In this document: positions 1 to 64,000 of the stretch, one piece after another
Numbering within the stretch: the stretch's first letter is position 1
How the letters are laid out: each line of letters starts with the position of its first letter
Source: a virus
Length of the DNA: 64,000 bases
IMG/VR virus record: IMGVR_UViG_3300049988_000024
Coordinates: 1-64,000 of that record
Reading direction: 5' to 3' (one strand)
The notes under the pieces: generated by a model
The model's input: the letters and a program-made list of their open reading frames with translations, nothing else
Told to the model about the DNA's origin: nothing
The model's database searches: none
Position numbers and translations under genes: made by a program

Positions 1-198
1 TGCGGAACCCTCTTTCTGGCGCCATACGAACGCACCGTAGCGCGAATCGCGCAAAGGTGCCGCCTTGTACCGGACAATGGCGTAATCGCGTTCTACGGGG
101 TACGTATGGCCGTCTATGACCTCCTCTGGTGTCTCTAGGACGATGATAATCAGCTTGCCGCTGCGCGGGTTGCCTTCGGACATGGGGAGGTAGGTCAT
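1..198 (-). CDS. hypothetical protein, N-terminal 66 codons (gene runs off the left edge)
   Basis: Hand translation from ATG at 198 (MTYLPMSEGNPRSGKLIIIVLETPEEV...) stays open to position 1. ATGA start/stop overlap with the upstream gene. Confidence 0.5.
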   Translation of the reverse strand, partial: MTYLPMSEGNPRSGKLIIIVLETPEEVIDGHTYPVERDYAIVRYKAAPLRDSRYGAFVWRQKEGSA

Positions 199-353
199 TG
201 CTTTCTCTTATGGCCTGGGTTTAGTTCTTCGAACTCAGCTAGAGCTTCGAGTGAACGTCGGAATAACGTTTCCGACTCTTTAGGTTGATACCCATCCACC
301 CAATCTTCAATCACACTTTTCAAAATTTCGTAGAATTCTTCGTTAGATGGCAT
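195..353 (-). CDS. hypothetical small protein (52 aa)
   Basis: Hand-found ORF below the track cutoff: ATG at 353, TGA at 195-197 (MPSNEEFYEILKSVIEDWVDGYQPKESETLF...). Overlaps both neighbours, operon style. Confidence 0.5.
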   Translation of the reverse strand: MPSNEEFYEILKSVIEDWVDGYQPKESETLFRRSLEALAEFEELNPGHKRKQ

Positions 354-552
354 CGTGTTCTCCTCTTGGTTGATAATCTAGTTCATCAACCTTCTCCACT
401 CGAATATTGGTATGCGTTCCGCAATCTTCCGAATACCACGCTTCGTATTCCGCGCCGTCGATCGTGATCCGTTCGCCAAGGCGAATGCGGCGGTAGGACA
501 GCGGGAGAGGAATAGTGGTGTTCTCGTTATCAACGTAAAGGATTTGTCGCAT
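343..552 (-). CDS. hypothetical protein (69 aa)
   Basis: ORF track 343..570. The internal ATG at 552 is preceded by AGGAGG (MRQILYVDNENTT...). Confidence 0.6.
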   Translation of the reverse strand: MRQILYVDNENTTIPLPLSYRRIRLGERITIDGAEYEAWYSEDCGTHTNIRVEKVDELDYQPRGEHDAI

Positions 553-576
553 CTGACCTCCTATGTGCAAGCCACC

Positions 577-605
577 GTTATAAGCGATCCCGTCGTGCCT
601 GTCAA
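577..605 (-). promoter_or_regulatory. sigma70-type promoter for the leftward operon
   Basis: Minus strand TTGACA (600-605), 17 nt, TATAAC (577-582), about 25 nt upstream of the AGGAGG/ATG at 552. Confidence 0.65.
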
Positions 606-606
606 G

Positions 607-835
607 CCTATACGGCAGCTATACGGATTTCCGGTTTCCAGGCGAAAAGCGTATAGGCTAAGTGGTTGAAATTGATTGATTATTTTTCTAGATATACCAT
701 ATTCTTTCTCTTTTCTAAAAGTATATAAAAAAGAAGAGAGGAAGGTAATATGTTAATAAGAAAAGTTTCTGGTTTCACACGAAAAGTGGTATAGCGCGAA
801 AATAAGTTGTTTTGTTTCAATAAGTTAGCGTATAC
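607..835 (+). repeat. 229-bp composite element, copy 1 (six GCTATAC-type boxes plus AT-rich dyad core)
   Basis: Boxes at 607, 618, 651 (complement), 693, 789 (complement) and 829. The same offsets occur in the copies at 23869-24097 and 43592-43820 (inverted). Confidence 0.9.
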
Positions 836-847
836 GGATTAGTGGGC

Positions 848-876
848 TTGTCTTTTGTGGCGCGCTGGTGTATATG
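848..876 (+). promoter_or_regulatory. candidate sigma70-type promoter for the rightward early genes
   Basis: TTGTCT (848-853), 17 nt, TATATG (871-876), 12 nt after the repeat element and 36 nt before the ATG at 912. Confidence 0.4.
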
Positions 877-911
877 GTTTTGGGCGCGATTTGCGTGAAC
901 AGGAGAGCGGA

Positions 912-1169
912 ATGGCTTACGAATATGCAAATGAGCGGGAGTTCGTTTTTACGGAAGAAGGACAGCGGCAATTTCTGAAGATCAGGGATCGCGCCTTTTC
1001 TCTTTGCAAGACGGCAGGCGTGGCGCGCATGGAAGAGATTATCAGCGGCAGCTATGGCGATTCCTGGCAGCTACTCGCTTGCGTCGATAGGCTTGTGGAG
1101 ATTGGCGATTTGCACGAAATTCGGCAAGTTGGATATGTGGCGGGACAACACAGGATTTTTTGGCGTTAG
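912..1169 (+). CDS. hypothetical protein (85 aa)
   Basis: ORF track 855..1169. Internal ATG at 912 follows GGAGAG (MAYEYANEREF...). Confidence 0.6.
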   Translation: MAYEYANEREFVFTEEGQRQFLKIRDRAFSLCKTAGVARMEEIISGSYGDSWQLLACVDRLVEIGDLHEIRQVGYVAGQHRIFWR

Positions 1170-1254
1170 CCTCGATTTCGCTTGACTTTCCCGTCCCAAT
1201 CGGGTACATATGCGTTGCGCCAACGTGCGCCGAAACCACAAACAGGAAAACAGA

Positions 1255-2022
1255 ATGGCCAAGACCGACGTAGTTGTGAAGGACGACAAGACGAACGCTG
1301 TAGCGCTTGCGGGTGCTTTCGATGACGTGGACAATGGATTCGGGTCCATTGATTCCAGCGATTTCATTATTCCGCGACTGAGCATTCTTGGCGATCTTTC
1401 GCCGCAGATCAAGAAGAGCGATCCGAAGTACCTTCATGGCGCTGAGCCTGGAATGATTGCCGACGTTTCGCTTGGCGAGCTTTTCGAGGGTCCGGTTCAC
1501 TTCCTGCCGGTTTACCGCGAAAAGCTTCAGCTTGAGTGGGCGCCGCGCAAGAGCGGCAAGGGCATCGTTGCCCGTCACTACAATGACCGTATCGCAGAGC
1601 TTGGGCTGGAGCGAAATGAGCGAAATGAGACGTTGACGGCGGACGGAAACGAGATCATCCAGACGATTCAGCTTTACGGCCTGAACCTGTCGGCGGATGG
1701 TCGCTGGACGTTTGCCAGCTTCAAGAAGAGTGGCTTGAAGGTGATGCGCCAGTTCATCACCAAGGCATCAGCGATTCGGATGCCGAACGGCAAGCCTGCG
1801 CCGCTGATGTACAAGACCTATCTTCTGTCGTCGTTTGACGATGCGGGCAATGGTAATTCGTGGAAGAACTGGCGGATTGAAGACGGCCCGCTGACAATGG
1901 ACCTTCCGAACGCCGCTGAGGCTATCGAAAGTGCCAAGGCCCTGATGACTTCGATTCAGAGCGGCATTGCAAAGGCTGACGAACGAGAAGATGTGACGGA
2001 TGATGAGACTATTCCGTTTTGA
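1255..2022 (+). CDS. putative ssDNA-binding / replication accessory protein with SSB-like acidic C-terminal tip
   Basis: ORF track 1210..2022, start taken at MAKTD. The C-terminus ...ADEREDVTDDETIPF resembles the bacterial SSB tip (DDDIPF) and the acidic, F-ending tail of T7 gp2.5. Second gene of the replication-gene block. Confidence 0.45.
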   Translation: MAKTDVVVKDDKTNAVALAGAFDDVDNGFGSIDSSDFIIPRLSILGDLSPQIKKSDPKYLHGAEPGMIADVSLGELFEGPVHFLPVYREKLQLEWAPRKSGKGIVARHYNDRIAELGLERNERNETLTADGNEIIQTIQLYGLNLSADGRWTFASFKKSGLKVMRQFITKASAIRMPNGKPAPLMYKTYLLSSFDDAGNGNSWKNWRIEDGPLTMDLPNAAEAIESAKALMTSIQSGIAKADEREDVTDDETIPF

Positions 2023-2034
2023 GGAGCGTAACCC

Positions 2035-2271
2035 ATGAAGACCCTTCTTGCCATTTTCGGCGTGTTCTTTCTGATTGCCGCCTTGCCTCTTCTTGGCACT
2101 CTCGCGGGTGCCTTTGTGGGGTGGGTCGTCGGCCTGTTTTTCGAGGAAACCGTTATGGGGTTCTTCAGCCGTCTAGGATTTGACACCGCAGGCTATGCGA
2201 TGTGGCAGCTAGGCGCGGCTCTAGGATTTGTGTCGGCTTTCTTTCGATCCACGACAACAAAGGAAAGCTAA
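2035..2271 (+). CDS. small membrane protein
   Basis: ORF track. Two hydrophobic stretches (LLAIFGVFFLIAALPLLGTLAGAFVGWVVGLFF; AMWQLGAALGFVSAFF). Confidence 0.6.
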   Translation: MKTLLAIFGVFFLIAALPLLGTLAGAFVGWVVGLFFEETVMGFFSRLGFDTAGYAMWQLGAALGFVSAFFRSTTTKES

Positions 2272-2433
2272 ATGCATCGGTCGGAAGAAGATTTCGATTA
2301 TCTCCTTTGGTTCTGGATAAATGCTGATTTTGGCCCCTCAGACGGTGACGTTCGATATAGTATGAATCGGCGTTTTGAGAAAGAAACCGGGCGAAAAGTA
2401 CCAGAAGAGTTTCAAGAGACAGATGAAGACTGA
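2272..2433 (+). CDS. hypothetical small acidic protein (53 aa)
   Basis: Hand-found: the ATG at 2272 directly follows the upstream TAA; TGA at 2431-2433 (MHRSEEDFDYLLWFWINADFG...). Confidence 0.45.
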   Translation: MHRSEEDFDYLLWFWINADFGPSDGDVRYSMNRRFEKETGRKVPEEFQETDED

Positions 2434-2445
2434 GTAATCCCCGAC

Positions 2446-2481
2446 CCCGGCATGGCGCAAGTTGTGCCGGGTTTCTTGTTT
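2446..2481 (+). terminator. rho-independent terminator candidate
   Basis: Stem CCCGGCA (2446-2452) / TGCCGGG (2465-2471) followed by TTTCTTGTTT. Confidence 0.5.
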
Positions 2482-2495
2482 GATGGAGAAGAATA

Positions 2496-2663
2496 ATGAA
2501 GCGTTATCGAGCCTATCTAAATATTGGTTTTCCAACTGCCATTCGCGAAGAAACCTTCGAATTTGAAGACGACGCAACAAATGAATATATCGAGGAAGAA
2601 ATCAGAGATTGGATGAATAACTATCTTGATTGGGGCTTCCAAGAAATCGAGGATGAAGACTGA
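2496..2663 (+). CDS. hypothetical small acidic protein (55 aa)
   Basis: Hand-found: GGAGAAGAATA then ATG at 2496. The TGA at 2661-2663 overlaps the next ATG. Confidence 0.5.
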   Translation: MKRYRAYLNIGFPTAIREETFEFEDDATNEYIEEEIRDWMNNYLDWGFQEIEDED

Positions 2664-2899
2664 TGCCTCAAGCAACCGACGAACTACGCGCACGGATGAA
2701 CCAGTTGTTTGGCGACCCCGTTGATGACGCGGGGCCAATCAGTTTTCTGGAGAAGCGCGGCTTTGTGCTGACATCCGCTTTCGAATGGCGATTGCCGCCC
2801 GGTGTGAAGACGTGGGCCGAATTGACAACCGACGAACAGAACTGTATTTGCTTTTTGTGCGATGAATGGGATTTTGGAGGAGTGGCGCTCGATGCGTGA
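2663..2899 (+). CDS. hypothetical protein
   Basis: ORF track. TGATG coupling to the upstream ORF. Confidence 0.6.
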   Translation: MPQATDELRARMNQLFGDPVDDAGPISFLEKRGFVLTSAFEWRLPPGVKTWAELTTDEQNCICFLCDEWDFGGVALDA

Positions 2900-3140
2900 A
2901 TGGGCAAAGATTTTGCGAGTCGATGAAACACAAATTTTGTATTTCGTTGAGTATGATACGGAACACGAAAAGGATGAGATGGCGATCTTGCATCAGATGA
3001 TTCAGGATGACGATGTGAACTTTGATATGAAGCTTCGCAACGTATCGGTCGAAACAGCTTTTAAGCTCTACGATAGCATGGATGAGAACGCGGCACGGAA
3101 GTTGATTGGTATCTACGAGAACACGGTGAGGGATTACTAA
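2892..3140 (+). CDS. hypothetical protein
   Basis: ORF track 2862..3140. Internal ATG at 2892 follows GGAGGAG. Confidence 0.55.
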   Translation: MREWAKILRVDETQILYFVEYDTEHEKDEMAILHQMIQDDDVNFDMKLRNVSVETAFKLYDSMDENAARKLIGIYENTVRDY

Positions 3141-3691
3141 TGGACCTTTCAGCCTTTGACACACCCACCAGCACGACCGACCTTGAAACGGTTCGCACGT
3201 TGGCCACGGAACTTCGTGATTTGGAAACCGAGATCGCGGAACTGGAGGAAACGTTGAAGCTCTTGAAGGGCCGTGCCAACGACCTGAAGACGCAAGAGCT
3301 TCCTGAAGCATTGGGCGATTTGGGTATGGAGTCCTTCAGCCTTTCGGACGGTTTCAGCGTCAAGATCAACGAAGTGGTATCGGGCACACTGCCCAAGGAC
3401 CCTGCGGCCAAGCGTGCGGCCCTGGCGCTTCTCGCGGAATACGGTCTAGACGGCATTATCAAGAACGAAATCAGCCTTGCGTTTGGGCGAGGTGAAGACA
3501 ACATTGCTAAGAGCCTTGCGGCTGAGCTTCGCGAAAAGGGCTATGAAGCCGACGTGACGGAAGGCGTGCACCCGCAGACGCTTGCGGCAGCGGTTCGCGA
3601 GCGCCTTCGCAGTGGTGAGGAAGTCGATACGCAGGCGCTTGGCATCTACTGCGGGCGTACCGTGAAGACAAGTTTCGGGAAGGTTAGGTGA
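3140..3691 (+). CDS. hypothetical protein with N-terminal coiled coil
   Basis: ORF track. Heptad-like LRDLETEIAELEETLKLLKGRANDLK. Confidence 0.65.
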   Translation: MDLSAFDTPTSTTDLETVRTLATELRDLETEIAELEETLKLLKGRANDLKTQELPEALGDLGMESFSLSDGFSVKINEVVSGTLPKDPAAKRAALALLAEYGLDGIIKNEISLAFGRGEDNIAKSLAAELREKGYEADVTEGVHPQTLAAAVRERLRSGEEVDTQALGIYCGRTVKTSFGKVR

Positions 3692-3855
3692 TGACTTTTG
3701 CCTTCTTTTGCCTTGCGATGGCAATCGTAAATGCAATTATTTTTGCTGATGTAGTCAGAGAATCCGCACCATTTATGTACTGGGTTTGGTTTTGTCTTAG
3801 TACGATTTTCTGGTTTACATACTTTGGCTACCAAATCGAGGAATATCTAAAATGA
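3691..3855 (+). CDS. small membrane protein (54 aa)
   Basis: Hand-found, with TGATG coupling at both ends (MTFAFFCLAMAIVNAIIFADVV...WVWFCLSTIFWFTYFGY). Confidence 0.5.
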   Translation: MTFAFFCLAMAIVNAIIFADVVRESAPFMYWVWFCLSTIFWFTYFGYQIEEYLK

Positions 3856-4082
3856 TTGGCGCTGAAATTCTTGCATTGCCGATGGGTCCTAATGACGCAG
3901 ATGCAGAAAATGTTCGCGAGTATTTGAAGGCGCTCCTAACCGAGCTTTGGCGCGAGGGCGAAAGTTTCTCGGGAAAGCGTCCATTCGGAAATAGCGGATG
4001 GGAGCGAGAGCTTCTAGAGAATATTGAGGATCATACACTTGATCCAGAAAGCGCTATTTTTAGGGCTATTGAAGCGCTATGA
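3852..4082 (+). CDS. hypothetical protein
   Basis: ORF track; translationally coupled. Confidence 0.6.
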   Translation: MIGAEILALPMGPNDADAENVREYLKALLTELWREGESFSGKRPFGNSGWERELLENIEDHTLDPESAIFRAIEAL

Positions 4083-4510
4083 CCAAACACATCGTTGTTG
4101 AAATAGACGATGTAATCGCGGACACGACGTCGCGTCAATCGTTGCTGAACGAAAGCTTTGACGCTTATCATGCCGCGTGCGCGTCGGACAAGCCGCGCGT
4201 CGATACCGTCGAGGTCTTGCGGGCGCTGAGTTCGCATGGCCACGAAATTCTGGCCGTAACGGGTCGCCCAGCGCGTTTCGACAAGCCGACCCTGGAATGG
4301 CTCAACCGATACAGCGTGCCCGTTGACGAGGTTCTGATGCGCCCTGACACCGATTACCGATCGGAAGTCGATGTAAAGGCTGCGCTTCTGGAGAACTATT
4401 TTGGTTCCTTGGATGCGGCACGTGAACGGGTGTTGGTTGGCTTTGAGTCTAAAGACCGGACGATTGAAGGGCTGCGCGATCTTGGGTTTACGATTTGGGG
4501 GCTACGATGA
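4079..4510 (+). CDS. HAD-superfamily phosphatase (polynucleotide/nucleotide phosphatase-like)
   Basis: N-terminal IVVEIDDVIADT (DxD-type motif I). TLEWLNRYSVPVDEVLMRPDTDYRSEVDVKAALL resembles small phage HAD/PNK-phosphatase proteins. Confidence 0.5.
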   Translation: MTKHIVVEIDDVIADTTSRQSLLNESFDAYHAACASDKPRVDTVEVLRALSSHGHEILAVTGRPARFDKPTLEWLNRYSVPVDEVLMRPDTDYRSEVDVKAALLENYFGSLDAARERVLVGFESKDRTIEGLRDLGFTIWGLR

Positions 4511-4719
4511 CGGAACATCCTATCGAGAAGATCGGTGAAACGAAGTTCGGACATAGCGTGTATGCACAAGACAATGAAGTTGGCGGCACGACTTATTATT
4601 CAGATGAGTGCGGAGCCGTCTTTCCGATTTGGGATACGGCGATTGCATCACTAGAAACAATGCGTATTGCGCTTGAATTCGAAGAAGCATCTTACAAGCA
4701 ATTGGTGGAGGGCTTTTGA
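4507..4719 (+). CDS. hypothetical protein
   Basis: ORF track 4495..4719. The ATG at 4507 gives an ATGA overlap. Confidence 0.55.
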   Translation: MTEHPIEKIGETKFGHSVYAQDNEVGGTTYYSDECGAVFPIWDTAIASLETMRIALEFEEASYKQLVEGF

Positions 4720-4898
4720 TGACGCCATCAGAACAGAAGATCAAACTTTATGACTTGTGTAAGCGTTTCGTAGAGGAGAACAACGTTTGGGAGGCATGTT
4801 GTGTCACAGACAACGACAGGACGTATTTGAATTCGATTGATCTTGTCGTGGAGATTTGCGAGATCGTGGGATACAAGGAGATGGAAGATGACGAATAA
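4716..4898 (+). CDS. hypothetical protein
   Basis: ORF track. Confidence 0.55.
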   Translation: MMTPSEQKIKLYDLCKRFVEENNVWEACCVTDNDRTYLNSIDLVVEICEIVGYKEMEDDE

Positions 4899-5328
4899 GC
4901 AAACATCAGACGGTGGCAGCACCAGCTACTACGAACTTCCGCCCGGTGCGACAGAGCTAAACGACTTGATAGAACACAAGAATATGAGCTTTGCAGTCGG
5001 TAACATTTTCAAGGCAGCTTATCGGCTTGGACAAAAGGAAGGCGCTGAAGAGGAGTACGATTTGCGAAAGATCATTTATTTTGCGGAGCGACGGCTGAAG
5101 CAGCTAGAAAAGTGGAAAGAAGCTGATTTCGCTGGCCATCGAAGCCGGTTTCTAGCTGCTTTGAGTGACGTTCGTTTAGATAGCGTTCGTGTTAGCGGTC
5201 CCGAAGTTCGCCCGAAGGGACAGCCAGTGGACGCCATCGCTGGTGGCGAGTTTGTTGTGAAGCCACCTAACACTGTTGTTCCTGCTATGTACGGCGGTCT
5301 TAAGACGGATGGCAGCGATGCTTTTTAG
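4888..5328 (+). CDS. DUF3310-like (SaV-like) phage protein
   Basis: GGSTSYYELPPGATELNDLIEHKNMSFAVGNIFKAAYRLGQK matches the pattern I know from DUF3310 proteins. AAGGAG precedes the ATG at 4888. Confidence 0.55.
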   Translation: MTNKQTSDGGSTSYYELPPGATELNDLIEHKNMSFAVGNIFKAAYRLGQKEGAEEEYDLRKIIYFAERRLKQLEKWKEADFAGHRSRFLAALSDVRLDSVRVSGPEVRPKGQPVDAIAGGEFVVKPPNTVVPAMYGGLKTDGSDAF

Positions 5329-5653
5329 AAATTTGGATGTCACTCCGAATACGGTTCAGATAGATGAGGATGTTGTCGAGCGCCCTTCGTATGTAAGCGT
5401 AGGGCAGTGGACCGAGTTTTGGGAGAACGCGAAAGACGAGCATAGTTATGATGCGGGATATGAGGAAGGGCTAGCTGAGTCAAAGCGTGAACTTGACGAG
5501 CTAGAAAGTGAAAAAGAGGCGTTGGAAGACGAGATTGCAGACCTTCAAAAGAAAGTCAATGATCTAGAAGCTGAATTGAACGATACCTTGAACCGTTTTG
5601 ATAAGGAATATGATCGTGGCTTTCAGGATGGTCTTGGGGCGGATGATTCATGA
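5318..5653 (+). CDS. hypothetical coiled-coil protein
   Basis: ORF track 5276..5653, internal ATG at 5318. ELDELESEKEALEDEIADLQKKVNDLEAEL. Confidence 0.55.
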   Translation: MLFRNLDVTPNTVQIDEDVVERPSYVSVGQWTEFWENAKDEHSYDAGYEEGLAESKRELDELESEKEALEDEIADLQKKVNDLEAELNDTLNRFDKEYDRGFQDGLGADDS

Positions 5654-6168
5654 GAGAGGTTCGCAATCGTAGGTTAGTTGATCTTAACAGTAGAAAAAGC
5701 ATAGGTCAAAGCAAAGCTTGGGAAAAGCGTCGCCCTGCTACCATTGAAGCTTATTTAGATAGTAAATGCGAAAAGAAGGAAAACGGTTGTTGGGAAAGTA
5801 AAAATTGCAGAGAAGGAAAATACAAAGAAGGGCAATATAATGGAGAGGAATTTCTTTTACATATAAAGAGTTACGAAGTGCATAATGGTCTCGTTCCTAA
5901 AGGATTGATTGTTAGACATAAATGCGATAATACTAAGTGTATCAATCCTGAACATTTGGAAGTTGGAACAAAGAAGGATAATCGGCAGGACTTTCTTCGT
6001 AGGCATCCAAAAGCAAAAGAGCTTATTGCTGAACTTGTCGAGAAGGGAACAGAGGCTATAAAAGGTTTTTGGGATTCAATTGACGAGGGAGAGCGAAAGG
6101 ATTTTGTAAAGAGGCGCGCAGAAAAGCAGGCACAAATTCGGCGTGAAAGGCTGGCTAAATGCGAGTAA
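5650..6168 (+). CDS. HNH homing endonuclease
   Basis: LIVRHKCDNTKCINPEHLEVGTKKDNRQD (HNH/His-Cys box). AT-rich relative to its neighbours. Confidence 0.75.
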   Translation: MREVRNRRLVDLNSRKSIGQSKAWEKRRPATIEAYLDSKCEKKENGCWESKNCREGKYKEGQYNGEEFLLHIKSYEVHNGLVPKGLIVRHKCDNTKCINPEHLEVGTKKDNRQDFLRRHPKAKELIAELVEKGTEAIKGFWDSIDEGERKDFVKRRAEKQAQIRRERLAKCE

Positions 6169-6698
6169 TTGTCTTTGATACTGAGACGAGCGCGCTTTGG
6201 CAGAATACCCAACGCGCTCTTGCTAAACAACCTTGGACCGTAGAGTTATACGCCAAGCGCATTGACACTGAAACAGGTGAAGCCCTTGGCGACTACCATT
6301 CTTGGTTTAAGATCGGCGTTCCTATGGACGCCGGAGCCATGAAAGTTACAGGTTTGACGGAAGAATTTCTTCTGGACAAACCCACTTTTGTTTCTGAATC
6401 CGAGAAGATTCATGCGTTTATGCAGGATTGTGACGCTTACGCTGGCCACAATCTGCTCTTCGATTTGATGATGCTGAGCTTTGACTTCCGGCGTGCCGGG
6501 ATTGATTGGGACTATTCGGATAAGCGCTTGATTGATACGGTCTCGGAAAATGAATGGCGATTTGGCTTTCGTCCGAACTTGACATTGCTTCACGAAACGT
6601 TTTATAATGAAGGATTCGACGGAGCCCACGGCGCGAAGTCGGACGTTGAGGCGACTGAACGTTGCCTTATGTATATGGTGAAGGAAGGTTCGCTATGA
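6159..6698 (+). CDS. DEDDh 3'-5' exonuclease (DnaQ / pol III epsilon-like)
   Basis: Exo motifs VFDTETS, AGHNLLFDLMML and HGAKSDVEAT. Lies just upstream of the DnaE-type polymerase. Confidence 0.8.
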   Translation: MRVIVFDTETSALWQNTQRALAKQPWTVELYAKRIDTETGEALGDYHSWFKIGVPMDAGAMKVTGLTEEFLLDKPTFVSESEKIHAFMQDCDAYAGHNLLFDLMMLSFDFRRAGIDWDYSDKRLIDTVSENEWRFGFRPNLTLLHETFYNEGFDGAHGAKSDVEATERCLMYMVKEGSL

Positions 6699-6949
6699 GC
6701 AATATCGATTTTCACGATGGCGGCGACGACGAAGACGATTTTGACGACGGCGGCAGCGGCCTAACCGATGATCAGGTTAACGCTTTCCTTCAGGAGCTAG
6801 CACACCTGACCATGAAGCACGGCGTTGAGATCGGCGCATGGGGCGATGCGGAGCCTTTCCTAGTGAAGACTGAGGCCAAGCATGGGTATTATGCGGCTGA
6901 TGATGATCACGAAGGGTTGATGTTTATCACGGGGACAATGATCCAGTGA
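6695..6949 (+). CDS. hypothetical, strongly acidic protein (84 aa)
   Basis: ORF track 6662..6949, ATG at 6695. HDGGDDEDDFDDGGSGLTDD. Confidence 0.55.
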   Translation: MSNIDFHDGGDDEDDFDDGGSGLTDDQVNAFLQELAHLTMKHGVEIGAWGDAEPFLVKTEAKHGYYAADDDHEGLMFITGTMIQ

Positions 6950-9786
6950 TCCGCACTTCTTATTCATTTCGGCACGCCTACGGCTCCCCAAAGGACGCCG
7001 TAGCGCGGCTAAAGGAGATCGGTTGGACCGATGCCCCTCTAGCCGATACAACGGTATTTGGCTACGACGAATGGAGCAAGGCCGCGACCGACGCAGGGCT
7101 CAAGCCTATCTTCGGCGCGACGATTGCGGTTACGCCGTCGCTGAACGCCAAGAAGCCCGTTGTAGACGGCTTTACGTTTCTGGCCAATGAATCAATCCAG
7201 CCAGTTAATCTGCTGATCAGCAAGGCAACGGCACAGTTCCGGTATGTGCCGCAGCTTACGTATGCCGATATCGCGAACGTGGAAGGCGTCTACAAGATCG
7301 CGGGTTATCGTGCGCGGCTAGATGAGCTAGACCCGGCAGACGAAAATCTGTTTATTGGGCTGAGCGTTGCTACGCCGAAGGGCTTCGTTCGTGAGGCGCA
7401 GCGACGGGGCTTCCGCTTCATCGCACATCAGGAAAACCGCTACGCGGCTGAAGACCAGCGCTATGACTATGAGACGGCTTGCGGGCGCGGGGCGTCTTTG
7501 CAAACGTATCCGCAGCATATCTTGAGTGATGAGGAGTGGACGGCGGCGATTGAAGCCAAGGGTCTTGGCGATCTTACATGGGTTGCGTTGCGCAATCGCA
7601 TGGTTGTTTTTGATAACTGTAATGCCACCCTGCCAAAAGCCTCGCTAATTGATCCGAAGCCCTCACAGACGTTGCGCGAGCTGTGCGAAGAAGGCGCAAA
7701 GGAACTCGGCGTTGACCTGAGCAATCCGGTTTATGCCGAACGCCTCGACACAGAGCTAAAGGTCATCGCTGACAAGAAATTCGACAACTATTTCCACCTT
7801 CTAAGCGATCTTCTGCGTTGGGCGCGACGGGAAATGCTTGTTGGCCCTGGTCGGGGGTCTTCGGCGGGTTCTCTTGTCTGCTATCTTCTGCGCATTACCG
7901 AAGTCGATCCGATCCCGCACGGGCTTCTGTTCTGGCGCTTCATCGATCCGAACCGCCCTGACTATCCCGATATCGATACGGACTTTTCTGCAACAGAACG
8001 TGATCAGGTTATCGAGTATCTGAAGCAAAAGTACGGGGCGGATCGTGTCGCAAAGATCGGTGCCGTTTCCATGTGGCAATCCAAGAACGCGATGAACGAG
8101 ACGGCCAAAGCGATGGGCGTTTCGAAATATGAGACCACTGCCGTTATCGGATCGGTCACGAAGTATGCGGCGGGCGATTCGCGCTCCGATCATGCCTTGC
8201 AAGACGCCTTTGACCAAACGGCAAACGGCAAGGCATTCCTCCAACGACATCCTGAGATGGCGGTTGCGGGGCGGCTTGGCGGCAATCCTTCGCATTCCAC
8301 GACGCACGCGGCAGGCTTGATCCTGACGAACGAGCCGCTTTCGCTTTACGTGGCCATGGACGCGCGGACGCAAACGGCACAGATCGATGGGCCGACTGCT
8401 GAGAAGCGCGGCGCGATCAAGCTGGATGCGCTGGGCCTGACTTCGCTTTCGATATTTCAGGATGCCTTGCGCCTTGCAGGGCTTCCCGTGGATCATCTGT
8501 CGCACGTCCCGCTAGACGATCCTGCCGCTTTCGACGTTCTGAACAAGGGGCATTTCTGTTCGTTGTTTCAGTTCGATGGGAGGGCGTTGCAGAACTTGAC
8601 GCGCGAGGTTCATGTTTCGTCGCTCTACGATATTTCCACGCTTTCGGCGCTGGCACGTCCTGGTCCATTGAATAGCGGGGCGGCTTCGTCGTGGGTTAAG
8701 CGCAAGAACGGGCGCGAGGAAGTCACTTATGTTGATCCACGACTAGAGCCGTATCTGAAGCCGTACCTTGGCCTTCTGATCATGCAAGAAAGCGTGATGC
8801 TGATCGCGCGGGAATTGGCGGGACTGGATTGGAACGCCGTGGCAGCGCTGCGCAAGGCTATCGGCAAGTCCATGGGACCGGAAGCCATGCGGGCTTATGG
8901 CGATCCGTTCCGTGAGGGCTTGATCGCAAACGGGTTTGAGCCTGAGACGGCCAATCGCCTTTGGCAGGACATTCTAGGATTCGGTGGGTATGGCTTCAAT
9001 CTTTCGCATTCGATTGCCTATGCCACGGTTTCTTATTGGTCGTGTTGGCTGAAGGCGCACTATCCATTAGAATTTGCCGCAGCCGCTTTGACGCATCAGG
9101 ATGACTCAGAAAAGCAGATTGCGCTCTTGCGCGAATTGGCGCAAGAAGGCGTTTCCTACGTTCCGATTGATGCCGAGCAATCCACGGATCAATGGCGCGT
9201 CGGTTATCGCGATGGCCGAAAGGTTCTAGTTGGCCCCTTGTCGAATTGCATCGGCCTTGGTCCCAAGATGCAGCAATCCATCTTGTCGGCGCGGGCTAGG
9301 GGCGAGGCGTTGCCAGACCGAGCCGCCAAGCTACTGGCGAAAGCTGAAACCAAGATTGATTCGCTTTGGCCTATCGCTGATGCAATTCGCAACATCGATC
9401 TAGCGGCAAAGGGTATTCAGACGAAGCCGATTCCTATCGGCGAATACGCAGCGACCGACGAATGGGAAGAGGATCGCGTTGTTGTGGGCGTCGTCACGGT
9501 TTGCAAGGAACGGGACGAAAATGAGCCGCAGCGGATCGAGGATCGTCTAGCGAATGGCCGCGAAGGGCGCATGAGCGGCAAGACGGCTTATCTAGAAATG
9601 CGCGTTTCGGATGACAGCGGGACACTGCTTTGCAAGGTTGGGCGCAATGACTTCGATCCGCTCGGCAAATCGCTACTTGACAAAGTGCGTGAAGGGCATA
9701 CTATCATCGCTTGCAAGGGCACATGCCCACCTGAGATTAGCATGATGCTGGTGAAACAAGCGCGGATTCTAGGAGAATTAAAATGA
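6946..9786 (+). CDS. DNA polymerase III alpha-type (DnaE-like) replicative polymerase
   Basis: 946 aa. GPGRGSSAGSLVCYLLRITEVDPIPHGLLFWRFIDPNRPDYPDIDTDF is the DnaE palm signature. The N-terminal PHP histidines look degenerate (IRTSYSFRHAYGS). Confidence 0.9.
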   Translation: MIRTSYSFRHAYGSPKDAVARLKEIGWTDAPLADTTVFGYDEWSKAATDAGLKPIFGATIAVTPSLNAKKPVVDGFTFLANESIQPVNLLISKATAQFRYVPQLTYADIANVEGVYKIAGYRARLDELDPADENLFIGLSVATPKGFVREAQRRGFRFIAHQENRYAAEDQRYDYETACGRGASLQTYPQHILSDEEWTAAIEAKGLGDLTWVALRNRMVVFDNCNATLPKASLIDPKPSQTLRELCEEGAKELGVDLSNPVYAERLDTELKVIADKKFDNYFHLLSDLLRWARREMLVGPGRGSSAGSLVCYLLRITEVDPIPHGLLFWRFIDPNRPDYPDIDTDFSATERDQVIEYLKQKYGADRVAKIGAVSMWQSKNAMNETAKAMGVSKYETTAVIGSVTKYAAGDSRSDHALQDAFDQTANGKAFLQRHPEMAVAGRLGGNPSHSTTHAAGLILTNEPLSLYVAMDARTQTAQIDGPTAEKRGAIKLDALGLTSLSIFQDALRLAGLPVDHLSHVPLDDPAAFDVLNKGHFCSLFQFDGRALQNLTREVHVSSLYDISTLSALARPGPLNSGAASSWVKRKNGREEVTYVDPRLEPYLKPYLGLLIMQESVMLIARELAGLDWNAVAALRKAIGKSMGPEAMRAYGDPFREGLIANGFEPETANRLWQDILGFGGYGFNLSHSIAYATVSYWSCWLKAHYPLEFAAAALTHQDDSEKQIALLRELAQEGVSYVPIDAEQSTDQWRVGYRDGRKVLVGPLSNCIGLGPKMQQSILSARARGEALPDRAAKLLAKAETKIDSLWPIADAIRNIDLAAKGIQTKPIPIGEYAATDEWEEDRVVVGVVTVCKERDENEPQRIEDRLANGREGRMSGKTAYLEMRVSDDSGTLLCKVGRNDFDPLGKSLLDKVREGHTIIACKGTCPPEISMMLVKQARILGELK

Positions 9787-10166
9787 CGCATATTCAGAAC
9801 GCTCGCATCACAGATGCAACGATCCATTTTGAGCGCGGTTTTGCGCTCACGGCTTGGATTCACGTTGAAATGGAGTCGGGCAACCAAGGTTTTGGCGGCT
9901 TTGTTATGGGCGGTAACCCATTTGATGAGAACGTTGTTTGCGCCAAGCATCAGAACCAGAAGAATCTTGCGGCAGACGTTATTGGCGGGTTTATGGCGAT
10001 TGCCGATGTGGAGTCGTGGGACAAGATGAAGGGCAAGGTTATTCGTGTAGAACACGAAACAAGTGGGTGGAATGGACCTATTTTGGCTATTGGTCATGCG
10101 GTCAAGGATCGTTGGTATCGACCGAAGGAGCGTATGGCACTCCTAACAGGTCGGACAGATGACTAA
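9783..10166 (+). CDS. hypothetical protein
   Basis: ORF track. GGAGAATTAAAATG start context. Confidence 0.65.
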   Translation: MTHIQNARITDATIHFERGFALTAWIHVEMESGNQGFGGFVMGGNPFDENVVCAKHQNQKNLAADVIGGFMAIADVESWDKMKGKVIRVEHETSGWNGPILAIGHAVKDRWYRPKERMALLTGRTDD

Positions 10167-10476
10167 GCACCGCGACCCCGGCGCATGGAAACGCGAGGAT
10201 TATCGTGGGGCGCACCGAAAAGGAGAGATCACATGGGGCGGTATTCGCTTTCTCATGGTGAAGGAAAAGGTTGATTCGAAGCCTCATCCGCGTTATTATG
10301 CCCTGTTGACCACGGATTACCAGCCGGTGGCCGTGGGTTCGCAGAATAACAGCGGTCGTGGCGATCCTGGTCCGCAGACCGTGGATGACTGGCTTAAGCT
10401 GTTTGCGGAGTGCTTTCCCGATACGGCGGATGGACGCGCTTTTTTGCGCGCAAGACTAGAGGAGATTGCAGCGTGA
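10159..10476 (+). CDS. hypothetical protein
   Basis: ORF track. Confidence 0.6.
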   Translation: MTKHRDPGAWKREDYRGAHRKGEITWGGIRFLMVKEKVDSKPHPRYYALLTTDYQPVAVGSQNNSGRGDPGPQTVDDWLKLFAECFPDTADGRAFLRARLEEIAA

Positions 10477-10799
10477 AAGATTGGCATTTGGGGCAGCGTT
10501 GTGTTTGTATTCGCGACTTTAGCGGAGAAGCAAGAGCTTATCCTGCTAAAGTGAGCTGGCCCGTAAAAGATCAGATTTTAACGATTCGTGGGATTGATAA
10601 GAGAATATCTAATCGTGGTAGCGAAGTTCTTGGGCTTCTTTTTGAAGAAATCACGAATCCTATTCTTTTGTTGAGCGACGGAACAACACGCGAACCAGCT
10701 TTTGGTGATTGGGATTTCCGCCCCCTAGACGAATCGCGCCTTGACCAGTTCCGCGCGCACTTGAATCCGAAGAGCGTAGAGGAGAAGATGGATGCCTAA
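10473..10799 (+). CDS. hypothetical protein
   Basis: ORF track 10410..10799. In-frame GTG at 10473 follows GGAG and overlaps the upstream TGA. Confidence 0.55.
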   Translation: MKDWHLGQRCVCIRDFSGEARAYPAKVSWPVKDQILTIRGIDKRISNRGSEVLGLLFEEITNPILLLSDGTTREPAFGDWDFRPLDESRLDQFRAHLNPKSVEEKMDA

Positions 10800-10926
10800 G
10801 TATGTTTCACGTTTCGGTTCCGAAAGCGTTATTCTTCGATCTAAACCGGAACAGCAAGCCATTCTAAAGCTTTCAGCGCTTGAGCTAATCAAGCAAACTG
10901 CAAAGGAGATGAAAACGAATGCCTAA
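10792..10926 (+). CDS. hypothetical small protein (44 aa)
   Basis: Hand-found. ATG at 10792 after GGAGAAG; TAA at 10924-10926; overlaps both neighbours. Confidence 0.4.
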   Translation: MPKYVSRFGSESVILRSKPEQQAILKLSALELIKQTAKEMKTNA

Positions 10927-11113
10927 CGATTGGATGGAATGGGTGGCTTTGGTTGGCCGATACGACCTTCCGGTTGACGTGAAGCATAACGATCTGGTTG
11001 AATATCGTTTGCGGGACGGTTACACGCATACGATTGCTGCGGGCCAACTCGAATGGGATGCTTCCCAAGAAGATTCCGATACGGATATCGTAGCTTATCG
11101 AAAGGTGTCGTAA
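10919..11113 (+). CDS. small protein carrying the W..G..P..RDG..W..DI(I/V)AY(R/K) domain
   Basis: ORF track. Shares a C-terminal pattern with the tandem paralogues at 19616-20469. Confidence 0.6.
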   Translation: MPNDWMEWVALVGRYDLPVDVKHNDLVEYRLRDGYTHTIAAGQLEWDASQEDSDTDIVAYRKVS

Positions 11114-11778
11114 TGGCTGATATCAGCGTCGAATACATCAATCACATGGGAGACGATTTGAGCGTCGTGAATGCGGCGCGAGTTTCATTCAGCAAACAAT
11201 CTGAAGCGATTGGAATTTGGCCAAATGAGCTTGAAGAACGCGATCAAAAGCTTATCCGCTACCTAGCCAAGCACAATCACGAAATGCCGTTCGCTCATCC
11301 TCATATCACGGTTCGCGTCAAGGCCCCTGTGCCTATCGCTCGGCAAGCGTTCAAGTCGAAGATTGGCTTCGTGGAGTCAGAGGAGTCGCGGCGCTATATC
11401 AAGACGACGCCTGAGGTGTACGTGCCGGATGTGTTTCGCTCCGCGCCGGAAGGGTCGATTAAGCAGGGGAGCGGCGAGGCGCATAAAGATTCGTCTTGGT
11501 GGCGAATGAAATATGCGCAAAATACGAAAGAAGCAATTGAATTATATGAAGATATGATCCGAAATGGCATTTGTCCCGAACAAGCCCGTTTCGTTCTCCC
11601 GCAAGGTGCTATGGTGAATTGGGTTTGGACGGGTTCGCTTCTGGCATTTGCACGGTTCTACAAGCTGCGAAGCGACGCGCACGCTCAGCAAGAGGTGCAA
11701 GTGTTGGCGCGGAAGGTTGGCGAGATTTTAGGGCCGCTGTTTCCAGTGAGTTGGGAGGCTTTGACGAATGCGGTTTGA
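11113..11778 (+). CDS. thyX: ThyX-family (flavin-dependent thymidylate synthase-like) protein with non-canonical signature motif
   Basis: HMGDDLSVVNAARVSF, ETPF-like HEMPFAH, ESRRY and RSDAHAQQEV line up with ThyX. The RHR signature position reads KSK (ARQAFKSKIGF). Confidence 0.75.
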   Translation: MADISVEYINHMGDDLSVVNAARVSFSKQSEAIGIWPNELEERDQKLIRYLAKHNHEMPFAHPHITVRVKAPVPIARQAFKSKIGFVESEESRRYIKTTPEVYVPDVFRSAPEGSIKQGSGEAHKDSSWWRMKYAQNTKEAIELYEDMIRNGICPEQARFVLPQGAMVNWVWTGSLLAFARFYKLRSDAHAQQEVQVLARKVGEILGPLFPVSWEALTNAV

Positions 11779-11971
11779 AACAGGTGATTTTGTTTTCTGC
11801 CCAACGTTGGGTGCAAAAGAGGCATTCTATGGCATAGTAACATCGTTTTTAGGCGGGACAAAAAATTACGGCGAGCAATATGAAATCAAAGATGTATCAG
11901 ATGGCACGGGATGGGTACGAACGACTAAAGAAGCCTTTATTGCTTATGGGCCTTTAAGAAACAAATTGTGA
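11768..11971 (+). CDS. hypothetical protein
   Basis: ORF track. Confidence 0.55.
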   Translation: MRFETGDFVFCPTLGAKEAFYGIVTSFLGGTKNYGEQYEIKDVSDGTGWVRTTKEAFIAYGPLRNKL

Positions 11972-11993
11972 CGTAAGTTAACGGTTAAAAGGT

Positions 11994-12022
11994 TTGACTT
12001 TCGCGGTCATCTCGTGTATAAT
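11994..12022 (+). promoter_or_regulatory. consensus sigma70-type promoter upstream of the RNR gene
   Basis: TTGACT (11994-11999), 17 nt, TATAAT (12017-12022). Confidence 0.75.
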
Positions 12023-12045
12023 TCACGGTCTTTCGCTATTCGGAA

Positions 12046-14181
12046 ATGGCACCCATTCAAGCGCCCCTAGTGGGCGCTATTTTTGTCCCTGTAAGGTCAT
12101 CATACATGCTTCAGACCACCGTTGAATTCGACACCCGCGCCACCTTGGCGGAATCCAAGTTTCTGGAATCCTATAGCCGCCTCAAGCCCGACAATACCTA
12201 TGAAACGTGGGACGATTCGGTTGAGCGCGTCATGCGGATGCACCGCGAAAAGTACGCGGATCGCATGACCTACGAGCTTGATGGGTACATGCGCGAGGCC
12301 GAAGACAGTTACAAGCGCAAAGCGTTTTTGGGATCGCAGCGCGCCCTTCAGTTCGGAGGGGCGGAAATCCTGCGCAAGAACGCGCGAATGTATAATTGCA
12401 CGGCGTCCTATGCGGATCGGCCGCGCTTCTTCGCGGAAACCTTCTGGCTTCTCCTGTGCGGCTGCGGCGTCGGCTTCAGTGTGCAAACGCAGCACATCGC
12501 CAAGTTGCCGGTTGTTCAAGAACCTACGGGGCGCCCGATCGTTCATATCGTCGCAGACAGCATCGAAGGATGGGCCGATGCGGCACAAGCGCTATTCGAT
12601 AGCTACTTCCGTGGCACGCCACCCGTCAAGTTTAACTTTGATCTGGTTCGCGAAAAGGGCGCCTTCATTTCGGGCGGCTTCAAGGCCCCTGGCCCGGAGC
12701 CATTGCGCAAGGCACTCGATAAGATTCGCCCGATCCTGGATGCTGCTATCGGTCGCCAGATGGCCGATATCGAGGTTTACGATTGCGTCATGCACCTCAG
12801 TGACGCCGTTCTGTCAGGCGGTGTCCGACGCGCGGCCACGATTTGCATTTTCTCCAAGACTTCGGAGGCGATGCTGAAGGCCAAGACCGGCAACTGGTTT
12901 GTGGAGAACCCGCAGCGTGGGCGTTCCAATAACTCGGTTGCGCTTCTCCGGTCTGAAACCACATGGGAAGAGTTCTCTGCGATCATGCGGAGCGTGGAAC
13001 AGTTCGGCGAACCGGGCTTTGTGTTCTTGGATGACCTAGACCACCTGTTCAACCCATGCGTTGAAGTGGGTATGAAGGGCAAGACGGAAGACGGCGTTTC
13101 TGGTTGGCAGGGTTGCAACCTTTGCGAGATTTCCGGCGCTTATTGCACAACTGAAGAGCTTTTCTTTGAAGCCTGCCGGTCTGCCGCTATCATGGGCACA
13201 TTGCAGGCGGGTTACACGGACTTCGCTTATCTTGGCGAGGCGTCGGAACGGATTTTCCGTCGCGAAGCCCTGCTTGGCGTTTCCATTACAGGCTTCATGA
13301 ATTCGCCGGATATCTTGCTGAACGCGGACACGCTGCGGCGCGGGGCTGAGATCGTTAAGGAAACCAACCGCGAAGTCGCGGCGCTGATCGGCATCAATCC
13401 TGCGGCCCGTTGCACCGTTGTGAAGCCTTCCGGCAATGCGTCGGTTCTTCTTCAAACGGCTTCTTCGACGCAAGGCGAACACGCTAAGCGCTACCTTCGC
13501 AATGTCCAATACAACGCCCTGAACGAGGTTCCGCAGCTTATCCAGGCGACTAACCCGGCAATGGTGGAACGTTCCGTTTGGTCGCAGAATGAGACGGATG
13601 TGGTTATCTCCTATCCTATCACGCCGCCGAAGTCGTCCCGGTTCCGGCAGGATATCATGGGCGTTCGGCAGCTAGAAATCGTCCGCATGATTCAAGAGAA
13701 CTGGATCGAAGGCGGAAAGAACGCTGAGCTTTGCGTTGACGAGTCGTTGTCGCACAACGTCAGCAATACGATTACGGTCGATAATTGGGCTGATGTCGCG
13801 CGCTACGTGTACGACAACCGATTTACGTTTGCGGGTATCTCGTTTCTTGCCTATAGTGGTGACCGTGACTATGCGCAGGCACCTTTTACGGAAGTCTTGT
13901 TGGCGGATGAGATTCGCCGGAAGCATGGGCTGAACTGGCGGTTATTTGATGAGGTCTTTGAGGACGTAAATTATAACGTTGCTATTCGCCGGAAGCCTTG
14001 GCACGAGCTAAGCTTGCTCGAAAAGGATTGCTTGATCCTTGGGAAGTGGAATGCCATTCAAGAAACCTATGTGCCGATTGATTGGCGGGACCTGAAAACA
14101 AAGGACTACACGGATATTGATCAATTAGGGGCAATGGCTTGCAACGTTGATCCATTGACAGGAGTTTCAAACTGTGCTTGA
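12046..14181 (+). CDS. ribonucleotide reductase, class II-like (monomeric RTPR/NrdJ-like)
   Basis: 711 aa. GCGVGFSV, VLSGGVRRAA, RGRSNNSV, FGEPGFVF, NPCVE...CNLCEI and TVVKPSGN line up with RNR catalytic-core motifs. Start uncertain (alternative ATG at 12106). Confidence 0.75.
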   Translation: MAPIQAPLVGAIFVPVRSSYMLQTTVEFDTRATLAESKFLESYSRLKPDNTYETWDDSVERVMRMHREKYADRMTYELDGYMREAEDSYKRKAFLGSQRALQFGGAEILRKNARMYNCTASYADRPRFFAETFWLLLCGCGVGFSVQTQHIAKLPVVQEPTGRPIVHIVADSIEGWADAAQALFDSYFRGTPPVKFNFDLVREKGAFISGGFKAPGPEPLRKALDKIRPILDAAIGRQMADIEVYDCVMHLSDAVLSGGVRRAATICIFSKTSEAMLKAKTGNWFVENPQRGRSNNSVALLRSETTWEEFSAIMRSVEQFGEPGFVFLDDLDHLFNPCVEVGMKGKTEDGVSGWQGCNLCEISGAYCTTEELFFEACRSAAIMGTLQAGYTDFAYLGEASERIFRREALLGVSITGFMNSPDILLNADTLRRGAEIVKETNREVAALIGINPAARCTVVKPSGNASVLLQTASSTQGEHAKRYLRNVQYNALNEVPQLIQATNPAMVERSVWSQNETDVVISYPITPPKSSRFRQDIMGVRQLEIVRMIQENWIEGGKNAELCVDESLSHNVSNTITVDNWADVARYVYDNRFTFAGISFLAYSGDRDYAQAPFTEVLLADEIRRKHGLNWRLFDEVFEDVNYNVAIRRKPWHELSLLEKDCLILGKWNAIQETYVPIDWRDLKTKDYTDIDQLGAMACNVDPLTGVSNCA

Positions 14182-14701
14182 AGTTTGGAAACAGGTAATT
14201 GGATATGAAGATTCTTATGAGGTTTCAAGCATAGGAAGGGTGCGGTCGATTGACCGCACGGTTAGTTGCAATACAGGAACAAGAGTTGTTCCGGGAGTTT
14301 TTCTAAAGCTAAATCCTCACAATAGAACTGGACATCCGCGCGTTTCGCTTTCACGTAAAAGAAAGATGACTTCTTTCTTTGTCCACACACTCATGATGCG
14401 CGCTTTTGTTGGTGAAAGACCAAAAGGATATCATATTTGCCATAACGATGGGGATTCAAGCAACAATCGATTAGATAATTTGCGATATGATACGCCTAAA
14501 GCAAATAGCCGTGATAAAATTATTCATGGAACAATTGCAAAAATGGAAAGGAACGGTTTCGCAAAATTAAATTCGGAAGAGGTAGAAAAGATTCGAGGCT
14601 TTAGAAAAGAGGGCAGAACACTCAAATCAATCTCAATTGAATTTGATACTTGTATTAGCAACGTAGCTAAGATATGTAATCACGAAACGTGGACAGGTTA
14701 G
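14174..14701 (+). CDS. HNH homing endonuclease (NUMOD4 + HNH_3-like)
   Basis: WKQVIGYEDSYEVSSIGRVRS and ICHNDGDSSNNRLDNLRYDT. AT-rich; overlaps the RNR stop. Confidence 0.8.
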   Translation: MLEVWKQVIGYEDSYEVSSIGRVRSIDRTVSCNTGTRVVPGVFLKLNPHNRTGHPRVSLSRKRKMTSFFVHTLMMRAFVGERPKGYHICHNDGDSSNNRLDNLRYDTPKANSRDKIIHGTIAKMERNGFAKLNSEEVEKIRGFRKEGRTLKSISIEFDTCISNVAKICNHETWTG

Positions 14702-14711
14702 GAGAACCAAA

Positions 14712-15131
14712 ATGCCCGACATTCGCGAAGAGCATATGAATGACCATTTCACGAAGTTCCATCTAGGGGGACTGCCATTCGCGGCAGTTATCCATCGGTT
14801 TACGCAGGCCGATGGCCCCGGCGCTGACCCTCACGACCATCCCTGGCCGTTCACGTCTACGATTCTAAAAGGCGGTTACGTAGAACAGGTTTTCAGCGTT
14901 GACGCTCCGATGACAATGTTGGAAAAATATCGAATTGCTGGCGAGACTTTTCGAAATGAAGCCGGAACGATTCATCGAATTACTCGTCTTCTAGCGGACG
15001 AATGCTGGACTCTCATTCTACCTGAGGAATGGGAACGTAAGTCCGGTTTCTATCAATTCGACGGACACGCTGTCTTTCATCGCTTCTGGGACGAACACGA
15101 ATTTCAGCCCTACAAGGAGGACCGCAAATGA
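14712..15131 (+). CDS. hypothetical protein (His-rich DPHDHPWPF motif, possibly cupin-like)
   Basis: ORF track. The motif assignment is only a guess. Confidence 0.6.
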   Translation: MPDIREEHMNDHFTKFHLGGLPFAAVIHRFTQADGPGADPHDHPWPFTSTILKGGYVEQVFSVDAPMTMLEKYRIAGETFRNEAGTIHRITRLLADECWTLILPEEWERKSGFYQFDGHAVFHRFWDEHEFQPYKEDRK

Positions 15132-15298
15132 TGCGACTCCTTGAATTGCTTATCTTTGGCCATGTCCACAAGTGGAAGGAGGACAAACGATTTGCGCTAA
15201 CCGGCCCGAATTGGAACGGCGAACGCGCTACTATTGGTGAGAAAGTTCATTGTACGTGCGAAATCTGTGGTAAACCAAAGGCGTTTAAGCTTACATGA
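15128..15298 (+). CDS. hypothetical small protein (56 aa)
   Basis: Hand-found; overlaps both neighbours (MMRLLELLIFGHVHKWKEDKRF...CTCEICGKPKAFKLT). Confidence 0.45.
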   Translation: MMRLLELLIFGHVHKWKEDKRFALTGPNWNGERATIGEKVHCTCEICGKPKAFKLT

Positions 15299-15531
15299 CG
15301 TATCGAGTCTATGGATACACCGGCTGCATCTGGTGCGACAAGGCTAAGGAATTCCTTGGCGACGTTGGCGAGAGCTTCGTTTTCATTCCGCTGGAAACGG
15401 CTGAGGAGCGTGAGGCTTTTCTTGACGAGCGTGGGATTGAAGCGCCGAATCGGACTTGGCCAAGGGTCTACGAGGGAGAGACACTTGTCGGTGGCTACAG
15501 GGAATTGCTAGAAAAGTTCATGCCTGTGTGA
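15295..15531 (+). CDS. glutaredoxin / NrdH-like redoxin
   Basis: 78 aa. CIWC active-site motif at residues 11-14. TWPRVYEGETLVGGYREL is typical of glutaredoxins. Near the RNR gene. Confidence 0.8.
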   Translation: MTYRVYGYTGCIWCDKAKEFLGDVGESFVFIPLETAEEREAFLDERGIEAPNRTWPRVYEGETLVGGYRELLEKFMPV

Positions 15532-15613
15532 TTTAGGGCTTGACATAGCCGTCAAAATATGAAAGAACTTGAGCCGTGGGTATGTTGCCTGCGGCTTTTT
15601 CTATGAGGCTAAG

Positions 15614-15931
15614 ATGAAATATTTTGAAGGCCAGATCGTCCATGTTCGTGGCAAGATCACGAATGAAGACGCTTACGTTCAGTTTGGTAGCGGGCCGGGA
15701 TCAATGCTGATTCCAACCGAGCAATGCGAAATTGTTTGGAGCGAGAAGCCGGAATTGAAGATTGGCAATCTTGTGACTGTTAGCGGGATGGCATATCGAG
15801 ATAATGTTTATCGGATTATCGGATCGGATAGCGATATCTTTTGGCTCAAGAACATTAAAGATGGTTCACGAATTACAATGCATAAGCCCAATGTTTTCTA
15901 TTGGGGCGAAGGTACGTTGAAGTCTGCATGA
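15614..15931 (+). CDS. hypothetical protein
   Basis: ORF track 15569..15931, ATG at 15614. Confidence 0.55.
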   Translation: MKYFEGQIVHVRGKITNEDAYVQFGSGPGSMLIPTEQCEIVWSEKPELKIGNLVTVSGMAYRDNVYRIIGSDSDIFWLKNIKDGSRITMHKPNVFYWGEGTLKSA

Positions 15932-16101
15932 CAATCACCCCTGAAGAATATGAGCGATACCTCATGCCGGTTTCAAAGAAGACATGCGTTTACCACTACA
16001 TGGACTTCAATCTCAGGGGAATTCCTGAGATTCGATCTGTCACGCTTCCCATGATTACTTGCCTTGGAGAAGGCCCATTCATGATCAAGCGCAGGGATTG
16101 A
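15928..16101 (+). CDS. hypothetical protein
   Basis: ORF track 15901..16101. ATGA overlap at 15928. Confidence 0.5.
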   Translation: MTITPEEYERYLMPVSKKTCVYHYMDFNLRGIPEIRSVTLPMITCLGEGPFMIKRRD

Positions 16102-16104
16102 ACG

Positions 16105-16284
16105 ATGCCTAGTCTTTATATCAAGTGTGAAAAATGTACCGAGACTTTCACAATTTTTGAATATATTGCTGGAAGCGGCAAGCCAACAAGGAAAGCTGCC
16201 TTTGCAAATGGTTGGCAGACTATAATCATTGACGGAGAAGCGAATGATTTTTGCCCTAAGCATCGGAGTGAGGAGGAGAATTGA
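16105..16284 (+). CDS. small Cys-containing protein (59 aa, zinc-ribbon-like)
   Basis: Hand-found: MPSLYIKCEKCTETF...DFCPKH. Confidence 0.45.
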   Translation: MPSLYIKCEKCTETFTIFEYIAGSGKPTRKAAFANGWQTIIIDGEANDFCPKHRSEEEN

Positions 16285-16347
16285 CGGCGTGGACTGGTTG
16301 GTTTATGGTGCCTTTTTCGGGCTTTATCTGGTTTGGTGGGTGGTGAA

Positions 16348-16884
16348 ATGATTCTATCAGCGCAAAGCATTCGGGCGCGTTGCGAGATGGCGACGCCCAT
16401 GATTACACCATTTGTCGCGGAGAAGACGGTTTTACGTGGCAAGAGCTACGGATTGTCGGCTTGTTCGTATGATGTGAGGATTGCGCATGATTGCGAGCTA
16501 GGACCGCTTCATGGCGGTGATACGATCTATAACGATCCTATTCGTGGCATCGTCATGAATCGTTTATCGCACTACGCACTGGCCCACACAGTCGAAGATT
16601 TCCACATGCCCGATGACGTGTGTGGAACGGTTGTGGACAAGTCGTCTTATGCCCGCGTGTTCGTATCGGCGTTCAATACGTTGATCGATTCTGGCTTTGT
16701 CGGCAATTTGACGTTGGAACTGGTGAACTTGTCGAATGAGCCGGTGTTTATCGAGGCTGGTTCACCGATTTGCCAGATCATGTTTCATCAGCTTGACAAG
16801 CCTACGGAACGTCCGTATGGGCCGAAGGATAAGTATTACGGTCAGACTAAAACTGCGCATCCCGCGCGATATGAGGAGAATTAA
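16348..16884 (+). CDS. dcd: dCTP deaminase family protein
   Basis: SACSYDVRI and VVDKSSYARVFVSAFNTLIDSGFVGNLTLELVNLSNEPVFIEAGSPICQIMF match the Dcd/dUTPase-superfamily pattern. Confidence 0.8.
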   Translation: MILSAQSIRARCEMATPMITPFVAEKTVLRGKSYGLSACSYDVRIAHDCELGPLHGGDTIYNDPIRGIVMNRLSHYALAHTVEDFHMPDDVCGTVVDKSSYARVFVSAFNTLIDSGFVGNLTLELVNLSNEPVFIEAGSPICQIMFHQLDKPTERPYGPKDKYYGQTKTAHPARYEEN

Positions 16885-16885
16885 A

Positions 16886-17074
16886 ATGAAGATTTCGACG
16901 TTCGTTGCCAAGCTTGAATCGTTGAAGTTTCAGTATGGCGATCTTCCGGTTTCAACAGAAGATGGCATGGTTGTTAGCATAAAAGGAACGCCGTGCCGAG
17001 ATGGTATTTACCGTGAAGTCAATGGCATCGTTCCAGAGCCTAATGAAATCTGTATCGATTTTACTTGCGAATAA
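16886..17074 (+). CDS. hypothetical protein
   Basis: ORF track 16736..17074. ATG at 16886 after AGGAGAATTAAA. Confidence 0.55.
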   Translation: MKISTFVAKLESLKFQYGDLPVSTEDGMVVSIKGTPCRDGIYREVNGIVPEPNEICIDFTCE

Positions 17075-17085
17075 GGAGAATTAAA

Positions 17086-17496
17086 ATGAAGAAGCTTACG
17101 ATTGCCGTTGTTCTCGCCACGCTCGCTTTGAGCGCTTGTACGGACGCCGATACAGTTTCGCACAATCTGTCGAAGGCCGCTGATCAGTTCGAAGTGAATC
17201 GCCGAGTGGTGTTCTATAACGGCATTACGGATAGCTATATGCTGGAGATTCAGGGTCTTTGCTCGCTAGGTAATAACGACAAGGCACGCGAAGTTACGGT
17301 CGTCTGCAAGACCGGTCCTGGCACCTACAAGAAGCATTTTCTCGGTCTTTCCGATAACGTCACGTATTTCGCTGAACAGCTAGAGCCCGTGGACGCCAGC
17401 GCCTACCACTACCGCGTCATCTTCAAGCCGCAGACGATCCTTCCCGATATCGATTTCCGTGGGGATGCGGGCGAGTTGCTGAGCGGAGGAAAGTGA
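17086..17496 (+). CDS. lipoprotein
   Basis: MKKLTIAVVLATLALSAC: signal peptide with lipobox LSAC. AGGAGAATTAAA precedes the ATG. Confidence 0.7.
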   Translation: MKKLTIAVVLATLALSACTDADTVSHNLSKAADQFEVNRRVVFYNGITDSYMLEIQGLCSLGNNDKAREVTVVCKTGPGTYKKHFLGLSDNVTYFAEQLEPVDASAYHYRVIFKPQTILPDIDFRGDAGELLSGGK

Positions 17497-17765
17497 TGGA
17501 ACGTATCACGCATTCCGCTTGCAAGACGCCTGATGATCGATTTTGGATCAAGAAAGCGCCAGCGCGTCATCATGACGTTTTTCGTATCATGCAGGCTCAT
17601 GGCTTTACAGCATGGGGTTCGGAGGAAACAGGCTTTTGGACAAATGAACAGCGCTATGTAGACCGCGAAGAAGCGTGGCGCATTGCGGAAGCGGCAGGAC
17701 AGCTAAACGAGCGCGCGCCAACCGATGGGCGAGGCGGCACGCTTTATTCGGAGGACGTGTGGTAA
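17493..17765 (+). CDS. hypothetical protein
   Basis: ORF track. Confidence 0.6.
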   Translation: MMERITHSACKTPDDRFWIKKAPARHHDVFRIMQAHGFTAWGSEETGFWTNEQRYVDREEAWRIAEAAGQLNERAPTDGRGGTLYSEDVW

Positions 17766-17980
17766 TGATAAGCCGCTTTATTTCATGGGCCTACACATAT
17801 CATCTCTACGGCCCTAGATGCCCTGACACCGATCCCGATTGCCCGTGCTGCTTTGCGTGGCGATTGCATGACTTCTATTTCAATGGTGGGGATGATCCGC
17901 ATGAAACTGAGGGCTTCATATCGAGGATGTCTCCTGAGCAACTGAAGAAGGCGCTTGAATACGATGGTCCGTTGTCATGA
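17765..17980 (+). CDS. hypothetical Cys-rich protein
   Basis: ORF track 17675..17980, ATG at 17765. CPDTDPDCPCC. Confidence 0.5.
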   Translation: MISRFISWAYTYHLYGPRCPDTDPDCPCCFAWRLHDFYFNGGDDPHETEGFISRMSPEQLKKALEYDGPLS

Positions 17981-18126
17981 ACACGCGTAACGCGACTGTC
18001 GCGGTCATCCAGCGCGGAAGCCATACGCCAAACCAGCGATCCAATTTGATCCGCTGTGCGCATCGTACTCAGTTGCTAAGGTATCCGGTCAAGGAGAAGA
18101 AGAGTTACGGAGGCAAAGTGGCGTGA
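17977..18126 (+). CDS. possible small basic protein (49 aa)
   Basis: Hand-found gap-filling ORF with ATGA overlap. Weak coding look. Confidence 0.3.
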   Translation: MNTRNATVAVIQRGSHTPNQRSNLIRCAHRTQLLRYPVKEKKSYGGKVA

Positions 18127-18449
18127 ACATTGAACAAGCAAAAGCAGCGGCAGGACGACGAATTGCGGAAACGCGGCGACGGATCGAAACTGATTTGCCT
18201 GCATTTCTAGCTGAGATTGCGGAGCGACATAACAACGCAACTCAAGATCGATATGATTCATGGGAAGCCCGTAACGATCCGCTAACCGTTCGCGTCGCAA
18301 AGGCACTGTGTGCGGCTGGTTTTCATGATTGGCCGGTTGCGCGCGACGGGGTTTCGGCGTACAACGCCTTATCGGAGCGGCGCTATTGGATGCAGCTAGC
18401 GGAAGCCGCTATACGGGAGATAGGACATGACCAAGGATCAATTCGCTGA
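18123..18449 (+). CDS. hypothetical protein
   Basis: ORF track. GTG start after GGAGG. Confidence 0.55.
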   Translation: MNIEQAKAAAGRRIAETRRRIETDLPAFLAEIAERHNNATQDRYDSWEARNDPLTVRVAKALCAAGFHDWPVARDGVSAYNALSERRYWMQLAEAAIREIGHDQGSIR

Positions 18450-18627
18450 GATCATGCGTGGTGCTGTCGAGGAATGTTCGCGTGACGGCAACCCGTCGTA
18501 TTATGCGGTTCGGTTGATCGTGGAGAACGCGGCAACGGTGTTTCAACGGGAAGAGCGCTATTGTCTTGACGCCGATGGCGATCCGATGTTTGATCGCGCG
18601 GCGTTTATTCGCGATTGCGGGTTGTGA
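18427..18627 (+). CDS. hypothetical protein
   Basis: ORF track. Confidence 0.55.
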   Translation: MTKDQFAEIMRGAVEECSRDGNPSYYAVRLIVENAATVFQREERYCLDADGDPMFDRAAFIRDCGL

Positions 18628-19010
18628 ACCGCATTGACCGCATCATGCGCGATTTGTGCCTGATGGCTCAAGACACGCCCGCCGTAGGCCAAGCACGGCT
18701 TGCGGCGGCGATCGTGTATCGGCGTCAGGTCGTGGCGTATGGCGTCAATCAGCGCAAGTCCCATCCATTGCAAAAGCGTTTTGGAAAGAACAGCGATTCG
18801 ATTTATCCCCACGCCGAGGTTAACGCCGTTCGCAATAGCGTTAACCGGATGGGTGGGGTTGACTTCTTGCGTGAAAGCGTGTTAATCGTGGCTCGAATGC
18901 GCGTGATCGACGGCAAGTGGCGGCGTGGTCTTGCCAAACCATGTTCGGGATGCGAGCGTTGCATCGAGGCGTTTGGGATTCGTGATGTTGTTTGGACGGA
19001 GGATGAGTAG
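18615..19010 (+). CDS. deoxycytidylate (dCMP) / cytidine deaminase family protein
   Basis: Zinc motifs HAEVNA and PCSGCERC. Start uncertain (TTG 18615, GTG 18624 or ATG 18645). Confidence 0.8.
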   Translation: MRVVNRIDRIMRDLCLMAQDTPAVGQARLAAAIVYRRQVVAYGVNQRKSHPLQKRFGKNSDSIYPHAEVNAVRNSVNRMGGVDFLRESVLIVARMRVIDGKWRRGLAKPCSGCERCIEAFGIRDVVWTEDE

Positions 19011-19373
19011 ATGGCTTATTGCAGATGGAGTTCCGATAACTGGCGATCGGATGTCTACGTTTATGAATCGGATCAAGGGATTGCGATTCATGTGGCGGGG
19101 ATGCGGTACGTAGGCGAAAGGCCGGAAGGGAGTTGGATCAAGGAAAAGGATGGCAAGCTGGTTGTGGACGAAGACTTTGCGCTTCGGTCGCGGCAGTGGC
19201 TAGAAACGGCTGATATGGTTGCGATCGGTGGACCTAGTGACGGCGATACCTACGCGTGCGATCATGCTGAGGCCCTGGAAACGCTTGCGCGTTTGCGCCG
19301 GGAAGGATATCATGTGCCGCAGCATGTGATTGATGAGATTCGGGAAGAGCTAGAGGAGATGAAGGTTGACTGA
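19011..19373 (+). CDS. hypothetical protein
   Basis: ORF track. Confidence 0.65.
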   Translation: MAYCRWSSDNWRSDVYVYESDQGIAIHVAGMRYVGERPEGSWIKEKDGKLVVDEDFALRSRQWLETADMVAIGGPSDGDTYACDHAEALETLARLRREGYHVPQHVIDEIREELEEMKVD

Positions 19374-19623
19374 GAAATATACGCTCGAAAGGGTTTACAA
19401 GGTTTTTGATAATGAAAGCGGGGCGATGATTAAGATCAGTCCCGACGTAGATGGTTTAGGACTTATAGAACTTGATGGCGGCGATGATTATGGACGTTTG
19501 ACACTTCCGCCTGAGTTGGCTGGCATTGTAGGACATGCGATTCTTCATTGTTGCGATGATGTTGAATTCTTTCAAAAGCGCATTGAAGAAAAGCTTACGA
19601 ACAAGGAGAAGACCGATGTCTGA
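19366..19623 (+). CDS. hypothetical protein
   Basis: ORF track; TTG start. Confidence 0.5.
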   Translation: MTEKYTLERVYKVFDNESGAMIKISPDVDGLGLIELDGGDDYGRLTLPPELAGIVGHAILHCCDDVEFFQKRIEEKLTNKEKTDV

Positions 19624-20038
19624 GAAGACGTTTCGCGATGAGTTGGCAATGTTGTTCGATACGGAAGGATATACATTTGAATCTTTGCAGGATTTGTTTC
19701 GCTTTGCAGGACACGAATATTCGCGTGAAGCTGATGCGTTGAAGGCTGCTAGCATGGCGGCGCAAGCCAAGCTCCGATATATGTACGCGGATGCTATGTT
19801 GCGGGCGAGTGGTCGGGTAGAGAAGACGGCTCCGGCGGCTGATGCGGATGGGTGGATCGTACATGACGGCAAGGGTATGCCCTGCGATAAGGAAACCGTT
19901 GTTGATGTGAAGTTCAGAGATGACGATACATCGTATGGTTCGGATGCAATGTTTTGGGACGGACCACTGCCAAAGGATAGTTGGTGGAACCATCAAAACA
20001 GAAGTTGCGACATCATTGCTTGGAGGCACGCACGATGA
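19616..20038 (+). CDS. paralogue 1 with C-terminal DGWI.HDGKGMP domain
   Basis: ORF track 19535..20038. ATG at 19616 after AAGGAGAAG. Confidence 0.65.
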   Translation: MSEKTFRDELAMLFDTEGYTFESLQDLFRFAGHEYSREADALKAASMAAQAKLRYMYADAMLRASGRVEKTAPAADADGWIVHDGKGMPCDKETVVDVKFRDDDTSYGSDAMFWDGPLPKDSWWNHQNRSCDIIAWRHAR

Positions 20039-20469
20039 ACACGTTCAATAACGCAAAGGCCGACACCTTGCGGCGCGAGTTGGGGAAGCTTCAGTGCTGG
20101 TTGACCGGCTATCATGCGGGCGCGGGGCACCGGACAGGAGTGATTGGAGTAGGGATTCCTGGCGAAGATGCTGTGCGTCAGGCGCAATTGTTTTTGGAAG
20201 ACCTGATGCGGGAAGCTGCGGAACGGACACCGGTTACGGAACCGGAAAAGCCGCAGCCCGTGGCTGCTGCGGACGGGTGGATCACACATGACGGGAAGGG
20301 TATGCCAGTTGATGGTCTGACGGAAGTTACGATTAAGTGCCGTGATGGATATGAAGGAGCCGATTGCGACGCAAGTTTTTGGTACGGCGGTGAAGAAGAC
20401 TGGTGGACTTTTGGATCACCTAAAAACACAGGAGATGAAATCATAGCGTACAAGGTTGTAAAGTCATGA
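20035..20469 (+). CDS. paralogue 2 with C-terminal DGWI.HDGKGMP domain
   Basis: ORF track 19981..20469. ATGA overlap at 20035. Confidence 0.65.
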   Translation: MNTFNNAKADTLRRELGKLQCWLTGYHAGAGHRTGVIGVGIPGEDAVRQAQLFLEDLMREAAERTPVTEPEKPQPVAAADGWITHDGKGMPVDGLTEVTIKCRDGYEGADCDASFWYGGEEDWWTFGSPKNTGDEIIAYKVVKS

Positions 20470-20636
20470 GTCTATCCCTTACAACGATTCCCGAAGACGA
20501 GGTTGAACGTCTTTACCGTATTGAAACGTTAGCGATGGGCTATAAGCGGGTCATGGAAGACAGCGACATGCCCGACGCAGAGTGGGAGGCAAGGCAACGG
20601 GAAACGCAGCAGTTGTTGTTCGAGGCGCTAGGATGA
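20466..20636 (+). CDS. hypothetical small protein (56 aa)
   Basis: Hand-found; ATGA overlaps at both ends. Confidence 0.45.
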   Translation: MSLSLTTIPEDEVERLYRIETLAMGYKRVMEDSDMPDAEWEARQRETQQLLFEALG

Positions 20637-20722
20637 GCCCTGAAGTTTTGACAAACGGATTGATCTTCTCGGGGCTCCTGTGGCTCCTTCTGGTGGTTCT
20701 CGTGGCGTGGTGGATGGCATGA
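20633..20722 (+). CDS. possible 29-aa hydrophobic peptide
   Basis: Hand-found: MSPEVLTNGLIFSGLLWLLLVVLVAWWMA. Coupled to both neighbours. Confidence 0.3.
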   Translation: MSPEVLTNGLIFSGLLWLLLVVLVAWWMA

Positions 20723-20895
20723 TCGATTGGTTGGCTCTTGGTAAGGCTGTTGTGGCTGCAATCGCGTTGATTGCGGGCTTTATTTTCTATGTATTTGCGC
20801 TTGGGCAGTGGCCTTTGATCGTGTTGCCGCTAGTCGGGGTAGGATTAGCTGGCTCCTTCGTGTTCTTATTCTACGTAGGGTTTGCACGGCGATGA
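20719..20895 (+). CDS. small membrane protein (58 aa)
   Basis: ORF track 20680..20895, ATG at 20719. Two hydrophobic helices. Confidence 0.5.
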   Translation: MIDWLALGKAVVAAIALIAGFIFYVFALGQWPLIVLPLVGVGLAGSFVFLFYVGFARR

Positions 20896-21089
20896 AGATC
20901 ATTCTTGAATACGAGCCCGGTGAGGATCATGTCTGGGCGCTGAAGGCGGCGCTTGCAGCTTTGGAGGAGTATGGGAAGCCGAAGGACGGGACGCCGTTCA
21001 ATCTGATTCAGTTCACGATGATGGGAGGCGAGGTCAAGCTCTATGCTGTCAAGTGGAATAAGGCGAGTGTGAGTGTTTGGAGGCAGTGA
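20892..21089 (+). CDS. hypothetical protein
   Basis: ORF track 20808..21089. ATGA overlap at 20892. Confidence 0.55.
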   Translation: MKIILEYEPGEDHVWALKAALAALEEYGKPKDGTPFNLIQFTMMGGEVKLYAVKWNKASVSVWRQ

Positions 21090-21283
21090 TGGCTCACGGC
21101 AAGAATGCAGCGAAGCGAAGAGATCGTGAATATTGGTCGCCAAGGCTTGGTGGTAAGCATTTTTCTTTGCCGCATGGGAAGTTTGCTAAGTGGTTGACGC
21201 ATCGCCGCGAACGACGAAAAGGTGACAAAGAGACGCGGGAAGAAGCTGCTGAGCTGCCTTATGAGATGCCGATTGATGCGTGA
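21089..21283 (+). CDS. hypothetical basic protein
   Basis: ORF track 21077..21283, ATG at 21089. Confidence 0.5.
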   Translation: MAHGKNAAKRRDREYWSPRLGGKHFSLPHGKFAKWLTHRRERRKGDKETREEAAELPYEMPIDA

Positions 21284-21500
21284 GCTTTTCATGATTGTTC
21301 CGCCGTTGAATCCTTGGGACAAGCCGCACGCTGAAACGATCTATTTCGAGTTAGGGCTTATGACGATCGCAAAGACAGCGGGCGAGGCTTGGTATAAACA
21401 CACGCGCGGCGATATGGGGAAGGTACAGGCATGGTTTGATCGCGGTTATCGGTTGCGGCGCGTTCGGTGTGAATTGGTTGAAGAAGGAGAAATGAAATGA
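21276..21500 (+). CDS. hypothetical protein
   Basis: ORF track 21222..21500. Start at 21276 or 21291. Confidence 0.5.
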   Translation: MRELFMIVPPLNPWDKPHAETIYFELGLMTIAKTAGEAWYKHTRGDMGKVQAWFDRGYRLRRVRCELVEEGEMK

Positions 21501-21573
21501 GCTATAATACATCAGTAGTCATGATTTGCGGCATGTATCTCGCGTTCTTGTGCCTTATGGTCGTTTATGTGGG

Positions 21574-21602
21574 TTGACTTGCGCCGGGTTATGGTGTATG
21601 CG
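21574..21602 (+). promoter_or_regulatory. candidate sigma70-type promoter for the primase-helicase gene
   Basis: TTGACT (21574-21579), 17 nt, TATGCG (21597-21602). Confidence 0.45.
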
Positions 21603-21631
21603 TTGGGGTTTGGAGACGTGAAGGCATAAGA

Positions 21632-23869
21632 ATGGCGCAAATCGAATCATACGCAGATATTCCAGAGGTCAACGCATACGTCAAACGCCACGGGGCACAG
21701 TTCCGTTCGGCGTCGAAGGCGGTTGTAGAGGAGAAGGTTGGAGAGTATTTTCGCGAGGTCGCCAAGATCAAGTTCTCGCGCGATGGGACCGTCAAGGCAA
21801 CACCTGGATACGAACCGGATGAAGCGGAAGGCGAGCGGATCGCGTTCGCTATTCGCAATGGGCAGTGGCCTGTCTGGCGCATGGCAACGGAAGCGGATGA
21901 GCCGCCCGACGCCGTGAAGCGGGCACTAGCCGAGAACCCTGACGACGTGTTTGCTTATCGCGATGTGACCGGCAAGCGCATATACATGTATCAGGTTCGA
22001 TACATGACCAAGAAGGGCAAGCGGTCCTATCATGCGTGGACCATCTACGAGGACAACGTTTGGCGTCCATGGGAACCGGATACGGAGCATCTACCGCTCT
22101 ACGGCCTGGAAACGCTGAAGGACAACAGCGTTGCGATCATCCATGAAGGCGCCAAGGCCGCTCGGGCGATGCAACGCATGATCGCACAAAAGACGGCGAA
22201 AGACAAGCGCCTGTTCGAGAATCATCCATGGGCGCAAGAGCTTTCGTTCGCGGCTCATGTGGCGTTCACGGCGGGCGCATTTGCTGCCAAGGACACCGAA
22301 TGGGAGATGTTGCGCCGTAACGGGATCGAAAGCGTCATCATCATTCCCGACAATGACGAGGCGGGACGGTCCGCTGTTCGCGACATCAGCAAGGCGGTCG
22401 GGTTGCCCGCGAAGTGGGTTCAATTCGATTCGCGGTTCCCGTCGTCGTTCGATATGGCTGACCCAATGCCGGAGGCGTTGTTCGTGGAAGCGGACGGGAA
22501 GAAGCATTGGAAGGGGCCGACGTTCGGAGAACTGATTACGCCTTGCACATGGGCGACACGGTTGATTCCGAACCCCGACAAGCCGGAAAAGATGATCGCG
22601 ACGCTGAACAGGGCGTTTCAACGGGAATGGTTCTATGTCGGGCAAACAGGGTTGTTCGCTTGGCGGCACGATCCGCGCATTCGCTACAACGAAACCAGCT
22701 TTAATGCCAATATGCGGCGCTGTTCTGATGTGAAGGACACGGCGGCGCTTGTGTTACAGGGTTTGACGGATAGTATCGACAAGCTGACGTATCGCCCCGA
22801 CTTGCGGTCGCAGAATGGCGATCGGCGCGTGAACGAGGGAATCGGCGAAACGGCGCTGAACACCTATTCGCCAACCAATGTCAAGGCCATACCGGGCGAC
22901 GTGACGATGTGGCACGAGTTCCTGGCACATCTGATACCCGATGAATCCGAACGCAAGCTTGTGGAGCGGTGGATCGCAACAGTTGTTGCGCGGCCAGCAA
23001 CACGAATGCGTTATGCGATGCTTCTGACCTCAGCCATGCAAGGAACCGGCAAGACCACGCTTTGCGAAGCGGTGTTGCGTCCGCTTGTTGGCAAACAGAA
23101 CTACAATGCCGTCACCGAAGACACGATCATGAACCCGCAGTTCAACGACTGGTTTGTTGAAAAGACGCTGGTTGTCGTGAATGAGTTCTACCAGAACAAG
23201 ACTAATCGCGCAGGAAACAAACTGAAAAGCGTGATTTCCGACGATATTGCGATGGTGAACACGAAGTATTTGGTTCCCTATGCTATCCGCAATCACGCGC
23301 ATTTGATTGCTTGTTCTAACACGGCTGTCGCGGTCGGAATCGAGGACTCGGATCGTCGTTGGCTTATTCCGACGTGTACGGAAGAAGCCTGGAAGTGGTC
23401 GGATAAGTTCTATCGCTGGTTGCATAGCGGTGGCTTGGAAGCGATCAAGCATTGGGCGGATACCTACGGTGATTACGTGACCACGGGCGAGCGGGCGCCG
23501 GATACCAAGGCCAAGCGCATGATCGTGGAGGAATCGCGCACGCCTCGCTGTCAGGAGGCTTATAACCTTTGGCGGGCTTTGGAGGAGCAAGGGGCGGAAC
23601 GGTCGATATCGCAGCGCAGGCTGAACAATTGGCTGCGCGGGTTCGATGCGGGCTATGCCAAGGATAAGGACGTAGACTATCGAAAAGCGATCCTGGAAGC
23701 GGGCGGATCGATCCTGGATGAGCGCATGAGCATCGACGGACGACCTCAGTATGTGATGGTCACTTCGGCTTTGAAGGCAAAGATGCAACAGTTGGATAAT
23801 GAATTGCGGCGAAAACTTGTTCGTGAATCGCTGCTTTGTGACGAAGATATGGCCAATCCGACCATCTAG
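21632..23869 (+). CDS. primase-helicase (Toprim-type primase fused to SF3 / P4-alpha, D5-like helicase)
   Basis: 745 aa. Toprim-like IHEGAKAARA...VIIIPDNDEAGRSA; Walker A SAMQGTGKTT; Walker B LVVVNEF; SF3-like IACSN. Confidence 0.8.
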   Translation: MAQIESYADIPEVNAYVKRHGAQFRSASKAVVEEKVGEYFREVAKIKFSRDGTVKATPGYEPDEAEGERIAFAIRNGQWPVWRMATEADEPPDAVKRALAENPDDVFAYRDVTGKRIYMYQVRYMTKKGKRSYHAWTIYEDNVWRPWEPDTEHLPLYGLETLKDNSVAIIHEGAKAARAMQRMIAQKTAKDKRLFENHPWAQELSFAAHVAFTAGAFAAKDTEWEMLRRNGIESVIIIPDNDEAGRSAVRDISKAVGLPAKWVQFDSRFPSSFDMADPMPEALFVEADGKKHWKGPTFGELITPCTWATRLIPNPDKPEKMIATLNRAFQREWFYVGQTGLFAWRHDPRIRYNETSFNANMRRCSDVKDTAALVLQGLTDSIDKLTYRPDLRSQNGDRRVNEGIGETALNTYSPTNVKAIPGDVTMWHEFLAHLIPDESERKLVERWIATVVARPATRMRYAMLLTSAMQGTGKTTLCEAVLRPLVGKQNYNAVTEDTIMNPQFNDWFVEKTLVVVNEFYQNKTNRAGNKLKSVISDDIAMVNTKYLVPYAIRNHAHLIACSNTAVAVGIEDSDRRWLIPTCTEEAWKWSDKFYRWLHSGGLEAIKHWADTYGDYVTTGERAPDTKAKRMIVEESRTPRCQEAYNLWRALEEQGAERSISQRRLNNWLRGFDAGYAKDKDVDYRKAILEAGGSILDERMSIDGRPQYVMVTSALKAKMQQLDNELRRKLVRESLLCDEDMANPTI

Positions 23870-24097
23870 CTATACGAGTGCTATACGGAAAACAGGGGCT
23901 TCGGAAAATTTGGTATAGCGTAAGCCCTTGATTTTCCTATCTTTTATTTCTTACTATACCACTTTTCTTCTTCTAATAGAAAGTATATAGAAAAATAATA
24001 AGGGTAATAATATCATCAGTTAAAAAGTTTTAGGTTTCACCCGAAATTCCGTATAGCTGTTCGTGAAAGCCCTATGAATCAAGGGTTTGAGCTATAC
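23869..24097 (+). repeat. 229-bp composite element, copy 2
   Basis: Boxes at 23869, 23880, 23913 (complement), 23955, 24051 (complement) and 24091, the same offsets as copy 1. The first box overlaps the primase-helicase TAG. Confidence 0.9.
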
Positions 24098-24119
24098 ATG
24101 TCCTGAAAGGAGCTTCTTT

Positions 24120-24533
24120 TTGCCTACGGAAACGGACTATAAACGGGCTTTTAGGGCCTCTTGCGGCGGTTGGACCAGTGCTGTTGAGCCTGGAAGGGGC
24201 GGCGATAGCGGCGCGGCTGACTTGCTGGTGCTGGTTGGACAGCGCATTGTGCCCGTGGAACTGAAGATCGGCCAGCTTGGCGACGATGGCTTGTTTTGCT
24301 TCCATAAGCCGGGGATACGGCCAGCGCAGATCAGTTGGCACTTCGAATTGGCGAAGGCGGGCGGGTTCAGTCTTTTGGCCGGTGGACATTGGATGGACGG
24401 CTGGTGGCAAACCTATGTCTTTGAGGCTGCGAATTTGAGCGGTTGGCGTGATGGCCTTGTGCCGATTGCGGACACGGAACACGAATCCTTGGTCGAGTTG
24501 CTCCCTTGGTTGGTTGATGTCTGGGTCAGTTAA
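24120..24533 (+). CDS. VRR-NUC / PD-(D/E)xK nuclease-like protein
   Basis: ORF track 24087..24533. In-frame TTG at 24120 sits 7 nt after AAAGGAG. AADLLVLVGQRIVPVELK...RPAQISWHFELAKAGG fits D...ExK...Q..W. Confidence 0.55.
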   Translation: MPTETDYKRAFRASCGGWTSAVEPGRGGDSGAADLLVLVGQRIVPVELKIGQLGDDGLFCFHKPGIRPAQISWHFELAKAGGFSLLAGGHWMDGWWQTYVFEAANLSGWRDGLVPIADTEHESLVELLPWLVDVWVS

Positions 24534-24534
24534 A

Positions 24535-24563
24535 TTGACTTTTTGCGAGAAATATGTTATTTT
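24535..24563 (+). promoter_or_regulatory. candidate sigma70-type promoter for the HNH gene
   Basis: TTGACT (24535-24540), 17 nt, TATTTT (24558-24563). Confidence 0.45.
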
Positions 24564-24584
24564 CTTTGTTTAACGGAGAATAAC

Positions 24585-25085
24585 ATGAACGATTCGCATG
24601 ATGAGTTTAGACATAAGATCATTGGTCATTGGTGTACTTATTGCGGAGATAACGCCGAAGAGTTTGACCATTTCCCGCCGCGTGCCGTAACCAATTACGG
24701 TCTGCTAGTTCCTTGCTGTAGAGAGTGTAATAGTCACATATCGACTTTGTATGCGTTTTCCTTTAAAGATCGTTCGCTTTTAGCAAAAGATAAGATCAGG
24801 AAAAAATACTCGAAGCTTCTTCGAATACCTGAATGGGATGAAGAAGAGCTAAACGATATGGCTCCTCATATGCGTGATAGCGTTCTAGATGGTCAACGGA
24901 TTCAAGAAATTATAAAGCAACGATTAGCTTGGGACTCGTGGTCTTATCTAAAGGGCATTGACATTAAAAACGATATAGAACGGGTCGTTGTAGAAATAGA
25001 CCTAATTCTTGGAAATATGAAACGCGAATTTGACCGCTCAGAGCGTTTGAACAAGAAAAACGATCAGGACTTGCTCAAACCCTAG
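24585..25085 (+). CDS. HNH-type nuclease (packaging-associated position)
   Basis: CTYCG...EFDHFPP...PCCRECN Cys/His pattern. AT-rich. Lies upstream of the terminase genes. Confidence 0.6.
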   Translation: MNDSHDEFRHKIIGHWCTYCGDNAEEFDHFPPRAVTNYGLLVPCCRECNSHISTLYAFSFKDRSLLAKDKIRKKYSKLLRIPEWDEEELNDMAPHMRDSVLDGQRIQEIIKQRLAWDSWSYLKGIDIKNDIERVVVEIDLILGNMKREFDRSERLNKKNDQDLLKP

Positions 25086-25168
25086 AAATCGCGTCAGCGG
25101 GCTTGTATGGCCGAATACGGGGCTATTGGACGTGATATGGTGGGTTGGGATTGCAGTGGGCAAAGAAA

Positions 25169-25186
25169 AAGGCCCCGGAGGGCCTT
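25169..25186. terminator. bidirectional hairpin terminator between convergent genes
   Basis: AAGGCCC-CGGA-GGGCCTT, flanked by an A-run on one side and a T-run on the other. Confidence 0.65.
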
Positions 25187-25192
25187 AATTTT

Positions 25193-25396
25193 TCATGTAT
25201 CGGTCAACATGCGAGCGGCCTGATTCATCGCTTCTCTCTTAGTTTGAGCGAAATTGATAAACACGCTCGGATTCCATTTTCCCATCACGCGCCACCGAAA
25301 GCCGTCATAGAACTGCGCCTTTTCCACCGTAACCTTATGCTTGCCTTGCACGATCTCGTACTTGCCTGCGGCTATGCGATGTGACTTCAGGTTCAT
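25193..25396 (-). CDS. hypothetical protein (67 aa)
   Basis: ORF track 25193..25468. ATG at 25396 after AGGAGAG. Confidence 0.6.
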   Translation of the reverse strand: MNLKSHRIAAGKYEIVQGKHKVTVEKAQFYDGFRWRVMGKWNPSVFINFAQTKREAMNQAARMLTDT

Positions 25397-25463
25397 GACT
25401 GCGCTCTCCTGTTTTGGCCTAGCTCCTTGGGGCGTCGTGCCGGTTTCGATAAACACAGCCTGC

Positions 25464-25493
25464 GACATATCGCCTTAGCCGTCAAGCGGTCAA
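25464..25493 (-). promoter_or_regulatory. candidate promoter for the 25396 gene
   Basis: Minus strand TTGACC (25488-25493), 18 nt, TATGTC (25464-25469). Confidence 0.35.
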
Positions 25494-25521
25494 ATCACGT
25501 TTTTGTAAATTATTTTTGGGC

Positions 25522-25550
25522 TTGACAAACGTAATGAAATAGCTTATAAT
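25522..25550 (+). promoter_or_regulatory. perfect consensus sigma70 promoter with upstream A/T tract
   Basis: TTGACA (25522-25527), 17 nt, TATAAT (25545-25550). TTTTGTAAATTATTTTT at 25501-25517 resembles an UP element. Confidence 0.8.
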
Positions 25551-25556
25551 CATGAG

Positions 25557-26102
25557 CATAACTCGCCAAAGCCTCTCCCAACGCATTGTCGGTTCTACTT
25601 GCATTGCCCTGGTCGAGTCTTAAAGGCCAAAGCGCGAGTCTCCTGCCTCCGCATGAAGCGTATAGAGGCGGGCGCGACTAGACGGGCTGCTTCTCTCCCG
25701 GTTCGTCTAGTCCTCAGTTTGAATTGGGTGCGATGCTGGAAAACGCCTAGCCATTTGGTTTTAGTGAGGTGCTTCGGCTGCTGTTCCCAATAATGCCAAT
25801 CGTGCCAGAACCCCGTGGCAAGGGCACGACAACCGCTTGAGTCTTGCGTAATGCTGACGAGGTTGAAAGGGGTGTTACAACTGGCGAAAGCCATGCGCCG
25901 CGAATGGCGCACTTATTCGATGTCTACAGGGGTCATCGACCCTTAGGCAGAGACGTTCTGAGCGTCTAGCCTTAGCCGCTTTGTGAAGGCGGCTAGAAAT
26001 TGCTTAGTGGCCAATGCTTAGCTTCGGTTGTGGCAGACACTAGGCTTGAGGCGGGATCACATCGGCTGCAAGCTGCGATCTTGACAGGACGCCCGCCTTT
26101 TT
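25557..26102 (+). ncRNA. candidate large structured non-coding RNA (about 550 nt)
   Basis: No credible ORF on either strand. Many hairpins: 25676-25684/25704-25712 (9 bp), 25800-25806/25823-25829, GAAA tetraloop 25882-25893, 25894-25911, 25973-25979/25989-25995. The terminal stem 26050-26055/26092-26097 is followed by TTTTT. Confidence 0.45.
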
Positions 26103-26108
26103 GAATTT

Positions 26109-26184
26109 CTGGGTGTAGCTCAGTTGGTAGAGTCCCGCGTTTGGAGCGCGGTTGTCGTTGGTTCGAGTCCAGCCACCTAGACCA
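26109..26184 (+). tRNA. tRNA-Pro (anticodon TGG) with encoded CCA
   Basis: Hand-folded cloverleaf: acceptor CTGGGTG/CACCTAG, D arm GCTC..GAGT, anticodon arm CCGCG-TTTGGAG-CGCGG, T arm GTTGG-TTCGAGT-CCAGC, then A-CCA. Confidence 0.85.
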
Positions 26185-26290
26185 TTTTGAGTGGGAGTGA
26201 TGAGGAACGCTAACCCAGAAGCGTCTAAGTCTAGGGGTAGAAGCTATGTTTGGGTTGAATAGCACAATGCAACCGCCCCGCTCAATTCAA

Positions 26291-26401
26291 ATCAGGACGT
26301 ACACGGCCCGGTAACGGTGTCCGTCTTCGCGGGAGACTCCGATCAGACCCGCTTGCATATAGAGCCCGCTGACTTTCGGATAGAGCGGGTTCCGTCCTGA
26401 T
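26291..26401 (+). other. structured leader element upstream of terS
   Basis: 9-bp closing helix ATCAGGACG (26291-26299) / CGTCCTGAT (26393-26401). Two alternative left arms (ACCCGCT 26347-26353, GCCCGCT 26364-26370) compete for AGCGGGT (26384-26390). Confidence 0.4.
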
Positions 26402-26472
26402 ATCATCGTTCAACTATAATGAACAATCGAGTTAATTGTCAATTATTTTACGATATAAGCCAAGGAGGCCAA

Positions 26473-26895
26473 ATGTCTGAGGATAACCCGGTTGGGCGTC
26501 CTTCGCTCTTTAGGGAAGAATACGGCGATGTCATTATTGAATGGATGGACAAGGGTTTTAGTCTTACGGCGGCTGCATCACGTCTAGATGTTAGCCGCCA
26601 AACTGTTTACAATTGGGTAGACGAACACCCCGAATTCGCAGCCAAGGTGAAGATAGCTCAATCAAAGCGCCAGTTCTTCCTTGAGAATCGCCTACTGAAG
26701 GCGACTGAAGGCCCGGTCGTCACCTCTTCCATCTTCGCCCTCAAGAACGCCGCCCCCGCCGATTGGCTAGAGAAGACCCATACAGAGGTCACGGGCAAGG
26801 ACGGCGGGCCGATAGAGTCTAAGCAGTCGCTTGACATCACGGGCCTATCCGATGCGGTACTAGAAGAACTGCTTTCGAAGTTGGGGCAAAAGTAA
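26473..26895 (+). CDS. terS: terminase small subunit
   Basis: ORF track 26419..26895. ATG at 26473 after AGGAGG. GRPSLFREEYGDVIIEWMDKGFSLTAAASRLDVSRQTVYNWVDEHPEF is a typical TerS HTH N-terminus. Confidence 0.8.
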   Translation: MSEDNPVGRPSLFREEYGDVIIEWMDKGFSLTAAASRLDVSRQTVYNWVDEHPEFAAKVKIAQSKRQFFLENRLLKATEGPVVTSSIFALKNAAPADWLEKTHTEVTGKDGGPIESKQSLDITGLSDAVLEELLSKLGQK

Positions 26896-26913
26896 AGGGC
26901 CGTAAAGGCCCTT
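26895..26913. terminator. bidirectional hairpin between terS and the antisense cassette
   Basis: AAGGGCC-GTAAA-GGCCCTT. Confidence 0.55.
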
Positions 26914-27115
26914 AATTACTTCCTAGAAGTCTCAAGCTTTCTGGGATTTCAAGATCAAAAACAGGGTCAAGCTCTACCCCTCCTCCCTCAAAAGACCAAG
27001 CGTCCCACCCTCGTGTCTTAATTCCTAGCATAGCTAGTTTCGAAAATTGATAGAAATCTTCTCTTTCGAATGAAGATCGTGGATCAATTAGACATGTTGC
27101 TTTGTAGTATGCCAT
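26912..27115 (-). CDS. hypothetical protein (cassette A, gene A1)
   Basis: ORF track. AT-rich; GGAGAG RBS; own promoter. Confidence 0.6.
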   Translation of the reverse strand: MAYYKATCLIDPRSSFEREDFYQFSKLAMLGIKTRGWDAWSFEGGGVELDPVFDLEIPESLRLLGSN

Positions 27116-27141
27116 CTCATCTCTCCGTTCTCAACACCCAC

Positions 27142-27170
27142 AACATAGCCCGTGGTTTGGGGCTTGTCAA
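27142..27170 (-). promoter_or_regulatory. promoter of A1
   Basis: Minus strand TTGACA (27165-27170), 17 nt, TATGTT (27142-27147). The A2 TGA stop (27167-27169) lies inside the -35. Confidence 0.55.
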
Positions 27171-27370
27171 CTAGAAATATTGTCTTCTTTGGTTGGGCTT
27201 ACAGTTCCAACGATACGTTTCTGTGTATAGTATTCATTTGGAACACAATCGTACTTACCGCGCTTGAATTCAATGATCTTGTAAGGCTCTTTCATTGTAT
27301 CGGCCCAAGCTTGCGCTTTTGCGAATGCCCACGCTTCCGAGCATGGTTTGAGAGAAAGAAAATAGCTCAT
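27167..27370 (-). CDS. hypothetical protein (A2)
   Basis: ORF track. Confidence 0.6.
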   Translation of the reverse strand: MSYFLSLKPCSEAWAFAKAQAWADTMKEPYKIIEFKRGKYDCVPNEYYTQKRIVGTVSPTKEDNISS

Positions 27371-27523
27371 TTAAGCCACCTTCTTAAGAAGAAAAATTTC
27401 AATCGAAGCATCAGCCGTGTAAATTTCGGCAAGCTGCGCAATGATATCCTGACGATCAATTGCGTATGTTTCCATAAACTTGGAAACGCCGTCGATGTAT
27501 GCCATGAAAGCGAACTTGGACAT
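27371..27523 (-). CDS. hypothetical small protein (A3, 50 aa)
   Basis: ORF track 27371..27697. Internal ATG at 27523 after CGGAG (MSKFAFMAYIDG...). Confidence 0.5.
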   Translation of the reverse strand: MSKFAFMAYIDGVSKFMETYAIDRQDIIAQLAEIYTADASIEIFLLKKVA

Positions 27524-27547
27524 CTGCTTGCTCCGTTTCGATGATTG

Positions 27548-27576
27548 ATATTCGCACACGGCCGAAACCCTGTCAA
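27548..27576 (-). promoter_or_regulatory. promoter of A3-A2
   Basis: Minus strand TTGACA (27571-27576), 17 nt, GAATAT (27548-27553). The A4 TGA stop (27573-27575) lies inside the -35. Confidence 0.5.
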
Positions 27577-27842
27577 CAAGAATCCGCAATCTCTCGCGAT
27601 TTAATTTCGGCATATTCTTCAACGGCCAGAACGTACAATCCCCAATCCGTCCGCTTTCGCCCTGGCCAAACCGATGCCTTCTCAAATCCCATACCACGCT
27701 CTAGAGCATATTCCTGAGCCTTCTCGATGAAGGCAAAGAAGTCCCAAGTCGGTGGCAAAGGATCGCCTTCCACCAGCCCTTTTGACCGGAGGAAGGCGCG
27801 ATAAAAATCGGTGTAAACCGAAAGCTCTTCGACTCTCTTCAT
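27573..27842 (-). CDS. hypothetical protein (A4)
   Basis: ORF track 27573..27854. ATGA overlap at 27842. Confidence 0.6.
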   Translation of the reverse strand: MKRVEELSVYTDFYRAFLRSKGLVEGDPLPPTWDFFAFIEKAQEYALERGMGFEKASVWPGRKRTDWGLYVLAVEEYAEIKSREIADSC

Positions 27843-28033
27843 GCAACCATCCACATCGAACCGTTCTTGGTGATCAGGCCCTTCTCAGAAGCCATACGGA
27901 AAGCAGCCGAGTAAGCAGCGCGGGTGTGCGAGACGTTGAAGTAGGAAGCGACGAACCAAGACTGACCGGCGTTGATGGCGTCCACGATCTCGTTAAAGCA
28001 GACTTCGACAGAGGGGTTGAGGTTGCGGGCCAT
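27839..28033 (-). CDS. hypothetical protein (A5)
   Basis: ORF track; AGGAA RBS. Confidence 0.6.
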   Translation of the reverse strand: MARNLNPSVEVCFNEIVDAINAGQSWFVASYFNVSHTRAAYSAAFRMASEKGLITKNGSMWMVA

Positions 28034-28070
28034 TTGCTTCGTTCCTGTGTTTGTCCGTTTCGATGATCAA

Positions 28071-28099
28071 GTTATAGCCCTACCCCAAATCCCTGTCAA
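28071..28099 (-). promoter_or_regulatory. promoter of A5-A4
   Basis: Minus strand TTGACA (28094-28099), 17 nt, TATAAC (28071-28076). Confidence 0.6.
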
Positions 28100-28145
28100 C
28101 CACTTTCTCGCATCCAACGCAAAATAATCAGAAGGACCAGACCCC

Positions 28146-28220
28146 ATGTCCATCGAACGAATCCTAGGCATCTGCATTCTCGTAATCTTGGTCGTATGGC
28201 TGGCGACAAGGGTTCTGTAG
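28146..28220 (+). CDS. possible 24-aa hydrophobic peptide on the opposite strand
   Basis: Hand-found: MSIERILGICILVILVVWLATRVL, between the A5 promoter and the A6 terminator. No clear RBS. Confidence 0.25.
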   Translation: MSIERILGICILVILVVWLATRVL

Positions 28221-28229
28221 GCAAAGGAA

Positions 28230-28248
28230 AAGGGGCTTAGCGCCCCTT
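28230..28248 (-). terminator. rho-independent terminator of the A9-A6 unit
   Basis: Minus strand AAGGGGC-GCTAA-GCCCCTT followed by TTTCCTTTG. Confidence 0.6.
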
Positions 28249-28629
28249 AACCATTTTATACGTAACGCCTTGGCTTTCAAATAGGCGGGTTGCCCAATCG
28301 CCGTCTAGCGGGTTGAAGCCTGTCATCGAGCCTTCTGCGATGAGGCCGCGTACAAGCTTTAGGCCGCTAACAAGGGCGTCCCGCTCAGCGGTCAGGGATT
28401 CGATTTCAAGCGCATCTCGCTCTGAATCAGAACAGAGCTTTTCCCAACCCTGCATGGTCGCATCCATGTTGGCGAACTCTTCGTTAAGCCGACGCTTCAA
28501 CTCGTCGCGTTCAGCCGTCAGGGATTCGATTTCCTCAGCCGCTTCCTTAATGACGCCCCGCAAATTGCCAGGATGAGCGTTTTCGTACAGCGTCCATTCG
28601 CGAAGTTTATCGGCGAAAGTCTTTTCCAT
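28237..28629 (-). CDS. coiled-coil protein with internal EIESLTAERD(E/A)L repeat (A6)
   Basis: ORF track 28237..28668. ATG at 28629 after GGGAGAAAAG. Confidence 0.6.
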   Translation of the reverse strand: MEKTFADKLREWTLYENAHPGNLRGVIKEAAEEIESLTAERDELKRRLNEEFANMDATMQGWEKLCSDSERDALEIESLTAERDALVSGLKLVRGLIAEGSMTGFNPLDGDWATRLFESQGVTYKMVKGR

Positions 28630-28802
28630 CACTTTTCTCCCGTCTTCGGCACCGCCACCATCTCGCAAGCATACACGTTATGCTGACGGGCGCAATCGCG
28701 GAGCTTGCGTTCATACTTGTTAGGTGATCCAAAAATCAAGATCGCAAGCCCAAACCCAATTATCAGGGAGCCGACCCCGACAAGTGCTAGAGACTTCATC
28801 AT
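28629..28802 (-). CDS. small membrane protein (A7, 57 aa)
   Basis: Hand-found. GGAGGAAGGACG then ATGATG at 28802 (MMKSLALVGVGSLIIGFGLAILIFG...). Confidence 0.5.
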   Translation of the reverse strand: MMKSLALVGVGSLIIGFGLAILIFGSPNKYERKLRDCARQHNVYACEMVAVPKTGEK

Positions 28803-28927
28803 CGTCCTTCCTCCACAACATACCCACGCGCCACCAAGAACGCACGGGCTTCGTCTAGCATGTGGGTGGGCAAGCTGTAAACGCCTTGGAACTTGCGGCC
28901 GGGTTGGGTGAAGCGGATGGTGATCAT
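28799..28927 (-). CDS. hypothetical small protein (A8)
   Basis: ORF track 28799..28987. The longer form overlaps A9, so the ATG at 28927 is preferred (MITIRFTQPGRKF...). Start uncertain. Confidence 0.4.
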   Translation of the reverse strand: MITIRFTQPGRKFQGVYSLPTHMLDEARAFLVARGYVVEEGR

Positions 28928-28946
28928 TTGTAAAATACCTTGTTGA

Positions 28947-29156
28947 TTAGATTTCGAGTTCGCGCAGGAAAACGCGATCGTTTGCAATTTTTCGAATTTC
29001 AGCAGCTAGCTCAAAGTCGCGCTCAGCCAACATCTCGGAAACAGTGTTTGCATTATCACCAAAAGGTGCAACATGCTTGGAGTTGGATGCGGTGTTTGCG
29101 CCCTCAATTATAAGAGCGGCACGATTCAAGATTTGGTTCATTTGTAAGCGGTTCAT
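28947..29156 (-). CDS. hypothetical protein (A9)
   Basis: ORF track; AGGAGA RBS. Confidence 0.6.
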   Translation of the reverse strand: MNRLQMNQILNRAALIIEGANTASNSKHVAPFGDNANTVSEMLAERDFELAAEIRKIANDRVFLRELEI

Positions 29157-29182
29157 CGTCTTTCTCCTACGGTTCCCCGTTA

Positions 29183-29211
29183 CGTGTAGCTGAGGATGGG
29201 TTGGGTGTCAA
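29183..29211 (-). promoter_or_regulatory. promoter of A9-A6
   Basis: Minus strand TTGACA (29206-29211), 17 nt, TACACG (29183-29188). The A10 TGA stop (29208-29210) lies inside the -35. Confidence 0.45.
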
Positions 29212-29450
29212 GTACCGTAAAAATCAGAATTTTCGCGAATTGAATATGTTGCTGGATTTCCGTTGCCATCTATAAAAGAAATCTCAATCTTTTCGGATGT
29301 CACGCGCTTGACGGTCAAGTCCTTAATGCGGGTATTGATGCACTTTGAAACAACAAAACCGCTCGCTGTCTCCAGATCATTTGCGGTTATAGCCCAAGCT
29401 GTTGTGAAAGGCAACTTAGATGGCACAGCTTCAATGATAAAGGTCTTCAT
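29208..29450 (-). CDS. hypothetical protein (A10)
   Basis: ORF track 29208..29477. ATG at 29450 after AGGAG. Confidence 0.6.
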   Translation of the reverse strand: MKTFIIEAVPSKLPFTTAWAITANDLETASGFVVSKCINTRIKDLTVKRVTSEKIEISFIDGNGNPATYSIRENSDFYGT

Positions 29451-29476
29451 CTCTCTTCTCCTTTGTCCACAATCCA

Positions 29477-29505
29477 TGTGTAGCGGGTTTGGGGTGGGTG
29501 GTCAA
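29477..29505 (-). promoter_or_regulatory. promoter of A10
   Basis: Minus strand TTGACC (29500-29505), 17 nt, TACACA (29477-29482). The A11 TGA stop (29502-29504) lies inside the -35. Confidence 0.45.
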
Positions 29506-29771
29506 TCGCTTTTCTTCGGCAATCTAGCTTCTGGCCAGCCGAGTTTAGCGCACCAAACGGTTCGCGCTTCTAGATAGCGCCAAGGAAATTCATCACCGCA
29601 ATTTCTAACATAGTCGTCTTCCCAACGCAGCGCAGTTATCTCCCAAGCCTTTGCGCGATATTCTCCTTTGCCTAGCAGCATATCGCAAGCTCTTTCGTGG
29701 GCCTCCGCTCGGAAGCGGAGGAGGGTTTCGTATTTGTGTCGGGCGTAGATTTCATCCATTCCTTCGATCAT
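29502..29771 (-). CDS. hypothetical protein (A11)
   Basis: ORF track. Confidence 0.6.
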   Translation of the reverse strand: MIEGMDEIYARHKYETLLRFRAEAHERACDMLLGKGEYRAKAWEITALRWEDDYVRNCGDEFPWRYLEARTVWCAKLGWPEARLPKKSD

Positions 29772-29914
29772 GCCACGATCTCGCGAGTCTCGATTTCGAT
29801 AAGCTGGCAGGAGTAGAAACCGCCAAATTCGCGCATCCGAAAACCATGAGCGCGGGGAACGATGCGGATTTCAACGGCGCTGTTGTGGTTGTCCTGAGTG
29901 TGCATTTCGATCAT
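29768..29914 (-). CDS. hypothetical small protein (A12, 48 aa)
   Basis: Hand-found. ACGGAGCAAACAA then ATG at 29914. ATGA overlap with A11. Confidence 0.45.
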   Translation of the reverse strand: MIEMHTQDNHNSAVEIRIVPRAHGFRMREFGGFYSCQLIEIETREIVA

Positions 29915-29950
29915 TTGTTTGCTCCGTTGTGTTCGCCTTTTGTGATTACG

Positions 29951-29979
29951 AATATGCCTGACCCGATAACGAGTGTCAA
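29951..29979 (-). promoter_or_regulatory. promoter of A12-A11, back-to-back with the terL start
   Basis: Minus strand TTGACA (29974-29979), 17 nt, CATATT (29951-29956). Confidence 0.5.
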
Positions 29980-29987
29980 CACATAAA

Positions 29988-31457
29988 ATGCCTAAACCCG
30001 CATCTATTCCGCTTAGTCGCCTACCGAGCGTCGATCAGATCGAAACCGAGCTTAGCCGTCGCCATTGTCAGCGCTCGTTCCGCGAGTTCGCTAAGCAGGC
30101 TTGGCATGTCATCGAACCGTCCACCTCGCTCAAATGGAATTGGGCGATGGACGCTATCTGCGATCACCTCCAAGCCGTCCACGAAGGTCACATCAAGCGC
30201 CTCCTGATGAACGTGCCTCCTGGTACGTCTAAATCGACGCTGACGGGCGTTCTCTATCCGGCTTGGGTGTGGACGCAAGACCCTTCGAAACGCTTCCTAG
30301 GGACGGCCCATAAGGCTGAGCTTGCGCACCGAGACAATCTGAAGTGCCGTCGTATCATTCAGTCCGAATGGTATCAGAAGCGTTGGAAGATCGAACTGAC
30401 GGGCGATGCTAACCGCACAACCAAATTCGAGAACACAAAGACCGGCTTTCGCGAATCGATGGCCTTTACTGGCATGACGGGTTCCCGTGGCGACTGCGTG
30501 ATTCTTGACGATCCGATTAGCGCGGGCAATTCAAATAGCGAAGCCGAGCTTTACAAGGCCGAAATCGAGTTCACGGAAACGCTGCCAACGCGCGTCAACA
30601 ATGACGAATCGGCCATTATCGTCGTGATGCAGCGGCTTAACGAACGTGATACGTCTGGTCTCATCCTGAGCCGCGATCTTGGATACGAACACTTGATGTT
30701 GCCTATGCGCTTTGAGCCTGAGCGCAAGTGTTATACTTCGATTGGCTTTGGAGACCCGCGCACCGAAGAAGGCGAATTGCTCTTTCCTGAGCGCTTCCCT
30801 GAATCACAGGTCGCAAGCCTAGAGAAGACGATGGGATCGTTCGGCGCGGCTGGCCAGTTGCAGCAACGGCCTATTCCGCGTGGTGGTGGACTCTTTCAGC
30901 GATCTTGGTTCAATCCGATCCGAGAAGTGCCGCAGGGCACACGCTTCTTCCGAGGATGGGACTTAGCCGCTTCCACTAGTGCTACTTCGGCCTATACCGC
31001 AGGCGTCAAGCTTGGCCTTACGCCAGAAGGCCGGATCGTTATTGCCCATGCTATCCGTGACCGCATGACGGCTGGCAAGGTCATTGCAACTATTCGCGCA
31101 ACGGCTATGGCCGATACTGAGAAAACAAAGCTATCGATCCCGCAAGACCCTGGCCAAGCGGGCAAGGCTCAAAAGGAAGGATTCGCGCAACAGCTTCGTG
31201 AGTTCAATGTGCATTTCTCGCCTGAGTCTGGCGACAAGGTGACGCGCGCCGAACCTTTCGCGGCACAAGCCGAAGCCGGTCTTGTGGATATCGTCGTTGG
31301 CGAGTGGACAGACGCCTATCTAGACGAGATTTCAACGTTCCCGAATGGATCGTATCTCGATCAGGTAGACGCGACTTCGCGCGCCTACCATTTGTTGTTG
31401 CGGGAAACAGCAAAACCAAAAGCGACTATCGGCTGGGGTCCGAAGTTGGTTAGTTAA
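29988..31457 (+). CDS. terL: terminase large subunit
   Basis: ORF track 29973..31457 (ATG at 29988 preferred over GTG at 29973). Walker A-like NVPPGTSKST; VILDDP Walker B; C-terminal nuclease-like half. Length and N-terminus are typical of TerL. Confidence 0.85.
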   Translation: MPKPASIPLSRLPSVDQIETELSRRHCQRSFREFAKQAWHVIEPSTSLKWNWAMDAICDHLQAVHEGHIKRLLMNVPPGTSKSTLTGVLYPAWVWTQDPSKRFLGTAHKAELAHRDNLKCRRIIQSEWYQKRWKIELTGDANRTTKFENTKTGFRESMAFTGMTGSRGDCVILDDPISAGNSNSEAELYKAEIEFTETLPTRVNNDESAIIVVMQRLNERDTSGLILSRDLGYEHLMLPMRFEPERKCYTSIGFGDPRTEEGELLFPERFPESQVASLEKTMGSFGAAGQLQQRPIPRGGGLFQRSWFNPIREVPQGTRFFRGWDLAASTSATSAYTAGVKLGLTPEGRIVIAHAIRDRMTAGKVIATIRATAMADTEKTKLSIPQDPGQAGKAQKEGFAQQLREFNVHFSPESGDKVTRAEPFAAQAEAGLVDIVVGEWTDAYLDEISTFPNGSYLDQVDATSRAYHLLLRETAKPKATIGWGPKLVS

Positions 31458-31648
31458 CGCCCACCCTCCACGGCCTGCCGCGCCTGCTCTTCTAGCATTG
31501 CCGTCTGCCACCCGTCAAGCCACCATCGGCCCTCGTTGGATGGATGCTCGTAAGGACATTCTGTCCAATCCTTGCCATCGCGAAAGGCGTCTTCGCCCGC
31601 GTTCTCTAGGGCAAGGCGGGTAAGGTTTGGTTTAGTGTTCATGATCAA
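31454..31648 (-). CDS. Rmf / CrpP-family small protein (B1)
   Basis: DGKDWTECPYEHPSNEGRWWLDGWQTAM parallels E. coli Rmf ...SKEMCPYQTLNQRSQWLGGWREAM. Confidence 0.6.
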   Translation of the reverse strand: MIMNTKPNLTRLALENAGEDAFRDGKDWTECPYEHPSNEGRWWLDGWQTAMLEEQARQAVEGGR

Positions 31649-31886
31649 TCTCCGGCTGAATCATTCTTGGGTAGGCACTTCGCACGTCACAGTTAGGTCG
31701 CGGAATTACAATCAAAACGTAGTCTGAGCCCCGCGACGAAATCCCCGGCATCGAGCCATTTTCGCGAATGATTTCGTCGCGGTTAATTTCATGCCAACCA
31801 TCATGCGTTGGACGCGGAAACCGGCCTTCGCCTTCGTATTTCCATTTACCACCGGGCTTGAAATAATAGAAATCGCAGTCGTTCAT
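31632..31886 (-). CDS. hypothetical protein (B2)
   Basis: ORF track. Confidence 0.6.
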   Translation of the reverse strand: MNDCDFYYFKPGGKWKYEGEGRFPRPTHDGWHEINRDEIIRENGSMPGISSRGSDYVLIVIPRPNCDVRSAYPRMIQPEIDHEH

Positions 31887-31887
31887 C

Positions 31888-32163
31888 CTATTCTCCTTCC
31901 CCTACCGGCCTCGTATAGCGCTCTAGGCACTTGCGAGCAAGCGGCTGTACATATGGCACACCATTCTCAGCAACAAGATACCCGATACCCCGGCGCGGCC
32001 AAGCGAGCTTCGCGTATCCGACAATCTCGATCTTAGCTCCTTCCGCGAGAATGTCAAGCTGGTTCTTATCGCGGCAAAAGTCTTCGAAGATCGGTATCTC
32101 CACCACAAAACGGTCGCCTCGCTTGAACCGCAGTTCGGCATCGTACTCAGCGTCGGTTTTCAT
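31888..32163 (-). CDS. hypothetical protein (B3)
   Basis: ORF track 31888..32238. ATGA overlap at 32163. Confidence 0.55.
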   Translation of the reverse strand: MKTDAEYDAELRFKRGDRFVVEIPIFEDFCRDKNQLDILAEGAKIEIVGYAKLAWPRRGIGYLVAENGVPYVQPLARKCLERYTRPVGEGE

Positions 32164-32354
32164 CGATCCGTAACCACTTGTTGTAGGTTGCGTCCTGCGG
32201 TCGTGATGTCTTCTAGCGTTGCATCGCGCCACAAACAAATGGCGCGAAAGTTGATATCGTCTCCGATATACTCCTCGACTTGAAGCACGATTGCGGGCGG
32301 CTTATCGGGCTCCAGAACGACATTCCTGAAACGGCTTCGTCCGGTTAGGCTCAT
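32160..32354 (-). CDS. hypothetical protein (B4)
   Basis: ORF track 32160..32450. ATGA overlap at 32354. Confidence 0.55.
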   Translation of the reverse strand: MSLTGRSRFRNVVLEPDKPPAIVLQVEEYIGDDINFRAICLWRDATLEDITTAGRNLQQVVTDR

Positions 32355-32584
32355 AGGTCTTTCGCCTTTTCTATGCTCAGCACGCGCCACGACCACTTGT
32401 TGGGGATCGAACCCGCAGCGTTCATGGCCACTTCTGCGGCATGGTTCCAATCGCGCGCCGATACCAGCAACTCAACGTCGCGCGTTTCATAATCCAGTTC
32501 ATGTGTTCTGAGATACGGATGACGACCGTTCAAGTGAACCTTGACATGGAACGGGAATTCGGGTTTGCGGCAAAAGCAGAACAT
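32351..32584 (-). CDS. hypothetical protein (B5)
   Basis: ORF track 32351..32587. ATG at 32584 after GGAGG. Confidence 0.55.
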   Translation of the reverse strand: MFCFCRKPEFPFHVKVHLNGRHPYLRTHELDYETRDVELLVSARDWNHAAEVAMNAAGSIPNKWSWRVLSIEKAKDL

Positions 32585-32592
32585 CAAACCTC

Positions 32593-32796
32593 CTATGCGA
32601 CGTTATACGCCGCAATGGCGTCCCGAAGATCGTAACCGGAATGCACCTTCTGTCCATCGGCCCACACAACAAAATACATGACCTTTTGCATCATGTCGAT
32701 TTCAGCCGTGATGCACTTATCAGTTGTCGCATCGATATGCCGTGCCACCTGAACGTCAAGTGGTTTGATCATACTAGTGTTAAGAATTGCAGCCAT
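32593..32796 (-). CDS. hypothetical protein (B6)
   Basis: ORF track 32593..32817. ATG at 32796 after AGGAG. Confidence 0.55.
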   Translation of the reverse strand: MAAILNTSMIKPLDVQVARHIDATTDKCITAEIDMMQKVMYFVVWADGQKVHSGYDLRDAIAAYNVA

Positions 32797-32797
32797 T

Positions 32798-33016
32798 TCA
32801 GTTCTCCTTTGTTGCATTAGCGCGCTTTAGAAGCTCAGCCTTCAATTCACGCACCTCTTCCATCTTCCAGCGATGCAAATCCCATTCCTCTTCAGCTAAC
32901 TTGGTTTGCTTCCGCGCTTCGTTTTCGGCATTGCTAGCGCGCGACATGGCGTCCCACGCTTCACGTTCTAGCTCAAGCATTTCGCCATAGATGGCTTCTG
33001 TGGTTTTCCAATCCAT
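32798..33016 (-). CDS. hypothetical coiled-coil protein (B7)
   Basis: ORF track 32798..33052. ATG at 33016 after GGAG. Confidence 0.55.
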   Translation of the reverse strand: MDWKTTEAIYGEMLELEREAWDAMSRASNAENEARKQTKLAEEEWDLHRWKMEEVRELKAELLKRANATKEN

Positions 33017-33017
33017 C

Positions 33018-33245
33018 TTAGTTACTCCTCTGCATCTGAATACCGCGCGCAATCATCTCACGCATCACGACGGTTTGAACCAAAAGCTTTGACACCAAAT
33101 CCTGCTTCATGTCAAGCCGATTCATGAGATCAACGATTGCCGCATCGTCGCCTTCAAAGCGACGCGCCATCGGATTTGCGAGATTATCACAAGCCTTCAC
33201 AACATCGATAAGTTGGTCGTCAGTCATCGCGTAAACGATAAGCAT
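33018..33245 (-). CDS. hypothetical protein (B8)
   Basis: ORF track; GGAG RBS. Confidence 0.6.
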   Translation of the reverse strand: MLIVYAMTDDQLIDVVKACDNLANPMARRFEGDDAAIVDLMNRLDMKQDLVSKLLVQTVVMREMIARGIQMQRSN

Positions 33246-33272
33246 CTCGGTTCTCCGTTAAATCCGATCCAC

Positions 33273-33301
33273 CATCTATCCCATCCCACAACCCCTGTCA
33301 A
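33273..33301 (-). promoter_or_regulatory. candidate promoter of cassette B
   Basis: Minus strand TTGACA (33296-33301), 17 nt, TAGATG (33273-33278). Weak -10. Confidence 0.4.
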
Positions 33302-33330
33302 GCGCGAAATTGCCTAGCAAGAATAAAAGC

Positions 33331-33359
33331 TTGACTTTCGAATAACAATCATGTATAAT
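33331..33359 (+). promoter_or_regulatory. consensus sigma70-type promoter for the portal gene
   Basis: TTGACT (33331-33336), 17 nt, TATAAT (33354-33359). Confidence 0.75.
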
Positions 33360-33384
33360 TCGCGCTTTACCGAGGAAATACGAT

Positions 33385-34728
33385 ATGGCGCTAGGCCCGC
33401 TCAGGAACTTCCTTGGCTTTTCTGGTGCCATTGACAAGAAACCAGTTGCTCCCCTCCGCGAAATGGGCGTTTCCAACGTCCAGGTTTTCGGGGGTTTTCT
33501 TGCGACCGCCGAACGTGCGCGCCAGTTGCAGGGGCAGGAAAAGTTTCGCACCTATAACGACATCGTTTCAAATTGCTCGATTGTTGCAGCATCGATTCGT
33601 TTTTATTCCAACGTCCTGACCAACAGCGAATGGAAGGTCAACGCGCCCGACGATTCGGCGGCAGCGCAGCAATATGCTGACTTCGTTGAAGACGTGATGT
33701 ACGGCATGGAATCCTCGTGGGATCGCATCATCCGACGCGCCGCAGGATTCAAGTTCTCCGGTTGCTCCGTCAACGAATGGACGGCACGCCGTACCGAGAA
33801 CGGCCAGATCGTTTATCGCAATATCGAAGCCCGCGCCCCTGGCACCATCACGCAATGGGACCTGGATGAACAAGGCAATGTGCAAGGCTTCGTTCAGCGC
33901 GATCCTAACACGCAAGAGGAAGTCTACCTTCCTCGCGCCAAGACCATCTATCTTGTTGACGATATGCTGAGCGACCAGCCTGACGGCTTGGGCTTGCTTC
34001 GTCATTGCGCCGAACCAGCGGAACGGCTGAAGGCATATCAAATTCTTGAACAGCGCGGATATGAGCGCGACTTGCGCGGTATCCCAATTGGCCACGCACC
34101 TTATGCTGAACTTGCGGATTGGGCGGGCGACGATCCTGAACGACTGGCAAGAGCGCAACAACACACATCCGCTATTGAAAACTTTGTTTCCATGCAAGTC
34201 AAGGGCGAATCCACGGGTGTCGTTCTGGATTCGCGAACCTACACATCGCAAAGCGATACGGGTAACAGCGTTACCGGCCAGCGTCAATGGGATTTGAGCC
34301 TTCTTCAGGGCGGCGCAAATGGCTTGAGCGATATGGCCGCTGCGGTCACGCGCCTGAATACGGAGATGGCGCGTGTTCTTGGTTGCGAGATGCTTCTTCT
34401 TGGCGAAACCGCGTCGTCACAAGCCTTGTCAAAGGACAAGTCAGGCAACCTTTTTTTGAGCGTCAATTCCACGCTGAAAGACCTTACCTCACAATTCGAC
34501 AAGGACTTCATTGATCCGCTATGGGAAATGAACGGATTTCCCGATGAATACAAGCCTTACTTTTCGACAGAAGACGTTGCGAAGCGTACCGCTGAAGATA
34601 TCGCGGAAACCTTGGCAAATCTTGCGCGTGCTGCGCTTCAGCCTGACGACGAAGCCACGGATTACGTGCGTGGCATGTTGGGCGTTCCGAATCAACCCGA
34701 ATCTACTTTAGCTGTAACCGAAGTCTAA
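33385..34728 (+). CDS. portal protein (Mu gp29 / DUF935-like by general resemblance)
   Basis: 447 aa, first structural gene after terL, with a MuF-like gene downstream. The family call is from memory of similar N-termini and is not verified. Confidence 0.7.
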   Translation: MALGPLRNFLGFSGAIDKKPVAPLREMGVSNVQVFGGFLATAERARQLQGQEKFRTYNDIVSNCSIVAASIRFYSNVLTNSEWKVNAPDDSAAAQQYADFVEDVMYGMESSWDRIIRRAAGFKFSGCSVNEWTARRTENGQIVYRNIEARAPGTITQWDLDEQGNVQGFVQRDPNTQEEVYLPRAKTIYLVDDMLSDQPDGLGLLRHCAEPAERLKAYQILEQRGYERDLRGIPIGHAPYAELADWAGDDPERLARAQQHTSAIENFVSMQVKGESTGVVLDSRTYTSQSDTGNSVTGQRQWDLSLLQGGANGLSDMAAAVTRLNTEMARVLGCEMLLLGETASSQALSKDKSGNLFLSVNSTLKDLTSQFDKDFIDPLWEMNGFPDEYKPYFSTEDVAKRTAEDIAETLANLARAALQPDDEATDYVRGMLGVPNQPESTLAVTEV

Positions 34729-34737
34729 GGAATACCG

Positions 34738-36849
34738 ATGGCCAGCACGGATCGTTTCAACCGTATCGCGACCAACAATTCGCGTTATAGCTATGCTACG
34801 GCATACAACGCGAATACCAAGACGATCAGTGGCCGTGCGCCTCGCGGATCACAGGTTCCGGTTTACGTGGATAACACGTTGAATGGAACGGCCACGGCCG
34901 ATGATAGCGGTTTGTGGGCGCTTGTCCTGAGTGGTACGATCGCCCCCGGACAGACGGTCAAGACCGGCAATGCGGTTGGCAACGGCGTCAATCAGCGCAT
35001 CTTTACGATTCCGAATCCTGTTACCTTGACGGCTCTTTCCCTGGCGCCCAAGCCGCCTCATGCGCGCGTCCAGACGCCAGTTATTGGCCAGTTGTTTGAA
35101 GCGTTTATCCAGGGCGGAAGCGGCGGTACATTCAGTGTTTCGGGTGCCGGTGCGCCCGGTCTTACGGTTTCCGGTAATCTGATCTACGGTTATCCGGTGG
35201 CTGCGGGCGCGTGGAACATTGCAGAAACGCTTGACACGGCTACCAATTCGCCAAGAACGACGAATGCCGTTGCCACGACGACGAATGGTAGTGTTGTTGC
35301 GCCTGTCGCAAAACACGCCTTCGGTAATCGAATGGTCTTGCAAACGCAAGCTTTTGTTTCGATCACCAATCAAACCAACGGTGCCTATCACATGGTTGAC
35401 GTATCCCCTTCGTGGGATACGATGTCGCCTCAGTTGTCTTTTGCCGGATTCATTGCCAATGAGATTCCACTTGGCAATGATTACAACGTCGAAGGTGTTT
35501 GGATCGAAGTTGTTGGCACAAAGTATGATCTGAAGGTCAATGGTTCTACGTCGTTTGTTGTTCCAAACGGCGGCTTTGTTGTTACCGACGAAGACGATTC
35601 GATCAAGATTCCAGCTAATACCGTTATTCGTATTGGTTGGGCCAACAATGCTGCTATCGGGCTTTCCCGTCCTTCTGGCGGGGCTGTTGTGCTGCCTACT
35701 GCAACTTATGGCACTGCGGATGGTCGCGGTGATATGCTGATTGCAAGTGGTTCTTCGCTCCTCGCAACCGCAAAAGCTAATACAACGGGTAATCAGGTCG
35801 GTGTTCCTGGTGCAGCCCTTTATTACGGTGCCCCGATTGCAGCTTGCGCCAAGCCGGATGGTGCTGCGGCAATCGCTGCCGCCAAGTCTGTTCTGGTCGT
35901 TGGCGACTCGATTGGTTGGGGCGCAAACGACAATGCTTTCTTCTATGGTATGACTGCGGCAGAGGGCGGCGCGCAGGGATACGTTTCGCGCGGTCTTGGT
36001 GACACGACCAACGGTCGAATTCCTCGCATCAATCTTTGCGTTCCGGGTACGCGATATCCCGATCTCGGTGTTGGAAATCCGGCTGAGTCTGGTAGTGGTG
36101 GAACCACGGTCAAGGGCTTCGGGGTTCGTGCCGCTATTCTTGCTGCCATGGGCAATCCGTTCTCGACCATCATTTGCGAGATGGGCATCAACACGGTCTC
36201 TAACGAGACGGGCACGGCTCAGCAGATTGCGGATAACACCCGTGCCAAGGCGCTGGCTGCTTGGACGTATCTAAAGACGCTCGGCAACAAGAAGCTCATC
36301 CAGACCACGATGACGCCGCAGACTCAATCGGTCACTGACGGAGGGGCAACTAACTACTTCAAGTGGTCTAGTGCTGACGAAACAAAGCAGACGCGCGGCG
36401 CCGATGGCGCACACGTCGCGCTTGATGCGTATATCGTATCGAAGCCCGCTCCGCTGGATGCAGTGATCGACGTGCGTCCTTATCTGGAAAGCTCTAGTGG
36501 TTCCCGCAAGTGGAGCCGTCCTGCGAATCAGCAAGGTACGTTGACGGCTGCTGTTTCTGCGAACGCCACGACCTTCCAGATGACGGGGTGGTTGCCATCG
36601 CTTGGCGATGCCATCATTATGACACCGGGTGATACGACTGATACGACTGATAGTCCGGTTATCGTGGCGGTTTCCGGTAACGCCAGCGCTTCCACGATCA
36701 CGGTTCGTAACTCGTCGCAAATCACCAAGGCTCACGCCTCGGGTGATGCTGTGATTGGTATCTTCACGAACGATGGAACGCATACCACGACGCAGGGCGC
36801 GCGTGCGGCAAAGCAAGCAATCATCGCATCGAAATCTCTTATTGTCTAG
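34738..36849 (+). CDS. virion-associated SGNH/GDSL esterase with N-terminal Ig-like domain
   Basis: 703 aa. Ig-like ISGRAPRGSQVPVYVDNTLNGTATADDSGLWALVL; block I VLVVGDSIGWGAND; block V NDGTHTT. Confidence 0.6.
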   Translation: MASTDRFNRIATNNSRYSYATAYNANTKTISGRAPRGSQVPVYVDNTLNGTATADDSGLWALVLSGTIAPGQTVKTGNAVGNGVNQRIFTIPNPVTLTALSLAPKPPHARVQTPVIGQLFEAFIQGGSGGTFSVSGAGAPGLTVSGNLIYGYPVAAGAWNIAETLDTATNSPRTTNAVATTTNGSVVAPVAKHAFGNRMVLQTQAFVSITNQTNGAYHMVDVSPSWDTMSPQLSFAGFIANEIPLGNDYNVEGVWIEVVGTKYDLKVNGSTSFVVPNGGFVVTDEDDSIKIPANTVIRIGWANNAAIGLSRPSGGAVVLPTATYGTADGRGDMLIASGSSLLATAKANTTGNQVGVPGAALYYGAPIAACAKPDGAAAIAAAKSVLVVGDSIGWGANDNAFFYGMTAAEGGAQGYVSRGLGDTTNGRIPRINLCVPGTRYPDLGVGNPAESGSGGTTVKGFGVRAAILAAMGNPFSTIICEMGINTVSNETGTAQQIADNTRAKALAAWTYLKTLGNKKLIQTTMTPQTQSVTDGGATNYFKWSSADETKQTRGADGAHVALDAYIVSKPAPLDAVIDVRPYLESSSGSRKWSRPANQQGTLTAAVSANATTFQMTGWLPSLGDAIIMTPGDTTDTTDSPVIVAVSGNASASTITVRNSSQITKAHASGDAVIGIFTNDGTHTTTQGARAAKQAIIASKSLIV

Positions 36850-36866
36850 CTTAAAGGACAGCGCAA

Positions 36867-37220
36867 ATGCCCTCCTGGGAACGACTTCGTTACGATCGCG
36901 ATCTTAACTCTAATTTAGGTAATACGGGCGACTCGACCGCGCCGTTCCCGACGATTCCGACCGATGCCAACCTTGAAATGACCGATCAAACGGTTGGTAC
37001 GTCTTGGGCACCTCTTCTCGCAGCCAACGACTCGCGACAAGGCTTTCTTGTTCAGAACACGTCGCAGAATGAACTTTCGGTTCGCGTTGTGGGTTCCAAC
37101 GTGAGCGGCAACCGATTGCCGGGTTATGGCGATTCGTTTTCGCCTGACTTCAAGCCGGTGGGCGCCTACGAAATAAAGGCATCTGCCGCATCGTCCTCGT
37201 TTGTTTTAACGGTGTGGTGA
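36867..37220 (+). CDS. hypothetical structural-module protein
   Basis: ORF track. Confidence 0.6.
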   Translation: MPSWERLRYDRDLNSNLGNTGDSTAPFPTIPTDANLEMTDQTVGTSWAPLLAANDSRQGFLVQNTSQNELSVRVVGSNVSGNRLPGYGDSFSPDFKPVGAYEIKASAASSSFVLTVW

Positions 37221-37951
37221 TGCTGAGCATTCGCGCAAACCTAGACGCCCTTAAAAAGCAATTCGACCAGCTAACGCAAACTGTTAGCGGAATCAAGGTT
37301 CCCGACGTTTCCGGTCTTGCTACAAAGCAGGATGTGACAAACGTTGCGAACGCTATTCCGGTCATCCCGCCCGCGCAGGACTTGTCTAGCTACGCAACCA
37401 AGACCGCACTAACCGTCGTTGAAAACAAGATTCCTGTTGTTCCTGACATCTCCGGTCTTGCATCCAAGACAGCGCTCAGCACGGTCGAAAGCAAGATTCC
37501 TGCGGCCTCGACAGTTGCCCCTCCAAATACCGATCTTGTTCAGCAAGTTGGAACTTCCGCGAAGTTCGCGCGCGAAGACCATACGCACAAAGCCCGTATC
37601 AAACGCGCCATGGTAACGATTGGTGCGGACGGCACCGCCAAGTGGGACTTTGCGGAAGCCTTCACAATGGTTCCGATCGTTACCCATATGGTTCAAGAAA
37701 CGTCGGGACAGAATCGTGTAAACGTCATTATTACAGCCGTTTCAACCACATCTGTTACAGTATATGCCGACCGAATGCGCAATCTTCCGGTCATGCAACA
37801 GTTGAATAGCGGTCTGCTGGGAACGCTTTCTGCGGTTGTTGGTGGCGTCAATGGTCTAGTAACAGCACTTAGCGGCTACAATCTTCTTGGTGGTCCTGGT
37901 TCAGCAAATGGCGTCAAAGTACACCTTTACGCAGCCGAGCCTATTGCATAA
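37220..37951 (+). CDS. fibre-like protein
   Basis: ORF track 37214..37951 (ATG at 37220). Repeats of the type VPDVSGLATKQD / VPDISGLASKTAL. The SAKFAREDHTHK motif is seen in tail-fibre proteins. Confidence 0.55.
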   Translation: MLSIRANLDALKKQFDQLTQTVSGIKVPDVSGLATKQDVTNVANAIPVIPPAQDLSSYATKTALTVVENKIPVVPDISGLASKTALSTVESKIPAASTVAPPNTDLVQQVGTSAKFAREDHTHKARIKRAMVTIGADGTAKWDFAEAFTMVPIVTHMVQETSGQNRVNVIITAVSTTSVTVYADRMRNLPVMQQLNSGLLGTLSAVVGGVNGLVTALSGYNLLGGPGSANGVKVHLYAAEPIA

Positions 37952-37962
37952 TAAAATAACGC

Positions 37963-37991
37963 TTGACAATTAATTGCTTTTGTTGTATAAT
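37963..37991 (+). promoter_or_regulatory. perfect consensus sigma70 promoter inside the structural region
   Basis: TTGACA (37963-37968), 17 nt, TATAAT (37986-37991). Confidence 0.75.
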
Positions 37992-38014
37992 TCGCATTGT
38001 GCTTGAGGTATTGC

Positions 38015-38530
38015 ATGTCAACCGTCGAAATCGGCACCAATACATATTTTACGTATGCGACTCGCGACGAAGCCGACGCATACCTCTTGCCCACCTCCTA
38101 CAACGCAACGTGGAGCGCCCTTCAGCCCGACGAAAAGAGTGGCTATCTGGTTGAGTCCGCGCGTATCATAGACCGGCAAAAGTGGAAGGCCGACTACGAT
38201 ACGCAAGAGAAGCGTGAAGTTGTGGAAGGAATCGTGAATGGTTCAATTCTTATCGCCGCTATGCTGGCTTCTGGAGAAGCAGACTTTGTGGCGAACGCAA
38301 CTACAGCTTCCTCGACCAAACGACTGAAGGCTGGTTCCGCTGAAGTCGAATATTTCCGAGACTTTTCCCAAAGCTCGCAGAACCGTTTCCCGGTCTCGCT
38401 TATGGAATTGTTCGGCGTATATCTAGGCACCAACGGAAGCGCATCAGCCCCCGTTGGTGGTTCTTTCGTATCAGGGGTTAGCGGTTGTTCTCTGGCGTCT
38501 CAGCCATGGGGCTATTCGTTAGGAATTTGA
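38015..38530 (+). CDS. head-tail connector (gp6-like) protein
   Basis: ORF track 37997..38530. ATG at 38015 after GAGG. YFTYATRDEADAYLL...W..L....K..YLVESARIID resembles gp6-type connectors. Confidence 0.5.
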   Translation: MSTVEIGTNTYFTYATRDEADAYLLPTSYNATWSALQPDEKSGYLVESARIIDRQKWKADYDTQEKREVVEGIVNGSILIAAMLASGEADFVANATTASSTKRLKAGSAEVEYFRDFSQSSQNRFPVSLMELFGVYLGTNGSASAPVGGSFVSGVSGCSLASQPWGYSLGI

Positions 38531-38678
38531 TCAACCTGCTAATCTGTTCGTTGATCAAAACTACTTCTTCTTCATTAACAGCAGTAGTTATTCGAAAGAT
38601 CATATCCCCATCTGATTCAATTTCGAGTTCAAACCGATCCCCATCCTCATTCGTAAAATACTGGCCTGATACCGGCAT
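38478..38678 (-). CDS. AT-rich antisense small acidic protein (moron candidate)
   Basis: ORF track. GGGAGAAG RBS before the ATG at 38678. Candidate promoter TTGACG (38739-38744), 17 nt, TATGTC (38716-38721). Overlaps the connector gene 3' end by 53 nt. Confidence 0.45.
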   Translation of the reverse strand: MPVSGQYFTNEDGDRFELEIESDGDMIFRITTAVNEEEVVLINEQISRLIKFLTNSPMAETPENNR

Positions 38679-39708
38679 GATTCACTTCTCCCTTATCGCA
38701 AAAGCGCGAGAAGATGACATAGCACGAATTCAAGCTTTCGTCAAGAGCGTCGAAAACACCTTTCTGAAAGCCTTCCTTCGCTATCTGACCAATGCCGCTT
38801 CGGATGAAATGGTGGCTGAGGTCGCCAAGCTGATCGAAGCGAATCGTCAAGGCGACATCTCGGTTTACCTAGACCAATTCGCCAAGAGCTTTGAAGGCAC
38901 GATCTTTGACGCGGTAATCGCCGCAGCCCGATTTGAAGACGACATGAGTGGGCCGGAAATCCTGCGCGTTGCGCGTAAGACATTTCCTGATGGCGGGCCA
39001 GTTGTCGGCATCAGCTTCAATCCTGGCAATCCTCGCGCCGCTGAACTTGTGCAACAGCAAGCCGCACGCCTTGTTCGCGAGATCGGCGAATCCACGCGCG
39101 CTGTTGTGACGGATGCCTTGATCGAAGGGCAAAACAACGGATACGGAGCGCGCAAGACCGCGCAAACAATCAAGGACAATATCGGCCTAACCGAGCGCCA
39201 GCTTGCAGCGGTCAAGAATTACCGCAAGCTTCTCGAAGAAGGTTCATCAGAGGCTTTGAATCGCGAGCTACGTGACAAGCGATCCGATCGCACCGTCGCC
39301 AACGCCAAAGACAAGCCGCTTACCTCTGCGCAAATCGATAAGATGGTGGTGCGGTACAAGGAAAAGTATATCCAATACCGCGCTCAGGTGATCGCACGAA
39401 CGGAAGCCGCCGAAGCCGTATCAAATGGCCGCACGGAAGCGCTTCGCCAGCAACTGGAAGCGACAGGACTTGGCGATAATGCAGTTGAGCGCACGTGGGC
39501 CGCAACAAAGGACAAACGCACCCGCACATCGCATAAACACGGCGGGCTAGACGGCCAGAAGGTTCGTGGCGTCGATACGCCTTTTACGTCGCCATTGACG
39601 GGCGCAAAGTTAAAGGCCCCTGGCGATCGTTCGCTAGGAGCCCCCGCTTCGGAAGTTGTTCAATGTCGGTGTACAGTTACGCACCGCATTTTACTTGAAG
39701 ATCAATAA
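38677..39708 (+). CDS. MuF / SPP1 gp7-like minor head (head morphogenesis) protein
   Basis: ORF track 38485..39708. The first 64 codons look like an antisense shadow, so the start is taken at MIHFSL (38677), though uncertain. The C-terminal half (RTEAAEAVSNGR...TRTSHKHGGLDGQ...QCRC) is MuF-like. Confidence 0.65.
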   Translation: MIHFSLIAKAREDDIARIQAFVKSVENTFLKAFLRYLTNAASDEMVAEVAKLIEANRQGDISVYLDQFAKSFEGTIFDAVIAAARFEDDMSGPEILRVARKTFPDGGPVVGISFNPGNPRAAELVQQQAARLVREIGESTRAVVTDALIEGQNNGYGARKTAQTIKDNIGLTERQLAAVKNYRKLLEEGSSEALNRELRDKRSDRTVANAKDKPLTSAQIDKMVVRYKEKYIQYRAQVIARTEAAEAVSNGRTEALRQQLEATGLGDNAVERTWAATKDKRTRTSHKHGGLDGQKVRGVDTPFTSPLTGAKLKAPGDRSLGAPASEVVQCRCTVTHRILLEDQ

Positions 39709-40085
39709 TCTTCTTCATCAAGAGAATCACCAGTTTCGATTCGCAAGATTTTGTTTCCGCCGTCAAGAGAAATAACACCTTCGATGTCTATCGATATGTT
39801 GGGCGGAAATTCAAATTCATGAAGAACAAGACAAAAATCTGGCTCGTCGCCTTCTAAATATTCAACGAAGCCGATAAGGCCACTATCTACGGGATAATTA
39901 TTTCCTTCATTATCTGGATATTCGCCGTCTCCATAAAGAGTAGAAGCCCCGCCAACGTAACGACCATTAAAACTCAACACATTGGGCGGACTGAAATACC
40001 CAGAAGATTCTAGAAGTTTCATCCAGTTATCCCCTTCTTTGAAGGCATGATGATAGCATGGATCGCCAACCAAAAACTTTCGCAT
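39702..40085 (-). CDS. AT-rich antisense gene, DUF4241-like / immunity-protein-like (tentative)
   Basis: ORF track; AGGAGA RBS. STLYGDGEYPDNEGNNYPVDSGLIGF recalls the GDG.YP..VDSG pattern of DUF4241-type proteins (from memory). Confidence 0.6.
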   Translation of the reverse strand: MRKFLVGDPCYHHAFKEGDNWMKLLESSGYFSPPNVLSFNGRYVGGASTLYGDGEYPDNEGNNYPVDSGLIGFVEYLEGDEPDFCLVLHEFEFPPNISIDIEGVISLDGGNKILRIETGDSLDEEDY

Positions 40086-40111
40086 TTCAATCTCCTATCG
40101 GCCCATCGCCA

Positions 40112-40321
40112 ATGACCAACATACAACGTTTCGCCAAGAATGCAACCCCCGCTGAGACTTTTCGCGAACACAGCCCTGCGGAACACCGCTTTCTCACAGC
40201 TACCATTGTTCGCCTGACCGAAACCAACGACGCAACTGCCGAGTACCTTTTGCAGGAAATTATCAACAAATTGTATCGGTCGGCTGACGAACGCCTGCGG
40301 GAAATGGGAATTCGTACATGA
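40112..40321 (+). CDS. hypothetical protein
   Basis: ORF track 40058..40321. The start is moved to 40112 to clear the divergent gene. Confidence 0.45.
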   Translation: MTNIQRFAKNATPAETFREHSPAEHRFLTATIVRLTETNDATAEYLLQEIINKLYRSADERLREMGIRT

Positions 40322-40713
40322 GTGAAGACGTTTCGACGGTTGGCGATATTCTAAGCACCGATGCCGAACACCGTGTTGTTTATGGCTGGGCTTCCGTGAT
40401 TTCGGAAGACGGTAAACCGGTGGAAGACCTTCAAGGCGATATCATCAAGTCTTCTGAACTTGTTTATGCCACCACAGAATTCATGAAGTCGGCGCGCGAC
40501 GCAAAGCACATGCACGCTGGAGCGCCCGTTGGACAGGTCGTTCATTCGTTCCCTTTTACCGCTGATATCGCTAAGTCTCTAGGACTAGAATCTAATCGAG
40601 AGGGTTGGATTGTAGGCGTCTACGTTGCTGATGATACGGTTTGGAAGTCCGTAAAAGACGGTACGTTGTCCGCTTTCAGCATCGGTGGAAATGCTCAAAG
40701 GGTTAATATCTGA
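40318..40713 (+). CDS. XkdF-like putative prohead protease
   Basis: HRVVYGWASVISEDGKPVEDLQGDII...HMHAG...GWIVGVYVADDTVWKSVKDGTLSAFSIGG resembles XkdF-family proteins. Lies upstream of the scaffold gene. Confidence 0.55.
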   Translation: MSEDVSTVGDILSTDAEHRVVYGWASVISEDGKPVEDLQGDIIKSSELVYATTEFMKSARDAKHMHAGAPVGQVVHSFPFTADIAKSLGLESNREGWIVGVYVADDTVWKSVKDGTLSAFSIGGNAQRVNI

Positions 40714-41582
40714 TGCCAACTTTTCTTGAAAAACTTTCCCTAAACGAATTGTCGCTTGTTGACAAGGGGGCGAATCAACACGCTTCCGTAACGATCTTCA
40801 AGCGCGATGCCTCTTCGGGGGCAGACAAAGGCGGATCGTCCGCCGATTCCACAGCCGAAACAAAGGATGATCCCAACATGGCTGCTACTGAGGCACAGGT
40901 TGCTGACCTGAACAAGAGCGTGGAAGCGCTCACGAAGTCCCTAGACGATACCAAGGCTGAGCTTGCAAAGGCTGAAGCCATCTCCAAGATGAGCGATGCC
41001 GCGAAGACCTATATGAAGTCGCTTGACGACGACGCCAAGGCCAAGTTCATGTCGCTTTCCACGGCTGAGCAGGACGCCAAGGCCGCGAAGGTTGCCAAGG
41101 CTGACGAGACGCTTGAGCTTCACGGCCAGCGCATCCAGAAGTCCGCTGTTGGTGACGGCGTGTTTGCCGTTATGAAGGCGCAGGCTGCGGAAATTCAGAA
41201 GGCCAACGAGCGTATTGAGAAGGCTGAGAACGAGGCTAAGCTTCAGGTTCTTGCCAAGCGAGCTGATGACGAGTTTGCTTCGCTTCCTGGCGATCGCCTC
41301 GCGAAGGCTCGCATTCTGAAGAGCTTCGAGACGCTTTCCGATGAGGACCGCGCCGCTGCGGAGGCCATGCTGAAGGCGGGTTCGTCCTCGCTTGCGAAGG
41401 CGTTTTCGACGGTCGGCAAGAACGGCTCGCCCGCGCAGGCCGAGGGTTCTGCCGAGTCGCAGCTTCAGAAGAAGGCCGAAGAGATCGCGAAGCGCGACAA
41501 CGTTTCCGTCGCCAAGGCTTATGAGACGGCTATTACCGAGAACCCGGACCTTTACGAGTCCATTGAAACCCCTAAGGCGTAA
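40713..41582 (+). CDS. scaffolding protein
   Basis: 289 aa, Ala/Lys/Glu-rich and predicted helical. Positioned between the protease-like and capsid genes. Confidence 0.65.
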   Translation: MPTFLEKLSLNELSLVDKGANQHASVTIFKRDASSGADKGGSSADSTAETKDDPNMAATEAQVADLNKSVEALTKSLDDTKAELAKAEAISKMSDAAKTYMKSLDDDAKAKFMSLSTAEQDAKAAKVAKADETLELHGQRIQKSAVGDGVFAVMKAQAAEIQKANERIEKAENEAKLQVLAKRADDEFASLPGDRLAKARILKSFETLSDEDRAAAEAMLKAGSSSLAKAFSTVGKNGSPAQAEGSAESQLQKKAEEIAKRDNVSVAKAYETAITENPDLYESIETPKA

Positions 41583-41594
41583 AGGAGCCGAGGA

Positions 41595-41951
41595 ATGGCA
41601 ACTTATGACAATCGACAGCTAGTTTCCATGGTCGCCGAGGCGGACATGCGGAACGATTTTTTCAAATTCGTCAAGCACGGTGCGACCGCCGAGGGTATGC
41701 TTCGTGCGGATGGTACGGGTCAGGTTATCGGCGTACTGAGCGCCAAGCCTAACACCGGACAGCCGGGTGCGGTCGGCATTGGTGGCAAGCTTCGCGTTCG
41801 CGCGGGTGGCACCGTTGCTATCGGCGCTCAGGTCACGACCGACGCCAACGGACTTGCGGTCGCTGGTTCTACCAACGTTCTTGGCACCGCTGCAACCGCT
41901 GGCGTAAATGGCCAGCTTATGGAAATCTTCTTCGCGAAGACCGGCTCTTAA
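41595..41951 (+). CDS. head decoration protein (DUF2190-like)
   Basis: 118 aa, Gly/Ala/Val-rich beta pattern (GAVGIGGKLRVRAGGTVAIGAQVTTDANG). Directly precedes the capsid gene. Confidence 0.55.
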   Translation: MATYDNRQLVSMVAEADMRNDFFKFVKHGATAEGMLRADGTGQVIGVLSAKPNTGQPGAVGIGGKLRVRAGGTVAIGAQVTTDANGLAVAGSTNVLGTAATAGVNGQLMEIFFAKTGS

Positions 41952-41974
41952 TCGCCCTAAAAGGATAAACAACG

Positions 41975-42961
41975 ATGCCTATTACTCAGGGCGATGTCTA
42001 CGTTAGCGCCCCTCTAACCAATATCTCGGTTGGCTACGCACAGGATGCCAACAACTTTATTGCGGATCGCGTTTTCCCGCGCGTGCCGGTTGCCGTTCAG
42101 GGTGGCCAGTATTGGGTGTGGAACCGTGAGGACTGGAACCGCAACAACATGAAGAAGCGCGCCGATGGGACCGAATCCCAGGGCGTTGACCTGAATGTGT
42201 CGCGCAAGAACTACTTCGCGTCGGTTTGGGCTCTCCATGTTGATATCGGCGATCAGACTCGCGCCAATGCTTCCAGCGCTTTTGCGCTTGACGCCGACAC
42301 CACGCGCTTCCTGACCACGCAGTACCTTATCAACAAGGAAGCCAACTTTACGAACACCTATTTCAAGACGGGTGTTTGGGGTACGGACTATACGGGCGTT
42401 GCGTCGGGTGCCACGGGCAACCAGCGTATCCAGTGGAGCGATTACACCGCTTCCGATCCGATTGCCGACATTCAGAAGGCGATTATCCGTCAGCTTCTCC
42501 TGACCGGCCAGCGTCCCAACAAGCTGGTTGTCGGTATCGATACGGATTACGTTCTGAAGAACCATCCCGATATCGTGGATCGCGTCAAGTACGGCGGCAC
42601 GAACGCGGCTCCGTCTCAGGTCAACAACGCGGCTCTTGCTACGGTGTTTGGCGTTGACGAGTACCTTGTTTCGGCAGCAACGCAGAACACGGCTGAGGAC
42701 GGCGCACCGGAGAACAACCAGTTCTTCACCGGTAAGAACGCCCTTCTGGTGTATGCGCCGAACGCTCCGGGCCTCATGACTCCTTCCGCCGGTTACACGT
42801 TTGTTTGGTCTTCGTATATCGGTGCTGCCAACGGTGGCGCGCGTATCTCGAAGATGCGTATCGACGTTCGCCGCGCGGATCGCATTGAGGCCGAGGCTGC
42901 GTATTCGCAGGAAGTGGTTGCAGCCGACATGGGTGCCTATTTCTCGAATATCGTCGCCTAA
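41975..42961 (+). CDS. major capsid protein
   Basis: 328 aa, positioned after scaffold and decoration genes. The N-terminus LTNISVGYAQDANNFIADRVFPRVPV is typical of a phage major capsid family. Confidence 0.8.
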   Translation: MPITQGDVYVSAPLTNISVGYAQDANNFIADRVFPRVPVAVQGGQYWVWNREDWNRNNMKKRADGTESQGVDLNVSRKNYFASVWALHVDIGDQTRANASSAFALDADTTRFLTTQYLINKEANFTNTYFKTGVWGTDYTGVASGATGNQRIQWSDYTASDPIADIQKAIIRQLLLTGQRPNKLVVGIDTDYVLKNHPDIVDRVKYGGTNAAPSQVNNAALATVFGVDEYLVSAATQNTAEDGAPENNQFFTGKNALLVYAPNAPGLMTPSAGYTFVWSSYIGAANGGARISKMRIDVRRADRIEAEAAYSQEVVAADMGAYFSNIVA

Positions 42962-42988
42962 AATTAACGCCCAAGAAGGAATCAGTCA

Positions 42989-43582
42989 ATGCCTCAGTCG
43001 AAATATTTCTTGGGCGAATGGAAGGACGTTGCAGATGGGGAGTTCGTGGTTGCGCGAGCTTTCCCGGTTGCAGGCGAAGTGCAGGCTCCCGGAACTCCGT
43101 TCGAAAAGGACGGCATTGACGGGCGCCGGTTGAAGCAGCTTTACGAAGCAAGATACATCACGCCTCGCGATAGCGATTTGCCGGGGCTTGGAGGCACCGT
43201 AGAACGCGAATTGAAGGGCGATGCTACCGACCTAGCGGCCAGCCCTTCCGAAGGCGCCCTAGAGGCTTTTACGGGCGATTCCACTGAAGAGGTTGCGGAA
43301 CGCTACGAAGACGAGCCTACGGACGCGGAAGAGCCGGTTGTGAATAGCGCTACCGAGCCTGAACTTCGCGAAGGCGATGAAGCCGCGCCAGTTAGCGATA
43401 TCAAGGAAGACACCGAGACGGAAAAACAGCCCAAGCGCACCGGAACGGTTGTCGAAGGCAAGGCCGGTTGGTTCCACGTCGAGGACGGCGAAGGCAATAA
43501 GGTCGGCAAGTCCACCCGTGACGAGGAAGAGGCAAAGGAGAACCTTGAACTCTACCTTTTGGGTGAGAATTTCGAGGAATAA
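42989..43582 (+). CDS. hypothetical acidic protein
   Basis: ORF track. Long Asp/Glu-rich, probably disordered middle section. Confidence 0.6.
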   Translation: MPQSKYFLGEWKDVADGEFVVARAFPVAGEVQAPGTPFEKDGIDGRRLKQLYEARYITPRDSDLPGLGGTVERELKGDATDLAASPSEGALEAFTGDSTEEVAERYEDEPTDAEEPVVNSATEPELREGDEAAPVSDIKEDTETEKQPKRTGTVVEGKAGWFHVEDGEGNKVGKSTRDEEEAKENLELYLLGENFEE

Positions 43583-43591
43583 TCCAGACTT

Positions 43592-43820
43592 GTATAGCTT
43601 AAACTATTGATTTTGTTGGTTCTTTTTCGGAGCTATACGGGTTTTTGAGTGAAAGTGAAAAGTTTTTAAACTGATATTACTACTACCCTTTCTCTTTTTT
43701 ATATACTTTATAAAAGAGAGAAGAATATGGTATAGCTAAAAAAATAAGATAACAAAAACAACAGCTTAAGCTATACGCAATTTGAAATCAGACCCCAAAT
43801 CCGTATAGCCTTCGTATAGC
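43592..43820 (-). repeat. 229-bp composite element, copy 3 (inverted)
   Basis: The reverse complement aligns with copies 1 and 2. Boxes at the same offsets counted from 43820 (43820, 43809, 43776, 43734, 43638, 43598). Confidence 0.9.
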
Positions 43821-43832
43821 GGGAACCCCGAA

Positions 43833-44213
43833 ATGCCCAGCTTCCTTGAAGGTCCTCTTCGTAACGCCGTGGCCGTTGGCTTTCGCGGCAAGCTGAAAAA
43901 GGGTATGTTGCGCCGGGATGTGTTCGCTGCTGGCGTAGATGAATACGGCGATCCGCTTCCATCGTCAACCGTTTCTTATCCGTTCGAAGGCTTCGTAGAT
44001 ACGTATTCTGCTTTCGTTCGCGCTCAGGCGGGCATCCCTGATACAGATGCCAAGATTTGTATTCTAGGCGCAAATTTGCCTAAAGGCGTTGTTCCGCGTC
44101 AAGGCGATCGGATCACGCTTGGCGGGCAACGCTTCCAAGCGGTTCGATTGACCAATGTTGATCCCGCTGGCGCCCTCTACGAAGTTCAGTCTACGGAGCT
44201 TCCGGATGGCTGA
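43833..44213 (+). CDS. head-tail joining / head closure protein
   Basis: ORF track. Size and position before the gp10-like gene. Family not verified. Confidence 0.5.
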   Translation: MPSFLEGPLRNAVAVGFRGKLKKGMLRRDVFAAGVDEYGDPLPSSTVSYPFEGFVDTYSAFVRAQAGIPDTDAKICILGANLPKGVVPRQGDRITLGGQRFQAVRLTNVDPAGALYEVQSTELPDG

Positions 44214-44607
44214 ATCCAAGCTCTCAGGCGGATGGGACGGTATACCCGACAAGTTGCGTCAGGCAGCGGCACGCGGTGTGTTGGCCGGAACGGAAGCGGT
44301 TCGAACAGAAGCCGTATCCTTGATCCTGAATACAGCCAAGACGGGACGTGTCTATGGAAAGCATCAGGCTTCGGCTCCTGGCGAACCTTTTGCGTCTGAT
44401 ACTGGAACGGCGGTCAATCAAATCAGGACCTCCTATGAACCGGACGGTTTGACGGGTTACGTGAACAGTTCCGTTGAGTATGGTGCAGCTCTTGAGTTTG
44501 GCACCGAAAATATGGCGCCACGTCCTTACCTCCGTCCCGCGCTTCAAAACAAGACCAAGGAAGTAAGCGACGGCATTTACAACGAAATCGTGAAGGCCCT
44601 CAAGTGA
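44206..44607 (+). CDS. HK97 gp10-like neck / tail-completion protein
   Basis: ORF track 44155..44607, ATG at 44206. VEYGAALEFGTENMAPRPYLRPAL is the gp10-family hallmark. Confidence 0.65.
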   Translation: MAESKLSGGWDGIPDKLRQAAARGVLAGTEAVRTEAVSLILNTAKTGRVYGKHQASAPGEPFASDTGTAVNQIRTSYEPDGLTGYVNSSVEYGAALEFGTENMAPRPYLRPALQNKTKEVSDGIYNEIVKALK

Positions 44608-45068
44608 TCGATCTTTCCGTTTCCGTTCGATCTTTGATCCTTGCAACGCCCGCTATCGCTAACCTTTTGCCCACTTACCAAAATTCTAAAGCCGTTTTCA
44701 CCCGCCGCCCCGCTCCTGCTGATGCAACCGGCCTCATGGTCTTTGTTTCGCCTATGATTGGCGGCGGCGTCGATAGCGATTTCCTTCGGTCGCAAAAGCG
44801 CGAAGTCACTTACGATATCTCGGTTTATGGTCCGAACGATACTGCCACAAACTATCGCAAAGCGCAAGACGTTGGCTTTGCTCTAGCGCAAACCTTTCAT
44901 CGCCTGGACCCGCGCAAGCTTGATATGCCGGAAGGCTGGCATCTTGTCCGCGCCAAATGTTTTGGGCCAATGCCCGCCCCGACTGATGATCAAAAGATCG
45001 TAGGCCGCATGGTTAGCGTCCAGTTCTTGATTGCTCAGAACACGGCATCCGCCGTTACAACGCCCTGA
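44604..45068 (+). CDS. tail terminator / tail completion protein (DUF3168-like)
   Basis: ORF track. Positioned before the major tail gene. Confidence 0.5.
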   Translation: MIDLSVSVRSLILATPAIANLLPTYQNSKAVFTRRPAPADATGLMVFVSPMIGGGVDSDFLRSQKREVTYDISVYGPNDTATNYRKAQDVGFALAQTFHRLDPRKLDMPEGWHLVRAKCFGPMPAPTDDQKIVGRMVSVQFLIAQNTASAVTTP

Positions 45069-45109
45069 AGGGCTTCTTCCCACAACGCCATATTGAAGGA
45101 TGATCCCTA

Positions 45110-45601
45110 ATGGCTCTGAATGTTTACACCGCTGCTGGCACTGATGTTGCGATTGGCACCACCAAGGATGTTGATCTGACTGGTAATGACGCTGCGATCG
45201 TCACGTCTTTTGCTGCGGATACTTATACCGAAGTTTCGCTTGTCGAGGACGTTGGCGAGTTTGGCGACGAGGCTACCGCTGTTACGTTTACGGCGCTGAA
45301 GGATTCGCGCGTTCGCAAGGCCAAGGGTTCGCGCGACGCGGGTACGATTGCTCTGGTTTGCGCTCGCGCGCCTAACGACGCAGGTCAGGACATCATGCGT
45401 CAGGCAGAGAAGTCGCCGCTTGACTACAACCTTCGCATTACGCTGAACGACCAGTTGACGGATGCGGGTGATCCTACGGTTTATTACATGCGCGTCAAGG
45501 TTATGTCGCAGCGTACCGCCGTTGGTTCGGTTGACAACGTGATCCGTACTACGTTTAATCTTGGCATCAACTCTGCAATCTACGAAGTTGAAGCCGATTA
45601 A
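45110..45601 (+). CDS. major tail protein
   Basis: 163 aa, positioned upstream of the chaperone pair and tape measure gene. Confidence 0.7.
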   Translation: MALNVYTAAGTDVAIGTTKDVDLTGNDAAIVTSFAADTYTEVSLVEDVGEFGDEATAVTFTALKDSRVRKAKGSRDAGTIALVCARAPNDAGQDIMRQAEKSPLDYNLRITLNDQLTDAGDPTVYYMRVKVMSQRTAVGSVDNVIRTTFNLGINSAIYEVEAD

Positions 45602-45604
45602 CAC

Positions 45605-45633
45605 TTGACTTTGCCGCGTAGTTATGCTATAAG
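45605..45633 (+). promoter_or_regulatory. sigma70-type promoter candidate after the major tail gene
   Basis: TTGACT (45605-45610), 17 nt, TATAAG (45628-45633). Confidence 0.5.
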
Positions 45634-45729
45634 GCAAAGTCCACTATCCCGCGATATGCGGGCTAGGAAAGCTGGCGGCGTCGGGGCGCTGGCTTTCCGC
45701 TTCCCGACACTCCGGCGAAAGGTTTTGAA

Positions 45730-46098
45730 ATGGCTACCGCTTACACGGATGGCGTGATCGATATTGTTCTTGACGGCAAAGACTATACGCTTGTTTCGTC
45801 TGCCAAGGCAATGCGCGATATCAACGCCGCTTTCGGGGGAATGCAGAACGCCTTTGCGGCTGTTCAGAGTTTGAACACGGATAGTCTGGAAGCTATTCTT
45901 CGCGCTGGTTTGACGCGCAAGGATGCAATAGATTTGCAGGAGAAGATTTATCTAACCGGTGTTCAGGAACTTGTTCTTCCGGCTATGCAGTTTGTTATGA
46001 TGGTCAACAACGGCGGCAAGCACCCGGATAACGTTGCGGAGGACAAGGAAGCGGAGACGCGCCCTCCGCAACGAAAGCCAAAGGCAAGCGAAACCTAA
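45730..46098 (+). CDS. tail assembly chaperone (gpG-like)
   Basis: 122 aa, positioned between the major tail and tape measure genes. Confidence 0.65.
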   Translation: MATAYTDGVIDIVLDGKDYTLVSSAKAMRDINAAFGGMQNAFAAVQSLNTDSLEAILRAGLTRKDAIDLQEKIYLTGVQELVLPAMQFVMMVNNGGKHPDNVAEDKEAETRPPQRKPKASET

Positions 46099-46184
46099 CC
46101 GTAGAAGAATGGCTGGTTGAGTGGCTGAAAGACAAGATAGCCGCTCTACCGCATTGGCGCTTCAAGGATATCGAATCGCTTCCG

Positions 46185-46382
46185 ATGCCGATAGTCGAGA
46201 TGGCCGCTGAAGCTGCTAACGAACGGCGTGACGAAGAGAATCGCTTTCAGGCCGCCTTGCATGGAATGAAGCTACCCGAAAAGCGCGTTCCGCTTTCTGC
46301 GAATAGCATTAAAGCAACACTCGCGAATATGCCGAAAGGTATCAAGACCGTAAAGAGGTCAGACGTAGCTAAAGCCTCTTGA
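46185..46382 (+). CDS. tail assembly chaperone extension (gpT-like), possibly made by -1 frameshift
   Basis: This frame is already open from 46092 or earlier, upstream of the gpG-like stop, and is -1 relative to that gene. No canonical slippery heptamer was seen. Confidence 0.45.
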   Translation: MPIVEMAAEAANERRDEENRFQAALHGMKLPEKRVPLSANSIKATLANMPKGIKTVKRSDVAKAS

Positions 46383-46440
46383 CATTTCAGGAAAGGGCGA
46401 CAATCTGCCTCTCATCGCAAACGATCCATAGGAGATCACG

Positions 46441-46737
46441 ATGAAGACCGCAGTTGCCGCCCTTTTTCTTTGCCTTGCCGCCAGTGCGGCACAGGCTCAA
46501 GATGCGCAGATTTGCCGTTCTATTCATGACGCTTCTGAGCGCATGATCGAAGCAACAGAAGCGCAGATCGAAGCCCTTTCACAACTTGATTTTGAAGACA
46601 CGGCGGTTGTTCTTCGCGTAGAAGATCGCAACATCGCTTATGCCATGGTTCGCGCTCGCAACGAGACGCTTGAAGCCTTGACGCAACTACGTCTTACTCA
46701 GAAGCAATTCCTTGGAGCACTTGAACGTTGCTCCTAA
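46441..46737 (+). CDS. secreted small protein (moron candidate)
   Basis: Signal peptide MKTAVAALFLCLAASAAQA-QD; GGAG RBS. Inserted between the chaperone and tape measure genes. Confidence 0.65.
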   Translation: MKTAVAALFLCLAASAAQAQDAQICRSIHDASERMIEATEAQIEALSQLDFEDTAVVLRVEDRNIAYAMVRARNETLEALTQLRLTQKQFLGALERCS

Positions 46738-46752
46738 TCGTATGGAGCAATT

Positions 46753-49700
46753 ATGGCTGAAACAACGGGTGCAACGGGCGATCTTCGGCTAACGATTACG
46801 GCTGATGTCGGTCAAGCCAATAAAGCGCTTGATCAGCTTGAAAAGGATGCGAAGTCTGCGGGCAACGCGGCATCCGTCAGTCTTGGAAAGATTGAATCGC
46901 TCTTAGAGCAAATCAATGCAGCCGCACAGTCTGCAGCCGGGTCTTTGGGTAAACCTTTCTCGCAGGCTAATCCAGAGATCGATAAGTATCGCAGTAATAT
47001 TCTAAAGCTGGAAAAGCAGGTTTCTTCGCTTCAGACGCAACTTGACAAGCTTGCAAAGACGCCTGCGCCTAAACCTCCTGAAGGTCCCGATGTCAACGCG
47101 CTACGGGCAAAGTGGGACCCTCTTTTTGCAATTTCTCAGAAGTACAAGGAAAATATTGCTGAAATTGCTGCGGCAGAGAAGGCGGGCGCCCTAACAACTG
47201 CGACAGCAAATAATGCCAGAGAAGCTGCGGCTAATATCGCGAATACCCAAATGCTTGCCACTAACAAGCTTAATGCAAGTATGGGCACGCTCAATAGCAC
47301 AACCAAGCTGACCTCCAACCAGCTTCTAAACCTTTCTCGGCAGGGCAATGACGCCCTGACAATGCTGGCCTCCGGGTCTAGCATTTTTCAAGTTGCCGCA
47401 ACCCAAGCAGGACAAGTTTTCGGTGCGCTTGAAGAGGGGCCGCAAGGGCTTAAAGGCTCTATGGAAGCCGTTAAGCAATACGCGCTTTCCGCTATCTCCG
47501 CAATCGGACCTCTTAATCTAGCGTTTGGCGCTGCCGCTCTTGCGGCTGGCGGACTTTTAATTGCGCTGAAGCGTGATGTTGAACCTACGGAAGACATCAT
47601 AAAGCGTCAGGCCGCTAGTGTCAAGCGGCTTACCGAAGAATATAATCTTGTTGCGCCTGCGGCGGAAGCCGCTGGGCGGCGTTCGCGTGCCGCTATGAAT
47701 TTCGAGGTTGGCGAGCAAACAAAGAAGGATTTGCTGAATCTTCAGCGAATGGCCTTCGATATGCAATCGCTTCCTGGCGTTAATACGCTTTTCAATCAAC
47801 GTAATCGCACCTATGATATGGGTGCGCCAATTCGTAAGGCTTTGGAAGACCTTCGCGCGTCTGCCAAGGCTGGTGTTCCTGATTTTGTTGCGTATCGTGA
47901 TGCTCTAACGCGCGTAGCAGAAAGCAATGCCCCGGAAAATATTCGCGAGCTTGCGAAGCAGCTTTTGACATCTTCCGAGGAAGCGGAAAAGGCGCGTCGC
48001 TCTTATCTTGGTGTGGCTGATGCGCAAAACGAAATCAAGACCCGTTCTAACGAAGCACGCCAGAAGCTTGCGGAGTTGCAGCGCGAATTCAGTGCTTTTA
48101 ATCCTGATTCGCGCTCTGATGCGCAAAAAATTCGTGATAATTATGTGAAGCAGATAGCGGAAATCAATAAGATCGTCACGGACAATCCTCGTGTGATCAA
48201 CGGACTTATTGATTCTGCGACGCAGCAAGCTACCGCAGCGTTGGATAAACTTGCGGAAGGAGCAAAGCAGAAGCAAATTGAAACTGCGCAAGCGCTTGCA
48301 AATGTTGGATTGAAGCCTCTTGAAAAGTCTATTCAGGAAACAACTCAACGTTATAACGCCGAAATCGAGGAATACAAGAAAACAAAAGGAGATTTGGCTG
48401 GCGTTCAGGCCCTTGAAGCTGCTAAGCTTAACGATATTGCACGTCTTCGTAAGGAAGCTGGAATTGCGGCAGAAGAAGAAGCTGTAAAAATTCGTAAGGC
48501 TGGCGACGATCGTATTGCGTCACTGAATCAGACTGTTGCGCAAATGCAGGTGCAAGTTGAAACTTTCGGGATGACCGAAGGTGCGGCTGCGGCTTATGAG
48601 TTTCGTTTGCGTGCTCTCGCGGAAGCACAGCGCGCGGTTGGCGAGAATAGCGTTATCCCGGAAGCGGAGCGCGCTGCAATCGAAGCTGCCGCGCAGCAAG
48701 TTGGTCAATATACCGATCAACTGAAGGCTATGAACGAGGAAAAGCAGAAATCGCAGCGGTTGGCGGACTTCGAAGCCGATCTAGCTTTTGGCTCGCAGAT
48801 TCGTGGCCTTTCCCGCGAAGATCAAGCTATTGCGGAAAAGCTTCGTTCCGTTGGCGTTGATTACCTCAGCGTTCAAGGTCAGCAATACGCAGCCCAAATG
48901 AAATTCAACGATGCGTTCAAGGAAACCAAGGACGCAGCGATTGATTTTCAGGACGTTGGCGAATCTATTTTTGACACTCTGAACGAAAGCCTCAGCAAGG
49001 GTGAAGGTTTGCTGAAAAGCTTTGCCAATATGTTTTCGAAGCTTGCAAACCAGCTTGCTTCGCAGGCATTCGGTAAGCTTTTTGGTGGGTTGTTTAATCC
49101 CGGCCAACCTACCGGCATTGGTTCCGGTGGCGGCCTAGCTGGGGCTATTGGTTCGGCTCTAAGCGGTGGCGGTTCTGCGGCTACGCCTTCCGCGAACCCA
49201 TACCTTAAGTCGCAGCAACAGTTCAGTTCGGCGGTTCCTGAGTTCAGCGACGCAACGGGCGATCTTGCGGCGGCGGCTAAGGCTATCAGGAAGATTGAAA
49301 GTGGCTCGTTTGAAGGTAACTATAACGCAAAAGGCGTGATCACCAAGAACGGCGACCGTGCTTACGGCGCGTATCAGATGATGGGGAATAACATCCCATC
49401 TTGGTCTAAGACAGCGCTTGGCCGTGCCATTTCAATTAATGAATTTCTTGGAAATAAGCCGGTTCAAGACGCAATTTATAACAAAATCTTTGGAGGATAC
49501 GCCAAAAAATACGGTTGGGAAGGTGCTTCTCGTGCTTGGTTTGGTGGCGAAGGAGGAATGAAAAACTGGAATGCCAAGGACGCCGTTGGCACATCGGTTG
49601 GCTCCTATGGTTCGCAGTTCGGCAAATACTTTGCTATGAACGGCGGCGGCTCTGGTTATCGCAATACTGGTTCTATTGATGAGCGCGGCGCGACCAAGGA

Positions 49701-52104
49701 AGCTATCTCTTCTGGCTTTATTGACGCGCAAAAGAAGATCGCAAATGGTCAGGCCGGTATTGCGAACGTACCGATCCCGACCGCGCGCCCTGGCGGCATC
49801 CCGATCCCAACGCCCCGTCCTGCAAACGGAAATGTGCCTACGCCTACCCCACGGCCTGCTAATGGCGGCGGCGGTCTGTTCTCTGGTATGAATGGAATGA
49901 CCGGCGCTGGCTCTATTCTCGGAGTTCAGTATCCGGCCTTCAGTGCAATTGGCGGCATCGGTGCGGGCCTTGGCGGCTTTAGTTCCGGTTATTCGTCAGG
50001 TTCGCCGATTTCTGGCGCGCTTACGGGCGGTCTTTCCGGCTTCATGCAGGGCGGTCCTATTGGTGGCATCATCGGTCTTGGCGCCGGTATTCTTGGCGGC
50101 ATCTTCGGCGGTCGTGCGCAGCGCAAGCAAAAGCACATGGAAGCCGCTGCGGCTTGGGAACAGATGCGTCCTCAGTACGAGGCATTTGACCAGTCGCTAA
50201 GCGGCAAGGGTCGCGGCAATCTTCGCGAGTCCATCGGTTCCATGTGGTCTCAGCTTGAGAGCTTCATGGAAACGGGCGGCAAAGCCTGGAAGTACGGCAA
50301 GGGCAACTCCTCCGCGCAGTTCGCCGCGACCGGTACGAAGATGTTTGCCAAGTGGCAACAGGAAATCAATGAGTTCCAAGAAGGCTTCCAGTACATGCTG
50401 GAAGACCTGTCTGGCGGTCAAGGCTTGGAAGGCGCTTTCGCAAAGGGTCGTTCTCAGGTCAAAGCACTTGACGAACAAGTCAAGGGCTTCATTGATGACG
50501 TAGAAATCGCTTTTGGTTCCAATGACATCGGAATCCCGACTTCTGCGGCCTACGATCAGATGTCGCAGGATACGGAAAAACAACGGCTGGAAAACGTCGC
50601 TAAGGCTAAAAAAGCCGCTGGCGATTACGCCTTGACGATGCTTTATACGGCCGAGAAGACTTCCGATATGCAGAATACCCTTGATTCGTTCAAGGGAACG
50701 GCTGCTGGGCTTTTACCAGTTCTGACGAAGCTTGGTTGGAGCGCAGAACAAGCGGCGAAGGATATTGATGAGCGTCTAAATCAGGCTATCGATAATCTGC
50801 GCAAGACGTTCGTGGAAGGCTTTGAATCACAGATCAATGATTTAAAGGGCGTTGGCTACTTCAACGACATTCAAGAGCTTTTAAAATCTCGCGATACCGG
50901 CATTAGCGATGCAAAGCTTTTGGGCGTTGATCCTGAACTTGTTACGCGCTGGTTCAATCTCGCAGCACAAAACGTGGTCGATTCGGCAGAATTGACCGGA
51001 GACGCCTTTGACGAATTGATTAAGCGTTTTCCTGAGCTTAACGGTGTTGTGAAGCAATTCGCTGACACCACAAAGGAAACCGCGCAGCAAATCAAGGAAG
51101 CTGCGTTTCAGTCGGCGCAATCTTCGTTTGATCAAGCCACTTCTCAGCTTCAAACATTCTATGATCGGATCAAGAGTTTTGCAGATAATCTAACAAACTT
51201 CTTGGACTCAATCAAGCTTGACGAAAGCTCGCCACTTTCGAACAAGGAAAAGCTCGATGAAGCTCAAAAGCAATACGCTGATACGCTCGCGAAGGCGAAT
51301 GCTGGCGATGCGGACGCCCAAGGAAATCTAACCAATGCCGCAAAGGAATATCTGGATCAAGCGCGTGAATATTACGCTTCCTCGGATCAATATGGTGAAA
51401 TATTCAAGAACGTAGAATCGCAACTAAAAGACGCAAATACAAAAGCGACCACGCAGCTTGACACAATGCGATCTCAGGCTAAGTGGCTTGAAGACATCAA
51501 CACAAACACCATGACGATGGCTAAAGCGCTTTCTGATTATTTGGAAGCGCAAAAGATGCTGAACTCGAATCGTTCTTGGGGCGTGGAAGAAAATCGTAAC
51601 AAGTCGATTGTTTCCGCGCTTTCTGCCAGCGGTATCAACTACACAGGAAACTTCGGTGGAGGCGAATTCCAAAATTGGACTAACTCGCAGTTGCCTTCTG
51701 TGCAAGCTATTATTATGGATATTGTGCGAAAGTACGATAAAATCTATGGTGTCAATCAGCCAGCCGCTACCGCTGGGCCTGTAAAAGGTTATGCAACGGG
51801 CGGACTTGTGATGAATGGTGTTTGGAATCGCGATAGTGTTACCGCAAAGCTTGCAGGCGGCGAGCATATCACGCGCGCCCCTTCCGTCAACAATGGTACA
51901 CGGTCCATGCTGGATTACATTAATCGAACAGGAATGCTTCCTGGCTCTAATGATAATTCTCGAATGGATGGGGTTGAGCGTCGCTTGGATCGCGTTATTC
52001 AAACCTTGGCGTTTGGTTTTAACACCAACGTTCAAACAATCGAAGAAGGCAATATGATTGCTGAGCGTCAATCCGACGCAATGAAGCTGATGGGTTCCCG
52101 ATGA
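46753..52104 (+). CDS. tail tape measure protein with embedded lytic transglycosylase-like segment
   Basis: 1783 aa, long helical regions and Gly-rich tracts. IRKIESGSFEGNYNAKG...AYGAYQMMG (about 49270-49400) is SLT-like. Confidence 0.9.
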   Translation: MAETTGATGDLRLTITADVGQANKALDQLEKDAKSAGNAASVSLGKIESLLEQINAAAQSAAGSLGKPFSQANPEIDKYRSNILKLEKQVSSLQTQLDKLAKTPAPKPPEGPDVNALRAKWDPLFAISQKYKENIAEIAAAEKAGALTTATANNAREAAANIANTQMLATNKLNASMGTLNSTTKLTSNQLLNLSRQGNDALTMLASGSSIFQVAATQAGQVFGALEEGPQGLKGSMEAVKQYALSAISAIGPLNLAFGAAALAAGGLLIALKRDVEPTEDIIKRQAASVKRLTEEYNLVAPAAEAAGRRSRAAMNFEVGEQTKKDLLNLQRMAFDMQSLPGVNTLFNQRNRTYDMGAPIRKALEDLRASAKAGVPDFVAYRDALTRVAESNAPENIRELAKQLLTSSEEAEKARRSYLGVADAQNEIKTRSNEARQKLAELQREFSAFNPDSRSDAQKIRDNYVKQIAEINKIVTDNPRVINGLIDSATQQATAALDKLAEGAKQKQIETAQALANVGLKPLEKSIQETTQRYNAEIEEYKKTKGDLAGVQALEAAKLNDIARLRKEAGIAAEEEAVKIRKAGDDRIASLNQTVAQMQVQVETFGMTEGAAAAYEFRLRALAEAQRAVGENSVIPEAERAAIEAAAQQVGQYTDQLKAMNEEKQKSQRLADFEADLAFGSQIRGLSREDQAIAEKLRSVGVDYLSVQGQQYAAQMKFNDAFKETKDAAIDFQDVGESIFDTLNESLSKGEGLLKSFANMFSKLANQLASQAFGKLFGGLFNPGQPTGIGSGGGLAGAIGSALSGGGSAATPSANPYLKSQQQFSSAVPEFSDATGDLAAAAKAIRKIESGSFEGNYNAKGVITKNGDRAYGAYQMMGNNIPSWSKTALGRAISINEFLGNKPVQDAIYNKIFGGYAKKYGWEGASRAWFGGEGGMKNWNAKDAVGTSVGSYGSQFGKYFAMNGGGSGYRNTGSIDERGATKEAISSGFIDAQKKIANGQAGIANVPIPTARPGGIPIPTPRPANGNVPTPTPRPANGGGGLFSGMNGMTGAGSILGVQYPAFSAIGGIGAGLGGFSSGYSSGSPISGALTGGLSGFMQGGPIGGIIGLGAGILGGIFGGRAQRKQKHMEAAAAWEQMRPQYEAFDQSLSGKGRGNLRESIGSMWSQLESFMETGGKAWKYGKGNSSAQFAATGTKMFAKWQQEINEFQEGFQYMLEDLSGGQGLEGAFAKGRSQVKALDEQVKGFIDDVEIAFGSNDIGIPTSAAYDQMSQDTEKQRLENVAKAKKAAGDYALTMLYTAEKTSDMQNTLDSFKGTAAGLLPVLTKLGWSAEQAAKDIDERLNQAIDNLRKTFVEGFESQINDLKGVGYFNDIQELLKSRDTGISDAKLLGVDPELVTRWFNLAAQNVVDSAELTGDAFDELIKRFPELNGVVKQFADTTKETAQQIKEAAFQSAQSSFDQATSQLQTFYDRIKSFADNLTNFLDSIKLDESSPLSNKEKLDEAQKQYADTLAKANAGDADAQGNLTNAAKEYLDQAREYYASSDQYGEIFKNVESQLKDANTKATTQLDTMRSQAKWLEDINTNTMTMAKALSDYLEAQKMLNSNRSWGVEENRNKSIVSALSASGINYTGNFGGGEFQNWTNSQLPSVQAIIMDIVRKYDKIYGVNQPAATAGPVKGYATGGLVMNGVWNRDSVTAKLAGGEHITRAPSVNNGTRSMLDYINRTGMLPGSNDNSRMDGVERRLDRVIQTLAFGFNTNVQTIEEGNMIAERQSDAMKLMGSR

Positions 52105-53648
52105 TTTATCTTCTTGAGTTTGACGTTTACGACCTTGCGCAAAACAAGGTCGTAACGCAGCGGTTTTCTACGCATGGTTACGCGACAAAGCCAACGGATA
52201 CGCCTTCAAATACGTTTTACTCCGAACGTATTCAACAAGCAGGCAACTACGAACGAAGTGTTTTCGCGAATGGTACAACTTCAGGCGAGCCCGATGCGAC
52301 TTTTGGTTTCATTGAACTAGCGAATGCGGATGGTGGACTAGACTATCTTACCAACGTTGCGGTTGATGGTCGTCAACTTCGAATCATAGCCCTGTCAGAT
52401 AGGATGGCTAGTTGGTCATCTCGCATGACATTGTTTGTTGGGACGATGGAGCAAATCGAGCATTCATGGACAACCGTAACCATTCGGTTGCGCGACCGTT
52501 TGTTTGAACTCAAGAAAAACATTCAAACAAATTTGTATCTGGGAACAACAACGGCTGGTGGGCAAAACACAGCCGAAGGAACGCCAGATGACCTAAAAGA
52601 CAAGCCAAAGCCAATTCTATTTGGCGCTGCATTCAACTTTCTTCCGGTTTTGGCGAATCGCTTTGATCGAATCTATCAGGTTTCAGATGGTGCTTTCAAT
52701 TCTGGCATTGTAGTCAGAGATGCTGGCGTACCCTTGACTTTTGCTGCTGATTATGCTACAATAACAGCCTTAAGAACTGCAACAATTCCATCCGGTGGTT
52801 TTGCAACTGCCCGCGCTTTGGGATTGTTTCGCATTCAATCAAATCCTTTGGGCGATATCACGGTTGATGCTTCTGAGGGCGCCGATGGTTCGCGTTCTGC
52901 GGCTAGAACCGTAGCGAGAATTTTGCAGCGTTTCGGTTTCACTTCCGCTCAATATTCGCAGACCGATATTGAAGCGCTTCATGCGCTGAATCCAGCAGAA
53001 GTCGGAATTTGGACGGGTGCTGAAACTCAGGAAACCTTTAGTATCATTGCGCGCCTACTGGACAGCATTGGCGCAACCGTTGTTCCTGATCGATTAGGCG
53101 TTCTTCGCTTCTTTCGAATTGACGCACCCTCAGGCACGCCCGTTGCTGTTTTCGATCGAACCAGAATTCTTGATAATGGTCAAGGTTTAGAGCGCATATC
53201 AACAAATGATGAAGGGCGTGGCGTTCCTGCGAAAAAGGTTTCGGTCACTTACGCCTTTAATTATACGCTTCAAAGCGGCACGGCTTTAGCTGGTGCAGCG
53301 ACCGAAGCGTTCAAAGCTTTTGCGAAGGAAAGCGTTCGAACGTCGAAAGCGGAGGATACCTCTGTAGCAGCTATTTTTTTGGTTGCTACTGAACTTGAAT
53401 TCGACACGCTTTTAACGCAAACTGCTGATGCGCAAAATGAGGCTAATCGCAGGCTTGGAATCTTTAAGATCAAGCGCGATCGTTATCGCGTAAAGCTCAA
53501 AACTGATTACACGACTAACATCGATCTAGGCAAAGTGATTTCTCTGCAAGTTCCCCGTTTCGGTCTTGATGCCGGAAAACCGTTCTTGGTTATAGGCATG
53601 AATGAAAATTATCGAGATAACACTACAACGCTCGATTTGTTTGGATAA
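52101..53648 (+). CDS. distal tail / minor tail protein
   Basis: 515 aa; directly follows the tape measure gene. Confidence 0.6.
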   Translation: MIYLLEFDVYDLAQNKVVTQRFSTHGYATKPTDTPSNTFYSERIQQAGNYERSVFANGTTSGEPDATFGFIELANADGGLDYLTNVAVDGRQLRIIALSDRMASWSSRMTLFVGTMEQIEHSWTTVTIRLRDRLFELKKNIQTNLYLGTTTAGGQNTAEGTPDDLKDKPKPILFGAAFNFLPVLANRFDRIYQVSDGAFNSGIVVRDAGVPLTFAADYATITALRTATIPSGGFATARALGLFRIQSNPLGDITVDASEGADGSRSAARTVARILQRFGFTSAQYSQTDIEALHALNPAEVGIWTGAETQETFSIIARLLDSIGATVVPDRLGVLRFFRIDAPSGTPVAVFDRTRILDNGQGLERISTNDEGRGVPAKKVSVTYAFNYTLQSGTALAGAATEAFKAFAKESVRTSKAEDTSVAAIFLVATELEFDTLLTQTADAQNEANRRLGIFKIKRDRYRVKLKTDYTTNIDLGKVISLQVPRFGLDAGKPFLVIGMNENYRDNTTTLDLFG

Positions 53649-53651
53649 GCC

Positions 53652-54536
53652 ATGCCCAACACGAATATTATGCTTGGCTTTCCTAATCGAACCGATGAGT
53701 CTACGCTAAGCAGTGGTTCTTGGTCTTCGACCCTACCTCTCACAAATCTACAAACGCGAGAAATCGCGGAGGTAGCTCGCACAACAAATACCGATGAAAG
53801 TTCAACAAGATTCATTATCGATCTAGGCCAGCCAAGAAATATTGATATTCTTGCGCTTGTAAATCATAATGCTTCGTTTGATGCCAAGATTACGATTGAT
53901 TCTTCTACGGTTTCTAATTTTGCCTCCATTCAAGATACCTATACTGCTGATGTTTGGGCTGGCGTATCCGACGCAGATTGGGTAATCGATGAACTGGAAT
54001 GGGAGAACGATAACTTCTGGATCGGTTCTTATACCGCCGAGGATATTGCCGGTTTTACCGCTGTTTCGACACATAATCTCCAATCGTTTCGCTCAGCCCG
54101 TTATTTCCGAGTTCAAATCAAAGACGTTTTGAATGAAGACGGTTATTTTGAAATCGGTCGCTTGTTTATTGGCCCAGCGGTTCAACCAACCGTCAACTAT
54201 TCTTATGGCGCTGGACTTGCCTATGAAACCAACACGGCAATCGAAACCGCTCTAAACGGCGCTGAGTATTTCGACGTTCGCGAACCTTTTCGTGTGTTTC
54301 GTTTTTCGCTGGAAATGATGCCAAGCAATGAAGCATATGGCAAGTTCTTGGAGATCGTTCGCCGCGCCGGAGTGCATGGCGAAATCTTTGTTATTCCCGA
54401 TCCAGATGATTTGTTTCAAGGCTTGCGCCGAAACTTCATGGGGCGTAATCGTCAGTTGAACCCATTAGAACAAACTCTTTACGCCGATAATGAAGTCAAA
54501 AACACAATGGCTTTTGAAATCAAGGAACTTCGCTGA
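53652..54536 (+). CDS. minor tail / baseplate-like protein
   Basis: ORF track; position. Confidence 0.55.
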   Translation: MPNTNIMLGFPNRTDESTLSSGSWSSTLPLTNLQTREIAEVARTTNTDESSTRFIIDLGQPRNIDILALVNHNASFDAKITIDSSTVSNFASIQDTYTADVWAGVSDADWVIDELEWENDNFWIGSYTAEDIAGFTAVSTHNLQSFRSARYFRVQIKDVLNEDGYFEIGRLFIGPAVQPTVNYSYGAGLAYETNTAIETALNGAEYFDVREPFRVFRFSLEMMPSNEAYGKFLEIVRRAGVHGEIFVIPDPDDLFQGLRRNFMGRNRQLNPLEQTLYADNEVKNTMAFEIKELR

Positions 54537-55645
54537 TGGCGACAAAACCACAATCTTCTTTTGATCGTATTCGCGATTCCAACGGAAACGCCTACGATCC
54601 CAACAACAACCCTGGTGGTTTGGCGCAAGGGGGTCATCGTCAAAACTTTGTTCCTGATTTGAATGCCGTAGCAGATGTAGCCGAATACGCCGCAAGCGTC
54701 GCAACCGAGGCTGCTACTGCTGCCACTTCCGCAACAAACTCCGCTTCTGCGGCTGCTGGCTCTGCCACCAATGCTGCTAGCAGCGCAACTGATGCTAGCA
54801 ATAGCGCCGCTCGTTTTCAAGGAACCTCCACAACTAGCAACACTCCAAGTCTAGCCAGTAAGTCTTTTACAACGCAGCCTAACAAGGCTTTTACGGTTGG
54901 AACTTTTCTGCTAGCTCAATCAAGAGCCACAAGCGCGCTTTGGATGTTTGGAAAGGTTGTTTCCTATAATTCAAGTACAGGCGCGCTGGTTCTTGCTGTT
55001 GAGGCGATTGGAACAACGATTGCGGCTGCAACCGATTGGGATATTCTTGTTACCGGCGCTCGGGGCGTTGTTGGTCCTGATAGTTGGTCGACACCCGTTG
55101 CTTGGGCTGCTTCCATTGATTATAGTGCATCACCGCCGCGCTCAACGGTTGTTTATGATGGCGAAACCTATGTAGCTACCACGTCTCATACTTCTGGATC
55201 GACGTTCGATTCAACGAAGTGGATCAAAATTGCACAAAAAGGTTCTCAACTTTCCAAAGCCACGGGCGCGATTCTTCGTGCGCTTACGGATGACGCAAGC
55301 TATCTTACCGCAAAATCTCATGCGGATGCTATGGCTTATGACGTAAGAACAAACGTAAGCGTTAGCACGACTCCAAATCTTTCCTCGGCGTTTAATTTTT
55401 CGTTTACTATAACTGGAAATCTATCGATTAACGCCGGAACAAATTCAAAAGAAGGTTCATCTGGATTATTTGCTCTTAAACAAGATGCAACTGGCGGGCG
55501 AACGGTGTCTTGGAATACCTTCTGGGACTTTGGTGCTGATGGTCCGCCAACCATTCGCACTACTGCTGGTGCTACTGATTATGTATTCTATGTGATCAAG
55601 CCGGGAGCCACAGGAGCTATTTGCACATACAAGGCAGGCGCGTAA
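54536..55645 (+). CDS. tail fibre-like protein
   Basis: Ala/Ser/Thr-rich repeat AASVATEAATAATSATNSASAAAGSATNAASSATDASNSAARF is typical of fibre shafts. Confidence 0.6.
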   Translation: MATKPQSSFDRIRDSNGNAYDPNNNPGGLAQGGHRQNFVPDLNAVADVAEYAASVATEAATAATSATNSASAAAGSATNAASSATDASNSAARFQGTSTTSNTPSLASKSFTTQPNKAFTVGTFLLAQSRATSALWMFGKVVSYNSSTGALVLAVEAIGTTIAAATDWDILVTGARGVVGPDSWSTPVAWAASIDYSASPPRSTVVYDGETYVATTSHTSGSTFDSTKWIKIAQKGSQLSKATGAILRALTDDASYLTAKSHADAMAYDVRTNVSVSTTPNLSSAFNFSFTITGNLSINAGTNSKEGSSGLFALKQDATGGRTVSWNTFWDFGADGPPTIRTTAGATDYVFYVIKPGATGAICTYKAGA

Positions 55646-56586
55646 TGCTTCCTCAGATTAATCCTATGATGCTTGGTGGGGCACTCGCTGTAGATCAAGT
55701 ATTCAAGAACCAGAACCTTTCAACCCCTGCGACGTTTACACTTCCATTTGCACCAAGTTTGATTATCGATAAAAGCATCAGCTACAGCGACTCGGCTCGT
55801 TGGAGAACAAGTGAAAGCCTTAATGTCTTAGTTAGCAGTGCAACTACTGGTGCCGTATCAGCTTATCCGGGTAATACAGTCAATGGGTCAAATAGAACTT
55901 TCGATACGTATACTGCTGGAACCCAAGGAACCACTTCAGTATGGTCTTTTGCCAAGGCTGGAAATTTCTACGACTCGTTTACCTATATTGGTGATGGGTC
56001 TAACATCAAAACTCTCAGCCATAATCTAAGAGGTTATCCCGGTCTTATTATCGTTAAACGTTTAGATAGCACCTCAAATTGGACTGTTTGGCAACAAAGC
56101 TTATCTACAAATTCGTATCTATCTTTAAATACAACAGATATCATTTCGACTAATGCTTCTAATGCCATCAACTCTGTAACAAACACTCAATTCACTATTG
56201 GTAGCTTATTCAATATTTCTGGTGCCAGTTATATTGTGATGCTGTTTGGACATCAGACTTCTTCTGGTGGTTTCATTCGAACAGGGACGTATGTTGGAAC
56301 CGGTACATCAGGCAACACGGTTGAACTCGGTTGGGAACCTCAATGGATCGTCATTAAAAGCATTTCAAGCACCGGTTTAAACTGGACTGTTTTTGATAAT
56401 ATGAGAATTGGTAATTCCACTCTACCATCTAGAAACAGCGCTATTACTCTTAACACCGCAAATACCCAAGCAACAAATATTGGAACCATCGCATTTACTT
56501 CCACGGGTTTTAGCCCACAGGCTGGTTCCATCAATCTTAATAATGGTACATATATTTACCTAGTCATTCGAAAGGGTATCTCCTAA
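55645..56586 (+). CDS. receptor-binding / tail fibre distal protein (tentative)
   Basis: ORF track 55621..56586, ATG at 55645. AT-richer, Ser/Thr/Asn-rich. Confidence 0.5.
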   Translation: MLPQINPMMLGGALAVDQVFKNQNLSTPATFTLPFAPSLIIDKSISYSDSARWRTSESLNVLVSSATTGAVSAYPGNTVNGSNRTFDTYTAGTQGTTSVWSFAKAGNFYDSFTYIGDGSNIKTLSHNLRGYPGLIIVKRLDSTSNWTVWQQSLSTNSYLSLNTTDIISTNASNAINSVTNTQFTIGSLFNISGASYIVMLFGHQTSSGGFIRTGTYVGTGTSGNTVELGWEPQWIVIKSISSTGLNWTVFDNMRIGNSTLPSRNSAITLNTANTQATNIGTIAFTSTGFSPQAGSINLNNGTYIYLVIRKGIS

Positions 56587-57092
56587 TGGCTTATGCTCAA
56601 AAACTTAACGGCTCTTGGGTAGAGTTACTAGCTGGAGTACCTGTTCAATATCGTATTGATAAAGATGAATTTCTTGTTTCCTATGATAGCATCCTTATTT
56701 GGAGTGATTCGGAACGTGAATTTGCGGGAATCTACCCGATAAAAGAAGGTGAGCAACCAGCCCAAGGCTATTTTGTTGCGTCGCGTAAGCTAGTTGACAA
56801 AGACCTTCGCCCCGTATGGAAAAACACGTTCGCTAAAACTGCAGAGCCGGAAGTCCCTGAAGAGGTGACTATGCGGCAAGCAAAGATCGTTCTTTCGCGT
56901 GCTGGTCGTTTCGCGCAAGCTAATGCCGCGCTTGAATCAATGTCAGGACAGCAAGGCGAAGAAGCCCGAATCGAATGGCAGTATGCCACTGTCCTTCGTC
57001 GCGATCATCCACTTGTTATAGGGATTGGCCAAGCGCTTGGTATGGATGATACAACGATTGACACGTTGTTTCGAGAAGCCGCCAAAGTGTAG
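56586..57092 (+). CDS. hypothetical tail-module protein (possible fibre assembly factor)
   Basis: ORF track; position only. Confidence 0.45.
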   Translation: MAYAQKLNGSWVELLAGVPVQYRIDKDEFLVSYDSILIWSDSEREFAGIYPIKEGEQPAQGYFVASRKLVDKDLRPVWKNTFAKTAEPEVPEEVTMRQAKIVLSRAGRFAQANAALESMSGQQGEEARIEWQYATVLRRDHPLVIGIGQALGMDDTTIDTLFREAAKV

Positions 57093-57121
57093 TTGCCTAA
57101 ATAAGATACAAGGAAACCCCG

Positions 57122-57928
57122 ATGAAACTAACCTCCGCCCATCTTAACACTATCGCCGGTGGCACAAAAACAGCCGCCCGTCAAGCTAATATCGATGCCA
57201 TTCTTCTTGGCCTTGACGCCTATGGCGAACAGGTCGGATTAAACACGGCACCGCGACTCGCTCAGTACATCGCACAGCTTGCACACGAATCGGGACGGTT
57301 CCGTTACGATCGCGAGGTTTGGGGACCAACCGCCGCTCAGAAGCGATACGAAGGCCGCGCCGATCTTGGAAACACCCAACCAGGAGATGGCTCCAAGTTT
57401 CGCGGCTACACCCCTATTCAAATCACGGGCCGCGCAAATGCAACGGCTTTTCGTGATTGGTGCCGCGCCAAGGGTTTGAATCCGCCCGACTTCGCGCAAT
57501 TTCCCGAACTGATGAATACCGATCCTTGGGAAGGTCTTGGACCTATCTGGTTTTGGACGACGCGCGATTTGAACCGTTATGCCGACGAAGGCAATACGGA
57601 AATGATTTCGCGACGCATCAACGGCGGGACAAACGGTCTTTCGGATCGACTAGAACTTTTTGTTCGCGCTGGTCTTGTTCTTCTGGATTACAAGCTGGAA
57701 GCATCGGTTGTCAAGCGTTTCCAATCGGAACACGGTTTGACGCCGGATGACGTTGCGGGGCCAGCCACACGTCTAGCCATTCATAAGGCTCTTCAGAAGC
57801 TCGATACGGAACCATCAGCGCCAGCGGCAGAAGCGCCAACGGATACGCCTGTAGCAGAAGCGCCGCTTACGCTTGCTGATTATCTTCGCATCATCGAAGC
57901 GGCAACCGCCGCCATTCGCCAACTCTAA
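57122..57928 (+). CDS. endolysin: GH19 chitinase-like muramidase with C-terminal peptidoglycan-binding domain
   Basis: LAQYIAQLAHESGRFRYDREVW...GRADLGNTQPGDGSKFRGYTPIQITGRAN is GH19-like. VVKRFQSEHGLTPDDVAGPATRLAI is PG_binding_1-like. Confidence 0.8.
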   Translation: MKLTSAHLNTIAGGTKTAARQANIDAILLGLDAYGEQVGLNTAPRLAQYIAQLAHESGRFRYDREVWGPTAAQKRYEGRADLGNTQPGDGSKFRGYTPIQITGRANATAFRDWCRAKGLNPPDFAQFPELMNTDPWEGLGPIWFWTTRDLNRYADEGNTEMISRRINGGTNGLSDRLELFVRAGLVLLDYKLEASVVKRFQSEHGLTPDDVAGPATRLAIHKALQKLDTEPSAPAAEAPTDTPVAEAPLTLADYLRIIEAATAAIRQL

Positions 57929-57940
57929 AGGATTGCCCCG

Positions 57941-58369
57941 ATGGAAACCTTGATTGCCGCACTAACCCCTATATACACGGTTGCGGTTAGCATCCTTGTT
58001 CCGCTAGCCGTTGCGTATCTTCTGAAGCTTGTGAAAGATCGTACCGGCATCGCTTTGGAACAATCGGATCGCGATGCCTTGCAAACTGCGATTAAGAATG
58101 CGGCCCTTGTTGCGGTTGACAAGAGCGGTGGCGCCAAGATGGCAACCGTTGTCACGGATACGGCTATTGACGCGGGCGTTCGATACGTCAAGGAAGCGGT
58201 TCCTGACGCCGTGGAGCGCTTCCGCAAGCAAGGCTTGGACGATCATGCAATTGCGGCCAAGATCGCACCACAGGCTCAGATTTTGATTGATAGCGTTCCG
58301 ACCGTTATTGCCGATACGACTAAGGCTGTTGCCACTGACGCCTTTGTACGCTCTGCCCTTGGTCGCTAA
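57941..58369 (+). CDS. membrane-anchored lysis-cassette protein (holin or accessory candidate)
   Basis: N-terminal TM segment LTPIYTVAVSILVPLAVAYLL. Follows the endolysin gene. Confidence 0.45.
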   Translation: METLIAALTPIYTVAVSILVPLAVAYLLKLVKDRTGIALEQSDRDALQTAIKNAALVAVDKSGGAKMATVVTDTAIDAGVRYVKEAVPDAVERFRKQGLDDHAIAAKIAPQAQILIDSVPTVIADTTKAVATDAFVRSALGR

Positions 58370-58371
58370 CC

Positions 58372-58749
58372 GTGGACTTCTCACCCGTTGTTCAATACCT
58401 AATCGAACAAGGCGGCTTTGCGATAGCTTGCCTTGCCTTGGTTTGGTATGCGAACAAGCTCGATAAACGCAATCTTGATCTCAGCAACACGGTCAACACT
58501 CTTCAAAAAGAAGCGTCGGCTCACGTTGAGAGACTATATCAATCACGGCTGGAAGCCGAAGGCCGCATCAATACAACGCTGAACGAAGCTTCGCAAACTA
58601 TGGAGGCGGTCGTTGATGTCGCCAAGGAACTGAAGCAAGCTGTTCAAACCAACAGCGAACAAATCAAGTCTCTTCAGACAATTTCACAAACGAACCAGGA
58701 AATCGGCCGCGACCTAAAAGCCGCTCTGCAAGTACGGAGGGACGCATGA
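58372..58749 (+). CDS. i-spanin-like protein (N-terminal TM plus coiled coil)
   Basis: GTG start. GGFAIACLALVWYA followed by a long helical region. Confidence 0.45.
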   Translation: MDFSPVVQYLIEQGGFAIACLALVWYANKLDKRNLDLSNTVNTLQKEASAHVERLYQSRLEAEGRINTTLNEASQTMEAVVDVAKELKQAVQTNSEQIKSLQTISQTNQEIGRDLKAALQVRRDA

Positions 58750-58943
58750 GTTGGTTTCGCCGTGCTTTTGGCCATATTGATCCTCCACAAACATTGAATA
58801 TTAATGAAGACTTATTGCGTCGCTCTTCTGAACTAGAAGATGCTCAGAAAATACAAACCGCTCTTGTGCGTTTGCAAGGCAGGGAACTAAGACAAGAGAT
58901 GATCAACACCGCTCTTGATATTCGACAAAGGCGAGAGCGATGA
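58746..58943 (+). CDS. hypothetical protein
   Basis: ORF track. No lipobox, so not an obvious o-spanin. Confidence 0.5.
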   Translation: MSWFRRAFGHIDPPQTLNINEDLLRRSSELEDAQKIQTALVRLQGRELRQEMINTALDIRQRRER

Positions 58944-59710
58944 TAGCGCGTATAAAAAACTTCTTTCAAGCCGCGAATGAGTTGCTTTTTTCGCGCATTG
59001 GCATGACGTTTACGGTTTTCACGCTTGTTTACGTCTTTGCAATCTCACTCTTTCCGATGCTGTTTCTGGTGGAGGTAGCGAACGCTCTTGTTTTTGCGTT
59101 TGCAATTATTCTAGCAGTCATGTATATTCCCGACGCAATCTATGTTGCGCGAAACGATAAAGGTGAAGGCGGCCAATATTTTCTTGTAGGCTTCTCACTT
59201 GTCATTGTATGGCTTCTGGAATCGCGCGCTTTTTCGTCGGTTTGGCGATGGATGGGCAATCCCGATACATGGTTGAATCATCCATTTAACACGTTCTTTC
59301 TTTTCCTCCTCGCTTGGGGTTTGTTTACCCTAGCCGCTGCCCCTGGAATGCGGGGCGGTGAAGTCCCTATCAAGAATTGGCGCGTTATCGGTCTTGCTAT
59401 TGCAGTTGCGATCTTCGTGTTCGGCGTAACCATCGGTCTTGTGTTCTCTGGCAAGATCAAGGAAGTTGCGGTTCCTACAACTGTTGCTGAGCTTCGCACG
59501 CAATGCGCAGCCAATCAACCCATCAAAGGAAATGTTCGTGGCTCGCGACTCATCTACCATGTCCCCGGTGGACTCTCTTATGACTCTACCATTCCTGAGC
59601 GTTGTTTTGCGACCGAATCCGAAGCCGAAGCGCAGGGTTTTCGTCGGGCGGGCGACTCGCCAGAAGGACGAAGATCGGAAAAACAAAGCTTGACTTTCGC
59701 GCGTAAATAG
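58940..59710 (+). CDS. polytopic membrane protein with C-terminal sunset-like domain
   Basis: About five hydrophobic segments, then PIKGNVRGSRLIYHVPGGLSYDSTIPERCFATESEAEAQGFRRAG. Confidence 0.6.
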   Translation: MIARIKNFFQAANELLFSRIGMTFTVFTLVYVFAISLFPMLFLVEVANALVFAFAIILAVMYIPDAIYVARNDKGEGGQYFLVGFSLVIVWLLESRAFSSVWRWMGNPDTWLNHPFNTFFLFLLAWGLFTLAAAPGMRGGEVPIKNWRVIGLAIAVAIFVFGVTIGLVFSGKIKEVAVPTTVAELRTQCAANQPIKGNVRGSRLIYHVPGGLSYDSTIPERCFATESEAEAQGFRRAGDSPEGRRSEKQSLTFARK

Positions 59711-59721
59711 TATACGAACAA

Positions 59722-59749
59722 AGGCCGCTCAGAGCGGCCTTTTTCTTTT
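59722..59749 (+). terminator. rho-independent terminator of the late operon
   Basis: AGGCCGCT-CAG-AGCGGCCT followed by TTTTTCTTTT. Confidence 0.75.
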
Positions 59750-59765
59750 CAAGTGAGTCCCTGAC

Positions 59766-60893
59766 ATGGTAGCATTGACCGATGAACTGGCGCAAGAGGC
59801 TGTTGCGCTTTTGGCTCAGGAAGGAACGGTTACAGCGGTCGCGCGTCGGCTTGGCCTTTCACGTTCAACCGTTCAAAACCGTTTGAATCGTGCCAGTGAA
59901 CGCGGTTTGGATGGTCGTTTGCCTGCTTCATTGCCACAAGGTCAAGTCGTCAAGGGTGAGTCGGTTTTGTATGACGAAGCCGGTAACATTAAAATGCGAT
60001 GGGTTAAGACGAAAGCCGATCAGCCGACACCGGAACACATCGCTGAAATTCTAAAAGAAAGCTTCGAAAATTACCAAGCTCCTTACCTGAATGCAAAGCC
60101 GCAAGGCTATTCTGACACGGACCTTTTGACGGTTATTCCAGTTGCAGACGCACACGTTGGATTATTTAGCTGGGCTGAGGAAACTGGCAACGATTGGGAT
60201 ATCTCAATTGCCCGACGTGTTATCGCACAAACCACGAAGCGCTTGATCGAATCGACGCCAAATGCGGGTCATTGCGTTATTCTTGGCGGAGGTGATGCCA
60301 CACATACCAACAACTTCGAAAACCATACCGCGAAGTCCAAGAACGCGCTGGATGTTGATTCACGGTTTTCCAAGGTTCTTCGCTCGGCTTGTGAACTGTT
60401 TGTTCAAATTACTGACTTGGCTCTTCAGAAGTTTCCGCGTGTCACTGTTCGTATCTTGCCTGGAAATCACGACGAGACGGCTTGCTTTGCGATTGCCTAT
60501 TTCTTGTCGGCTTGGTATCGCAATGAGCCGCGCGTTGAAGTCGATACATCGCCTTCACTTTTCTGGTGGTATCGTTTCGACAACGTGCTTCTGGGCGGCG
60601 TTCATGGGCATACGGCCAAAATGAAGGATATGCCGCAGATTATGGCGGTTCGGCGTGCTGAGGATTGGGGACGGACCCAGCATAGATACATCCACACGTT
60701 CCATATTCACCACATAGAACGGTTTGTAAATGAAGCTGGTGGCGTTATCTGCGAAAGCCATCAGTCGCCTTCGTCGCAAGACGCTTGGCATTTCAACGAA
60801 GGATTCTTGTCAGGGCGGTCCATGCAATCCGTGACTTATCACAGAAAGCACGGTGAAGTTACACGAAATAGGATTGCAATCTACGATGAATGA
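59766..60893 (+). CDS. HTH domain fused to a calcineurin-like metallophosphoesterase
   Basis: N-terminal VTAVARRLGLSRSTVQNRLNRA. Phosphoesterase motifs VADAHVG, GGGDATH, PGNHDE, GGVHGH and FHIHH. Confidence 0.7.
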   Translation: MVALTDELAQEAVALLAQEGTVTAVARRLGLSRSTVQNRLNRASERGLDGRLPASLPQGQVVKGESVLYDEAGNIKMRWVKTKADQPTPEHIAEILKESFENYQAPYLNAKPQGYSDTDLLTVIPVADAHVGLFSWAEETGNDWDISIARRVIAQTTKRLIESTPNAGHCVILGGGDATHTNNFENHTAKSKNALDVDSRFSKVLRSACELFVQITDLALQKFPRVTVRILPGNHDETACFAIAYFLSAWYRNEPRVEVDTSPSLFWWYRFDNVLLGGVHGHTAKMKDMPQIMAVRRAEDWGRTQHRYIHTFHIHHIERFVNEAGGVICESHQSPSSQDAWHFNEGFLSGRSMQSVTYHRKHGEVTRNRIAIYDE

Positions 60894-60917
60894 AAAAGGG
60901 GCCAATTGGCCCCTTTT
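60894..60917. terminator. bidirectional terminator between convergent units
   Basis: AAAAGGGGCC-AATT-GGCCCCTTTT. Confidence 0.75.
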
Positions 60918-61195
60918 TACTTTTCGTATTTGAAAGTCTCGCTTGATTTCCAACTTTCGCTTATTTCCTTCTCGGAAAAGGACCCTGGACCTCTCCTTAA
61001 TGAGAAACCATCCAGAAAACCTTCGCGATAAGCTTCTTCGTTGGAAATCTCCTCTTCGTATCCAAGAATTTTCATCGCCCGTTCAATTCCAATAGGCCCT
61101 TCGCACATATAGCAAAAGCAAGGCGTTCCTTTTGAATTCGAAATATCGCAAGGACACATTTCGGAAAGTATTTCTGCCTCTTGTATATTAACCAT
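60917..61195 (-). CDS. Cys-rich small protein (92 aa)
   Basis: ORF track 60917..61327. ATG at 61195 after GAGGGGGAGAAGGGGA. CPCD...CFCYMCEG. Confidence 0.55.
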   Translation of the reverse strand: MVNIQEAEILSEMCPCDISNSKGTPCFCYMCEGPIGIERAMKILGYEEEISNEEAYREGFLDGFSLRRGPGSFSEKEISESWKSSETFKYEK

Positions 61196-61559
61196 TCCCC
61201 TTCTCCCCCTCGGCGGTTGTGGTGCTTCGGAGGGCGGCGCGGGACGCTGCTGGCATGGCGTCGGCACCGAGCAACCATGCTGCAGCGATCTGTCCTGTAA
61301 GCCCGCCCTGGTTCTCGGCCCGAGCATACAGCCGATCCCGCTCGTCCTCGCGGATGCGCTCCTCCTCCGCTGCCCTATCCCGATCGGCCTCGTGTGGGGC
61401 GGGTCGGGAGGCGAGGCGCGTGTTTGCCCAGCGGATCGCAGCGCGGGCCGTCCGCATCTCTTGCGCAGTCATCTCACCCATGTGCAACCGAAGCTGCTGG
61501 GCTGGCATGTCGGGGTCGAGAGGCTCATCACGGGCCGGGATGTCGTCGCGCGCGGTCAT
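61188..61559 (-). CDS. hypothetical protein (GC-rich island)
   Basis: ORF track. Arg/Ala/Glu-rich. Confidence 0.55.
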   Translation of the reverse strand: MTARDDIPARDEPLDPDMPAQQLRLHMGEMTAQEMRTARAAIRWANTRLASRPAPHEADRDRAAEEERIREDERDRLYARAENQGGLTGQIAAAWLLGADAMPAASRAALRSTTTAEGEKGNG

Positions 61560-61804
61560 GGCTGGCTCCGAGCGGCGAGAATGGCTTGTCGGCCTGCTTC
61601 GGTGATCTGCCAGGCGCCTTGATACTCAACGAACCCCGCTCGCCGTAGATTGGCGAGAAGACGAGACGCTTCCTCCCGCGTCCAATTGTGCCGCCGAGCG
61701 AGATGCAGCGCCGAGCATCGCATGACGCTCATGTCCGCCATGATGCCGTTGTAGGGAGGACCCCAAGGGCCGCGCACGGTCTCGCGAGAAAGGTGGTCAC
61801 CCAT
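61556..61804 (-). CDS. winged-helix DNA-binding protein candidate (GC-rich island)
   Basis: ORF track 61556..61960. ATG at 61804 overlaps the upstream stop. NWTREEASRLLANLRRAGFVEYQGAWQITEAG is wHTH-like. Confidence 0.5.
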   Translation of the reverse strand: MGDHLSRETVRGPWGPPYNGIMADMSVMRCSALHLARRHNWTREEASRLLANLRRAGFVEYQGAWQITEAGRQAILAARSQP

Positions 61805-62630
61805 TGGCCCCACCCTCCGCATCGCTGGCCGGGAGTGCCGGAGCCTTGTGTTGGGTGAGGGAGGCAGGCAGGCGAGCGGCATAGTTCTGCCAGGCGCGAC
61901 CCGCATAATGTCGATCCGTTCCCGACGTGCTATTGCGTCCAGCCATGAACGCGCCTTCAAGTCGAGCCAGTTGCCCTTTCCTTTGTGCCTCTACCGTCTC
62001 CTCTAGGAGAGCGGATCTGGCCCGCTCGTCCTTATAGGCTTTCGACAGGACTTCCTTCTCGACGCCGAGTGCGGCGAAGGCTGCGATGGCATCGACCAGT
62101 TTCTCCTTCGTCTCCTCGTGTGCGGCGCGCTCTGCATCAAGGGCGGCTTCGGCAATGCGCGCTTTGCTTGCCATCATGGAAGGCGTCATGCCTTCCTCTT
62201 TGATGAAGCCGCGAAGGCAAAGGGCGTCGGCTCGATCGTGCTCGCCCGCCACCGCCTCCTGATCCTTTCCACCTGATGGAACGAGACAGGAGCGGATGAA
62301 CGGCAGCAGTGCTTCGGCAAGGGCGCCGGCCCCGAGGTCATGCCGTCCATCAACGCGGCGGATTTCCTGCGCAAGGGCGTCAACGTCCAGCCCCATCACC
62401 CCGGCATCAGATGGGACCGGAAAGGCGAGGGCGGGGGATGCGGCGAGGGCGGAGCGAACGTCAGCCACAACGGGCATGAAGAGCTTCTTCCACCAGCCGC
62501 GCCAGTCGTTGTGCAAACCCCACCGCTCGTGAAGGTCTTCTGGGTCACCAGCGATAGGCTGCTTCGCCAAAACGGCGTCCAGCCTCGCCAAGACAGTCTC
62601 GGTGGGCACGGGGATCGTGGGGGAGGTCAT
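61797..62630 (-). CDS. hypothetical protein, 277 aa (GC-rich island)
   Basis: ORF track. Confidence 0.6.
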   Translation of the reverse strand: MTSPTIPVPTETVLARLDAVLAKQPIAGDPEDLHERWGLHNDWRGWWKKLFMPVVADVRSALAASPALAFPVPSDAGVMGLDVDALAQEIRRVDGRHDLGAGALAEALLPFIRSCLVPSGGKDQEAVAGEHDRADALCLRGFIKEEGMTPSMMASKARIAEAALDAERAAHEETKEKLVDAIAAFAALGVEKEVLSKAYKDERARSALLEETVEAQRKGQLARLEGAFMAGRNSTSGTDRHYAGRAWQNYAARLPASLTQHKAPALPASDAEGGANG

Positions 62631-62905
62631 TCGTCATCTCCTTGGGTTTCCATCAGCGTCTTGTACCACGATCGTTTGGCGTCCGCAAGGTTCTCCGCCT
62701 TGCCGGCTGGCGAAGCGGCAAAAGCCGCATCGATGCGCTGGCGTTCGATCAATGGTGACATTTCTCCATCAAACGCATCCTTCAACGTATTGAAAAACAG
62801 GTAATAAGCAAATTCCTCGTTTGCCCTTGAAACACCGTTCTCAGCCAAAATCTTGCTCAACTGACTAGCAGCATGGGAAATAATCTTACTAGCATCATCC
62901 ATCAT
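62627..62905 (-). CDS. hypothetical protein
   Basis: ORF track. Confidence 0.6.
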   Translation of the reverse strand: MMDDASKIISHAASQLSKILAENGVSRANEEFAYYLFFNTLKDAFDGEMSPLIERQRIDAAFAASPAGKAENLADAKRSWYKTLMETQGDDE

Positions 62906-63078
62906 GGCCGCATCGCCACTTCCTTAGCTCGCGCCACGAGATTCAGAACGTCTTCGTCCATATAAACCTCATCTTCGATGGACTCGATCCATTCCACAAG
63001 CTCGCAAACCATTTGCTCGGATTCTTCACAACGATACATCCAGTAAGAATCGTCGCGCTTCAGGTCGTCATCGTACAT
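62902..63078 (-). CDS. hypothetical small acidic protein (58 aa)
   Basis: Hand-found (MYDDDLKRDDSYWMYRCEESEQMVCELVEWIES...). Overlaps both neighbours. Confidence 0.5.
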   Translation of the reverse strand: MYDDDLKRDDSYWMYRCEESEQMVCELVEWIESIEDEVYMDEDVLNLVARAKEVAMRP

Positions 63079-63440
63079 TAGTAAGTTCCCTTCAGCGCGC
63101 CAATCCGGTCATAAAAGCAGTCGCGAACACGGCGCGTATCCAATGCTACGCCTTCAACGATATTAGTGTTCAGGCAATCCGTCAACGGTTCAATGATATC
63201 CTGGCCCGCATTTATCATGGTTTGAGCGGTTTCGAAAAATTCAACGGTAGCGACTTGCTGTTCCCGAACGCACGCCTCATAAGGCGCGGTCAATTCGCCA
63301 TTGTTTTCAAGATAACAGAATTGCACCGCAAGACGCGCGATTGTTGCAACCGGGTCGGCGTTCATTTCCGGTTGCGTAGGTGATCCGATTGCAGGGTTAG
63401 CCGCAATCAGTGACAGAGCAATAAAGGCCGACGCGATCAT
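63078..63440 (-). CDS. secreted protein (120 aa)
   Basis: ORF track 63078..63494, ATG at 63440. Signal-like MIASAFIALSLIAANPAIG. Four Cys residues. Confidence 0.55.
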   Translation of the reverse strand: MIASAFIALSLIAANPAIGSPTQPEMNADPVATIARLAVQFCYLENNGELTAPYEACVREQQVATVEFFETAQTMINAGQDIIEPLTDCLNTNIVEGVALDTRRVRDCFYDRIGALKGTY

Positions 63441-63664
63441 GTGTCTAGCTCCCTGACTTCTTCCGCCAGATACGGCCACGTTTCGCCCGCGCACGGGTCG
63501 GCATCGAACTCGATGTCATAAACGATTTCGCCGTGGTCGTTCGGGAAACTGGCGCGAACCGTTCCCTCCTCAGCGGCTAGCGGAAACCAATCGAACTGAG
63601 GCATTTTGTCGGCATCCAGAAAATCGTGGATGACATAGACGCGCGTTCCGTTGGGGTAGGTCAT
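63437..63664 (-). CDS. hypothetical protein
   Basis: ORF track. Confidence 0.6.
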   Translation of the reverse strand: MTYPNGTRVYVIHDFLDADKMPQFDWFPLAAEEGTVRASFPNDHGEIVYDIEFDADPCAGETWPYLAEEVRELDT

Positions 63665-64000
63665 TGGGCGTTCTCCTGTTCTTCGTTGTAGGCAAATTCG
63701 CCATAATGCAAAATAGCAGATTTTCGATAAGCGTCAACCGCATCTTCAATCTTATCAAACGAACCTATGTGCAATCGTTTACCCTCTACTCCAATCTGAG
63801 CGACCCATTTTTGTGCTGCCTTATGCCATCGAACGCCCTTATATCCGCACTTATTATCCTTATGCCTTCTGCCATTCCTTCCGTTTTGTTGTCTAGTTGC
63901 CTCTCTTAAATTTTCGAATCTATTGTCAGTTCTGTTACCATTTTTATGATCAATTAGCTCTTTTGGCCAATTAGAGGTCATATAAAACCAAGCCAAACGA
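63661..64000 (-). CDS. HNH (HNH_3) + AP2-domain homing endonuclease, C-terminal part (gene runs off the right edge)
   Basis: LIDHKNGNRTDNRFENLREAT (HNH) followed by GYKGVRWHKAAQKWVAQIGVEGKRLHIGSFDKIEDAVDAYRKSA (AP2). The frame is open to position 64000. Confidence 0.75.
   Translation of the reverse strand, partial: RLAWFYMTSNWPKELIDHKNGNRTDNRFENLREATRQQNGRNGRRHKDNKCGYKGVRWHKAAQKWVAQIGVEGKRLHIGSFDKIEDAVDAYRKSAILHYGEFAYNEEQENAQ

What the first reader, a model, noticed from the sequence alone, without database searches (positions are those of the whole stretch)
43592..43820. Element copy 3 is inverted and interrupts the structural operon between the head and neck/tail genes
Copy 3 sits between the last head-module ORF (ends 43582) and the first neck gene. 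That gene's ATG at 43833 lies only 12 nt beyond the outermost box and has no obvious Shine-Dalgarno sequence. It is the reverse complement of copies 1 and 2 over its whole length, not just the near-palindromic core. For example, agctataccatattcttc is the reverse complement of 43719-43736 and matches agatataccatattctttc at 690-708. If the element were a simple promoter, this copy would fire against the capsid genes. Copies 2 and 3 form an inverted pair bracketing 19.5 kb that holds all packaging and head genes. This raises three possibilities: segment inversion by recombination, transposon-end-like behaviour, or a boundary (linker) sequence used for module exchange.
Basis: seen in the sequence. 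Interest (0 to 1): 0.7.

Follow-up and report, generated by a model that had tools for sequence, protein, structure and literature searches.

The report
Extra inverted copy of phage replication origin
The inverted ~230-bp repeat between the head and neck genes is most likely a third copy of this phage's replication-origin-type DNA site, built from binding boxes for the phage's own primase-helicase around an easily melted centre, rather than an inversion switch, transposon end or simple promoter.

Summary
The window carries exactly three full copies of a ~230-bp AT-rich element (607-835 +, 23869-24097 +, 43592-43820 reversed). Copy 3 is the reverse complement of the others along its whole length.

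Each copy has six 7-nt boxes (GCTATAC/GTATAGC). Two 47-nt inverted arms carry IHF-consensus sites. The cores are the three least stable duplex stretches in the 64 kb.

The same three copies sit at the same three junctions, in the same +,+,- orientations, in a second lineage (about 80% primase-helicase identity).

Copy 2 begins at the stop codon of a Toprim/DUF5906 primase-helicase. Its C-terminal domain models as a winged helix. In 15 of 25 distant loci encoding homologues, lineage-specific inverted iterons flank a pyrimidine/purine-tract core just after the stop codon (p = 4e-22). That is the layout described for SaPI/PICI pri-rep origins.

Box type and the predicted recognition helix change together between lineages, at all three copies. 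In copy 3, all 36 box-core bases are conserved against 66% elsewhere.

The best reading is an additional initiator-binding, origin-type site, comparable to SPP1 oriR. Inversion, transposon-end and linker roles are not supported. A transcriptional boundary role cannot be excluded.

The parts
43592..43820 (-). Element copy 3 (the finding), reverse orientation relative to copies 1 and 2
   Evidence: Alignment A1, 77% in reverse orientation. nhmmer E = 2e-58 on the minus strand.
43814..43820 (-). Copy 3, box 1 (GCTATAC read on the minus strand)
   Evidence: Conserved in the L003 orthologue.
43803..43809 (-). Copy 3, box 2; boxes 1 and 2 are tandem at 11-nt spacing. Box 2 (GCTATACGGATTT) is the most conserved box across the copies aligned in A3 (two lineages); it is absent from L094
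43770..43776 (+). Copy 3, box 3 (outer box of arm IR-L)
   Evidence: (I1).
43756..43768 (+). Copy 3, IHF-like site in arm IR-L (AAACAACAGCTTA, one mismatch to WATCAANNNNTTR)
43730..43736 (-). Copy 3, box 4 (inner box next to the core)
43639..43729 (-). Copy 3 core: AT-rich, pyrimidine tract then purine tract, with a central hairpin around TATATAC. Proposed DNA-unwinding region
   Evidence: The 80-bp window 43673-43752 is one of the three least stable in 64 kb (-85.4 against a mean of -115.6, sd 7.1). ssDNA fold z = -4.9.
43632..43638 (+). Copy 3, box 5 (inner box on the other side of the core, opposite orientation to box 4)
43600..43612 (-). Copy 3, IHF-consensus site in arm IR-R (AATCAATAGTTTA, exact match)
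43592..43598 (-). Copy 3, box 6 (outer box of arm IR-R), 10 nt after the head-gene stop codon
23869..24097 (+). Element copy 2. Its first box starts on the G of the primase-helicase TAG stop codon. Proposed ancestral, primary origin copy
   Evidence: Both arms carry exact IHF consensus sites at 23921-23933 and 24077-24089. The least stable 80-mer of the window is 23937-24016.
607..835 (+). Element copy 1, between divergent early transcription units
   Evidence: Second least stable 80-mer, 679-758.
21632..23869 (+). Primase-helicase (Toprim + DUF5906/NrS-1-like SF3 helicase + C-terminal domain). Proposed initiator that reads the boxes
   Evidence: Pfam, PDB 6k9c helicase match, homologue set.
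23543..23761 (+). Predicted winged-helix domain of the primase-helicase (helix-strand-helix-helix-strand-strand). Predicted recognition helix DVDYRKAILE
   Evidence: AF2 with MSA: mean pLDDT 84.6, above 90 over this stretch. Foldseek hits are weak but almost all are winged-helix domains. The helix differs in lineages with different boxes.
578..606 (-). Leftward sigma-70-like promoter. Its -35 (CTTGAC) abuts box 1 of copy 1
   Evidence: The same arrangement is seen in L088.
848..876 (+). Rightward sigma-70-like promoter (TTGTCT-N17-TATATG), about 12 nt beyond box 6 of copy 1
   Evidence: Read. A comparable site is present in L088. Inferred.
42989..43582 (+). Last head-module ORF upstream of copy 3
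   Evidence: Conserved in L003, L004 and L006.
43833..44213 (+). First neck-module ORF downstream of copy 3. Its ATG is 12 nt after box 1, with only a weak GGGA Shine-Dalgarno-like sequence

Best explanation
Copy 3 is one of three copies of this phage's origin-type initiator-binding element.

The element has the design described for SaPI/PICI/P4-like pri-rep origins. Short lineage-specific boxes (iterons) lie on both sides of an AT-rich, easily melted core and point in opposite directions. They are read by the C-terminal winged-helix domain of a self-loading primase-helicase. Here each side is extended into a 47-nt arm of the form box, IHF-consensus site, box. A pair of tandem boxes sits at one end.

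Proposed mechanism, all of it inferred:
1. The primase-helicase encoded at 21632-23869 binds the boxes.
2. Host IHF bends the arms.
3. Two helicase rings assemble on either side of the core and melt it.

Because the inner part is nearly symmetric, orientation matters little. The inverted state of copy 3 would then be an inherited accident of how the copy arose, not a functional switch.

Copy 2, directly after the initiator gene, is the ancestral position. Copies 1 and 3 are additional sites kept under selection. Whether copy 3 fires as an origin or acts as an accessory initiator-binding site is not resolved. Accessory roles could include a fork barrier that triggers the theta-to-concatemer switch as proposed for SPP1 oriR, a P4 crr-like helper, or a transcription roadblock.
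For: **Shown**

1. **Architecture.** Six boxes, two 47-nt inverted arms and a 91-nt AT-rich core. The three cores are the three least stable 80-bp duplexes of the window, more than 4 sd from the mean.
2. **IHF sites.** Three of the seven WATCAANNNNTTR matches in 64 kb lie in the arms. Six of 10 copies across lineages carry sites with 0-1 mismatch at mirror positions in both arms.
3. **Position of copy 2.** It starts at the stop codon of a Toprim/DUF5906 primase-helicase.
4. **Family-wide pattern.** In 15 of 25 loci encoding 30-41% identical homologues (phages, integrase-bearing elements, alphaproteobacterial genomes), an exact inverted repeat of at least 12 nt, made of tandem lineage-specific iterons, flanks a pyrimidine/purine-tract core within 350 nt of the stop codon. 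Control windows give 10 of 1247 (Fisher p = 4e-22).
5. **Published definition.** SaPI origins are described as iterons immediately downstream of rep, an AT-rich centre, at least two iterons per side in opposite directions, a C-terminal winged-helix domain that reads them, and two hexamers self-loading (PMC9371898). In Gram-negative PICIs the ori lies downstream of pri, and DUF5906 genes colocalise with mapped origins (PMC10111431).
6. **Winged helix.** The C-terminal domain models confidently as helix-strand-helix-helix-strand-strand. Foldseek hits are nearly all winged-helix domains, including ORC4, Cdt1 and RTP.
7. **Co-variation.** Lineages with GTATAGC boxes (window, L084, L085) share the predicted recognition helix DVDYRKA(I/V)LE. 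Lineages with AAAGTGTAT or GAATAC boxes (the 66,057-bp relative, L094) have D(M/H)EIRKAM(C/V)E. The C-terminal 100 aa are 46-56% identical against 72-100% for the rest of the protein.
8. **All three copies switched together.** All three copies carry the lineage's own predominant box type, although g66 copy 2 is mixed (one GTATAG and one AAGTGTAT box); arm pairs co-vary; and paralogue identity (78-82%) is at least as high as orthologue identity (69-73%).
9. **Selection on copy 3 itself.** Between the window and L003, 36 of 36 box-core bases are identical against 145 of 219 elsewhere (p = 2e-6).
10. **Conserved placement.** Same three junctions and same orientations in the second lineage.
11. 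**Precedent.** SPP1 oriL and oriR share an organisation of repeats plus an AT-rich unwinding element, and oriR interrupts the structural gene cluster (PMC6316719).
Against: - No experiment shows binding, melting or initiation.
- The Foldseek matches are statistically weak (best E = 0.15), and the P4 origin-binding domain was not among the top 50.
- The box/recognition-helix correlation rests on essentially one evolutionary switch among three or four lineages.
- The window element is more elaborate than the simple form of two iterons, core, two iterons seen in relatives. Box 2 keeps its sequence in the lineage whose inner boxes changed, which hints at a second binding protein.
- No second copies were seen in the +/-10 kb held for two distant relatives, so the multi-copy state is clade-specific and its purpose is unknown.
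- Copies 2 and 3 sit exactly at operon boundaries, and the downstream genes start 12-25 nt beyond them. At least part of each element must therefore be transcribed, so a transcriptional role is possible in addition or instead.
- GC-skew gives no clear origin signal.
Confidence: 0.6

Rival explanations
1. Transcriptional boundary cassette. Each element ends the upstream operon and restarts or regulates transcription of the next one. The boxes would be operators for a phage regulator, for example the HTH protein at 59766-60893 or an unidentified early protein, with IHF as architectural cofactor. The near-symmetry would let it work in either orientation.
For: - The copies lie exactly at module boundaries: divergent early promoters, replication to packaging, head to neck.
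- The left arm of copy 2 folds into a -25 kcal/mol RNA hairpin followed by a U-rich tail (z = -2.6).
- GC-rich hairpins occur in the arms of some copies.
- Box 4 read toward boxes 1-2 resembles an extended -10: TGGTATAGC or TGGTATAGT in the window lineage, TATAAT in all three copies of the second lineage (read).
- Genes 24120 and 43833 start 12-25 nt after the element, with the next consensus promoters at 25521 and 45604.
- The -35 of the leftward promoter abuts box 1 of copy 1.
Against: - Scans found no consistent sigma-70 promoter or intrinsic terminator in any copy.
- No conserved -35. The window boxes end in C where the -10 needs T.
- The hairpins are not conserved among copies.
- The phage has perfect consensus promoters elsewhere, so it does not need a 230-bp device for this.
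- This model does not explain why the same design follows the primase-helicase stop codon in distant phages and integrative elements. It also does not explain why box type tracks the helicase's winged-helix domain.
Confidence: 0.2
2. Recombination substrate. Copies 2 and 3 are crossover sites for inversion of the 19.5-kb packaging/head segment, or the element is a mobile or transposon-end-like unit, or a linker that promotes module exchange between phages.
For: - Copies 2 and 3 are an inverted pair.
- The element has 47-nt internal inverted arms with IHF-like sites, reminiscent of attP sites or transposon ends.
- Gene content directly right of copy 1 differs between lineages.
- There is a modest signal of concerted evolution among copies.
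Against: - The longest exact run shared by copies 2 and 3 is 10 nt.
- No integrase, invertase or transposase was found in the ORFs scanned.
- Every contig spanning a junction shows the same arrangement.
- Positions and orientations are identical in lineages about 20-30% diverged at the nucleotide level.
- The genomes are collinear, with no identity step at the elements.
- There are no target-site duplications or variable insertion sites.
Confidence: 0.07
3. Structured non-coding RNA gene or cis-RNA element encoded by the repeat.
For: RNAalifold finds 33 pairs, 14 of them with compensatory changes, between the two arms and in the core hairpin.
Against: - The consensus energy is only -5.4 kcal/mol.
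- The co-variation is what a DNA inverted repeat of protein-binding boxes gives.
- Copy 3 would be transcribed antisense relative to copies 1 and 2.
- There is no Rfam match.
- The RNA folds of the arms are not exceptional (z = -0.7 to -2.6).
Confidence: 0.03

Closest known systems
SaPI / PICI (and P4-like) pri-rep origins for self-loading initiator helicases
   Same: - Iterons begin immediately downstream of the rep or pri-rep ORF.
- The centre is AT-rich.
- At least two iterons lie on each side, pointing in opposite directions.
- The initiator is a (primase-)helicase with a C-terminal winged-helix domain.
- Box sequence is lineage-specific (PMC9371898; PMC10111431).

The window's copy 2 and 15 of 25 homologous loci fit this description.
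   Different: - Those elements have one ori per replicon; here there are three dispersed copies, one of them inverted inside the structural operon.
- Each side is expanded into a 47-nt box, IHF-like site, box arm, with extra tandem boxes at one end.
- The host replicon is a 66-kb tailed phage with its own DnaE-type polymerase, not a satellite.
- Sequence similarity to SaPI Rep was not tested. The helicase matches DUF5906 and NrS-1.
Bacillus phage SPP1 oriL / oriR
   Same: - Two origin-type sites share one organisation, repeats plus an AT-rich unwinding element, and are bound by one phage initiator.
- One site lies at the initiator gene. The other lies in an AT-rich intergenic island that interrupts the virion-assembly gene order.
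- oriR is proposed to stall forks and trigger the switch to concatemeric replication (PMC6316719; PMC3485210 abstract).
   Different: - SPP1 has an unrelated initiator (gp38 with a separate loader and a DnaB-type helicase) and two sites, not three.
- SPP1 oriL lies inside gene 38.
- Relative orientation of the two SPP1 sites was not checked here.
Phage P4 ori plus crr (from my own knowledge, not checked here)
   Same: A primase-helicase (alpha) with a C-terminal origin-binding domain recognises short iterons in two separate regions of one genome. The second region is required in cis for replication.
   Different: P4 has two regions 4.5 kb apart, a different box arrangement, and is a satellite phage. 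No P4 sequence or structure match was obtained.
Herpes simplex virus oriL and two oriS copies (from my own knowledge)
   Same: Three copies per genome of a palindromic origin. Each has an AT-rich centre flanked by inverted binding boxes for an initiator helicase and lies between divergent promoters, as copy 1 does.
   Different: It is a eukaryotic virus with an SF2 initiator (UL9). The oriS copies lie in large inverted genome repeats. There is no homology.

Membership tests
SaPI/PICI/P4-type pri-rep replication origin | Short iterons (5-9 nt), at least two on each side of the centre, pointing in opposite directions | tested here: met
   Copy 3 has six GCTATAC/GTATAGC boxes. Boxes 4 and 5 face each other across the core, and boxes 3 and 6 form the outer arm ends.
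SaPI/PICI/P4-type pri-rep replication origin | Central AT-rich region able to melt | tested here: met
   The three cores are the three least stable 80-bp windows of 64 kb (-84 to -85 kcal/mol against a mean of -115.6, sd 7.1). GC is 0.25-0.29.
SaPI/PICI/P4-type pri-rep replication origin | Located immediately downstream of the rep or pri-rep ORF | tested here: not met
   Copy 2 meets this: box 1 starts on the stop codon at 23869. Copy 3 itself does not; it lies 19.7 kb away between head and neck genes. It is filed here as a paralogue of copy 2 (77-78% identity), not by position.
SaPI/PICI/P4-type pri-rep replication origin | Cognate initiator is a helicase or primase-helicase with a C-terminal winged-helix DNA-binding domain | tested here: inconclusive
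   Toprim + DUF5906 helicase. The C-terminal domain models at pLDDT above 90 with winged-helix topology. Foldseek hits are nearly all winged-helix domains but weak (E >= 0.15).
SaPI/PICI/P4-type pri-rep replication origin | Iteron sequence co-varies with initiator specificity | tested here: inconclusive
   Box type and predicted recognition helix change together across window/L084/L085, the 66-kb relative and L094. This amounts to about one independent switch.
SaPI/PICI/P4-type pri-rep replication origin | Initiator binds and melts the site, and the site supports replication | not testable with these tools
   Needs EMSA or footprinting, permanganate probing, a plasmid ori assay, and marker-frequency sequencing.
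SPP1-type duplicated origin (oriL/oriR) | Two or more sites of the same organisation in one genome, one of them in an intergenic island within the late/structural region | tested here: met
   Three copies. Copy 3 lies between head and neck genes. The SPP1 description is in PMC6316719.
SPP1-type duplicated origin (oriL/oriR) | Homologue of the SPP1 initiator gp38 with its loader and DnaB-type helicase | not tested
   None of the roughly 60 ORFs scanned gave a DnaB, DnaC or replisome-organiser hit. No direct comparison with gp38 was made.
Site-specific DNA inversion system (Gin/Hin/Cin type) | Invertase gene, short inverted crossover sites, and both orientations present in populations | tested here: not met
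   No recombinase domain was found in the ORFs scanned. The only 'RDF' PHROG hit (17065-17496) is the PF25682 family. The sites are 230 bp and share at most 10 nt exactly. All junction-spanning contigs show one orientation.
MITE or transposon end | Terminal inverted repeats at the element ends, target-site duplication, variable insertion sites among relatives | tested here: not met
   The inverted arms are internal, and one end carries extra tandem boxes. The same three sites are occupied in diverged lineages. No flanking duplication is seen.
Sigma-70 promoter or intrinsic terminator | -35/-10 hexamers at 16-18 nt spacing, or a GC-rich hairpin with a 3-8 nt loop followed by a T run, conserved among copies | tested here: not met
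   Zero to three weak, non-homologous promoter-like hits and no terminator hits per copy, all within shuffle expectation. Copy 2 alone has a long-loop hairpin with a U-rich tail.
IHF-binding site | Match to WATCAANNNNTTR in an AT-rich context | tested here: met
   Exact matches at 43600-43612, 23921-23933 and 24077-24089. Six of 10 copies have mirror-image sites with 0-1 mismatch in both arms. Binding by an alphaproteobacterial IHF was not tested.

The most novel reading that the evidence does not exclude
A tailed phage runs a true multi-origin replicon. Three co-evolving, roughly equally spaced origins, about 23, 20 and 23 kb apart on the 66.5-kb genome, are all fired by one self-loading primase-helicase. 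The IHF-bent arms would be an added layer not described for SaPI/PICI origins. A variant of this reading: the inverted copy in the structural operon is a programmed fork-arrest or cruciform site that switches replication to the concatemer-forming mode. The conserved small gene right after copy 2, which carries a D..ExK motif, might then process it.
Probability: 0.3. Interest if true: 0.65.

Novelty: new variant of a known kind. Interest (0 to 1): 0.5.

Why it matters
If correct, there are three consequences.

1. It gives a sequence-level way to find replication origins in a large, mostly uncharacterised group of alphaproteobacterial phages and integrative elements that encode DUF5906 primase-helicases. 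Look just after the stop codon for lineage-specific inverted iterons around a pyrimidine/purine tract.
2. It provides a natural case in which one initiator specificity switch had to be matched at three dispersed sites. That makes it useful for studying initiator-origin co-evolution.
3. It adds a second phage example, after SPP1, of an origin-type site placed inside the virion-assembly operon. This bears on the open question of how phages switch from theta to concatemeric replication.

For annotation, such AT-rich islands between head and tail genes should not be assumed to be promoters or recombination scars.

Tried and rejected
- **Annotated phage records.** DNA similarity to annotated phages gave nothing for the region or the element. 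No published phage carries it.
- **Rfam and tRNA scans.** Only tRNA-Pro at 26109 was found.
- **Tandem-box search in viral contigs.** The exact pattern found two unrelated contigs. L001 is an 11-nt tandem array. L002 has three boxes after a terminase gene and no protein similarity to the window. I treated both as coincidence.
- **First architecture pattern.** It was mis-spaced by 1 nt for one lineage and returned 11 chance loci. The corrected pattern in metagenomes found only close relatives.
- **parS-like reading.** GGTTTCACNCGAAA matches 11 of 16 parS positions, but it is not conserved in the second lineage, so I dropped it.
- **Promoter readings.** Boxes as -10 elements and TTGATT as a -35 give 20-21 nt spacing and no T at -7. 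Neither could be made consistent across copies.
- **Protein search with the C-terminal 146 aa alone.** It returned nothing. The single-sequence AF2 model was poor (pLDDT 47), so I repeated it with an alignment.
- **PDB sequence searches.** Searches with the C-terminal domain, the 137-aa gene after copy 2 and the 375-aa HTH protein were uninformative.
- **Alternative box reader.** The HTH-metallophosphoesterase protein (59766-60893) has a more diverged HTH than the rest of the protein, but nothing links it to the element.
- **GC skew.** No interpretable origin signal.
Full report

Yes. The sequence at 43592-43820 lies between an ORF ending at 43582 and an ATG at 43833. It contains GTATAGC/GCTATAC boxes at 43592, 43632, 43730, 43770, 43803 and 43814. 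GCTATAC occurs 15 times in the window against 2.9 expected. No shuffle out of 100 reaches 15, and 13 of the 15 lie in three clusters near 0.6-0.8, 23.9-24.1 and 43.6-43.8 kb.

Aligned as its reverse complement, copy 3 matches copies 1 and 2 end to end (77% mean column identity, with the tandem end-boxes in register). In the forward orientation only the internally palindromic part aligns. A profile of the copies finds exactly three full-length matches in the 64 kb (E about 1e-52 to 1e-58).

**2. Anatomy**

In the orientation of copies 1 and 2 the element reads as follows:
- boxes 1 and 2 in tandem, 11 nt apart
- 22-23 nt of spacer
- arm IR-L: box 3 inverted, an IHF-like site, box 4
- an AT-rich core of about 90 nt
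- arm IR-R: box 5 inverted, an IHF-like site, box 6

The two 47-nt arms are inverted repeats of each other (pair I1). The core runs from a pyrimidine tract into a purine tract around a small hairpin centred on AAAGTATATA. As single-stranded DNA, copy 3 folds into one long hairpin (z = -4.9).

The three cores are the three least stable 80-bp duplex windows in the whole window: -84 to -85 kcal/mol against a mean of -115.6 (sd 7.1), with the next lowest at -93.

The conserved TAAGCCCTTGAT motif in the arms is the IHF consensus WATCAANNNNTTR. Three of the seven exact matches in 64 kb are in the arms. Six of 10 copies from several lineages have sites with 0-1 mismatch at mirror positions in both arms. 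The other copies carry a GC-rich hairpin there instead.

**3. Context**

The window is 64 kb of a 66.5-kb metagenomic phage contig. It has no DNA-level relative among annotated phages. Its terminase is 55% identical to that of a Rhizobium phage. It encodes a DnaE-type polymerase, a DnaQ-like exonuclease, RNR, ThyX, several HNH endonucleases and a Toprim/DUF5906 primase-helicase. No RNA polymerase, sigma factor, integrase or invertase was found in about 60 ORFs scanned.

Copy 1 lies between a leftward operon and the long rightward gene array. Sigma-70-like promoters directly abut both of its ends. Copy 2 starts on the stop codon of the primase-helicase. Copy 3 lies between the head and neck genes.

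None of the copies contains a consistent sigma-70 promoter or a canonical terminator. Perfect TTGAC(A/T)-N17-TATAAT sites occur elsewhere in the window.

**4. Relatives**

A second lineage is represented by a 66,057-bp contig. Its primase-helicase is 80% identical and its capsid protein 92% identical to the window's. It carries the element at the same three junctions in the same +,+,- orientations (nhmmer). Shorter contigs confirm copy 2 (L066, L084, L085) and copy 3 (L003, L005, L006, L092).

A third lineage, with a 53% identical primase-helicase, has the element after the primase-helicase gene. Capsid relatives at 48% identity or lower have no AT-rich island at this junction.

The two full genomes are collinear, and divergence is spread along their length.

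Box sequences differ by lineage:
- GTATAGC in the window type
- AAAGTGTAT in the second lineage
- GAATAC/GAATAG in the third

The arm pairs co-vary. Paralogous copies within a genome are at least as similar to each other (78%, 82%) as orthologous copies are between genomes (69-73%).

For copy 3 itself, the window and L003 are identical at all 36 box-core positions against 145 of 219 elsewhere (p = 2e-6). The boxes of this copy are therefore under purifying selection.

**5. The link to the primase-helicase**

I collected 75 homologues of the primase-helicase at 24-80% identity, most of them about 740 aa long. I then read the DNA after the stop codon in phage contigs, in an integrase-bearing element, and in 23 bacterial genome loci, almost all alphaproteobacterial.

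In 15 of 25 loci an exact inverted repeat of at least 12 nt lies within 350 nt of the stop codon, typically at about +2 to +8 and again about 100 nt further on. The arms are two or three tandem copies of a lineage-specific 6-9-nt box. They flank a core with a pyrimidine or purine tract. Control windows from the same loci show such repeats in 10 of 1247 cases (Fisher p = 4e-22).

This is the published design of SaPI origins:
- iterons immediately downstream of rep
- an AT-rich centre
- at least two iterons per side in opposite directions
- a C-terminal winged-helix domain of a self-loading helicase, sometimes fused to the primase, that reads them
- two hexamers proposed to load on either side of the centre (PMC9371898)

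In Gram-negative PICIs the ori is likewise downstream of pri, and DUF5906 genes colocalise with mapped origins (PMC10111431).

**6. The winged-helix domain**

The C-terminal 146 residues of the window protein were modelled with a 22-sequence alignment. The model has mean pLDDT 84.6, above 90 over residues 40-140, and the helix-strand-helix-helix-strand-strand order of a winged helix. Foldseek matches are individually weak (E >= 0.15) but almost all are winged-helix domains, including ORC4, Cdt1 and the replication terminator protein.

Between lineages the C-terminal 100 residues are 46-56% identical, against 72-100% for the rest of the protein. The predicted recognition helix is DVDYRKA(I/V)LE in the three contigs with GTATAGC boxes. 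It is D(M/H)EIRKAM(C/V)E in the two lineages with AAAGTGTAT or GAATAC boxes. This fits the idea that the domain reads the boxes. It amounts to about one independent switch.

**7. Interpretation**

The best-supported reading is that the element is the cognate origin-type site of the primase-helicase. Copy 2 is in the ancestral position. Copies 1 and 3 are extra copies that are still functional binding targets, because they kept pace with the specificity switch and because the boxes of copy 3 are conserved.

The inner part is nearly symmetric, so inversion need not matter. The conserved inverted state is then simply inherited.

What the extra copies do is not shown. They may be additional firing origins. 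The three are about 23, 20 and 23 kb apart on the 66.5-kb genome, assuming a circular or terminally redundant map. Alternatively they may be accessory sites. The nearest documented parallel is SPP1. Its oriL and oriR share one organisation, oriR interrupts the virion-assembly genes, and initiator bound at oriR is proposed to stall forks and trigger the switch to concatemeric replication (PMC6316719).

**8. Rivals**

*Transcriptional boundary role.* This remains possible, alone or in addition. The copies sit at operon boundaries. The left arm of copy 2 forms a strong RNA hairpin with a U-rich tail. Box 4 resembles an extended -10 pointing toward boxes 1-2. The downstream genes start only 12-25 nt beyond the element. 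However, this role does not explain the family-wide association with the primase-helicase stop codon.

*Inversion, transposon-end or linker roles.* These are not supported. Copies 2 and 3 share only 10 nt exactly. No recombinase was found. All junction-spanning contigs show one arrangement. Positions are fixed and the genomes are collinear.

*Structured RNA.* This is unlikely.

**9. Novelty**

An origin immediately downstream of a pri-rep gene is a known kind. Several things appear new:
- its presence in a 66-kb DnaE-encoding tailed phage clade
- the IHF-site-bearing arms
- three dispersed, co-evolving copies at conserved positions, one of them inverted inside the structural operon

I rate this a new variant of a known kind and of moderate interest.

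Noticed in passing
L096:6505-6650; L097:12184-12436; L098:8818-8991; L103-L118 just after each primase-helicase stop codon: Family-wide signature. Lineage-specific tandem iterons form inverted arms about 100 nt apart around a pyrimidine/purine-tract core, directly after DUF5906 primase-helicase genes in alphaproteobacterial genomes and phages. It is seen in 15 of 25 loci against 10 of 1247 control windows.
   Followed up: yes
L004:11535-11560 versus L006:11535-11560: The loop of the hairpin CTGAAACCC-loop-GGGTTTCAG is reverse-complemented between two close relatives (ttgctgcgtag versus ctacgcagcaa), a hairpin 'flip'. The same hairpin motif recurs in the arms of L085 copy 2 and L094 copy 2, where it replaces the IHF-like site.
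   Followed up: partly
window 26900-29800 and 31450-33250: Runs of small minus-strand ORFs with ATG starts, negative GC skew, and minus-strand CTTGAC promoter-like sites at 29212 and 33302. They look like leftward gene cassettes embedded between terS, terL and the portal gene, so the 19.5-kb segment is not purely rightward.
   Followed up: partly
window 11992, 25521, 33330, 37962, 45604, 52733 (also 1181, 59689): Near-perfect TTGAC(A/T)-N17-TATAAT sites, several sharing the GCTTGACTTTC motif of repeat family D1. They are likely host-RNA-polymerase promoters within the long rightward array.
   Followed up: partly
window 59766-60893: The last rightward gene encodes a 375-aa protein with an N-terminal HTH (resolvase/Fis/ISL3-like) fused to a domain with metallophosphoesterase motifs (GDxxH, GNHDE, HGH). 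The HTH is much more diverged between lineages than the catalytic part.
   Followed up: partly
window 24120-24533: The 137-aa gene directly after copy 2 is syntenic in relatives (139 aa in L094, 134 aa in L097). It carries a D...ExK motif suggestive of a PD-(D/E)xK nuclease. It has no Pfam, PHROG or PDB match.
   Followed up: partly
window 25794-29211 versus the 66,057-bp relative: Short segments of 60-220 nt at 81-94% identity stand out in a region that is otherwise unalignable between the two lineages. Examples are 25794-25877, 27100-27170 and 28386-28533, the last overlapping direct repeat D6.
   Followed up: no
L001:1507-1700: A 238-kb viral contig carries more than eight tandem 11-nt units GGCTATACGGA, the same box as in the window, in an iteron-like array. 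It shows no protein similarity to the window.
   Followed up: partly
window 19820-19881 and 20245-20306: An 81% direct repeat reflects two adjacent paralogous genes (19535-20038 and 19981-20469, both phrog_9174).
   Followed up: partly
window 17065-17496: Strong match to PF25682 (Mycobacterium phage VG64 family), which PHROGs label a recombination directionality factor. No integrase was found in the scanned ORFs of this phage.
   Followed up: no
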